From IMG/VR virus record IMGVR_UViG_2737471869_000016: DNA of 37,383 bases; one strand, given 5' to 3'. This document shows positions 1 to 37,383 of this stretch, piece after piece. The position numbers and the translations under genes were made by a program. The notes under the pieces were generated by a model, which worked only from the letters and a program-made list of their open reading frames with translations, searched no databases and was not told the DNA's origin. Source of the stretch: a virus. Taxonomy: Duplodnaviria > Heunggongvirae > Uroviricota > Caudoviricetes. Position 1 is the stretch's first letter; each line of letters begins with the position of its first letter.

Positions 1-641
1 CCATCAGTCGCGCCAAAGCCATCGCAGAGTTTTTCGAAGGTGCTGCTGAACATCGCCGCCGTCATGGTGGCCAGCGTCTGTATCTGGTGTTTGTTGAGCT
101 GCGGCAGGTAAAGCAAATCATCCAGGCGTTCGCGTCCGGCAAGGGAGCGATAACCCGGAGTCAGCCAGCGGTGGTCGGCGCGGTCCAGACGTTCGAATAT
201 TTTGCGCAGGGTTCCGCGCGCGTAGCGTTCAGCCTGCCAGCTCTTTTTGCCTTTCCGGCGATCGGCTTCCTGTTTTTTGCGCAGGAAAGAGAGGTGGCGG
301 CTCAGAGGTTCTCGCAGATAAACGGGAAGCGCCTTCAGTGTGGCAAAGGCACGGGCTACCGGGTCTTGTTCTGTTGCCCGGCGCTTGCTGATGATGCTCT
401 GTGCCAGCTTTTCACGCTGTCCGGCTTCCTCAAGGGATGCCATGAGTTTTTTACCCATGGCGGATTGTGCGAAAAAGGCTTCTTCCTTCGCTTCCTGTTC
501 TTTCTGTGCCCTTTTGTCCGCCTCAAGGTAGTAACGGATGGCGCGTTGCAGGTCGGTTTCAGTTTCCTGCCTGCGCTCCGTAAATCTGGCTGGATCAATG
601 GCTGGCCGTGGTTCATTCCAGCTCCATGCAAACTCACTCAT
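1..641 (-). CDS. Hypothetical protein, N-terminal ~213 aa, runs off the left edge; possibly replication-associated by position in a phage-like early operon
   Basis: My own translation of the minus strand from ATG at 641..639 (MSEFAWSWNEPRPAIDPARFTERRQETETDLQRAIRYYLEADKRAQKEQ...) is open to position 1 with protein-like composition. Its ATG overlaps the TGA of the upstream gene (ATGA coupling). Not in the ORF track because it is edge-truncated. Function not recognised. Confidence 0.5.
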   Translation of the reverse strand, partial: MSEFAWSWNEPRPAIDPARFTERRQETETDLQRAIRYYLEADKRAQKEQEAKEEAFFAQSAMGKKLMASLEEAGQREKLAQSIISKRRATEQDPVARAFATLKALPVYLREPLSRHLSFLRKKQEADRRKGKKSWQAERYARGTLRKIFERLDRADHRWLTPGYRSLAGRERLDDLLYLPQLNKHQIQTLATMTAAMFSSTFEKLCDGFGATD

Positions 642-1027
642 GGCTGGTATCCCGTCACGCGCTGCCACTCCTGCGAGAAGAGGGTGGAAAGGCGGTTAAA
701 TTCAGCGGTGTATTCACTCAGCGAGGCACACCCGCCAGCAGTGCGATGCGCCAGCATTGCCGCAAATACGGAGGCCGGGGAGTCGTAATACGCCAGTAGT
801 GATTCGCCGTGTGGTGTCAGGCAGTGCAACGCCAGCCCGTGTGGTGTGAAGTCCACGCGGTAGCAGTCGTCTACTGTGAAATAAAGGGTGTCTGCATTCT
901 CTGGTTTTGTGGTGCGTGCTCTGTTGTCACGACCACGGATGTAGAGATCAAATAATCCCTGAAGAACGGGAGCCAGACGGGTGTCCTGTGTGCGCACCCA
1001 TCTTGTGAAGTCATGAGCGTCAATCAT
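638..1027 (-). CDS. Hypothetical phage-like protein (129 aa)
   Basis: ORF-track frame; stop overlaps start of the downstream edge-truncated gene; no motif recognised. Confidence 0.5.
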   Translation of the reverse strand: MIDAHDFTRWVRTQDTRLAPVLQGLFDLYIRGRDNRARTTKPENADTLYFTVDDCYRVDFTPHGLALHCLTPHGESLLAYYDSPASVFAAMLAHRTAGGCASLSEYTAEFNRLSTLFSQEWQRVTGYQP

Positions 1028-1099
1028 GCTGCAATTCTCTTTACTACAGATGTGCGAAGGCCTCCCGCCGCAAGGTGCAGGAAAGGCCCGGAACAGGAA

Positions 1100-1330
1100 T
1101 TAATGGAGTTTGTTTTGCTGCTGGATGAGCTGTTGAAGCTCGTGCAGATCATCCGCCAGATAGCTGAAAACAGAGGCGGAATAAATGTTTGATAGTGCGT
1201 GGCTGCGCTCATGCAGCATATTGATGTGCATGATTTGCGCGACGCATGATGCGCGGGAAAGTCTGCGGTTGATTTCAGTCTGGATGTGACGACGCGCAGC
1301 GTATGCGCGCTGTTGTTTGCGGTTTGCCAT
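1100..1330 (-). CDS. Hypothetical small basic protein (76 aa)
   Basis: ORF-track frame with Arg-rich N-terminus; same strand as neighbours; no motif recognised. Confidence 0.4.
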   Translation of the reverse strand: MANRKQQRAYAARRHIQTEINRRLSRASCVAQIMHINMLHERSHALSNIYSASVFSYLADDLHELQQLIQQQNKLH

Positions 1331-1652
1331 GGTGTGGCCTCTTTGCTCGGTGATAGAAATAGCTCACCATCCAGAGTTGAGAATCTCGGGGTGGCGAGAC
1401 GTACAGGGTTCTCAACACCGGAGAGCAAAGAATCCGGCCCGACCGAAGTCGGCCCCGTACGCCCCGCCATAATTCTGACGCGAAAAAGACGTGGCAATAC
1501 AGTACGCACAAAAAAACCGCTGGCGCGGTTATGCGCTTTGCTCTGTATCGGGTTGAGAATCCCGGCACCCGTTTTATGAGGTGCAGCGGAAATGTAACCT
1601 GACCGATTGCGACATGGCAAGCGGTTTTTTTGTGTGTGCATGTTCTGGTTTC

Positions 1653-1952
1653 TTACTGGTTCAGAAAAAAATCAAAAACCTTGTCAATGCGTTGCAGCAG
1701 CTCTTGCTGCATTGCTTCCGGCGTTTCCGGTTCGCCTGGTGCCCCCAGCGTTGCGCAGAAATCAGCGATTTCATGATGGAGCGTCAGGCGAATGGCAGGA
1801 GCCGTGGTTTTGGCGTGCTCCAGCTGATCCAGCAGTGCCAGCACTGCAGACGGCGAGAGCATTGCGCGAAATGCCAGTAATTTTTGAGGAGTTGCCATTC
1901 GTTGCAGGGCAAATGCCAGTTCGCGTAGCTTCTGGTGGTTGATGGTGCTCAT
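1653..1952 (-). CDS. Hypothetical protein (99 aa)
   Basis: ORF-track frame; start overlaps stop of the upstream 88-aa gene (operon packing). Confidence 0.45.
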   Translation of the reverse strand: MSTINHQKLRELAFALQRMATPQKLLAFRAMLSPSAVLALLDQLEHAKTTAPAIRLTLHHEIADFCATLGAPGEPETPEAMQQELLQRIDKVFDFFLNQ

Positions 1953-2215
1953 GTTCTGGCTTCCTTCAGTAGCTGGTTAAACATGTGAGTAAGTGGATTG
2001 CTACACCCGAACGGCATCGGGTTTACGTGGTAAGAAGCCTGGCCTCCAGTTTTGCGAGCGCGACCACCTGTGCTGCGGTTTGTTCTGATGACTAAGCCGC
2101 CGCGCCAAAGTCGGCGTAACTCAGCATTAATAGCTGTGGTTGGGGTGTTCAGTGCTGCGGCGATTTCTCCGCCGCTACAACCCGGATGTGTAGTGATGTA
2201 GTCCAGAATGGTCAT
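1949..2215 (-). CDS. Small putative DNA-binding protein (88 aa), winged-helix-like
   Basis: Sequence GGEIAAALNTPTTAINAELRRLWRGGLV resembles a helix-turn-helix recognition segment; overlapping start/stop with neighbours. Confidence 0.45.
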   Translation of the reverse strand: MTILDYITTHPGCSGGEIAAALNTPTTAINAELRRLWRGGLVIRTNRSTGGRARKTGGQASYHVNPMPFGCSNPLTHMFNQLLKEART

Positions 2216-2415
2216 TTGCGTGGCTCCTGTACCTGTCGGATAAGATTCACCCGCGCCACGTTGGTGGCGCAGAAGTAAGTGCCGTCAGTGAGGTAGATGT
2301 GGTGTGCATCCTTTTCCGAACGATGTTTGTCGATAGTGGTAATCAGGCGTTCGTCGACCTCGTATTCGCGCCCTCTGGAGGTAAAGCGAATGACGGGAAA
2401 ATGCTTAATTGCCAT
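2212..2415 (-). CDS. Hypothetical protein (67 aa)
   Basis: ORF-track frame, tightly packed in minus-strand operon. Confidence 0.4.
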   Translation of the reverse strand: MAIKHFPVIRFTSRGREYEVDERLITTIDKHRSEKDAHHIYLTDGTYFCATNVARVNLIRQVQEPRK

Positions 2416-2438
2416 TGCGCCCCCTTTGTCCAGTAACC

Positions 2439-2855
2439 CTATGCGTTAAATACGGCACGTTGCGCGTCATCAATGAATACAGCTTGAGATCGTTCTATCA
2501 GGCGGAGATTTGTCAGAAGCTCTGACTCTTTTGTGTGGTAAGGCGTTATCAGGTATTTGCCGTGCAGTTCGGCAATAATGGTGTATTGCGTCATTATTGC
2601 CGAACCAAGAATGTAAATGCGGCGTCCAATGCTGGACGGATTCATGGCTGCAACTGTTGACTGTGTTTTAAGAGTGTCGATTTCTTTGCTCTGTTCCTCA
2701 ATAATTTTGGCTGCTTCAGAGGTGGCTATTGCGATGGTCAGTGCGTAAAGCGCTGCCATATGTTGATTATCTTTCTGGGCTGCCCTGGGCAGCTTGTCTT
2801 GCTCTGCTGACACCATTTTTAATGTGTTGATAATATTTTTTTCTTTTGCGTTCAT
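2439..2855 (-). CDS. Hypothetical protein (138 aa)
   Basis: ORF-track frame; protein-like composition; no motif recognised. Confidence 0.5.
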   Translation of the reverse strand: MNAKEKNIINTLKMVSAEQDKLPRAAQKDNQHMAALYALTIAIATSEAAKIIEEQSKEIDTLKTQSTVAAMNPSSIGRRIYILGSAIMTQYTIIAELHGKYLITPYHTKESELLTNLRLIERSQAVFIDDAQRAVFNA

Positions 2856-3057
2856 TTTATATCTCCGTTATTTGCGTGTGCGAATACCTCCGCGAATGCG
2901 GATAGTTTTCAGGTTTTCGGGTTTAATCTGGTGTTTTGTTTAAGCTGTTATTTGTCAGTGAAAAAGCGTTCAATCTTTTTTACTGAATGAATAATTCGCA
3001 TAATCCCAATGGCGCAGGCCACCGAAATAATCAGAACAAGCCATGAGATAAATATAC

Positions 3058-3300
3058 TCATGCGATATTCCCCAGCTTATACGGTTCAATGTGTTCCCCG
3101 CATTCTGCGGCACAGATCAGCTCGGAAAGTTCGTTCAGTGCATCCAGATCATCAGCGTAAAAAGCAACGTCATACAAACTCCGGATTGCCCTGGTCAATG
3201 AGTCACGGGCTGCATGTTCAGCATGAGCGCCTGATGCACTTAAGCGAAAATAAAATCGTTCAAGTGCTTTGTTAATGAGAGTTTTATATTCTTTGCCCAT
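3058..3300 (-). CDS. Hypothetical protein (80 aa)
   Basis: ORF-track frame; no motif recognised. Confidence 0.4.
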   Translation of the reverse strand: MGKEYKTLINKALERFYFRLSASGAHAEHAARDSLTRAIRSLYDVAFYADDLDALNELSELICAAECGEHIEPYKLGNIA

Positions 3301-3311
3301 CGCAACGCCCT

Positions 3312-3590
3312 TTAATCTGCTTTCTGAATTTCAGCTTCTGAATCCATACAAATAATTTCGATATAGGGTTCATCGCCATTAACCTGACGTGCCTTTTCAG
3401 CTTCGCTAATAATTTCTCGTACGGTCTGGTACGGAAGCTCCACAGTCAGGCGCGTACCGTTCAGATAAACGTAAGTAGCTGCGTTTTTTTCGGATGGAAC
3501 AACTCCGTCAATGGCTGATGCGCGTAATAACAGTTCACCGCGAAAATCAATAAAACGGATAAATACACCTTGTGCATGCTCTTTGGTCAT
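3312..3590 (-). CDS. Hypothetical protein (~92 aa; the ORF-track frame extends to 3650 but an internal ATG at 3590 with AGGTG 5 nt upstream avoids overlap with the upstream gene)
   Basis: ORF-track frame 3312..3650; internal Met (MTKEHAQGV...) preceded by a Shine-Dalgarno-like AGGTG. Confidence 0.45.
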   Translation of the reverse strand: MTKEHAQGVFIRFIDFRGELLLRASAIDGVVPSEKNAATYVYLNGTRLTVELPYQTVREIISEAEKARQVNGDEPYIEIICMDSEAEIQKAD

Positions 3591-3600
3591 AAAGCACCTG

Positions 3601-3951
3601 TTATAAATCAGCCTGTTTAATAAAACTTTGCCCGCGAAGCAGACGATCAACCGTGCGAAGTGCTTCGTATAATGTGAAATCCTGCCCGAAGTGATTGTCG
3701 CCGCAGTTCAATGCAAAAATGCGGTTTCCGGTAAACGGATTGCGTGGGCATTTGTGGACCACGATTCCAGCTTTCTCAATCAGCCAGGCATGCTCGCCGA
3801 TTTGTTTTACAGCGTGGCCATCCGGTGTTGCGTGCGTCTCGTTCAGGTTATAGCGACTGTTACTACGTGATGCACTGGTAGCGACGTGGTGTACATGGCG
3901 TTCTACGCCATTACGAAATTTGGAGTATGGATTATTAGCGTTTTTTTTCAT
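3601..3951 (-). CDS. Hypothetical protein (116 aa)
   Basis: ORF-track frame; no motif recognised. Confidence 0.45.
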   Translation of the reverse strand: MKKNANNPYSKFRNGVERHVHHVATSASRSNSRYNLNETHATPDGHAVKQIGEHAWLIEKAGIVVHKCPRNPFTGNRIFALNCGDNHFGQDFTLYEALRTVDRLLRGQSFIKQADL

Positions 3952-3972
3952 GATGGTGCTCTGTTCATTGTT

Positions 3973-4176
3973 TTAGCTGTTAGCCAAAGCGTCTTTTAAC
4001 ATCGCCACAAGGTTTACTTCAGGCTTTTCCATTTTGGCGCGTTTGGGGCGGATAATAATTCGACCGTCAGCCAACATCTTTTTGCATGTATTAAGAGGGA
4101 TACCTGTTATCTCTGCATATTTCTGCAGGGATACATAGGGGGCATTCACATTGATATTGATGGTTATACCTGACAT
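3973..4176 (-). CDS. Small HTH DNA-binding protein, excisionase/AlpA-like (67 aa)
   Basis: Segment YVSLQKYAEITGIPLNTCKKMLADGRIIIRP matches the Xis/AlpA-type HTH pattern (hydrophobic-TGI/LS-x-T-x-x-x-hydrophobic); position in a phage-like control region. Confidence 0.5.
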   Translation of the reverse strand: MSGITININVNAPYVSLQKYAEITGIPLNTCKKMLADGRIIIRPKRAKMEKPEVNLVAMLKDALANS

Positions 4177-4192
4177 CCCACTAGCCTCCTGA

Positions 4193-4399
4193 TCAGGAAG
4201 ATTTGTTTTGTTCTTTCTGGGTTAGCTCTAGGCCGCGAAGGAAGATCATGCGCGCCATGTTAGAGGATGAGCGTTGTTCTTTAGCTGCCATTTCATCAAT
4301 GACGGCTCGCTCCTCGAGGGACAGCCGAAGTGCCAGTCTTGGACCTGTGGCGGTGTTACGCGGAATGCGTGATCTGGTATCGTGAAGAACTTGTTTCAT
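4193..4399 (-). CDS. Ribbon-helix-helix (CopG/Arc-like) DNA-binding protein (68 aa)
   Basis: RLALRLSLEERAVIDEMAAK: beta-strand followed by helix pattern typical of RHH proteins; divergent from the XRE regulator gene. Confidence 0.45.
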   Translation of the reverse strand: MKQVLHDTRSRIPRNTATGPRLALRLSLEERAVIDEMAAKEQRSSSNMARMIFLRGLELTQKEQNKSS

Positions 4400-4474
4400 A
4401 GTGGTATATTGTGATCATCTAATAGCTCGTGAAATCATTTTGGTATCAAAAAAGATACCTGTCAAGGTTTTTGT

Positions 4475-4879
4475 ATGAAAAATGATATTGGTCAGCGGTT
4501 GCGTGAGGAAAGGGAAAGATTGGGACTTAGTCAAGTTGCCATGAGCGACATTGGTGGAGTCAAAAAGCTAACTCAGCTTAGATATGAGAAAGGAGATAGC
4601 TTTCCTGATGCTGCGTATTTGGCAGCGCTGTCTCGTTTTGGCCTTGATGTTCAGTATGTTGTGTTGGGAATTCACTCACCTGAAACTTATAACGATGATG
4701 AGCAGGAGTTGATTACTCGCTTTCGAGCAGCTTCGTTAGATGTGAAAAATGCGGTGATTGGGGCTTTAAAAGGCGCGATCAGTGAAAAGGAAACTCAGCC
4801 ATCAGGACGTGAGTTAAATATTTCTGGTGGTAATAACCGTATCGCTGGTCGTGACTATAACGAAACTAAGGGTAGGTGA
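4475..4879 (+). CDS. XRE/Cro-CI family HTH transcriptional regulator (134 aa)
   Basis: N-terminus IGQRLREERERLGLSQVAMSDIGGVKKLTQLRYEKG is a classic XRE-type HTH; divergently oriented to the minus-strand early-like operon. Confidence 0.8.
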   Translation: MKNDIGQRLREERERLGLSQVAMSDIGGVKKLTQLRYEKGDSFPDAAYLAALSRFGLDVQYVVLGIHSPETYNDDEQELITRFRAASLDVKNAVIGALKGAISEKETQPSGRELNISGGNNRIAGRDYNETKGR

Positions 4880-4894
4880 TAGTAGGGAGGTGAC

Positions 4895-5545
4895 ATGGCC
4901 GTCAACTCAAACGGTTCAAACAATCGCGTTGCAGGGCGTGATTTTCACGAAAAGAATATTCAGATAGAGCGATATGATGGTTCTCATACCGTCAATATCG
5001 CAATCCCTTCGAATAATGATGATGACGATCGCCCTTTGCTTAAGGCTCAGCGTAAGGAGCTAAATAGCTTGGTTGCTGCTATTGCAGAAGCTAGCAATAC
5101 TGAAGCGTTTATTATTTGGCAAAAAGTACATGCGGAGATTGGTGTAGCTGGTATTGATGATATGACAGTAAATCAATATAAAACAGCGGAGAGTTTTCTG
5201 CATGCAATGCTTGAGCGATGTAAAGATCATGATGCCTGTAAGGCTCTTGTAAGTTTATTACTACGTAACAGTGAAGACTGTGGACTTCGACAAAAACTTC
5301 TGCGGTATTGCCATATCAATTTCGGTACAGGACGTTTAAACGATCTTACTCGTTCTCAGTTACAGTCTGCATTGTCGTGGTTAGAGCAACAATCGGCATC
5401 AAGCCACACAGAGAGTTCGACCTTACCAGAAGTCCGACTACGTGCTTCAGAATTAATCCGACTTTATCCAAAAGAAATAATATTCTTTATCTGCGTAGGG
5501 GTTTTGGTAGGCGGTGTCATTTCTAGGGCGTTTTTTAATTTGTAA
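4895..5545 (+). CDS. Hypothetical protein with C-terminal hydrophobic segment (216 aa)
   Basis: ORF-track frame; C-terminus IIFFICVGVLVGGVISRAFF is a probable transmembrane helix. N-terminus repeats the motif NNRVAGRDFHE also found at the C-terminus of the preceding regulator. Confidence 0.55.
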   Translation: MAVNSNGSNNRVAGRDFHEKNIQIERYDGSHTVNIAIPSNNDDDDRPLLKAQRKELNSLVAAIAEASNTEAFIIWQKVHAEIGVAGIDDMTVNQYKTAESFLHAMLERCKDHDACKALVSLLLRNSEDCGLRQKLLRYCHINFGTGRLNDLTRSQLQSALSWLEQQSASSHTESSTLPEVRLRASELIRLYPKEIIFFICVGVLVGGVISRAFFNL

Positions 5546-5574
5546 TCTTACTTGAGCTAAATTGAGGTAATGAT

Positions 5575-5922
5575 ATGAAAGTAAAAAAGGTTCAACTATT
5601 AGTTACTTTTTTATCTATGTTTTCTTTTTCCGCCGTCGCAATGCCTTTTAAAACTATTGAACGTGAGAGTTTCAAGGGGGTATGGCCATTTAATACTGAT
5701 GAGGTTCAATTACAGTGTCTTGATGGTAATCCTTATGTGATGAATTTTGACGATAATAAGTTATATGCACTTACAGGTTTGGCTCGAATAAAAGGTAAAA
5801 CATTTGGTGCGTTACCGTTAGATAACAATAATCCATTTTGGCTAGATAATGATGCCGCCCCAGGGTTAAAAAAGAGTCTGGGGGATGTCACTAAGGCTGC
5901 ATTTGATTTATGTGATAAGTAA
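5575..5922 (+). CDS. Small secreted/periplasmic protein (115 aa)
   Basis: N-terminus MKVKKVQLLVTFLSMFSFSAVAMP looks like a signal peptide; SD-like sequence upstream. Confidence 0.6.
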   Translation: MKVKKVQLLVTFLSMFSFSAVAMPFKTIERESFKGVWPFNTDEVQLQCLDGNPYVMNFDDNKLYALTGLARIKGKTFGALPLDNNNPFWLDNDAAPGLKKSLGDVTKAAFDLCDK

Positions 5923-5927
5923 CTAAA

Positions 5928-6929
5928 ATGTCGGTTCGTAAGATTCCATCAGGTAAATGGCTTTGCGAATGTTATCCCTACGGGGCATCGGGAAAACGCA
6001 TTCGTAAACAGTTTGCGACAAAAAGTGAGGCGCTCTCTTATGAGCGCCGTTTAATGAATAGTAGAGTTGGAGACGAGTTTCAAGATGGTTCTGGTCCTCG
6101 TCTTTCTGAGTTGATTGCTCGTTGGTTTGAGATGTACGGTAAAACCTTGTCCTCTGGTGCAGAGCGCAAAGTCAAACTTGAGGCGATTTGTTCCAGGCTG
6201 GGAGATCCATTTGCTTCTCAGTTTGACAAAAATATGTTTGCTACTTATCGGGAAAGAAGGCTATCAGGAGAATGGAATCCCAAGGGGAAGAAAAAACTTA
6301 GTGAAGCAACCGTTAATCGCGAGCAGTCATATCTACATGCTGTTTTTGCCGAACTGAAGCGCCTTGGGGAGTGGTCTGGTGAAAACCCCCTGACTGGTAT
6401 TCGCAAGTTTCGTGAGGAAGAAAAGGAACTGGCGTTTCTGTATGTAGATGAGATTGAACGCCTTCTGATTGCGTGTGATGAGTCACGGAATAAAGATTTG
6501 GGGGTTGTTGTCCGTATTGGGCTTGCGACGGGTGCTCGGTGGAGTGAAGCAGAAGGATTAAAGCAATCTCAAGTACTGCCCGGTCGAATCACATTTGTTA
6601 AAACTAAAGGAAAGAAGAACCGCACTGTACCGATTTCACCTCAATTGCAGGCTATGCTTCCTAAAAAACGAGGAGCGCTATTTTCACCATGTTATGAGGC
6701 TTTTGACGCTGCAATTAAGAGAGCGAAGATCGAGCTTCCTGATGGGCAATTAACTCATGTGCTACGTCACACGTTTGCCAGTCATTTTATGATGCGGGGC
6801 GGAAATATTCTTGTGTTGCAAAAAATACTGGGGCATAGCGATATAAAAATGACTATGCGTTATGCGCATTTTGCTCCAGGTCATTTAGAGGCTGCTGTTG
6901 AATTGAACCCTTTTGACAATAGAGGGTAA
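5928..6929 (+). CDS. int: Tyrosine site-specific integrase, phage P2-like (333 aa)
   Basis: Catalytic-region motifs TGARWSEA, ITFVKTKGKKNRTVPIS, HVLRHTFASHFMMRGGNILVLQKILGH and MTMRYAHFAP (R..HxxR..Y). Recalled similarity to the phage P2 Int C-terminal region. Gene ends ~100 bp before the tRNA-Leu-derived att-like fragment. Confidence 0.9.
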   Translation: MSVRKIPSGKWLCECYPYGASGKRIRKQFATKSEALSYERRLMNSRVGDEFQDGSGPRLSELIARWFEMYGKTLSSGAERKVKLEAICSRLGDPFASQFDKNMFATYRERRLSGEWNPKGKKKLSEATVNREQSYLHAVFAELKRLGEWSGENPLTGIRKFREEEKELAFLYVDEIERLLIACDESRNKDLGVVVRIGLATGARWSEAEGLKQSQVLPGRITFVKTKGKKNRTVPISPQLQAMLPKKRGALFSPCYEAFDAAIKRAKIELPDGQLTHVLRHTFASHFMMRGGNILVLQKILGHSDIKMTMRYAHFAPGHLEAAVELNPFDNRG

Positions 6930-7035
6930 AAAGTGGCGATAAAAAGTGACAATAGATTCAAATGGCGTTGTATAGAGCCATTTTCAAAGTTAATAAAATC
7001 ATAAGGTTATGATTTATAAATGGTGGTTGATAGTT

Positions 7036-7090
7036 TTTAAAATCCCTCGGCGTTCGCGCTGTGCGGGTTCAAGTCCCGCTCCGGGTACCA
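7036..7090 (+). other. att-like fragment: 3' ~55 nt of tRNA-Leu(UAA) (anticodon loop, variable arm, T-arm, acceptor 3' strand, ACCA); not an intact tRNA gene
   Basis: TTTAAAATCCCTCGGCGTTCGCGCTGTGCGGGTTCAAGTCCCGCTCCGGGTACCA: T-stem GCGGG/CCCGC around the GTTCAAGTC T-loop, ending in ACCA. No complementary 5' acceptor strand (GCCCGGA) or D-arm upstream, so this is a partial copy as left by integration into a tRNA gene. Confidence 0.8.
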
Positions 7091-7132
7091 TGGGAAACAT
7101 CAGAATAATCAAAGCAATAAGCAGTGTCGTGA

Positions 7133-7156
7133 AACCACCTTCGGGTGGTTTTTTTG
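7133..7156 (+). terminator. Rho-independent terminator
   Basis: AAACCACC-TTCG-GGTGGTTT hairpin followed by a T-run, ~40 nt after the tRNA-derived ACCA. Confidence 0.75.
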
Positions 7157-7331
7157 TGCATGCAATTCACGCCCTGTGCATATCCTGTGCTCACGGGGTG
7201 CAATGAGCTGCAATCTACAGCCTGGCAATGCCGAATTGAACGTGTCGCCTCCAGCATAGAGAACCAGGCCGCTTTGCCTGTTTTCCGGTACTCTTCCGGG
7301 AAGGGGGGCCTGCTGAGCAAACTGTAATGTT

Positions 7332-8072
7332 CTAGCCACCCTGAGTACAAAGTTGCTTAATTCGTGCAATCACCTCATCTCTGTACTTCTGGTGTCCGCG
7401 CATAGCCCTTGGATGGGCAATTCTGAAACAGATTGCATTACCTGTTTTGAACTCCCATAGCTTCCCCGGAATGACTGAAGAAGTCTCATAGCCGCCCAGC
7501 TCAGTAAGCACCTGTTTTATGATGTAGTCTGTTCTCCGGGCTCCAGATGCAAAGATGATGAAATCAGGTTCAAGGTGTTTAATTTGTACCGCCAGCAGCT
7601 TCAGCGAGGCTAATATAACTTCCTGCACTTCATTTTGAGGGCGATTGAGAGGGGTCAGTCCGTCGTAATCCCACGCCAGTAGATTGGCATACACGATAGC
7701 CTGAGGAGGGATATTAAGCTCCCGGGCCAGCCTGAAATGATATTGCGTGAAGCGGCTACGTGATTTGAGGTTGGCGGTGCCATAATTTTGTACCGGAAGA
7801 TGTTTCCTGTAACGATCTACAGCTTCTTCAACCACCAGCCCGATGGTAACGTCAGGTATAAGTCCCAACACCCGTGATATCGTATTCTTACCATTCAGCG
7901 TATTCCAGCCTGCGGTTTCACGTCCAACCAGCATGATTTTTACCGGTGAATGCCAGTATTCTTCAAAGGGTACGGGTAAAAATACGCCTGAGTATTTATC
8001 CTCATTCAGGTTAAATGACTGGGCGTCAACTTCCTGTAATATCCGTTTGTACGCGTCTAATAGCCTTTCCAT
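7332..8072 (-). CDS. Uracil-DNA glycosylase superfamily-like protein (246 aa), putative
   Basis: Segments IMLVGRETAGWN and FRIAHPRAMRGH loosely resemble UDG motif A (GE-x-PG) and motif B (HPS-x-x); I recall a UDG-like gene as part of the pipolin gene set. Assignment is by weak motif resemblance only. Confidence 0.45.
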   Translation of the reverse strand: MERLLDAYKRILQEVDAQSFNLNEDKYSGVFLPVPFEEYWHSPVKIMLVGRETAGWNTLNGKNTISRVLGLIPDVTIGLVVEEAVDRYRKHLPVQNYGTANLKSRSRFTQYHFRLARELNIPPQAIVYANLLAWDYDGLTPLNRPQNEVQEVILASLKLLAVQIKHLEPDFIIFASGARRTDYIIKQVLTELGGYETSSVIPGKLWEFKTGNAICFRIAHPRAMRGHQKYRDEVIARIKQLCTQGG

Positions 8073-8122
8073 TCTTCAATCCTGCCCCGTAATAAAAACA
8101 CCTTCACATATATATTATCTCC

Positions 8123-9355
8123 ATGATATCAATCAGATACATGAGGATAAATATGCAAAAATCCTTCCGATTCACCAATTCGTCCATCAAAGCCCTTCCG
8201 GCAAACACAGATACCAGATCTACAGAGCTTGAGGTATCTGATACCGAAGTTATTGGCCTCAAATGTCTCTCAGGTCGAACGGGTAACAAACGTTTCCTCC
8301 TGCGCTACACATTCCACGGTACCAAAAAAAGTATCAGTATTGGCAGATTCCCTGAAATTGATGTGGGGACAGCTCGCCAGATAGCTCGCCGTCATAAGGA
8401 GGCGATTGCACTTGGAAATGACCCCAAGGCAGAGCGCGATAATTATCGTGCGATGCCAACGCTTAGTGAGTTTTTTCACCAGACCTATGTTCCGTTCATC
8501 AAGCGCCATAAAAAGTCCTGGGATAAGGATGTTCAGCGTTTCACGCAATACATTGAACCTCGTCTGGGGAAGATACGTTACTGCGACCTTCGGGCCCGGG
8601 AAATCCAGCAGGTGCTTTTCGACATGCTTGAGGGTCGTATTCACGGCCAGCAGTATGCACCGTCTACCTGTAACAGGGCACTGGCTATTCTGAAAACTAT
8701 GGGGCGTTATGCGCTACGACAGGATGTCTTAGAGAAGAATGAAGCCGATAAGATCCCTTTGCTGAAGGAGAATAATCAGCGGACGCGCTTTTTTGACGCC
8801 GATGAGATCAGAAGGATCCTCGACGCTGCGGCACGATACCCCAATAAGGCCGCCGGGGGACTGATAGCCATGCTGCTGTTAACCGGTACACGCAAATCAG
8901 AAATGCTGAATGTCATGCACAAACATATTGATCGGGATAACAGGTCGTTATTCATTCCTTATACTAAGAATGGTCGCAGCAGAACTGTGTATCTCAGTGA
9001 TGTTGCATTATCCATTATTGATTCGATCCCACGGGCTGGCAGCAACCCCTATCTGTTTGCCGTAAAAGATAATGGAAAACCAATATCAGAACCCCGGTGG
9101 GCCTATGAAAAAATACTGGCAGAGTGCGGGATAGATAAAAGTGAAGTCTGTTTCCACACTACGCGCCATTCCGTCGCATCATTACTTGTCTCCAGCGGAC
9201 AGTACAGTCTGTATGACGTTAAAGCCCAGCTTGCGCATGCCAGTATTCAGAGTACGGAGCGCTACGCAAAACTGACACCAGAGCGAATGCGTCAGACCGG
9301 GCAGGGTGTTACCGACCTTCTTTTACCCCCCGTAGCTACCAGTAAAGAACAGTGA
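8123..9355 (+). CDS. int: Tyrosine site-specific integrase, P4-type with N-terminal arm-binding domain (~400 aa; likely start at the Met of MQKSFRFT, 8153)
   Basis: N-terminus FRFTNSSIKALPA (arm-type DNA-binding domain pattern), catalytic motifs LLLTGTRKSEM, HTTRHSVASLL, AHASIQSTERY. Confidence 0.9.
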   Translation: MISIRYMRINMQKSFRFTNSSIKALPANTDTRSTELEVSDTEVIGLKCLSGRTGNKRFLLRYTFHGTKKSISIGRFPEIDVGTARQIARRHKEAIALGNDPKAERDNYRAMPTLSEFFHQTYVPFIKRHKKSWDKDVQRFTQYIEPRLGKIRYCDLRAREIQQVLFDMLEGRIHGQQYAPSTCNRALAILKTMGRYALRQDVLEKNEADKIPLLKENNQRTRFFDADEIRRILDAAARYPNKAAGGLIAMLLLTGTRKSEMLNVMHKHIDRDNRSLFIPYTKNGRSRTVYLSDVALSIIDSIPRAGSNPYLFAVKDNGKPISEPRWAYEKILAECGIDKSEVCFHTTRHSVASLLVSSGQYSLYDVKAQLAHASIQSTERYAKLTPERMRQTGQGVTDLLLPPVATSKEQ

Positions 9356-9380
9356 TTTTTGCATCTCTTAAACGTGGAGA

Positions 9381-9638
9381 ATGATTATGCCGTTAAAGTG
9401 CCCTAAGTGCGGTAGTCGGAATACAGTCACAGAAACTGCCGGAAAGATAGCAGAAGTGACTCGCGATGACCGGTTCCTGACATCGACATCCGGTTATATT
9501 AGCCCGGAGCAATTACCAGAATTGCTTAAAGAAATCATCAGGGCGATACAACGTCTCTTTAGATTCCTTGAACAGCGTGAAAGGAATAATGCGCCAGTGC
9601 TGATCTGCAAGGATTGTGGATATTATGAAAGAATATAG
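9381..9638 (+). CDS. Zinc-ribbon protein (85 aa), function unknown
   Basis: Two CxxC pairs (CPKCG near N-terminus, CKDCG near C-terminus); SD-like GGAGA upstream. Confidence 0.55.
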   Translation: MIMPLKCPKCGSRNTVTETAGKIAEVTRDDRFLTSTSGYISPEQLPELLKEIIRAIQRLFRFLEQRERNNAPVLICKDCGYYERI

Positions 9639-9684
9639 ATGACCACTGAAGGCAATTCCAGATTCTTTAGCCTGTCTATGTAAC

Positions 9685-9713
9685 CCCGATACTTAAAACG
9701 TATCGGGTTTTTT
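9685..9713 (+). terminator. Rho-independent terminator
   Basis: CCCGATAC-(7 nt loop)-GTATCGGG perfect 8-bp stem followed by TTTTTT. Confidence 0.7.
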
Positions 9714-9731
9714 GTTTATGAGGATTATTCA

Positions 9732-10103
9732 ATGAAATTTGTCTCGAACTGGCAAGACCTGCCGTCGCTCCTTCTTCCGGAGTCAGTAATGAGTCTGTTG
9801 AAAACAGAGCTGGTACTCCCATTTGAAGATGAATACTCTGCAATGAGTTTCTGGGATGAAGTTGGGGTGACATTAATATATGTCGAGCCCGATGATGTGC
9901 CTGAAGATATTAAAGCGCAGGTATTAAATGTGATTCATCAGTTAATTGCAAATCCAGAATTTGTAGTCCGTCTGACAGATGACTATTACCTGATGCTTTC
10001 TGTTACGGAAGATAACGGGAACGGTATTTATCTGTTATTTCACCCCGATTGCCCTCTGAAGGGTATTGATTTATTAATTTCTATGGCCGAATCACGCTAT
10101 TAA
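9732..10103 (+). CDS. Hypothetical acidic protein (123 aa)
   Basis: ORF-track frame; GAGGA SD upstream; first gene of a three-gene plus-strand cluster. Confidence 0.6.
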   Translation: MKFVSNWQDLPSLLLPESVMSLLKTELVLPFEDEYSAMSFWDEVGVTLIYVEPDDVPEDIKAQVLNVIHQLIANPEFVVRLTDDYYLMLSVTEDNGNGIYLLFHPDCPLKGIDLLISMAESRY

Positions 10104-10128
10104 ACACAAGCAAAACCAGGAACGCAAA

Positions 10129-10662
10129 ATGAGTAAATCAAAATTAGTTAAAAATAATGTTGAGTCAGTTTCGAAGGAGATTAAAAATGAGGCAGAGGTT
10201 ATTCATGAAAATCTCAGTGCAGATGAACAAACATTATCTGATATAAAAGACTATCAGTTGCTCATTGAAACAGGCCAGGCAGAAAAAATCAGTCCTAAGG
10301 CAAGTGGTATGCTGACATGGCAACTGGCGATATCAGAGGTGGACAATGAACTTTATCTTCGTCTGGTGGCAAATGGCTGTGGAGGGTTGTTCTCTAAGGA
10401 CTGGATCTCACTTTCAAAGATTGCAACCGTTCTGGAAACACAACCTGCTACCGGCTTCTCATCCGGAGTATTCAGGCCGTTATTCAAAGGGGCAAGCGCC
10501 AACAATGCAGGTTTTCTGGCTGCTGTTTTACGCTCCCCGGATATATGTCTGCTGGAGGCACATCCAGAGAAGTTATTTACTCATGTATTATACCCGGACT
10601 GGAGGGAGCGGTTGAATAAACTTAATACGATCAGTAGCCAGGAAAAGATTACAGAGGATTAA
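10129..10662 (+). CDS. Hypothetical protein (177 aa)
   Basis: ORF-track frame; 25-nt gap after previous gene. Confidence 0.6.
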   Translation: MSKSKLVKNNVESVSKEIKNEAEVIHENLSADEQTLSDIKDYQLLIETGQAEKISPKASGMLTWQLAISEVDNELYLRLVANGCGGLFSKDWISLSKIATVLETQPATGFSSGVFRPLFKGASANNAGFLAAVLRSPDICLLEAHPEKLFTHVLYPDWRERLNKLNTISSQEKITED

Positions 10663-10734
10663 TTTATTTCCTGCACTGTTATACAACCAGAAATCACCAC
10701 ACACCGCTATTTACTTTCTAAAGGAAAATTTATT

Positions 10735-11169
10735 ATGCAAACCCAATATGCCTTAAAACAGGCAGGATTAACTCTGCCTGTTACTAAAGAATTTCAGCAG
10801 CATATTACTACTCTTCTGGCAAATCAGGTTTTACAAAAAATAACTGAGGCAGTGGTTATTAATTTCCGTGATCCGGACTACAGTGCAGAATCCGGGGGCT
10901 TTCATCCCGTTGAAATACGGTTTATCCGTAAGAATAATGAATGGTATTTTGATTATGTCACAGATTTTAGTTATATGGGGCGTGTCTACCCTGAGCTGGA
11001 AAAAGAAATTGATTTTTGCTGGTCGGGGAATTATGTCTTCCATTATCTGATTGGGGATATTTTACTGGCAGCAGAGAGGAATGAACTCTGGTCCCTGTGG
11101 GAGCGTAATTTTATGGAGTATCTCTCTATGGGGATTTACCGGGTAACGGTAACTGTGGAAAGTTGTTGA
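10735..11169 (+). CDS. Hypothetical protein (144 aa)
   Basis: ORF-track frame; followed by terminator hairpin at 11283..11313. Confidence 0.6.
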   Translation: MQTQYALKQAGLTLPVTKEFQQHITTLLANQVLQKITEAVVINFRDPDYSAESGGFHPVEIRFIRKNNEWYFDYVTDFSYMGRVYPELEKEIDFCWSGNYVFHYLIGDILLAAERNELWSLWERNFMEYLSMGIYRVTVTVESC

Positions 11170-11282
11170 CCCGTTATGAACAGGAAGAAAGCGGGCGGCT
11201 TTGTAATCTACTGCATGTGGCGTGCATCACAGCATGGAGATGATGTCTCTTTTTCCTGGCTGTTCGCATAAACAAGTGCAGA

Positions 11283-11313
11283 CACGGGGGATCTCAGATC
11301 CCTCGTGATTTTT
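11283..11313 (+). terminator. Rho-independent terminator
   Basis: CACGGGGGATC-TCA-GATCCCTCGTG hairpin (one G-T wobble) followed by ATTTTT. Confidence 0.6.
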
Positions 11314-11360
11314 GCCCCCTATGGTGCATTCTCCAGTAGCAGGGTGATAACGGTTAATCC

Positions 11361-11396
11361 ATTACCCCAACGACAGTATTACACCGGTAATAAATG
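11361..11396 (+). repeat. Copy A of a diverged direct repeat (25-bp core ATTACCCCAACGACAGTATTACACC)
   Basis: Matches 22147..22171 with 2 mismatches in 25 bp; flanking similarity extends to ~45 bp; contains internal inverted hexamers ATTACC/GGTAAT. Confidence 0.6.
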
Positions 11397-11470
11397 TTCA
11401 TGAATACAGTCAGTTATGTGGGTTTTGAGGTGGACTATGTCATCGTTGACGATAACTGAAGGTTTTACAG

Positions 11471-11698
11471 ATGTATAAAACTCGCGGTGAAAGGATCGCA
11501 GAAAGGCTGTGCTGGATATTACTTCAACTGTATACCGGTAATACGGTATCGGTTAATGATATATGTCAGCGTTTCGCGGTCAGTCGCCGAACCGGACAGC
11601 GTGATTTGTTGAGAGTTGAAACTGTAACGGAAACTATTTCACCTGGAAGGGTAAGGCTGGCAAATTTGATAAGGGAACGAGTTAGACGAAATTTTTAA
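11471..11698 (+). CDS. Small HTH protein (75 aa) resembling the N-terminal HTH of WYL-type regulators
   Basis: ICQRFAVSRRTGQRDLLRV parallels the N-terminal HTH of the 300-aa WYL protein ([20 protein letters not shown]). Confidence 0.5.
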   Translation: MYKTRGERIAERLCWILLQLYTGNTVSVNDICQRFAVSRRTGQRDLLRVETVTETISPGRVRLANLIRERVRRNF

Positions 11699-11733
11699 TC
11701 GAATCCATATCAATACTATAAAATATGAAAATT

Positions 11734-11759
11734 AACGGGAGTAAATATATACTCCCGTT
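11734..11759. terminator. Bidirectional terminator-like hairpin between convergent genes
   Basis: AACGGGAGTA-(6 nt)-TACTCCCGTT perfect 10-bp stem; T-rich tracts on both sides. Confidence 0.5.
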
Positions 11760-11779
11760 ATAATGCAACCTTTTTTTAA

Positions 11780-12598
11780 CTACTCAAATGATATTAATTT
11801 AGGTGCGACAGTGTTTTTATGATGTGTTGAATTTGCAAGATTAATAATATCATGAAATGATTTCATGTCGTCGTCAGTGATTTCTAGGGCTGGATCAGCT
11901 AAATCGGCACAGGTAACATTTAACCAGTGTGTTAATGAATCAATCCTGTTTGAAGTAATATATTCAGTGTGACCAACATTCCACTTCCAGTTGATTATCC
12001 GAGCTGGTCTGAATCTCACCTCCCGAACCCCAATTGGTGTTACTGACTCAACGAGAGGGTATATCGTGTTAAGTACTTTATCATGTTCACTGTAGATATT
12101 TAAATGCCCCATTTTTGAACCGTAAGCCATTTTCATTATGTTCTCTGTATAACTTGTTATTGGGGTGGCTCCGGCCATAGAGATTGTTAAGAGAATATTA
12201 TCATTTTTAATATAGGGTAATGTATTGTTTATTAATCGAGTCCCTAAAGAATGACCCATTATGATCACATTACGCTTTTCTTTAACGTATATCTCGTTTA
12301 TTACGCGTGCTAATTTTTCTCTGTTATTAACTGCTGCTTTCGTTGCATTATACCAGGCCTGACGCGCTTTAAATGGGATGGAGATTGATGACAATAAAGG
12401 AGATGTTCTCAGGGGGAAGAGAGTATATAGCCCCCACTCGTTCGCTATGTCAGAACTTAATATGGATAGTAGATTTGCCGATTCCCATTTATAGTATCTG
12501 ACATCAAGGCCACACCCTGCTTTAATTCGGTTAAACCATGATATATCATTTTCGGTCAGAAACCCTGATACAACAAGAAGAACCGGGCATTTTTTCAT
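11780..12598 (-). CDS. Alpha/beta-hydrolase fold protein (272 aa), putative serine esterase/lipase
   Basis: Nucleophile-elbow motif GHSLG (VIIMGHSLGTRL); candidate acid/base residues downstream (EHDKV); AT-rich gene immediately downstream of the WYL regulator on the same strand. Confidence 0.65.
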   Translation of the reverse strand: MKKCPVLLVVSGFLTENDISWFNRIKAGCGLDVRYYKWESANLLSILSSDIANEWGLYTLFPLRTSPLLSSISIPFKARQAWYNATKAAVNNREKLARVINEIYVKEKRNVIIMGHSLGTRLINNTLPYIKNDNILLTISMAGATPITSYTENIMKMAYGSKMGHLNIYSEHDKVLNTIYPLVESVTPIGVREVRFRPARIINWKWNVGHTEYITSNRIDSLTHWLNVTCADLADPALEITDDDMKSFHDIINLANSTHHKNTVAPKLISFE

Positions 12599-12659
12599 GG
12601 TAACTCCATTTTTTAGCTTACAAAAATAGCACTCAATGAAAATTATATTATCCGTGTCA

Positions 12660-13562
12660 TTACGGGGCGTTACTTGGCTGGGTGTAACGTTTCAGTGCGG
12701 ATTGTATATCTTCAGCAAGTTGTTGACGGATTGAGGCCGGTTGTATTACTTCGACATCCGGTATCCAGTATTTCATTAAAGGCATTATCTGATCTGTGTG
12801 TGTTACACGTGATATCACCAGTAAATCGCCAGACCGGGAAGTATGAATTATTTCCTGTCCTGGCAATAGATGACGGTGGGTAAACCACGGAGCAACATGT
12901 GCGGAAACTGAAATAAGAACTTCGATAAGGTCTTCGCTATACCAGATACCATCTGTCTTTTCTATTTTTTCATTAATTTCGGGGATTATCCTGAAAGAGA
13001 TATTACTCATGCAAACGTCTTTGACAGATGAGATAACAAAGCTTTTTAATGTACTGTCATGGGCGGCAGCGAGATACCACAATCCGTTGTCATTAACCAG
13101 TCTGTATGGCTCAACAGCCCGAAACTCTTTATCTTTGTAATTAAAATTTACTTTCTTCTGTGACAGGATGGCATCGGATAATACATTCAGAATTGACATG
13201 AATGATCCGCAGTTTTCGTATGGACGTTGTTTTATCAGAAACGGGTTGTTTTTCGTGTTACCTAACAAAATACTCAGTAGTCTGTCATCCCAGCGAGGGA
13301 ACAGCCCTTCAATACCCAGGATGCGCGTGAAATGACGTAAATCAGCATTGCTGCGTTGACCGAGAACACCGTCAGACAGGCGATAGCGACCATTTTGTCG
13401 AATCAGATTAAGATAGGACAGGCGCTGAGTAAGATCACGACGGATAGTTTTTTCGCAAACGTTAAATTCCTCAGATAACTCCCGGAAGGCTAGTGACTCA
13501 CCATTGTTCAGGCGAGTTAATATCAATCCGAGTCGATATCCAAGTTTATCGTGCTTACCCAT
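12660..13562 (-). CDS. WYL-domain transcriptional regulator (HTH + WYL), BrxR/CapW-like (300 aa)
   Basis: N-terminal HTH ([20 protein letters not shown]) and central WYL signature ([20 protein letters not shown]). Subfamily assignment is by analogy. Confidence 0.8.
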
Positions 13563-13611
13563 TCGTTTATCCGGTTAATGCCAGCGAAGAGGATATTTTC
13601 AGCAAAGTAAC

Positions 13612-13722
13612 GGACAGGATGAGTCCACTTTTACTGTGACGGAGAAAAAAATTAACTCATTAATTATCAATATATTAAAACATTGCTGGAATCATCGAAT
13701 AACATATGGACTCATCCTGTCC
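13612..13722. promoter_or_regulatory. Perfect 16-bp inverted repeat pair (GGACAGGATGAGTCCA / TGGACTCATCCTGTCC) spaced by 79 bp, 50-160 bp upstream of the WYL regulator start
   Basis: Arms at 13612..13627 and 13707..13722 are exact reverse complements, around an AT-rich spacer in the divergent promoter region between the WYL gene and the 108-aa gene. Confidence 0.55.
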
Positions 13723-13941
13723 ATGTGTATTTTTACGTTCAGGGTGATAATTATCATCCTGACCTGTACATGACCTGTTTTTGCTGCATATTTGACCATG
13801 CACTTTTGCCATCAAGTCGGAGAGGCAGGGGGGAACGTAAGATACGAAGGTTAGAGAGGTTATCAGCAATTACAATGATGATTAATATTTTCATAATATC
13901 GGAGAACATCATATTAGTTGAAATAACATAAAGGTGGTTCT

Positions 13942-14268
13942 ATGTATTTACATATCAGAAAGTATCAACTCGTAAATGCGAGATGGCGTGATGTCATTGA
14001 TCTGACAGATTATGAAGAAACAATAAGGCAGATTGTCGGTACATTATTTGGAAATGATTTTATTGAGGTCAGCGTTGAAACAAATTTTTTTACTCTGACA
14101 GTAAACAGTACAAGCAGTAAAATACCACACGGCATACTGGTGAATATGGGGAAAAGGCTGGCGGCTAATCTCCAGAGTATCACCTGTCATGCCATGCGGA
14201 TCTATCATGTTAATGGCCATCCTGACGCGCGGCAGTTATTTCACTGTTTTGATGTCGATTGCCTGTGA
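13942..14268 (+). CDS. Hypothetical protein (108 aa)
   Basis: ORF-track frame; divergent from WYL regulator, convergent with the polymerase gene. Confidence 0.5.
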   Translation: MYLHIRKYQLVNARWRDVIDLTDYEETIRQIVGTLFGNDFIEVSVETNFFTLTVNSTSSKIPHGILVNMGKRLAANLQSITCHAMRIYHVNGHPDARQLFHCFDVDCL

Positions 14269-14283
14269 TTAAGCCCCCAACTT

Positions 14284-14312
14284 CTGTTAAAGGAGTTGGG
14301 GGAGATTTAACG
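14284..14312. terminator. Hairpin between convergent genes (possible bidirectional terminator)
   Basis: CCCCCAACT-(11 nt)-AGTTGGGGG perfect 9-bp stem just downstream of both the 108-aa gene and the polymerase gene; no strong T-run. Confidence 0.45.
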
Positions 14313-14316
14313 GTTA

Positions 14317-16980
14317 TCAGGCTGGAAGACAGAATGTCGGATATTTACGGGCTATGATATCCATCAGTGACTTCATTCGCGGTGTTACAGAACTAAATTT
14401 CATTTGGGGTATTTTTGCTCTTACCGCATTTTTTACATCAGTCACCGTTACTGAATAGCCTTCTGACGTCAGCCATTCAGCAACCTCTTTACAGGAATAA
14501 CTTTTTTTATCTTTCAGCATCAGCCCCCATTGGCACTGAGTCAGCGCCCGGAGAAATAGTCTGACTAAAATATCATCACTACGTTTGCTTCCGACTTTTA
14601 GTTTCATATCAGAAAACACCGTCCGGCAATAGAGAAAATCACACCAGTCATCCCAGTCAGCCAGGGTCTTCAGTGTATGCGTTTGCCGCCAGTCGTCGAA
14701 AAGAGAGCGTTGCTGCAGAGCCTCTTCCATATTATCCCATGGGCGGGAAAACATCAGTAAATGCCCTTCATTCATGGCGGGCTGTACGGGCTGGCGTTTG
14801 AAATCGAATTCCAGATTAAGACGGATATCCTGTTCCCGGGATACCAGATCGCTTTCCGACAGCCACATCTCACGCGTTGATATCAACGTACTTCGGGATA
14901 ACGTCTGACCGGGTAAACGATTAAGGTAAAGATCTACCATATAGTCGTTATAGTCACTGCGTGGAATATCGGCAGGAGGTTTGACGCCAGCCCTGGCATG
15001 AACAACAGGTTTTCCCTGAATAGCTCTATAGGTTAACTGCCCCCGGGTTTTCATGGCGATAAGCTGGCTGACTTCATGCTTACATGTCAACATTGATGAA
15101 CCCGGATCAACAATATCGCACAGCGACTGGAAGCGGGAAGACAGTGGACCGCTCATGTTTATCTTGTTAAGTGGGCAATTTGTCAAAAAGCCATCGGTTG
15201 TGACGCTGACAACCGATGAATCAGAAGGCAAAGCATTCATGAGTTCCCCGGCAACGGCGCGGATAAATCCCGTTACATGCGCAGCAAAGAATGGCTGAGT
15301 AACCGATGATGGCGGGAGGGATCTGTTTAATCCACGGGCAGTATCAAAGGCGGTTTTGGCGCGAAGGCCCTGAGCAAGTTTGCCATAAAGCGAGTTGCCA
15401 ATTTCTTTCCAGAATTTCTCCTCCAGAGAACCTTTAATATGGCGATTACGGTTCTCACGGACCTGTTGAACAAAGGGAAGAAACACCGATGTTGATTCGC
15501 TGTTATGTGGGGAGATGTCACAGATCCAGGGGACGATGATCCCATTATGGATCGTCATCTCTGCCCCGAGCGACAGAGCAAGTTCGATTTCAGGTGCCGT
15601 TGCCCATGATTCGCCACTTAATGGAAAGAATAACCCATATTGATCGGTCCGAACCGGCAGGCTGGGATAGGGAACTGATTCCGGGAACCGAAATGTGACA
15701 AGCGCAAATCCCATTACATGCCCACAGTAATCGTCCGGATTTTTACTGAGGCGGATGTTCCCGTAATCGGGTGTGAGGATATCTAATAGCCCGGTGGTAT
15801 ACGCTCCAGCCAGATCGTAGTCATACCAGTGATCAGACGGTGTAACCCCCATCATAAAACACTCATTGCGTCCGCCGTGGTAACAGTTGATCGGGAACGT
15901 TTCAAACAACTCTCTTGAAGGAACACTGGCGGGGTTTTTAATCGTCCGGAATGCCTGTTTTTCCGTGAGCCAGAGTTCACGGGTTTTAATGTGTGTCCCA
16001 AGGCAGACTTCAGGAGACATATTGTTTTCTTTAAGTGTTTTGGTGAACCGTGAAACTGCCATCGCCCCGATGGTGGCGGGGACACGATCAATCATCAGCT
16101 CCCGGGCGCAAAAATTGCGAACCTGTAAAGCATAACGAACCGCAATCTCGGCATCCCGCAGAGCATAGGCTTCAAACCCTGCTCTGTCGCCCAGAAGATA
16201 TTCACGCATATTGGTTATGGAATAAGGTGCAGGAATGGTGAGTTTGGGAAGACCCAGTAATTCACCACATTCAGCCAGACCCATACCCCCGGGAGTGATA
16301 AGCAGTGTATCGATGAAAGCTACGTTACTGCAACGCGGAGGGGAAGTTCGTTTGTCAAACATTATCTGTTCAGTCTTTACGCGACGTTCCTGCTGTTCAT
16401 CAAAATCGATACCGTAACGATTTTTGAAGCTGCTGACAGTACCGCGTATTCCTTTCAGAAGAATTTTGTAGTCTGACCAGAAATTGGCAAAGGAGGCGAT
16501 ATCCGCACGAATGAAATGCGCATATATATTAATAATACCGGGCCATTTTGTAATCACACCCGTTTCAAGAAGCGGTGTAATCGTTTGACAGAGAAATTCC
16601 TTAAAAGACAGCCGGGATTTTTTCTGTGAGTCAGGTGGATAGATAATGTTCGATATACCTGTATTATCGGGTAAGACAACATAACTCTGATATGACAGAA
16701 TATCATTCTGTCGTGTTTCAGGGTTGAAAACATATTCGGTATCAAAACCGATATGGAGCGTCAGGTCGTTTGAAATCACAGACACGTTTTTTGATGCAGG
16801 TGGCATCACAGGATAATCATCAAGCGTTTTAGGTCTTTTACGATTGAGCACTGGCTCTGAAGTCACGGACTGATACCCCGAGGCGGCAGCGAGGATATCC
16901 TGCAAATTATGGCTCATAGTTAACTCCGAAAAAATGCCGGGAGCTGTGTCCCGGCATAAAGAATCAAGATTTAATAACAT
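14317..16980 (-). CDS. Family-B DNA polymerase of the primer-independent type (piPolB), pipolin hallmark (887 aa in ORF track; likely start at internal Met 16917, RBS GGAG)
   Basis: PolB motifs read in the translation: Exo I IGFDTEYV (DxE), Exo III YALRDAEI (Yx3D), motif B KEIGNSLYGKLAQG (Kx3NSxYG), motif C-like VTTDGF, and AMKTRGQ, i.e. the KTRG motif that I recall replacing KxY in piPolBs. Neighbours are integrase and AlpA/Xis-like genes. Confidence 0.85.
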   Translation of the reverse strand: MLLNLDSLCRDTAPGIFSELTMSHNLQDILAAASGYQSVTSEPVLNRKRPKTLDDYPVMPPASKNVSVISNDLTLHIGFDTEYVFNPETRQNDILSYQSYVVLPDNTGISNIIYPPDSQKKSRLSFKEFLCQTITPLLETGVITKWPGIINIYAHFIRADIASFANFWSDYKILLKGIRGTVSSFKNRYGIDFDEQQERRVKTEQIMFDKRTSPPRCSNVAFIDTLLITPGGMGLAECGELLGLPKLTIPAPYSITNMREYLLGDRAGFEAYALRDAEIAVRYALQVRNFCARELMIDRVPATIGAMAVSRFTKTLKENNMSPEVCLGTHIKTRELWLTEKQAFRTIKNPASVPSRELFETFPINCYHGGRNECFMMGVTPSDHWYDYDLAGAYTTGLLDILTPDYGNIRLSKNPDDYCGHVMGFALVTFRFPESVPYPSLPVRTDQYGLFFPLSGESWATAPEIELALSLGAEMTIHNGIIVPWICDISPHNSESTSVFLPFVQQVRENRNRHIKGSLEEKFWKEIGNSLYGKLAQGLRAKTAFDTARGLNRSLPPSSVTQPFFAAHVTGFIRAVAGELMNALPSDSSVVSVTTDGFLTNCPLNKINMSGPLSSRFQSLCDIVDPGSSMLTCKHEVSQLIAMKTRGQLTYRAIQGKPVVHARAGVKPPADIPRSDYNDYMVDLYLNRLPGQTLSRSTLISTREMWLSESDLVSREQDIRLNLEFDFKRQPVQPAMNEGHLLMFSRPWDNMEEALQQRSLFDDWRQTHTLKTLADWDDWCDFLYCRTVFSDMKLKVGSKRSDDILVRLFLRALTQCQWGLMLKDKKSYSCKEVAEWLTSEGYSVTVTDVKNAVRAKIPQMKFSSVTPRMKSLMDIIARKYPTFCLPA

Positions 16981-17602
16981 TTACTACAGATTTGAAAATA
17001 TCGGTTTTGCGTGATTCATCATCTGCATGGATAAATGAAACGAGGTTCCTGCCTGCTTTAATCAGGATGCCACGTTGCGTCTTTTCCACAGATGGGGTGA
17101 CGCGTGCAGATAACAGACAATTTTCATGTAACTGAAGAAACTTTTTTGAGGCGTAGCCGCCATGCAGTCGGGCTTTAATTTCATTATACATATCATCAAG
17201 AGAACCGGGTTCTCCTGATTCACTCAATACCGGATAGCCCTTCTTATCAAAAAGGCTGAGGATAGATTTACCATCATGTTCGAACAAGGTAACACCGTAA
17301 ATGTATTTCATTCGAAAGGTGAGGGCGTCGGTGGTGTAGATCTCCTCCTGACAACTGAAATTTTTGAGACGCCTGGCTAATTCATTAAAAACAGCACGAG
17401 CAGTAGCCGTGTCCTGCAGGGTGTAGGTATAAAGTACGAAGCCATCTGTGCCGATGAGCTTTACTAAGTTGTCCATAATCGTGATAGCGAGAACTAATGC
17501 AAAGGACAGATATTTTTCATCGTTGTCTACAGCTGTGCTTGCTGATTCGGGAATAATGTTCAGTGCATTATTAGCGTTATTTTCCGTGTTCTTAGTAACC
17601 AT
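16964..17602 (-). CDS. Hypothetical protein (212 aa) between the AlpA/Xis-like gene and piPolB
   Basis: ORF-track frame; overlaps the AlpA-like gene by 11 nt; no motif recognised. Confidence 0.6.
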   Translation of the reverse strand: MVTKNTENNANNALNIIPESASTAVDNDEKYLSFALVLAITIMDNLVKLIGTDGFVLYTYTLQDTATARAVFNELARRLKNFSCQEEIYTTDALTFRMKYIYGVTLFEHDGKSILSLFDKKGYPVLSESGEPGSLDDMYNEIKARLHGGYASKKFLQLHENCLLSARVTPSVEKTQRGILIKAGRNLVSFIHADDESRKTDIFKSVVNVIKS

Positions 17603-17792
17603 TTATATCACCTTTAAGTTTGTTTTGACGATGTGCATTTTCCCACTCAACAATATCGTCAAGAGAGAATCGTATAGCCCGCCCAATTCTGATGAAGGGC
17701 GGGAGTTTTCCGGGGTTGCGCGATATATCTGACGCAACCGTGGATGCAGAAAGATTAAATCTTTCTGCGAACTGCTTAATGGTTAAATACAT
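17592..17792 (-). CDS. AlpA-family HTH protein / putative excisionase (66 aa)
   Basis: YLTIKQFAERFNLSASTV ... IRIGRAIRFSLDDIVEWE matches the AlpA/Xis pattern; immediately downstream of the integrase. Confidence 0.75.
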   Translation of the reverse strand: MYLTIKQFAERFNLSASTVASDISRNPGKLPPFIRIGRAIRFSLDDIVEWENAHRQNKLKGDINGY

Positions 17793-17934
17793 AAACCTCC
17801 GGTTTCAGAGAATAAGAAGCCACGCGGATTTAATATCAATCCACATTCTGTGATGACTTAATGCAGGGCCCTGCAGAAGCATGCAATGACAATACCGTCC
17901 TTAAACGAGTGTTGCATCAATCACGAATCACAGA

Positions 17935-19071
17935 TCATAGGTTCATTTTTGTGTCATAACTTTCTATGACCTGAGAAACCACTGCGTGTGATGTCGCTGC
18001 ATTGTGAAAAGCGTAGCGACGGGTCGCCGTGAGTGAATGGTGATTTAGCAGATGGGAAGCGATTGCAATATCCCCGGTCGCCTGTAGTACCCGGGTGGCA
18101 AAGGTACGGCGCAGGTCATGCATCCGCAGGTTATCAATGTTGGCATCCCGACAAATACGGGCAAAGGTTGCACGCGGATATGCCAGAGGGCGGGCATTGT
18201 CGGTTAGTTGTGGAAAAATGTAAGTTTTGCTGAGCATCAGGTCTTGCTGGCACTGGACAACTGCAATGGCTGGAGGTGCAAGTGGGCAGGTGAAAGGGTG
18301 TCCGGACTTTGTATCAGGCAGTATGAGTTGATGCATATCCGGGTGCCAGTACTCCCATTTCAGGGTACATACCTCACCAATACGCATCCCCGTATAAAGA
18401 GCAAGCAATATAGAATCAGCTGCCGGTGTTTGCAGCGCTGTTGCCGCGTCAATAAAGCGCGGGATTTCTGTCGCTGATAGTGTGCGATAGCGAATGTTAT
18501 TTTCTTTCAGATAGCGGACATGTGACATCGGGGAATGTGTGATCCATCCAGCACGTACTGCCAGAGAGCATATTTTGGACAATATTGCGAGGATACGGTT
18601 TACTGTTGACGGACGTAATTTTTCCCGTAAGCCAGCAGCATATTGTTCTAGTTCTCCTGCCGTGATGTCGCGAAGTTGCCGCTTGCCCCAGAACGGGCGA
18701 ACGTAGAGGTTGAGTTTTGACAACTCTGACTGAGGACTCTTTTTATACAACTGCAAATCCGGTAGCCACAGGTCATTGATGGCCTGTTCCACAGTGAATC
18801 GACGGGACTGAACCGCAAGACGATTTTTATCAGCAAGCAGTTTCATCACATGCTGACGGGCATCCTCAACGCAGAGCTGAGGGAACTGACCCAGGGTTTC
18901 ATATATACGCTGATTGTTTATAGTGGTACGAAAGGCCAGCGTGATCCGATTGGGATACACCAGAGCACGCAGGTTTTGGCAGTGAATATCACGGTATTCC
19001 TGACAACCCGTGAGGGGATGTGGAAGTTGGTGAATTGATTTGTTGCTGAAACGCAGATCCAGAATAGGCAT
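17935..19071 (-). CDS. int: Tyrosine site-specific integrase (378 aa)
   Basis: Catalytic motifs LALYTGMRIGEV, HDLRRTFATRVL, LLNHHSLTATRRY (R..HxxR..Y). Confidence 0.9.
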   Translation of the reverse strand: MPILDLRFSNKSIHQLPHPLTGCQEYRDIHCQNLRALVYPNRITLAFRTTINNQRIYETLGQFPQLCVEDARQHVMKLLADKNRLAVQSRRFTVEQAINDLWLPDLQLYKKSPQSELSKLNLYVRPFWGKRQLRDITAGELEQYAAGLREKLRPSTVNRILAILSKICSLAVRAGWITHSPMSHVRYLKENNIRYRTLSATEIPRFIDAATALQTPAADSILLALYTGMRIGEVCTLKWEYWHPDMHQLILPDTKSGHPFTCPLAPPAIAVVQCQQDLMLSKTYIFPQLTDNARPLAYPRATFARICRDANIDNLRMHDLRRTFATRVLQATGDIAIASHLLNHHSLTATRRYAFHNAATSHAVVSQVIESYDTKMNL

Positions 19072-19213
19072 CGTATTTCTCCTGTAAATGACACTGGAAA
19101 AATACGATGTGAGGTTATAGTCTGCCAGTTACAGCTTTCACAGTTCATCAGGTGAAAAATGCTGATTCGGATATAATGGCAACACAATTCCATGTCGCCA
19201 TTATATTAAGAAA

Positions 19214-20344
19214 CTACAGTTTCATGATCTTGTTCGCTATTTTTTCGAAGTAAACCTCATTCTTAAGAAGAGTGATATTGTTAGTTTGAACACCCAGACC
19301 ACTGGACGTTGACTGGAAATTCATTGAACCACTTATCACTGTGGACTTTCCTGATAAAAAGGAAATCAACTCCTTGGAAGATGGTGCCCACTCAGGGTTT
19401 AAGAGTAATGCAATATAGATATATGTCTTACGAAGCAATTGTTCGATATCTTTTTTATGCCCTGTAGTGTTTTGCTTACCTTTAATGCAAATAGATTTGA
19501 TTATGAACTCATCAGGGCTGGTTAAAGGCGTTTTAAACTTATTCAGTGATCCATCGTTATGAATGACTTCATAAGGCAGCATAGATAAAATGATCAATGC
19601 AATCATTTTAGGATGATAAAGGTAGTTATCACGAATGATTTTTCCTGCCTTCATTGTATTGAGCGTTGTTTGAATAAATACAAAAAGATATTCAGAGCAA
19701 AAGTAACAAAACACAAGCCAGGATAGGTCAATGGCTGGAATGTTAATATCCTTAGGTAGTTTGTTTAGCCAGTATTCAGACTTCAAAAAGGTCCTGATTT
19801 CAACAGTATATTCATGCATTTTTGCGCTGAAATCAAGCATTGCTACTTGACCTGATTGTTCCGTAACTGTGTGGTCTATAAATGTTAGTGTATTGCACAT
19901 TTTATCCAGCGTGTTTTGAAAACAAGAAAGGAGTTCGGCATTATTATTACCATTAACCGCAGATGAAAGTTCAGTTTTAATAAATGCATCCAGTAGCATA
20001 CAGATTTCTTTCGGAATTACATTTTTACGGGATTGCTGTGAATAGAAATGTACTGCCAGTAAATTAAAGGCAGTGCACTCCTTTTTTAACCATTGTTCGA
20101 GCACTGGGACGTGCTGAAAAAAATTGATATGCTTAGCAGTAGATGCTGATGGAGACAGTACATGAAGAATATCTACAGCAGGCTTCATTTGCAATATTTG
20201 ATCGGATTCGGTAGTCGTCATTAGTTCCAGTAATTGCTGTTCAGAAAATAGTTTAGACAGGTGATCAATGTCTTTTTGGTATTGATTAAGTTTTGTTAAA
20301 TTCCCCGGTATACGGGTTACATTGTTTTTCATTTTCTCGAACAT
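19214..20344 (-). CDS. Hypothetical protein (376 aa), AT-rich
   Basis: Long ORF in a strongly AT-rich block; no motif recognised; location beside an R-M operon. Confidence 0.6.
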   Translation of the reverse strand: MFEKMKNNVTRIPGNLTKLNQYQKDIDHLSKLFSEQQLLELMTTTESDQILQMKPAVDILHVLSPSASTAKHINFFQHVPVLEQWLKKECTAFNLLAVHFYSQQSRKNVIPKEICMLLDAFIKTELSSAVNGNNNAELLSCFQNTLDKMCNTLTFIDHTVTEQSGQVAMLDFSAKMHEYTVEIRTFLKSEYWLNKLPKDINIPAIDLSWLVFCYFCSEYLFVFIQTTLNTMKAGKIIRDNYLYHPKMIALIILSMLPYEVIHNDGSLNKFKTPLTSPDEFIIKSICIKGKQNTTGHKKDIEQLLRKTYIYIALLLNPEWAPSSKELISFLSGKSTVISGSMNFQSTSSGLGVQTNNITLLKNEVYFEKIANKIMKL

Positions 20345-20850
20345 AATTTTATCCTCGTTTGAATTATTACACTGATTTAAAAAGTAGCATGTCGTGTTAG
20401 CGAGGTAATCCTAAAACGTGAATGGCAGCAGGGGCAAGCTTGAATCTGCGTAAGGATATGGCTTAAATTTAATGGTGTAATCAGTGAGTTAGAGGCTTAT
20501 AGCCATTTAAATACAATAAGTTATGATGATATGTGGCGGGTGTAAATCGGTTAGTTTTTATGGTTAAAATATGAGCGTTGTGAGATTTGAGATATGATGG
20601 TTTTTAAATTACATACAAGTTACCCCTGATGATCAGTATTAATACCAGAATGATACATGCGAGCAGCACCCAATCCTGTACTATTGATGATGGCTATACA
20701 AGGCTGAAACTTTGAGTTGTATGTTGCCAGGAGGATTAATGTCCACAAGGCCCAGATAGAATGATTTCTCAGATATTAAAGTTGAAACTTATTAACTATG
20801 TGAGAGGCTGATATTTATTCAGTCTCTCATTTGTTTTTATCGTTTTAAAG

Positions 20851-22086
20851 TTAAAAGGAAATAAATAATGCCTTCCGCCGATGAATCAATATGCTGATTT
20901 CCCTCAAATCAGCCTCAATACTACCAACATCACCAAAGACTTCACCTCTAATCTCACTTCGATTTTTCATGAAATTGGTGCTTAATAAGCTTTCTTTTTT
21001 TAATGCCATTAATTTTGGTTTTATATCGTTATAGAAGTGCTTATGGCTTACCCTGATGTTATGAATCGAGTAGTAAACTGTTTTATACATCAAAAATATA
21101 AGTAACTGGCCGAGAAGATATTCTTTTTCAATGTATTTATATTGAGAGGATTTTTCGCGTTTCGCCAGGTAGAAAACATGAGGTGCGATGATGGTGGGGA
21201 TAAAATCCAGTGCTGGAGAGGTTTTGGTTTTTTCTGTTTCTCTTCCGGATTGAAGATGTTGAAGTACAGAGTATGCAATGCTTAATATTATGGCATTGCT
21301 TATATTATTAATTTCAGTTGGGTAAATATGCAGGTTGCTTATCAATTCTGAAAGGCAAAGTAAAACACCAGTGATGTTGGGTTTTCTGCCAGAGATTGTG
21401 GTGCTGTTGAAAATGTGACGATTCTTACGACTTATATTGACAAGTTTATGAGTGCAGAACTCTATATGTTTGACGATTTTATCTTGACTATTTTTAATGT
21501 ATTTTGAAATGTTAGTGATCCGGCCATTCAACGTTAGTTCATCAAGCAATATATCATTTTTAATATTGCGAATTTCATCGCAATGTTTAGATTCAAAAAC
21601 TATCTCATGTAATACATAACTCGAAGTATTGCGTGACGATGCTGATATGTAATCTAAAATGGAATGCTCGACTTTGATTTTTTGTTTGTATTTTTTAATG
21701 CACTGTTTGATTGTTTTTTGTAGAGTATTTGAGATGTGTTTTTTATATTCTTTTAGAAAATCTTGCTCTAAAAAGAGTGAGGAGAAGATCAACTGCTGGC
21801 GAGATAATTTAATCTCAGGCTTGATCAATTTAATCCGAAAAACTCTTCCCTCCAACTCATAGCTGAACATGGAAGATAAGTCATAGTGGGGTGATAAATG
21901 TTCGAGTAACGACATTCGTGTATTCATTAGCCGTTTGAATTTATGGTCAGCATACATAAGTGTTTTTTTTATTTGCTCATCATAAAGTGGGCCGATAGCG
22001 CAGTTGGCAATACTCATTCTATCCGGAGACCTCCAGTCAGCAGGGGAATCACATTGACGGTCATCATTACTATCAAAGGGCATCAA
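20851..22086 (-). CDS. Hypothetical protein (411 aa), AT-rich
   Basis: Long ORF in an AT-rich block; Lys/Ile/Asn-rich; no motif recognised. Confidence 0.6.
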   Translation of the reverse strand: MMPFDSNDDRQCDSPADWRSPDRMSIANCAIGPLYDEQIKKTLMYADHKFKRLMNTRMSLLEHLSPHYDLSSMFSYELEGRVFRIKLIKPEIKLSRQQLIFSSLFLEQDFLKEYKKHISNTLQKTIKQCIKKYKQKIKVEHSILDYISASSRNTSSYVLHEIVFESKHCDEIRNIKNDILLDELTLNGRITNISKYIKNSQDKIVKHIEFCTHKLVNISRKNRHIFNSTTISGRKPNITGVLLCLSELISNLHIYPTEINNISNAIILSIAYSVLQHLQSGRETEKTKTSPALDFIPTIIAPHVFYLAKREKSSQYKYIEKEYLLGQLLIFLMYKTVYYSIHNIRVSHKHFYNDIKPKLMALKKESLLSTNFMKNRSEIRGEVFGDVGSIEADLREISILIHRRKALFISF

Positions 22087-22146
22087 CGTTGCCGATTATG
22101 GATGATGTCAGCTTCACACACCAGAATGGGTGATATATGGATCATC

Positions 22147-22184
22147 ATTACCCCAACGGCAGTTTTACACCATGGCTAATATGG
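22147..22184 (+). repeat. Copy B of the diverged direct repeat (core ATTACCCCAACGGCAGTTTTACACC)
   Basis: Matches copy A (11361..11385) with 2 mismatches in 25 bp; lies ~60 bp upstream of the 411-aa gene start and ~220 bp upstream of hsdM. Confidence 0.6.
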
Positions 22185-22389
22185 ATGCTATCTTACTAAG
22201 ATAATTGGTTTTTAGCGAGTGACGAGCCAGGTTGTGTCAGTCTGTCTCATGTCGATATTACGGGGATGATGCAAACCTGAATGCTGCGATATTGGCGTGT
22301 CAGGGGAGGCATCTTACGGTATCATTTACCGCAATTTTTAAGATGCAAAGCCCTGCATCGCTAGCTTTTTCTTCAGACCAGGATGATTC

Positions 22390-23913
22390 ATGAACGACAA
22401 AATCAGTCAGGACACGATCAACAAAGCCCTGTGGGCCGCGTGTGATACGTTCCGTGGCACCATCAGTGCTGATACCTATAAAGACTTTATCCTTACCATG
22501 CTGTTCCTCAAGTACATTTCAGATGTCTGGCAGGATCACTATGACGAATACAAAGAACAGTATGGCGATGCGCCGGAACTGATTGAAGCGATGATGGCCA
22601 ACGAGCGTTTTGTACTGCCAAAAAGTGCCAGCTTTTATGCGCTGTACGAACGCCGCCATGAGCCGGGTAACGGTGAGCGTATCGATCAGGCGCTGCATGC
22701 GATTGAAGAAGCCAACGGCACCAAACTGAAAGATGCCGGGAAAAGCGTGTTCCAGGATATTTCGTTTAACACTGACCGCTTGGGTGAAGAAAAACAGAAG
22801 AACACCATCCTGCGCCAGCTGCTGGAAGACTTTGCCGGTGAAGATCTTAACCTGAAGCCAAGCCGTGTAGGTACGCTGGACGTTATCGGTAACGCTTACG
22901 AATATCTGATTAAAAACTTTGCCGCCAGCGGTGGGCAGAAAGCCGGGGAATTCTATACGCCGCCGGAAGTTTCGGACCTGATTGCAGAACTGCTCGATCC
23001 GCAACCGGGTGATACCATCTGTGACCCTGCCTGTGGTTCTGGTTCGTTGTTAATGAAGTGCGGGCGTAAGATTGTCTCCGGGCATGAAAGCCGTAACTAT
23101 GCTTTGTTCGGTCAGGAAGCGATTGGCTCCACGTGGTCGCTGGCGAAAATGAACATGTTTCTTCACGGCGAAGACAACCACAAAATCGAGTGGGGCGATA
23201 CCATTCGTAACCCGAAGCTACTCGATAAAAATGGCGACCTGATGCTGTTTGATATCGTTACCGCTAACCCGCCGTTCAGTCTGGATAAGTGGGGCCATGA
23301 TGAGGCCGAGAACGATAAGTTTGGTCGTTTCCGTCGCGGTGTACCGCCGAAGACTAAAGGAGATTACGCCTTTATCTCGCATATGATAGAAACCCTGAAA
23401 CCGGGAACGGGTCGTATGGGCGTAGTTGTGCCACACGGTGTGCTTTTCCGTGGCTCCAGCGAAGGTAAAATTCGCCAGAAACTGATCGACGAAAATTTGC
23501 TGGATGCGGTAATTGGTCTGCCGGAAAAACTGTTCTACGGTACGGGGATTCCGGCTGCGATTCTGATTTTCAAAAAGCAGAAAGTGGATGACAAGGTGCT
23601 GTTTATCGACGCCAGCCGTGATTATAAGGCTGGTAAAAATCAGAACCAGCTCAGCGCTGAAAATATCCAGAAGATCGTTAACACCTATCGAGAAGGCGAT
23701 AACGTCGAGAAATACGCCTATCTCGCCAGCCTGAAAGAGATTCAGGACAACGACTATAACCTGAATATTCCGCGCTATGTTGATACCTTTGAGGAAGAGG
23801 AAGAGGTCGATTTGCTGGCCGTGCGTAAAGCGCGAGAGCAACTGAAGGTGGAACTGGCGAAACTGGAAACGGAGATGGCAGGTTATTTGAAGGAGTTAGG
23901 TTATGGTGCCTAA
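22390..23913 (+). CDS. hsdM: Type I restriction-modification system, DNA methyltransferase subunit (507 aa)
   Basis: SAM-binding motif I DPACGSGSLL, EFYTPPEV, catalytic motif IV NPPF (IVTANPPFSL). Confidence 0.95.
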   Translation: MNDKISQDTINKALWAACDTFRGTISADTYKDFILTMLFLKYISDVWQDHYDEYKEQYGDAPELIEAMMANERFVLPKSASFYALYERRHEPGNGERIDQALHAIEEANGTKLKDAGKSVFQDISFNTDRLGEEKQKNTILRQLLEDFAGEDLNLKPSRVGTLDVIGNAYEYLIKNFAASGGQKAGEFYTPPEVSDLIAELLDPQPGDTICDPACGSGSLLMKCGRKIVSGHESRNYALFGQEAIGSTWSLAKMNMFLHGEDNHKIEWGDTIRNPKLLDKNGDLMLFDIVTANPPFSLDKWGHDEAENDKFGRFRRGVPPKTKGDYAFISHMIETLKPGTGRMGVVVPHGVLFRGSSEGKIRQKLIDENLLDAVIGLPEKLFYGTGIPAAILIFKKQKVDDKVLFIDASRDYKAGKNQNQLSAENIQKIVNTYREGDNVEKYAYLASLKEIQDNDYNLNIPRYVDTFEEEEEVDLLAVRKAREQLKVELAKLETEMAGYLKELGYGA

Positions 23914-25135
23914 AGGTTGGATGCTTAAACAGTTGTCGGATATTGTAAAAGAAAAAATATCTTATGGAATTGTTCAGGCGGGACCACATATTCCTAATGG
24001 AATACCTTATATAAAAAGCTCTGACATTAGAGGGGCTATTGATCCTGCGTCACTGCAGAGGACAGCGCCTGAAATACATTATAAGTACAGACGTTCAGCT
24101 GTGCACCCTGGGGATATTATATTCTCCTTGAGAGGCAACATTGGCGAGACAGCCATAGTGCCTTCTAATTTATTAGAAGCGAATTTAACGCAAGGTACAG
24201 CACGGATATCAGTATCTGGTGATCAATGTAATGAGTTTTACCATCAACAATTTGCGATGGATAAATTACGTAATTATATTAATTCCTTGAGCAAAGGGAG
24301 TACATTTAAGGAAATTTCACTAGAAGAGCTACGTAAAGTTAAAGTTCTGTGTGCCCCCCTTCCTGAACAAAAGAAAATTGCTCAAATCCTGTCCACCTGG
24401 GATAAGGCAATTACGGTGACGGAAAAGCTTCTCGTCAACAGCCAGCAGCAGAAAAAAGCCCTGATGCAGCAATTGCTTACCGGGAAAAAACGCCTGCTGG
24501 ATGAGAATGGGGTGAGGTTTAGCACGGAGTGGGAGTTTAAAAGAATAAGTGAAATAGCAACGCGAGTTCAACGTAAAAATGATGCTGCCGAACATCCTAT
24601 TTTAACAATATCATCTTTGTCCGGATTTGTCCGGCAGGATGAGCGTTATAGTCGTTATATGGCGGGAGAAAGTGTGAAAAATTATATCCTGCTTAAAAAA
24701 GGTGAGTTTGCATATAACAAAGGAAACTCAAAAACATACGAGTTCGGATGTATTTTTGACCTTGAAGCATATGAAGCAGGACTGGTACCCCATGTCTATG
24801 TTTGCTTTAGATTAAAAAATGGGCTCAGTCACCGTTATTTTAAATATTTATTTGAGGCTGATTATCTCAAGCCACAGTTAGGGGCGTTAGTTAATACTGG
24901 GGTCCGAAATAATGGTTTATTAAATATCAAACCGACAGAGTTTATGCAAACAAAAGTCCCTGTTCCATGTTTTGAAGAGCAGGAAAGCATCGCTGATATG
25001 TTATATAACTCCAGCAGGACGATACGTGTTCTTCAGGATAAACTCGCCTGCCTGAAAGACGAGAAAAAAGCCCTGATGCAACAGCTACTGACTGGCAAAC
25101 GTCGTGTTAAGGTCGATGAGGCGGTTGCCGTATGA
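23903..25135 (+). CDS. hsdS: Type I restriction-modification system, specificity subunit (410 aa)
   Basis: Duplicated conserved segments KKALMQQLLTGKKRL (central) and KKALMQQLLTGKRRV (C-terminal) separating two target-recognition domains; start overlaps hsdM stop. Confidence 0.9.
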   Translation: MVPKGWMLKQLSDIVKEKISYGIVQAGPHIPNGIPYIKSSDIRGAIDPASLQRTAPEIHYKYRRSAVHPGDIIFSLRGNIGETAIVPSNLLEANLTQGTARISVSGDQCNEFYHQQFAMDKLRNYINSLSKGSTFKEISLEELRKVKVLCAPLPEQKKIAQILSTWDKAITVTEKLLVNSQQQKKALMQQLLTGKKRLLDENGVRFSTEWEFKRISEIATRVQRKNDAAEHPILTISSLSGFVRQDERYSRYMAGESVKNYILLKKGEFAYNKGNSKTYEFGCIFDLEAYEAGLVPHVYVCFRLKNGLSHRYFKYLFEADYLKPQLGALVNTGVRNNGLLNIKPTEFMQTKVPVPCFEEQESIADMLYNSSRTIRVLQDKLACLKDEKKALMQQLLTGKRRVKVDEAVAV

Positions 25136-25815
25136 AACTGACGAAAAGCGGTCCACTGACTGACCGGGAAATCGACTGGCTGGAAGAAATATTAATGAAG
25201 TATGGAATGGATGATTCTGTACTCTGTTTCTCTGAGCTGGATGGATTGCTGACGGCGATTTTATCAGGTCCAAATATGGTTTCACCCAATATCTGGCTGA
25301 GTGCTATTTGGGGAGGAGGCGATTATCATCCGAAATGGTCATCTGAGAGAGAGATGGAGCGTTTTGTCAGTCTGTGTTTTCAGCATATGAACGATATCGC
25401 TGGTTGCCTTTATGACGCCCCTGAACTGTTTGAGCCGATTTTCAATGAGCGTGAGGTAAAGGGGGAAAAATATACCATTGTGGAAGAGTGGTGTTTTGGT
25501 TATATGAAAGGAAAGTCACTGGATGACTGGTCTGGTCTTCCCGGTGAGTTACGGCCTTCTCTGGAAGTGATCGCTCTTCATGGCGTGGAGAAGAATTTTC
25601 CTGTACTTGAGAAAATGACCGGAGAGCAGTTTGAGAAAAGTATTTCCCTTATTCAGCCTGCTGCACTGGCACTTTATCAGTACTGGTTGTCAGTGAGAAT
25701 GTCAGAGGCATCATCCCGGCCTGTTCCAGTGAAGGGGGCAGAAAACATGCCCGGGCGAAATGACCCGTGTCCGTGTGGCAGCGGTAAAAAATTTAAGAAG
25801 TGCTGTCTGCATTGA
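25132..25815 (+). CDS. YecA-like (UPF0149-type) protein with C-terminal SEC-C metal-binding motif (227 aa), embedded in the hsd operon
   Basis: C-terminal GRNDPCPCGSGKKFKKCCLH is a SEC-C zinc-binding motif; overall length and layout resemble E. coli YecA as I recall it; ATGA start/stop overlap with hsdS. Confidence 0.7.
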   Translation: MKLTKSGPLTDREIDWLEEILMKYGMDDSVLCFSELDGLLTAILSGPNMVSPNIWLSAIWGGGDYHPKWSSEREMERFVSLCFQHMNDIAGCLYDAPELFEPIFNEREVKGEKYTIVEEWCFGYMKGKSLDDWSGLPGELRPSLEVIALHGVEKNFPVLEKMTGEQFEKSISLIQPAALALYQYWLSVRMSEASSRPVPVKGAENMPGRNDPCPCGSGKKFKKCCLH

Positions 25816-25864
25816 TGAATCTTCATGTGACCAGTAGCGAGTAGCGCCAGAAAGAAAAGGATTA

Positions 25865-28800
25865 ATGATGAACCAGACGTACACGCCAAAATTCCAGGAA
25901 GAATACAGCGCCAAAATTCCGGCACTGACGTTACTGACCAGCCTCGGCTGGACGTTTTTATCTCCGAAACAGATTATGGATTACCGGGGCTATAAACAGG
26001 ATGAGGTGGTGCTGCGTCCGGTTCTGCGTGAAGAGCTGTCGAAGCGTTCCTTTATGGCGGGTGGCAAAACCTGCCAGTTATCGGAAAAAGCACTGGATAA
26101 CCTGATATCACAGGTCTGTTCTCCGGCGCTCAATGAAGGGCTGCTCAAAGCCAATGAACGGATGTATAACCATCTGCTCTACGGTATCGCCGTCACGGAG
26201 TTTGTCGATGGCAAGAAGGTGAACCCCACCATTGCGCTGATCGACTGGGAACATCCGGAAAATAACCAGTTCCATTTTACCGAAGAATTTACGGTATTGC
26301 GGTCAGGCGGTGTCGAAACCCGCAGGCCGGATATTGTGTGTTTTGTGAATGGTATCCCGCTGGCCGTCATTGAAGCGAAAAGCCCGGCGGGTCACGGCAA
26401 GAAAGGGCCAACCATTGACGAAGGGATATCCCAGAGTATCCGCAATCAGCTCAACGACGAAATCCCGCAGCTGTTTGCTTACAGCCAGATATTACTGTCG
26501 ATTAACGGGCATGACGGGCGCTACGGTACCTGTCATACACCAATGAAATTCTGGGCGGCATGGCGCGAAGAAGATATTACTTACGCGCAGATGTATGCGC
26601 TGCGCAACCATAAGTTATCGACTGAACAAATTCATGCGTTGTTTGATCATCGTCCTTCAGTCGATCTCAAATGGTATCAACAGTTAATCGATGGGGGGGA
26701 ACTGGCAGTCAGCGGGCAGGATAAGCTGCTCATCAGTCTGCTTTCACCGGAACGTCTGCTGGAGATGACCCGCTTCTTCACCCTGTTTGATAAAAAAACC
26801 GGAAAAATTGTTGCCCGCTATCAGCAGGTGTTCGGGATAAAAAGACTGCTGGAACGCATCAGTACCCGCAGACCAGACGGGGGCAGGGAAGGTGGGGTGA
26901 TCTGGCATACCACGGGGTCAGGTAAATCTTACACCATGGTGTTCCTCAGCAAGGCGCTGATTCTTCATGACAGCCTGAAGCGGTGTCGTATCGTGGTGGT
27001 GACGGACCGTATCGATCTTGAAGAACAGCTCAGCAATACCTTTGCATCCGGCGGCGAGTTGGCCGGGAAAAAAGACAAAGCCAATGCAATGGCGACATCC
27101 GGGCAGATGCTGGCGAAACAGATTGGCTCCGGTAAAGAACGCATCATTTTCACCCTAATCCAGAAATTTAATTCAGCGACAAAACTTCCTGAATGCGTCA
27201 ATACCAGCCCCGATATCATCGTTCTGATTGATGAAGGACACCGTAGCCAGGGTGGTGAGAACCATGTGCGAATGAAACTGGCACTGCCGAACGCCGCCTT
27301 TGTAGCATTTACTGGTACGCCATTGCTAAAAGAAGATAAGACCACCAATAAATTCGGACCGATTGTCCACGCTTATACCATGCAGCGAGCGGTAGAAGAT
27401 AAAGCCGTTACACCTTTGCTGTATGAAGAACGTATTCCCGACCTTGAGGTTAACGATCGGGCAATAGATGCCTGGTTTGATCGTATTACCGATGGGTTAA
27501 GCGAAGCGCAAAAAGCCGACCTTAAGCGTAAATATGCCCGTAAAGGTGAGGTTTATAGTGCAGATGATCGCATCCGTCTGATCGCACTCGATATCGCCAC
27601 GCACTTCTCGAAGAATATTGATGAGGGACTGAAAGGCCAGCTTGCCTGCGACAGCAAGATTTCCGCCATCAAATATAAAAAGTATCTTGATGAAGCCGGG
27701 TTGTTTGAGTCAGCTGTAGTTATCAGCCCGCCGGATACCCGGGAAGGGAATACTGAGGTGGATGAAAGCAAACTGCCGGAAGTGACGAAATGGTGGAAAG
27801 ATAACGTCGGCACGCAGGATGAGTCTGTGTATACCCGCAATATCATCAGTCGTTTCGATACCGATGAGAAGCTCAAATTGCTGATAGTCGTTGATAAACT
27901 GCTCACCGGGTTTGATGAGCCGAAGAATACCGTGCTGTATATCGACAAGCCGCTTAAGTCCCACAACCTTATCCAGGCGATTGCGCGGGTGAACCGACTG
28001 CATCCACTGAAAAAGTTCGGTCTGCTGATTGATTATCGCGGTATTCTGGCTGAGCTGGACACGACTATCGGCAAATATCAGGACCTCGCCTCCCGAACTC
28101 AGGGCGGATACGATATCAAAGATATTGACGGGCTGTACAGCGCCATGAGCTCTGAATACAAGCGTCTACCGCATCTGTATAACCAGCTGTGGGCCATATT
28201 TGCCGGTGTTAAAAACAAAAATGATACTGAGCAGTTACGTGCGGTACTGGTGCCTAAAATGGAAGAACGTGACGGAGAGATGGTCGATATCCATCAGAAA
28301 ACCCGTGATGATTTCTTCGAGGCGTTAACGGCCTTCGCCGGATGCCTGAAAGTGGCACTGCAGTCCGCCACCTTCTTCACCGACAAAAGCTTTACGGAAC
28401 AAGACCGAAACCTCTATAAAGAAACCGTAAAACAGATGTCCAGCCTGCGCCAGTGGGCGATGCAGGTCAGTGGAGAGCAGGTCAATTATGACGACTACGC
28501 GGAGCAGGTGAAAAAACTGCTGGATAAGCATGTCACCGGCGTTGAGGTTCGTGAACCGGATGGCGTGTATGAAGTCGGTAAAATGGGCAAGAGCGAAAAG
28601 CCCTCAGAGTGGGACAACAATAAAACCCGCAATGAAACCGACATCATTAAAACCCGCGTGACGAAGATGATTGAGCAGGAATTGCGTGATGACCCGTATG
28701 CTCAGGAGGCATTTTCAAAACTCCTGCGTATGGCTATCGAAGAGGCTGAAAAACTGTTTGACCATCCGCTGAAACAGTACCTTTTGTTCCGTGAATTTGA

Positions 28801-29152
28801 AGAACAGGTTGAAGCCCGTAAGCTCAGCGATATCCCGGATGCACTGGCGGTAAACAAGCATGCTCAGGCGTATTACGGTGTATTTAAAAAAGAGCTACCT
28901 GAGGTTTTTGCGGTAAACGACGTTCAGGTGCAGGATAAGTGGACGAAGCTGGCTTTTGAAGTGGACAACATTATCGTCAAAGCGGTGGCAGAAAACTCCC
29001 TGAACCCCCAGGACATTGAGAAAGTCGTTAAGACAAGTCTGCTACCACTGCTGTTTACGGCCTGCCGGGAAATTGGTGCCGGAATGAATCAGGTTAACCG
29101 TATTGTGGAAACCATCATCCAGATACTGCGCGTTGGTTTGATGAAATCATGA
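25865..29152 (+). CDS. hsdR: Type I restriction enzyme, R (endonuclease/translocase) subunit (1095 aa)
   Basis: Helicase motif I HTTGSGKSYTM, motif II DEAH-type VLIDEGHRSQ; size typical of HsdR. Confidence 0.95.
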   Translation: MMNQTYTPKFQEEYSAKIPALTLLTSLGWTFLSPKQIMDYRGYKQDEVVLRPVLREELSKRSFMAGGKTCQLSEKALDNLISQVCSPALNEGLLKANERMYNHLLYGIAVTEFVDGKKVNPTIALIDWEHPENNQFHFTEEFTVLRSGGVETRRPDIVCFVNGIPLAVIEAKSPAGHGKKGPTIDEGISQSIRNQLNDEIPQLFAYSQILLSINGHDGRYGTCHTPMKFWAAWREEDITYAQMYALRNHKLSTEQIHALFDHRPSVDLKWYQQLIDGGELAVSGQDKLLISLLSPERLLEMTRFFTLFDKKTGKIVARYQQVFGIKRLLERISTRRPDGGREGGVIWHTTGSGKSYTMVFLSKALILHDSLKRCRIVVVTDRIDLEEQLSNTFASGGELAGKKDKANAMATSGQMLAKQIGSGKERIIFTLIQKFNSATKLPECVNTSPDIIVLIDEGHRSQGGENHVRMKLALPNAAFVAFTGTPLLKEDKTTNKFGPIVHAYTMQRAVEDKAVTPLLYEERIPDLEVNDRAIDAWFDRITDGLSEAQKADLKRKYARKGEVYSADDRIRLIALDIATHFSKNIDEGLKGQLACDSKISAIKYKKYLDEAGLFESAVVISPPDTREGNTEVDESKLPEVTKWWKDNVGTQDESVYTRNIISRFDTDEKLKLLIVVDKLLTGFDEPKNTVLYIDKPLKSHNLIQAIARVNRLHPLKKFGLLIDYRGILAELDTTIGKYQDLASRTQGGYDIKDIDGLYSAMSSEYKRLPHLYNQLWAIFAGVKNKNDTEQLRAVLVPKMEERDGEMVDIHQKTRDDFFEALTAFAGCLKVALQSATFFTDKSFTEQDRNLYKETVKQMSSLRQWAMQVSGEQVNYDDYAEQVKKLLDKHVTGVEVREPDGVYEVGKMGKSEKPSEWDNNKTRNETDIIKTRVTKMIEQELRDDPYAQEAFSKLLRMAIEEAEKLFDHPLKQYLLFREFEEQVEARKLSDIPDALAVNKHAQAYYGVFKKELPEVFAVNDVQVQDKWTKLAFEVDNIIVKAVAENSLNPQDIEKVVKTSLLPLLFTACREIGAGMNQVNRIVETIIQILRVGLMKS

Positions 29153-29904
29153 GTGAAAAAGAATCGCCATCAATGAAAGCGTTACGCATTGTCTATGGTG
29201 ATGAGGTCATCGTCGTACAGTGTGCTCCGCGTCAGGTCGTAAAGGGCAGGGTGCTCATCAAGGTTTATCCGGACTGCCGGGTTGTGGCCTCTGTACCGCC
29301 TGAAACACCGGAGCACGAGGTATTGTCTGCGCTGAAAAAACGTGGGCGCTGGATATACCAGCAACTGCGTGATTTCAGGGAGCAACAGACACACATTGTT
29401 CCGCGTCAGTATGTCAGCGGAGAAAGCCATTATTATCTCGGTAAGCAATATCAGTTGAAAGTGACAGAAGACGCTACTGTGCCGCAACGAGTGAAAATGT
29501 TGCGTGGGCGTCTGGAAGTGACTGTCAGACACAAATCGGCAGAAAAGATTAAAGCCTTGCTGGCTGAATGGTATCGGGAACGTGCCAGAGATGTTTTTCA
29601 GCGCAGGCTTGATTTACTGATTCCGCAGACCCTTTGGGTCAGTGAGCGTCCTCCGATACGTCTGCGGGCGATGCAAACGCAATGGGGCAACTGTTCAGCA
29701 AAAGGCTGTCTGACCCTGAATCCATGGCTGGTTAAGGCATCCTCAGAATGTATCGATTATGTTTTGCTACATGAGTTATGCCATGTGGCTGAACACAACC
29801 ACAGCGAGGAGTTTTACCGTCTGATGGGGCAGGTTATGCCGGGCTGGGAAAAGGTTAAGAAGCGACTGGATGGTATGGCTGGGATGTTGTTGGCAGATAT
29901 GTAA
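29149..29904 (+). CDS. HExxH zinc metallohydrolase, YgjP/DUF45-like (251 aa)
   Basis: HELCHVAEHNHS (HExxH plus downstream His); start overlaps hsdR stop. I recall COG1451-type hydrolases being frequently linked to hsdR. Confidence 0.7.
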   Translation: MSEKESPSMKALRIVYGDEVIVVQCAPRQVVKGRVLIKVYPDCRVVASVPPETPEHEVLSALKKRGRWIYQQLRDFREQQTHIVPRQYVSGESHYYLGKQYQLKVTEDATVPQRVKMLRGRLEVTVRHKSAEKIKALLAEWYRERARDVFQRRLDLLIPQTLWVSERPPIRLRAMQTQWGNCSAKGCLTLNPWLVKASSECIDYVLLHELCHVAEHNHSEEFYRLMGQVMPGWEKVKKRLDGMAGMLLADM

Positions 29905-29929
29905 CTTATCAATATGAGTTCTTAAGAGT

Positions 29930-31801
29930 TTGGTCAGTCTCGTTAATGCAGGGAGTATAATAATGAGTAAGTTAGATAATAAAATTGAAGCACGCCATCG
30001 TAATTTGTTTGATGTTCTAAATGCGCAAAAATATACCGTTGATTACTTTCAGCGCGAGTATAGCTGGGGTGAGAAACATATTGAAGAGTTGGTTACAGAC
30101 TTAACATCTGCGTTTCTCAATGAATACACAGTCGGTGATTCTCGGGAGCAGGGTGAAAACTACAATAATTATTACTTAGGACCATTTGTTGTGAGTAGTA
30201 AAGATGGAAAGCGGAGTATTATTGATGGTCAGCAACGACTGACTTCATTAACTTTATTTCTAATTTACCTCCATAATCTTCAGAAAGAACTTAAATATGA
30301 AGAGAAAATAGAATCAATGATTTTCTCCGAGCTACGTGGCAGCAAATCATTCAATATAGTAGTTGAAGACAGAATTCCTTGCATGGAAGCATTGTTTAAT
30401 TTTGGTAGCTATAGTTTAGTTGATGGGGATGATGAGTCAACCCATAACATGGTGGAGAGATATCAGAATATCACAGATGCTTTTCCTGATGAGTTAAAAG
30501 GTCAGGCTTTTCCTTTTTTTATCGACTGGCTTAAGTATAACGTTATTATGGTTGAGATAGTCGCCTATTCAGATGAAAACGCATATACCATCTTTGAGAC
30601 TATGAATGACCGAGGATTGAATCTTACTCCGTCCGAAATGCTTAAAGGTTTTTTACTTTCACGTTTTCATCAGGGAGATAAACGCCAAAAGGCAAATGAA
30701 CTCTGGAAAAAAGCGATGATGGATTTAAAAAGCTATGACAAAGATGAAGACCAACGTTTTTTCCAGTCATGGTTGCGTGCTCAATATGCTGATACAATAC
30801 GCCCGGGTAAAGCTGGTTCAAAAAATGAAGACTTTGAAAAAATAGGTACGCGTTTTCATAGCTGGGTTAGAGATAATCTTCAGGCGGTGGGATTGGACCC
30901 AGATAATGGTGAGACATTCGAACGATTTATACAAAAAAACTTTTTGTTTTATTTGAATGCCTATACACAAATACTGAATGCTGAGAGAGTATTAACGCAC
31001 CAACTGGAATATGTATTTTATATCCACCATTGGGGTATTGCACCTACTTTAAGTTTCCCTTTGATGTTGGCTCCATTAAATGTAGATGACAGTCCTGAGG
31101 CTGTGAAAGCCAAAATAAACCTAGTGGCTCGCTATATTGAAACGTTTGTTGTTCGTCGTTCTGTTAATTTCCGAAAATTCTCTGCCAGTTCTATTCGTTA
31201 CACAATGTACAGTCTTGTTAAAGAGATTCGTGGTAAAAGTTTTGAAGAATTAAAAGATTTATTATCTAAGAAGTTATCCGAAATGCCAGATACTTTTGCA
31301 GGAATGGAAGAGTTTCGTCTCCATGGTCAAAACCATCGTTTTGTGAAGTTTTTGCTTTCTCGTATAACTGCGTGGGTTGAGCAACAAGCCGGAATGAGTA
31401 CAACCTTCATTACATATTATCAGCCAGAACACGGTAAGCCATTTGAAGTCGAGCATATTTGGGCCGATAAATATGAACGTTACTCTGATGAGTTTGAACA
31501 AGAGCACGAATTTAACAATTACAGAAATCGCTTAGGTGATTTGGTTTTATTACCTAGAGGCTCAAACCAGTCATATGGTGATTTGTGTTACGATCAAAAG
31601 CAACCTCATTACATCAAAGAGAATCTCCTGGCTAAATCGTTATGCCCATTGGCATATATGAATAACCCTAATTTCAATCAGTTGAGAAATGTATTCGGAT
31701 TGCCTTTCAAACCACATGATTCATTTAAAAAACAAGATGTCGATGAACGACAGTCTTTGTATAAAATAATTTGTGAGAATATTTGGGACCATAATTTATA
31801 G
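29930..31801 (+). CDS. DUF262/DUF1524 two-domain protein, GmrSD-like putative type IV (modification-dependent) restriction endonuclease (likely start at 29963)
   Basis: N-terminal DUF262/ParB-like motif QREYSW...IIDGQQRLTSL; C-terminal His-Me-finger-like region EVEHIWADKYE ... GDLVLLPRGSNQSYG. Internal Met (MSKLDNK) has a GGGAG SD. Confidence 0.75.
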   Translation: MVSLVNAGSIIMSKLDNKIEARHRNLFDVLNAQKYTVDYFQREYSWGEKHIEELVTDLTSAFLNEYTVGDSREQGENYNNYYLGPFVVSSKDGKRSIIDGQQRLTSLTLFLIYLHNLQKELKYEEKIESMIFSELRGSKSFNIVVEDRIPCMEALFNFGSYSLVDGDDESTHNMVERYQNITDAFPDELKGQAFPFFIDWLKYNVIMVEIVAYSDENAYTIFETMNDRGLNLTPSEMLKGFLLSRFHQGDKRQKANELWKKAMMDLKSYDKDEDQRFFQSWLRAQYADTIRPGKAGSKNEDFEKIGTRFHSWVRDNLQAVGLDPDNGETFERFIQKNFLFYLNAYTQILNAERVLTHQLEYVFYIHHWGIAPTLSFPLMLAPLNVDDSPEAVKAKINLVARYIETFVVRRSVNFRKFSASSIRYTMYSLVKEIRGKSFEELKDLLSKKLSEMPDTFAGMEEFRLHGQNHRFVKFLLSRITAWVEQQAGMSTTFITYYQPEHGKPFEVEHIWADKYERYSDEFEQEHEFNNYRNRLGDLVLLPRGSNQSYGDLCYDQKQPHYIKENLLAKSLCPLAYMNNPNFNQLRNVFGLPFKPHDSFKKQDVDERQSLYKIICENIWDHNL

Positions 31802-31859
31802 CAAAGTTGGGGTGTTAATTAATGTGTAATGGCATCATGATTTTTAAAAGGAGGTTGAA

Positions 31860-32987
31860 TTGCGTTCTGAAACGTTTTTTGTCAAATTTATTGAACAACT
31901 GAAAGGTATTTCGGTTGAGGATGATGTTGAATTCAATTTTTTTGAATTGGGTGGTTCCGGATATCTCGAAAATCCAACTACGGATTTGATGGCTTTGTTT
32001 ATGGGAGCCCAGAAAATGGTGCCGCCATGGTTGCTAAAAGCATTGTTATGTTGCCTGGATGATTCCCTCGATGTTGATGAAATTGATTTCACCTCTCTGG
32101 AATTAATGAGAGAGGCCAGAACAGAGGATGGGAAATATCTTGATATTCTTATCAGACATGATGAATTCATCATAGGTATTGAGCATAAAGTTTTGGCTGA
32201 TACATATAATCCTTTTCCCAGCTATGTAAGTCTCATTGATAGTTACGGCGGCAACAATCAAAATCTATTTCGCTGTATATTAAAGCCTGACGGTAACAGT
32301 GCTAAAGGCGTAGACGGTTGGCAACTGATCAATTATTCATTGCTGCTGGAAACCGCCATTCGACGTCTGGGGTTGGAGATGATGAATCAAGAGTTCAGCA
32401 AGTGGACTGTTTTTTATCAGGAGTTTTTAAGTCATCTTAAAAAATTGAGTGAGGTTAGTATGGATAAGGTATCTGATAAAAATGTGGAGTTTGTCACTGA
32501 AAATTTCTCAGCTTTGATAAAATCGGTTCAACTGCTGGAAATGTACCAAAATGCTATCACCGAGGAAGCTAAATCGGTTGTCTCAGAGGTATTGCCTGAT
32601 ATTCATATTGCAACAGGTATTAATAACTGGAAGGGTTACTATAAAGCAATTCATCTGATGCCGGGATGCTGGGGGCAAGGTAAAACAGGAATTACGTTAG
32701 TTTATCGCCCTTCAGAGGATGGACGAGATGAAGCTGAGTTCTACGTATATGGATGGATACATTCAGATGATTACCCTGAAATTAATGCACTAAAAGAAGA
32801 AATACGAGTTGCTTTAAGTGCTGGTGATTTCATTCCAACCGCTAGCTCTGAGGACTACGAAGTATCAATTACTGGGAAGGGGAAAGTGCTTGAACTGAGT
32901 TTTTGGGGGAACACCAGAAGCAAAAAAGATGCACTGGTTCTTCTTAAGGATATGACGGAGTGGATGGACTCAAAAATAAGAACATAA
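31860..32987 (+). CDS. Putative PD-(D/E)xK nuclease-fold protein (375 aa), TTG start
   Basis: Segment YLDILIRHDEFIIGIEHK fits the D-x(n)-E-x-K pattern; strong SD AAAGGAGG 5 nt upstream of a TTG start; AT-rich gene. Confidence 0.5.
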   Translation: MRSETFFVKFIEQLKGISVEDDVEFNFFELGGSGYLENPTTDLMALFMGAQKMVPPWLLKALLCCLDDSLDVDEIDFTSLELMREARTEDGKYLDILIRHDEFIIGIEHKVLADTYNPFPSYVSLIDSYGGNNQNLFRCILKPDGNSAKGVDGWQLINYSLLLETAIRRLGLEMMNQEFSKWTVFYQEFLSHLKKLSEVSMDKVSDKNVEFVTENFSALIKSVQLLEMYQNAITEEAKSVVSEVLPDIHIATGINNWKGYYKAIHLMPGCWGQGKTGITLVYRPSEDGRDEAEFYVYGWIHSDDYPEINALKEEIRVALSAGDFIPTASSEDYEVSITGKGKVLELSFWGNTRSKKDALVLLKDMTEWMDSKIRT

Positions 32988-33091
32988 ATTAATATGACTG
33001 CGTTATGATGATCTTTTTTAAATTGTGGATTATTAGGCACGAAATTAAAGTGTCGAATAGTCAGATATTGGAATAAAAGGAGAATATTCAA

Positions 33092-34270
33092 ATGATTTAT
33101 CAGTGTGATATTTGCAGTAGAACGACTTTTGAGGTTAATTGTCCCTGGTGTAGTGGAGTTTCGCCTGTAAAAACGTCTGCATGGGGTTCAGCATCATCGA
33201 CCGCACAAGCAATAGGCATACAACGTATGACACCATTGAATCCATCGTTTTATCCCGAATTTCAGTATCGTTCAAAGGGTGTTCTAAAAGATCTATTTGG
33301 GAAAAAGAAAGAGCAAACTCAGCTTAATCAATTGCTTGAAAATGTTCTCAAAAAATACTCCAGTTTAAAAGATCCATATTTTACTAACTTCATTTACACT
33401 TCCAGATTCTCACATAATAATAAATCGGAAGCAGATTACTCAACAGATAATGGTACATACTCCGAATTACAACTTTTCCGTGAGGTGTTGGTCAGAAAAG
33501 GGTTCAATGAGCTTGAGGAGTTACCTGAGCTATTAGATAAATTACTCCTTACCACGTCATTTAACGCTCTTTATTATGGTTTCGCTAAGGAAGTTAAACG
33601 GCATATTAAATCTACACTTACTGAATCCTTGAAGTCATGGATTGAGGAAGCGGGTACCACTTTTCGGGCAGATCTTTCATTATTTCTATTCTATATATGG
33701 AGTAATAATATAGAGTTCTCATCAGTAGAATTCAATGAAAAAGCGGAGACCACACCTGGTGTCCCTTTGGTTTTATTTGATGAAGTTAAAAAATATTTGG
33801 CTGTGTGCGAACGTATTTATTTTGATATTCTGGTTGATAGGTTAGCTACACGCCTTGAGCATTTTAACCCTAATAAATTCGTCACCATGTATTTAGTTGA
33901 TGCAATGGACGGTTTCCAGTTCGAAGATTTCCTTGTGGAAATATTCCAGACTATGGGTTATGACGTCAAAGAAACCAAAAGAACGCAAGATCAGGGTGCA
34001 GATCTTTTCGTCACTCGATTTGGTAAGGATATGGTTATTCAGGCGAAAAATTATTCTGGTTCTGTAGGTAACTCGGCGGTGCAGCAGGTGATCTCTGCTA
34101 AAACGTTCTATGGTTGTGATGAGGCGATGGTTGTGACTAATTCTTACTTCACACGCTCTGCTAAAGAGTTAGCTGAGTCAGCCTTGGTACGTCTGATCGA
34201 TAGGGATGAACTGCAAAAGTATCTGGATGATTACAATCAGAAGATAATCGAAGATTTCCAGTCAAACTAG
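33092..34270 (+). CDS. Zinc-ribbon + Mrr-like (Mrr_cat) restriction-endonuclease-domain protein (392 aa)
   Basis: N-terminal CDICS...CPWCS zinc ribbon; C-terminal region GADLFVTRFGKDMVIQAKNYSGSVGNSAVQQVISAKTFYGCDEAMVVTNSYFTRSAKELAE matches the Mrr catalytic domain pattern (D...QxK). Confidence 0.7.
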   Translation: MIYQCDICSRTTFEVNCPWCSGVSPVKTSAWGSASSTAQAIGIQRMTPLNPSFYPEFQYRSKGVLKDLFGKKKEQTQLNQLLENVLKKYSSLKDPYFTNFIYTSRFSHNNKSEADYSTDNGTYSELQLFREVLVRKGFNELEELPELLDKLLLTTSFNALYYGFAKEVKRHIKSTLTESLKSWIEEAGTTFRADLSLFLFYIWSNNIEFSSVEFNEKAETTPGVPLVLFDEVKKYLAVCERIYFDILVDRLATRLEHFNPNKFVTMYLVDAMDGFQFEDFLVEIFQTMGYDVKETKRTQDQGADLFVTRFGKDMVIQAKNYSGSVGNSAVQQVISAKTFYGCDEAMVVTNSYFTRSAKELAESALVRLIDRDELQKYLDDYNQKIIEDFQSN

Positions 34271-34301
34271 TAACTTTGCAGTCATATAAATATAGCAAAG
34301 G

Positions 34302-34337
34302 ACAGGTAGGCCTCCGTGAGAGGGGGGACTTACCTGT
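34302..34337 (+). terminator. Possible terminator hairpin after the Mrr-like gene
   Basis: ACAGGTAGG-(~18 nt)-CTTACCTGT imperfect inverted repeat followed by GTTGTTCTG (weak U-tract). Confidence 0.3.
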
Positions 34338-34581
34338 GTTGTTCTGAGGTGAGTAAAGCACTTCTGCTCAGGTGGCCAAATTCAGTAACCACTTCATTCA
34401 TATGAGACCTAATGGCCTAGTCATCTAGCCAGAAAGCCATTGAGCCAAGGTTCAGAAGGGCTTTTTGTAAGTGTGCCAATTGGTGGCTCTGAACTTCTGG
34501 TATACTACATGACTGCATGTGTTGTCAGCAAATGCTTTAACAGGTCCTTCAGCTCAGCAAAAGCTCGATTTTTTCATCAAA

Positions 34582-34607
34582 GCCCAATTGGTGATGAAGA
34601 TCACCAA
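34582..34607. promoter_or_regulatory. Candidate operator: palindrome TTGGTGAT-GAAG-ATCACCAA overlapping a CCAATTGG box; a second GCCAATTGGTGG box at 34475..34486
   Basis: Perfect 8-bp inverted repeat with 4-nt spacer ~100 bp upstream of the sigma-factor gene; duplicated palindromic CCAATTGG core; TGGTATACT extended -10-like element between the two boxes. Confidence 0.4.
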
Positions 34608-34665
34608 AAATGATATGTTGCTTATATATACAGTACCAAATTCGATTTTCTCCCTATAAGATAGA

Positions 34666-36759
34666 TTGCATTTCCGCGGGTGTGGTTTACAAGGAAAGGC
34701 TGTCAGCATGCATCGCTCTGTTTCTAAGTTTTATCGCATCCCCCCTTTACTTATTCGGGCGCTAAAAAGCGGGGTCGCCTCCGTGGTGGAGTTTCATCTC
34801 AGCAAGGGATTGCCGAAAGATTCACGAGATTCTCTGGGAAATAGCCCATTGATGATTGCGGCCCAGAATGGGCATTTCGCTCTTTGCGAAATGTTGTTGT
34901 GTGCGGGTGTCGATGTTGAGCATCAAAACAACCTCGGGTTTCGCGCCAGTGACCTCGCGCAGGAGCAAACGCTGCGTGATCTGTTAGCTCGTTATCGGCA
35001 ATCTCCTCCGCCTGACGGGCAGCAACTAGCAGGGGGGCTAGATGATGAGGCAAACGTTGAGCTTGTAATTGAAGCCGATGTCGAAACAGAACCTCCCGAA
35101 ACCGAAGACGCAATGGATTTTATGCAGTGGGATGCTGAAATCGAATCGGAACCCGCCGAAGATAATCTGACATTACGACAGGCTTCCGCTGAGGCTCAGC
35201 AATTATTATCCCGCTATCGCCCGATAGATAACGCTGCTGAGTGGATCGATATAGAACTCTCCCTTCCTGACCCGCCGACGCCAGTTTCTAACTCTCCGCA
35301 AAATTATCCCCATTTCTCAACGTTGCTCACTAGCGCACTGGATGTCGGTCGTATCTCTGTTCGTGACATTCGGTCTGCCGGGGAAGATGATTTCGGCATG
35401 CCGTGGCCTGAATTCCGGCTCAGCGTAGAGGCATTGATCAAGGACTTACCTTTGATTGTGGATGGCGATGATGCTTTCCCGGAAAGTGATGCCTTTGGGG
35501 AATTAGCGGCGAGTGATGTTCTCGAGCCCTGGTTTGACGCTTTCGGTGCATTGCGGCAGTCCGGCATCTTTGAACGTTATCTTGTGGACATTCGCCAATG
35601 GGATGTCGTCGATAAAACAAAGGAAGAGCGACTCGGGCAGCGCATGGATACGGCGCTTATCAACTTGATGACGATCCTGGCGAGATTACCCGAAGCAAAA
35701 TATCTACAGTTGCTGCATCCGAATTGCCTTCCCGCGACATCGCCTGAGATTACTGAAGAGGATGACGACGCGGAAGAAGCGGATGAGGAAATCTCTTCCG
35801 CAGCCGATGACGATGACGCCATCACCTTTAACGATCTGCTCATTCTGCTGAGAAGTGGGAAAGCTGAAGAGTACCAGGATAATCATATCCCTCGCCCGGA
35901 GTACCGTGACCTGCAGCAGATAGTCGAGCGCGCCCAAACGCTCATCCCTGATGAATGCCATAATGTCAGTCTGTATGTCAGTAGTTACAGAGACGCATGG
36001 AAGGGGTTTATCCACGCCAATTTACGTCTTGTGGTCGCGATTGCGAAAAAACACTGCGGGCGAGGATTAGATATCGAGGACCTGATCCAGGAAGGTAATC
36101 TGGGATTGATCAAGGCCGTTGAAAAATTCGACTATCGGCGTGGATTCAAATTCTCTACCTATGCCTCCTGGTGGATCCGCCAGAAGATCAGCCGCGCGAT
36201 TGCCGATCAGGCTCAGCTCATTCGTTTACCCGTTCACTTCTATGAGCATTTCAGGCGCTGGCGGAGCAGTCGGGATCAGTTGCTGCATCGCCAAGGGATA
36301 ACGCCCACCCTCAGACGGTTGCAGGAAATGACCGACCTGCCAGAGCGTCAACTTCTTCAGATGGCTAAATATGAAGAACAGACGGTGCTGATTGGTGATT
36401 TTCATGAAGACGCTCAGGACCGCGAAGCAGCATTGTCGGGAGACGCGCTGCTGACCAGAAGGGATTTCACCAGTGCTCCCGTTCAGTCTCTGGAGCTAAG
36501 AGAACATATTTCATCGGTCCTGAATACGCTGTTGCCACGCGAAACACAGATCATAAAAATGCGTTTTGGCATCGGTATGACGCAAGATTTCACGCTGGAA
36601 GAGGTGGGTAAACAGTTTGATGTCACGCGAGAAAGGATACGTCAGATAGAAGCCAAAGCACTCCGTAAGCTCCGTCATCACAGCCGGGCGTCGAAATTAG
36701 GCGGCTTCGTCGAACAGTGGGAAACCGCGTTGAGCGAGATGCAGGAAGAAGAAGAATGA
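34666..36759 (+). CDS. Sigma-70 family (RpoD-like) sigma factor with N-terminal ankyrin repeat(s) and an acidic linker (likely start at 34708)
   Basis: Ankyrin-repeat signature [31 protein letters not shown]; acidic tract [12 protein letters not shown]; sigma region 2 [29 protein letters not shown]; region 4.2 [40 protein letters not shown], closely resembling RpoD region 4 as I recall it. Confidence 0.8.
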
Positions 36760-37383
36760 CGACCATGCGCCATGCGCCACCGAATGCAGCCATTATGATC
36801 GAAGCTCTGCGAGGGCTCGGCTACAACACCGCCACCGCACTGGCTGATATCATCGACAACAGCATCAGTGCTGGTGCCCGTAAGGTCGATCTGACTTTTC
36901 ACTGGCGTGAGTCGGATTGCTATATTGTGGTTCGGGATAATGGTTGCGGCATGTCGGCCGCTGAACTGGATGTTGCGATGCGGCTGGGGGTCAAAAACCC
37001 GCTGACAAAGCGTCCAGGACACGATCTGGGCCGCTTCGGTCTTGGACTCAAAACCGCCTCCTTTTCGCAATGTCGTCGCCTGACGGTCTTCTCTAAAAAA
37101 GAGGGGATAACGACCATCCTGCGGTGGGATCTGGACATTCTCGCCGCCAGTACGGACGACGGTTGGTATTTGCTTGAAGGTGCTGACCCAGGGAGCCAGG
37201 AGGCGTTAGCAAATGCGGAACCTGACTCCCACGGTACGGTGGTGCTGTGGGACGTTTTAGACCGAATTGTCACCCCCGGCTACGGTGAGAAAGATTTCCT
37301 CAATCTGATGGATGGCGTTGAACAACATCTGGCGATGGTATTTCACCGATTCCTTGAGGGGAACGCTCCCATAAGCGCTAACT
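36756..37383 (+). CDS. GHKL-type (histidine-kinase/HSP90-like) ATPase, N-terminal part, runs off the right edge
   Basis: My own translation from ATG 36756 (ATGA overlap with sigma stop): [41 protein letters not shown]...[10 protein letters not shown]...[12 protein letters not shown], giving the N-box (DIIDNSISA), G1 box (DNGCGM) and G2-like (GRFGLG) motifs. Not in the ORF track because it is edge-truncated. Confidence 0.7.

Follow-up and report, generated by a model that had tools for sequence, protein, structure and literature searches.

A sigma-70-type ankyrin fusion protein, MzaA, encoded at the promoter-proximal end of a probably pipolin-borne mzaABCDE anti-phage operon, and its possible coupling to RNA polymerase

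Introduction

The five-gene operon mzaABCDE reportedly received its name as an anti-phage system from Gao et al. in 2020 (Science 369:1077). Of its products, MzaB is classed as a MORC/MutL-like GHKL ATPase, MzaD as a PD-(D/E)XK nuclease, and MzaE as an AIPR protein. An E. coli clone of the operon is protective against T4, T4(hmC), and T4(C), and purified MzaD cuts phage DNA in vitro without the need for a trigger (Wang et al., bioRxiv 10.1101/2022.06.16.496414). Literature searches on MzaA-E and on sigma/ankyrin/anti-phage retrieved no mechanistic study and no MzaA experiment. Among 5426 complete E. coli genomes, 55 have mzaA-mzaE annotated in RefSeq.

MORC/paraMORC ATPases are also encoded in restriction-modification operons, for which a sigma or ankyrin partner is not mentioned (Iyer, Abhiman and Aravind 2008, PMC2292703). 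These operons and the Mza loci share an ATPase of the HATPase_c_3 type encoded beside nuclease and AIPR genes, and a frequent linkage to genes for a C5-cytosine methylase and Vsr. They differ in that the enterobacterial Mza loci, except for those of Serratia, contain no linked methylase gene.

Here, the end of a viral sequence record (IMG/VR IMGVR_UViG_2737471869_000016), in which a sigma factor gene is followed by an ATPase gene, is compared with these systems. The whole stretch of 37,383 nucleotides that was analysed is referred to as the window.

Identification of the mzaA and mzaB genes

The following features are located at the right end of the window.

34708..36759, + strand: mzaA coding sequence (683 aa), an ankyrin-sigma-70 fusion and first gene of the operon (PADLOC, NCBIfam, RefSeq)
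36756..37370, + strand: mzaB, codons 1-205 only, with a GHKL / MORC-MutL-like ATPase domain; its start overlaps the mzaA stop
37371..37383, no strand assigned: terminal 13 nt of an IS421 (IS4-like) element in mzaB; the window tracks IS421-bearing genomes and leaves intact mzaB here

The open reading frame at 34708-36759 matches the PADLOC MzaA model PDLC02203 over its entire length (1549.9 bits, model positions 1-683 of 683) and the NCBIfam MzaA equivalog NF041931 with 819.2 bits against a cut-off of 800. RefSeq names mzaA and mzaB in genomes that are 100% identical at this locus. The downstream open reading frame matches Pfam HATPase_c_3 with 110.1 bits over all 137 model positions (1-137), and the GHKL boxes DIIDNS, DNGCGM, and GRFGLGLK are readable in its translation. 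It covers positions 1-205 of the 500 positions of the PADLOC MzaB model. Truncation of the protein explains why its NCBIfam MzaB score of 339 bits does not reach the cut-off of 850. By these matches, the two open reading frames can be assigned with hardly any doubt to MzaA and to the start of MzaB, the first and second genes of mzaABCDE. The best explanation of the locus as a whole, which is probably correct, is that it represents the promoter-proximal end of this known operon, present as cargo of a pipolin.

The arrangement had previously been taken as a system not yet described, namely a sigma factor and an ATPase paired on a mobile element. This reading is highly improbable and is rejected, because the family models and annotations match mzaA and mzaB; the pair represents the first two genes of a five-gene system that is named, defined by profile models, annotated in RefSeq, and tested against phages in E. 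coli. What speaks for this reading is that a role of the sigma factor is indeed not described in the literature found. The operon itself is therefore a rediscovery: it has a name, PADLOC and NCBIfam models, and RefSeq annotation, and its protective effect has been shown in E. coli.

The longest reading of the first open reading frame starts with TTG and encompasses 34666-36759, giving the 697-aa protein of the preliminary description. The open reading frame and its domains exist as described; its start is corrected. The ATG at 34708, which gives 683 aa, is almost certainly the true start, because RefSeq places the start there, all homologues open with MHR, and a Shine-Dalgarno sequence, AAGGAAAGG, is located 8 nt upstream of it. 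The overlap of the sigma factor stop codon with the ATPase start codon is confirmed as ATGA at 36756-36759.

Domain organization of MzaA

MzaA is divided into the following parts.

34735..35007, + strand: ankyrin domain (residues 10-100, about three repeats)
35008..35292, + strand: disordered acidic linker and conserved Trp motif (W141, E144, W179-x-D-I-E-x-x-L-P)
35299..35682, + strand: regions like sigma 1.1 (residues ~198-252) and 1.2 (residues ~287-325), by hhalign
35725..35823, + strand: acidic loop at the position of the sigma-70 non-conserved region (15 D/E and 0 K/R in 33 residues, 340-372)
36010..36213, + strand: sigma region 2 (core binding, -10 recognition, melting), Pfam Sigma70_r2, 83.3 bits
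36214..36492, + strand: sigma region 3, divergent, by collinear alignment; H455 and E458 (extended -10) are retained
36517..36678, + strand: sigma region 4 (-35 recognition), Pfam Sigma70_r4, 65.5 bits

Both the repeat signature in the sequence and the fold assign the N-terminal domain to the ankyrin family. In the predicted structure, linker residues 101-138 have a pLDDT below 50, and residues 100-170 contain 20 D/E and 2 K/R. W141, W179, and L186 of the Trp motif are invariant across homologues. Thus the ankyrin module and the acidic tract noted earlier are both present, and residues 340-372 form a second acidic stretch, for which the pLDDT is about 30. One MzaA homologue shows a weak Sigma70_ner match.

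The ankyrin module had been considered to replace the usual sigma factor N-terminus. When the MzaA family is compared with the N-terminus of RpoD by hhalign, MzaA residues 198-323 align collinearly with RpoD residues 4-133 (probability 95.8%, E 7.3e-9), so that the module is an addition and not a replacement. Regions 1.1 and 1.2 are visible only by this profile-profile comparison: a single-sequence Pfam search with MzaA residues 181-341, 101-201, and 505-604 (E <= 10) finds no sigma region 1.1, 1.2, or 3. Residues 201-252 are predicted to form a small folded domain (pLDDT 80-86).

The resemblance of regions 2 and 4 to those of RpoD holds. MzaA shows 47% identity to sigma-70 residues 344-612, and up to ~590 columns are aligned to sigma-70 chains by Foldseek. 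In region 2, the sigma-70 residues D403, Q406, E407, N409, F427, T429, Y430, W433, W434, R436, Q437, and R441 are all retained in MzaA, and the key residues of this region are retained in 56-66 of 66 family members. In region 4, R584, E585, R586, R588, and Q589 are retained in all 66. Mapping of these residues and comparison with the 66 homologues indicate that the core-binding and -10 recognition residues are kept and that the sigma regions are not degenerate. Region 3 is less similar. Only 12 of 58 residues are identical to those of sigma-70 463-520, the MzaA protein of the window has no Pfam Sigma70_r3 match while distant homologues match PF04539, and region 3.2 shows 21% identity to sigma-70 across the family. 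Because region 3.2 is poorly conserved, the initiation properties of MzaA may differ.

By its sequence, MzaA is a complete group-1-type sigma factor (regions 1.1, 1.2, acidic insertion, 2, 3, and 4) with ~195 additional N-terminal residues. It resembles RpoD in the collinear order of these regions and in its -10, extended -10, -35, and core-binding residues. It differs from RpoD in that it alone carries the N-terminal addition (ankyrin domain, acidic linker, and Trp motif), in its divergent region 3 and 14-residue acidic C-terminal tail, and in that its gene is located in a defence operon on a mobile element. MzaA also scores lower than the cut-offs of the RpoD equivalogs (NF004208, 295.8 against 555 bits; TIGR02393, 256.6 against 354 bits).

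Region 4.2 is the best conserved part across the family (77% identity to sigma-70), and the MzaA of the window matches E. coli sigma-70 572-600 at 29 consecutive residues of this region. A recent conversion event with rpoD as donor is ruled out as the source of this identity, because synonymous differences affect 17 of the 29 codons; the identity is therefore maintained by selection. Region 4 of sigma-70 is hijacked by T4 AsiA and MotA and by comparable proteins in other phages. MzaA might accordingly be a guard that resembles sigma-70 and serves as a decoy: it would be bound by these hijackers and activate the MzaB-E nuclease machinery by a signal through its N-terminal module. The selected identity and family-wide conservation of region 4.2, the action of the E. 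coli Mza system on T4, and the conserved coupling to the ATPase gene agree with this possibility, which is nevertheless quite unlikely. Region 4.2 hardly varies among all primary sigma factors, so that a sigma factor doing its ordinary work would be expected to show this identity as well. In addition, the core-binding and -10 residues are conserved to the same degree, although a pure decoy could do without them, variants without region 4 exist, and MzaD cuts DNA in vitro without a trigger.

Leader region upstream of mzaA

Two features are located upstream of mzaA.

34476..34483, + strand: distal CCAATTGG box, in DNA without a counterpart in Citrobacter, Klebsiella, Serratia, and Morganella
34584..34707, + strand: conserved 125-nt mza leader with the proximal CCAATTGG box, an inverted repeat, an invariant TATAAGAT stretch, and the ribosome-binding site

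The leader is nearly invariant across seven genera, and the DNA farther upstream is unrelated. Conservation does not extend to the CCAATTGG boxes. The palindromes mentioned in the preliminary description are both present, as CCAATTGG at 34476 and 34584 and as the GAAG-centred inverted repeat TTGGTGAT-GAAG-ATCACCAA at 34588-34607. Their proposed role in tight control of the operon is weakly supported, because the DNA that contains the distal box is not conserved between genera, and because Pseudescherichia, the closest relative sharing this distal DNA, has a mismatch in both CCAATTGG boxes (its distal version is CCAGTTGG). The window contains three CCAATTGG sequences where 1.16 would be expected, and of 100 shuffles, 11 contain at least three, so that the duplication by itself is not significant; the distal box probably represents a chance occurrence. 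In the inverted repeat, six of the seven genera share the right arm ATCACC and the GAT/ATC core, both of which have diverged in Serratia rubidaea. The left arm varies among genera, the form of the repeat that is conserved with the leader is a weakened version, and arms of a perfect 8 bp are confined to E. coli. A scan of the + strand upstream of mzaA finds no sigma-70 consensus promoter with 9/12 or more matches, and a relaxed scan gives only 7/12 candidates. An Rfam scan of 34200-34800 (E <= 1) gives no match.

MzaA might be nothing but a dedicated transcriptional controller of its operon, like the C proteins of restriction-modification systems. It would accumulate slowly and then switch on mzaBCDE, such that restriction is delayed after transfer to a new host. 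The position of mzaA as the first gene behind a leader that is conserved and whose inverted repeat is conserved in part, the lack of a strong host-type promoter in this leader, the dcm and vsr genes that often flank the system as they do in restriction-modification, and the full conservation of the sigma determinants are consistent with such a controller. It is unlikely, however, because the promoter-reading residues of MzaA are those of the host housekeeping sigma factor, so that MzaA brings no new promoter specificity, and because the ankyrin domain and Trp motif would be left without a role.

Operon context and possible function of MzaA

Among the MzaB-encoding loci with sufficient upstream DNA (72 loci from many phyla), a full ankyrin-sigma gene is located directly upstream of the MzaB gene in 65. 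The mzaA gene is a near-obligatory first gene of the operon across these phyla, and the expectation that the sigma factor and ATPase genes occur together in other genomes is borne out almost without exception. The mzaA stop and mzaB start overlap in 8 of 10 loci examined, by 4 nt in the six enterobacterial ones, and ~50 nt separate the two genes at the two loci on alphaproteobacterial plasmids. A phage collection yields no homologue of the MzaA N-terminus. A plasmid collection yields only three, all distant and located on alphaproteobacterial megaplasmids; the two of these with annotated records both contain the full operon.

The sigma part is not retained in all lineages. At the Vicinamibacterales loci, only the ankyrin, Trp-motif, and 1.1/1.2 parts remain, still abutting mzaB, and at the Pseudomonas loci only a Trp-motif protein remains. 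Coupling to RNA polymerase is therefore not essential for every Mza-like system. Retention of the N-terminal module without regions 2-4 also argues against MzaA as a controller only, as does one mza locus that encodes a BrxR/WYL-type regulator besides the sigma factor.

The puzzle is why a defence operon should encode the DNA-reading and core-binding surfaces of the housekeeping sigma factor in near-perfect form, fused to an ankyrin domain. The complete sigma architecture with family-wide conservation of the sigma-70 contact residues, the natural variants with the N-terminal module only, and the dcm-vsr linkage outside enterobacteria offer three handles on it. A tentative answer is that MzaA links RNA polymerase to the restriction-like machinery of MzaBCDE. 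MzaA would bind core RNA polymerase and recognise housekeeping-type promoters, as its conserved residues suggest, and its N-terminal module would dock onto the MzaB-E machinery. A restriction-like DNA-degrading complex would then be physically tied to RNA polymerase by MzaA, and no separate regulon would be directed. The N-terminal module survives in the lineages that lost regions 2-4, in line with a sigma-independent role of the N-terminus. The switch or sensor redirecting RNA polymerase that the preliminary description suggested is conceivable on these data.

The sigma-70 contact residues kept family-wide and the gene order at 65 of 72 loci are counted for coupling. DNA-reading residues identical to those of the housekeeping sigma factor and a conserved leader without a good sigma-70 promoter are counted against a private regulon. 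The strong gene adjacency is counted against coupling, being found with dedicated regulators as well.

A more specific version of the coupling proposal is doubtful but conceivable: MzaA would be a mimic of the housekeeping sigma factor that wires the nuclease complex to RNA polymerase, and would either detect phage proteins that take over sigma-70 or bring MzaB-E to DNA under transcription from sigma-70-type promoters, possibly with a Dcm-type self mark. Such cytosine methylation, which may distinguish self from non-self, would come from a linked dcm-vsr pair in most phyla and from the chromosomal dcm gene in enterobacteria. If this proposal is true, Mza would be the first defence system to use a sigma factor as a structural or sensing subunit and not as a regulator.

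Pipolin location and disruption of mzaB by IS421

For a genome that is 100% identical to the window over 34300-37383 and has the same island gene lengths, the RefSeq annotation lists, next to tRNA-Leu, a 'DNA polymerase' together with a pair of integrases and a DUF2787 gene. Pfam confirms the integrases on this island and gives no match for the 886-aa polymerase open reading frame. Pipolins are mobile elements encoding the polymerase piPolB, with which two tyrosine recombinases and a DUF2787 gene are expected at this site. Mza has been reported among pipolin cargo at the tRNA-Leu site (PMC11551731), and the island site and Mza cargo of the window agree with this report. As judged from these genes, the mza genes of the window are probably carried by a pipolin that has integrated at tRNA-Leu, between pgsA and yecA; the earlier suggestion that the sigma factor is island-borne is correct.

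The window itself contains mzaA and 205 codons of mzaB, and mzaC-E are known from near-identical genomes. In genomes 99.8-100% identical over 34300-37383, IS421 is followed by the C-terminal part of mzaB and then by mzaC, mzaD, and mzaE. In other E. coli genomes, all five genes are intact by RefSeq annotation and MzaB consists of 500 aa; the MzaB of the window is not intact. Thus the locus resembles described mzaABCDE operons in its full-length match to the MzaA models and in its RefSeq gene names, but differs from them in that mzaB in its lineage is broken by IS421 after codon 205. The mza copy of the window is probably non-functional, because IS421 splits mzaB, and the Mza system of this genome is thus probably dead. 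A split MzaB might in principle still work as two polypeptides.

The IS421 end at 37371-37383 had been overlooked in the preliminary description. RefSeq annotates an IS421 transposase beside the split mzaB in the matching genomes, and at least five IS421-disrupted mzaB copies are present among the RefSeq-annotated E. coli genomes. A query with the junction sequence retrieves only two genomes; other strains carry IS421 at the same site in the opposite orientation.

Identification of mzaA and mzaB

The longest reading frame for mzaA in the ORF listing extends from 34666 to 36759 and encodes 697 residues from a TTG codon. The ATG codon at 34708 (683 residues) is a better start, because it is the RefSeq start, the N-terminus MHR... 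is common to all MzaA homologues, and AAGGAAAGG is located 8 nt upstream of it. The preliminary description reported a long sigma factor gene, an acidic tract, and a stop codon overlapping the start of a GHKL ATPase gene. These sequence observations are confirmed by the ORF listing, by the Pfam matches listed below, by an excess of Asp and Glu over Lys and Arg in MzaA (20 versus 2 at residues 100-170; 15 versus 0 at residues 340-372), and by the mzaA/mzaB overlap ATGA at 36756-36759. The palindromes that it described are also present where it placed them.

Sigma70_r2, in MzaA: 83 bits, above the Pfam cut-off
Sigma70_r4, in MzaA: 65.5 bits, above the Pfam cut-off
Ankyrin models, in MzaA: above the Pfam cut-offs
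HATPase_c_3 (Pfam), in the ORF directly after mzaA: 110 bits

The arrangement had not been recognised as a described system. Novelty finds no support, because mza is already a known system. The window protein matches the PADLOC MzaA model from end to end (1549.9 bits) and passes the NCBIfam MzaA equivalog (819.2 bits against a cut-off of 800). By megablast, the region is present in 55 of 5426 complete E. coli genomes, in every case in the chromosome, and is annotated there as 'mzaA: MZA anti-phage system associated sigma-70 family RNA polymerase sigma factor', with mzaB as the next gene. The name Mza originates, according to papers citing it, with Gao et al. 2020. A clone of E. coli mzaABCDE protects 10^3- to 10^4-fold against T4(C) and T4(hmC) and more weakly against wild-type T4, without growth arrest being seen; purified MzaD cuts DNA, and its mutants show less cutting and less defence (Wang et al., 10.1101/2022.06.16.496414). 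Miller et al. call mzaA just 'a sigma factor', and no study of MzaA function was found in the literature on Mza proteins. The remaining value of the observation lies in the role of the sigma factor in Mza and in the handles on it, namely the complete sigma architecture with its conserved contact residues, the variants without regions 2-4 and the dcm-vsr linkage.

Disruption of mzaB by IS421

Where mzaB is intact, the match of a genome to the window stops 13 nt short of the window end; genomes that match through the last base carry an IS421 (IS4-like) transposase at exactly that point. In the alignment, the window departs from mzaB after base 37370 (codon 205) and then tracks the IS421 end. Beyond IS421, the matching genomes contain the remainder of mzaB, annotated 'hypothetical protein', and then mzaC, D and E. 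The mzaB gene of the window is thus split by IS421, and this mza copy is probably inactive. IS421 occupies this site in at least five of the 55 E. coli loci, in orientations that differ between strains, suggesting either an insertion hot spot or inversion between IS copies.

37371-37383 of the window: IS421 end at the mzaB site
17085-18400 of L001 (L numbers denote fetched mza loci with flanks): IS421 at this site
12085-13400 of L008 and of L009: IS421 at this site

Comparison of MzaA with sigma-70

MzaA is 47% identical to E. coli RpoD across sigma-70 residues 344-612 (BLASTP). The alignment with RpoD proposed in the preliminary description shows by residue mapping that MzaA keeps the core-binding residues D403, Q406, E407 and N409, the -10/melting residues F427, T429, Y430, W433, W434, R436, Q437 and R441, the extended -10 residues H455 and E458, and the -35 residues R584, E585, R586, R588 and Q589. 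The only changes among the checked residues are L402E, Y425F, T440S and S604A. In region 4.2, 29 consecutive residues are identical to sigma-70 572-600. A recent copy of rpoD as the source is ruled out, because 17 of the 29 codons differ, and this identity therefore reflects selection. Region 3 has diverged, matching sigma-70 at only 12 of 58 residues. MzaA is not an orthologue of RpoD, because its scores fall under the RpoD cut-offs.

The N-terminus of the sigma factor was at first thought to be replaced. This is not the case, because regions 1.1 and 1.2 of RpoD align collinearly with the MzaA-family profile (residues 198-323; probability 95.8%, E 7.3e-9). Thus, MzaA is an entire primary-type sigma factor with approximately 195 added residues. 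The structure models (mean pLDDT 64-67) give the following order.

Residues 10-100: ankyrin domain
After the ankyrin domain: acidic linker, disordered
Residues 154-168: helix
Residues 201-252: small domain
Between this domain and the acidic loop: region 1.2 helices
Residues 340-370: acidic loop
After the acidic loop: regions 2-4

Conservation of MzaA

A scan with MzaB, using one genome per species, returned 80 loci (55-99% identity) from Gamma-, Beta- and Alphaproteobacteria, Acidobacteriota, Bacteroidota and other phyla. Co-occurrence of the sigma and ATPase genes, which the preliminary description proposed to survey, was judged at the 72 loci with sufficient upstream DNA. A single ORF with ankyrin, Trp motif (in MzaA of the window W141, E144, W179-x-D-I-E-x-x-L-P) and regions 1.1/1.2, 2, 3 and 4 lies directly upstream of mzaB at 65 of them. 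The sigma-70 contact residues are nearly invariant among 66 full-layout MzaA proteins, with F427, T429, W434, Q437, R451, R584, E585, R586, R588 and Q589 kept in all 66. The mean identity of these proteins to E. coli sigma-70 is 77% in region 4.2 and only 21% in region 3.2. Two Vicinamibacterales loci encode, abutting mzaB, a protein of 329-354 residues that contains ankyrin, Trp motif and regions 1.1/1.2 but not regions 2-4. Three Pseudomonas/Stutzerimonas loci encode a Trp-motif-only protein, followed by vsr and a C5-methylase gene overlapping mzaB.

L083 6000-6989 and L086 5908-6972: Vicinamibacterales short variants
L031 3876-4862, L038 and L081 3601-4875: Pseudomonas/Stutzerimonas variants

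Upstream DNA and possible role of MzaA

A block of approximately 125 nt up to the mzaA ATG is nearly invariant in seven genera, and the sequence further upstream is unrelated, so the mobile unit starts at about 34584. The block begins with an inverted repeat (34588-34607). Six of the seven genera retain its right arm ATCACC and its GAT/ATC core, with drift in the left arm; in Serratia rubidaea this region is diverged. The palindromes had been read as evidence of tight control. This reading is weak: the conserved block does not include the distal CCAATTGG box, perfect 8-bp arms are found only in E. coli among the seven genera, and the number of CCAATTGG boxes in the window is not in significant excess. 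Pseudescherichia has both CCAATTGG-type boxes at the same 108-nt spacing, with one mismatch each. A weak operator in the mzaA leader is possible. Scans of the leader gave neither a good sigma-70 promoter nor a match to an Rfam family.

MzaA may, tentatively, couple the Mza machinery to RNA polymerase: regions 2-4 would place it on the core enzyme at housekeeping-type promoters, and its N-terminal module would hold MzaB-E. MzaA shares its DNA-reading residues with the host sigma factor, so it would have no private regulon, and this argues for a coupling role. The leader also argues for it, because it contains no promoter that MzaA would read better than sigma-70 does. The coupling role is favored further because selection has kept the N-terminal module in loci without regions 2-4. 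Of two rival readings, a C-protein-like controller is unlikely, and a decoy of sigma-70 for sensing anti-sigma proteins of phages is slightly less likely still.

Linkage to cytosine methylation

A C5-cytosine methylase (Dcm-type) gene, a vsr gene or both are present in the fetched flanks of 62 of 91 Mza loci (survey of L004-L016 and L017-L096), mostly against one end of the operon. Both Serratia loci have the methylase gene just downstream of mza. No linked methylase is present at the enterobacterial loci examined from E. coli, Citrobacter, Klebsiella, Enterobacter and Kluyvera. The linkage fits the older view that MORC-type ATPases are parts of restriction-modification systems (PMC2292703). 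This result suggests that the Mza mechanism is restriction-like and keyed to cytosine methylation. A dcm-vsr pair is located on the E. coli K-12 chromosome, and Mza in E. coli may use the host dcm.

The island and its other cargo

In the E. coli genomes carrying it, the island is located between pgsA-tRNA(Gly,Cys,Leu) and yecA, which is the pipolin insertion site, and 'mza' is named as exchangeable pipolin cargo in a published survey (PMC11551731). The island contains two tyrosine recombinases, a RefSeq 'DNA polymerase', a DUF2787 gene, a type I restriction-modification system, a DUF262/HEC-06-like gene, a PDC-S26-like PD-(D/E)XK gene and an Mrr-type endonuclease. In the window, these and the adjoining element are represented as follows.

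7036-7090: tRNA-Leu 3' fragment, identical from the anticodon loop onward, adjoining a prophage-like element
8123-9355 and 17935-19071: tyrosine recombinases
14317-16980, minus strand: ORF of 887 residues, corresponding in size and position to the RefSeq 'DNA polymerase' of a genome with the same island
22390-34270: defence cargo upstream of mza, including the type I restriction-modification system, in which YecA-family and M48 peptidase genes are embedded
29930-31801: DUF262 protein (PADLOC HEC-06/Orf5/SspE-like models)
31860-32987: PD-(D/E)XK protein matching candidate system PDC-S26
33092-34270: 392-residue protein, Mrr_cat nuclease domain at its C-terminus

The 887-residue ORF has no Pfam match. 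Together with the two tyrosine recombinases and the DUF2787 gene annotated in the same-island genome, it is consistent with an enterobacterial pipolin core (piPolB). No complete tRNA is present across the whole window. Positions 1 to approximately 7035 are the end of the prophage-like element, with an integrase and a replication endonuclease annotated. The tRNA-Leu fragment is the boundary between this element and the probable pipolin island, indicating that the two elements are integrated in tandem at the same tRNA.
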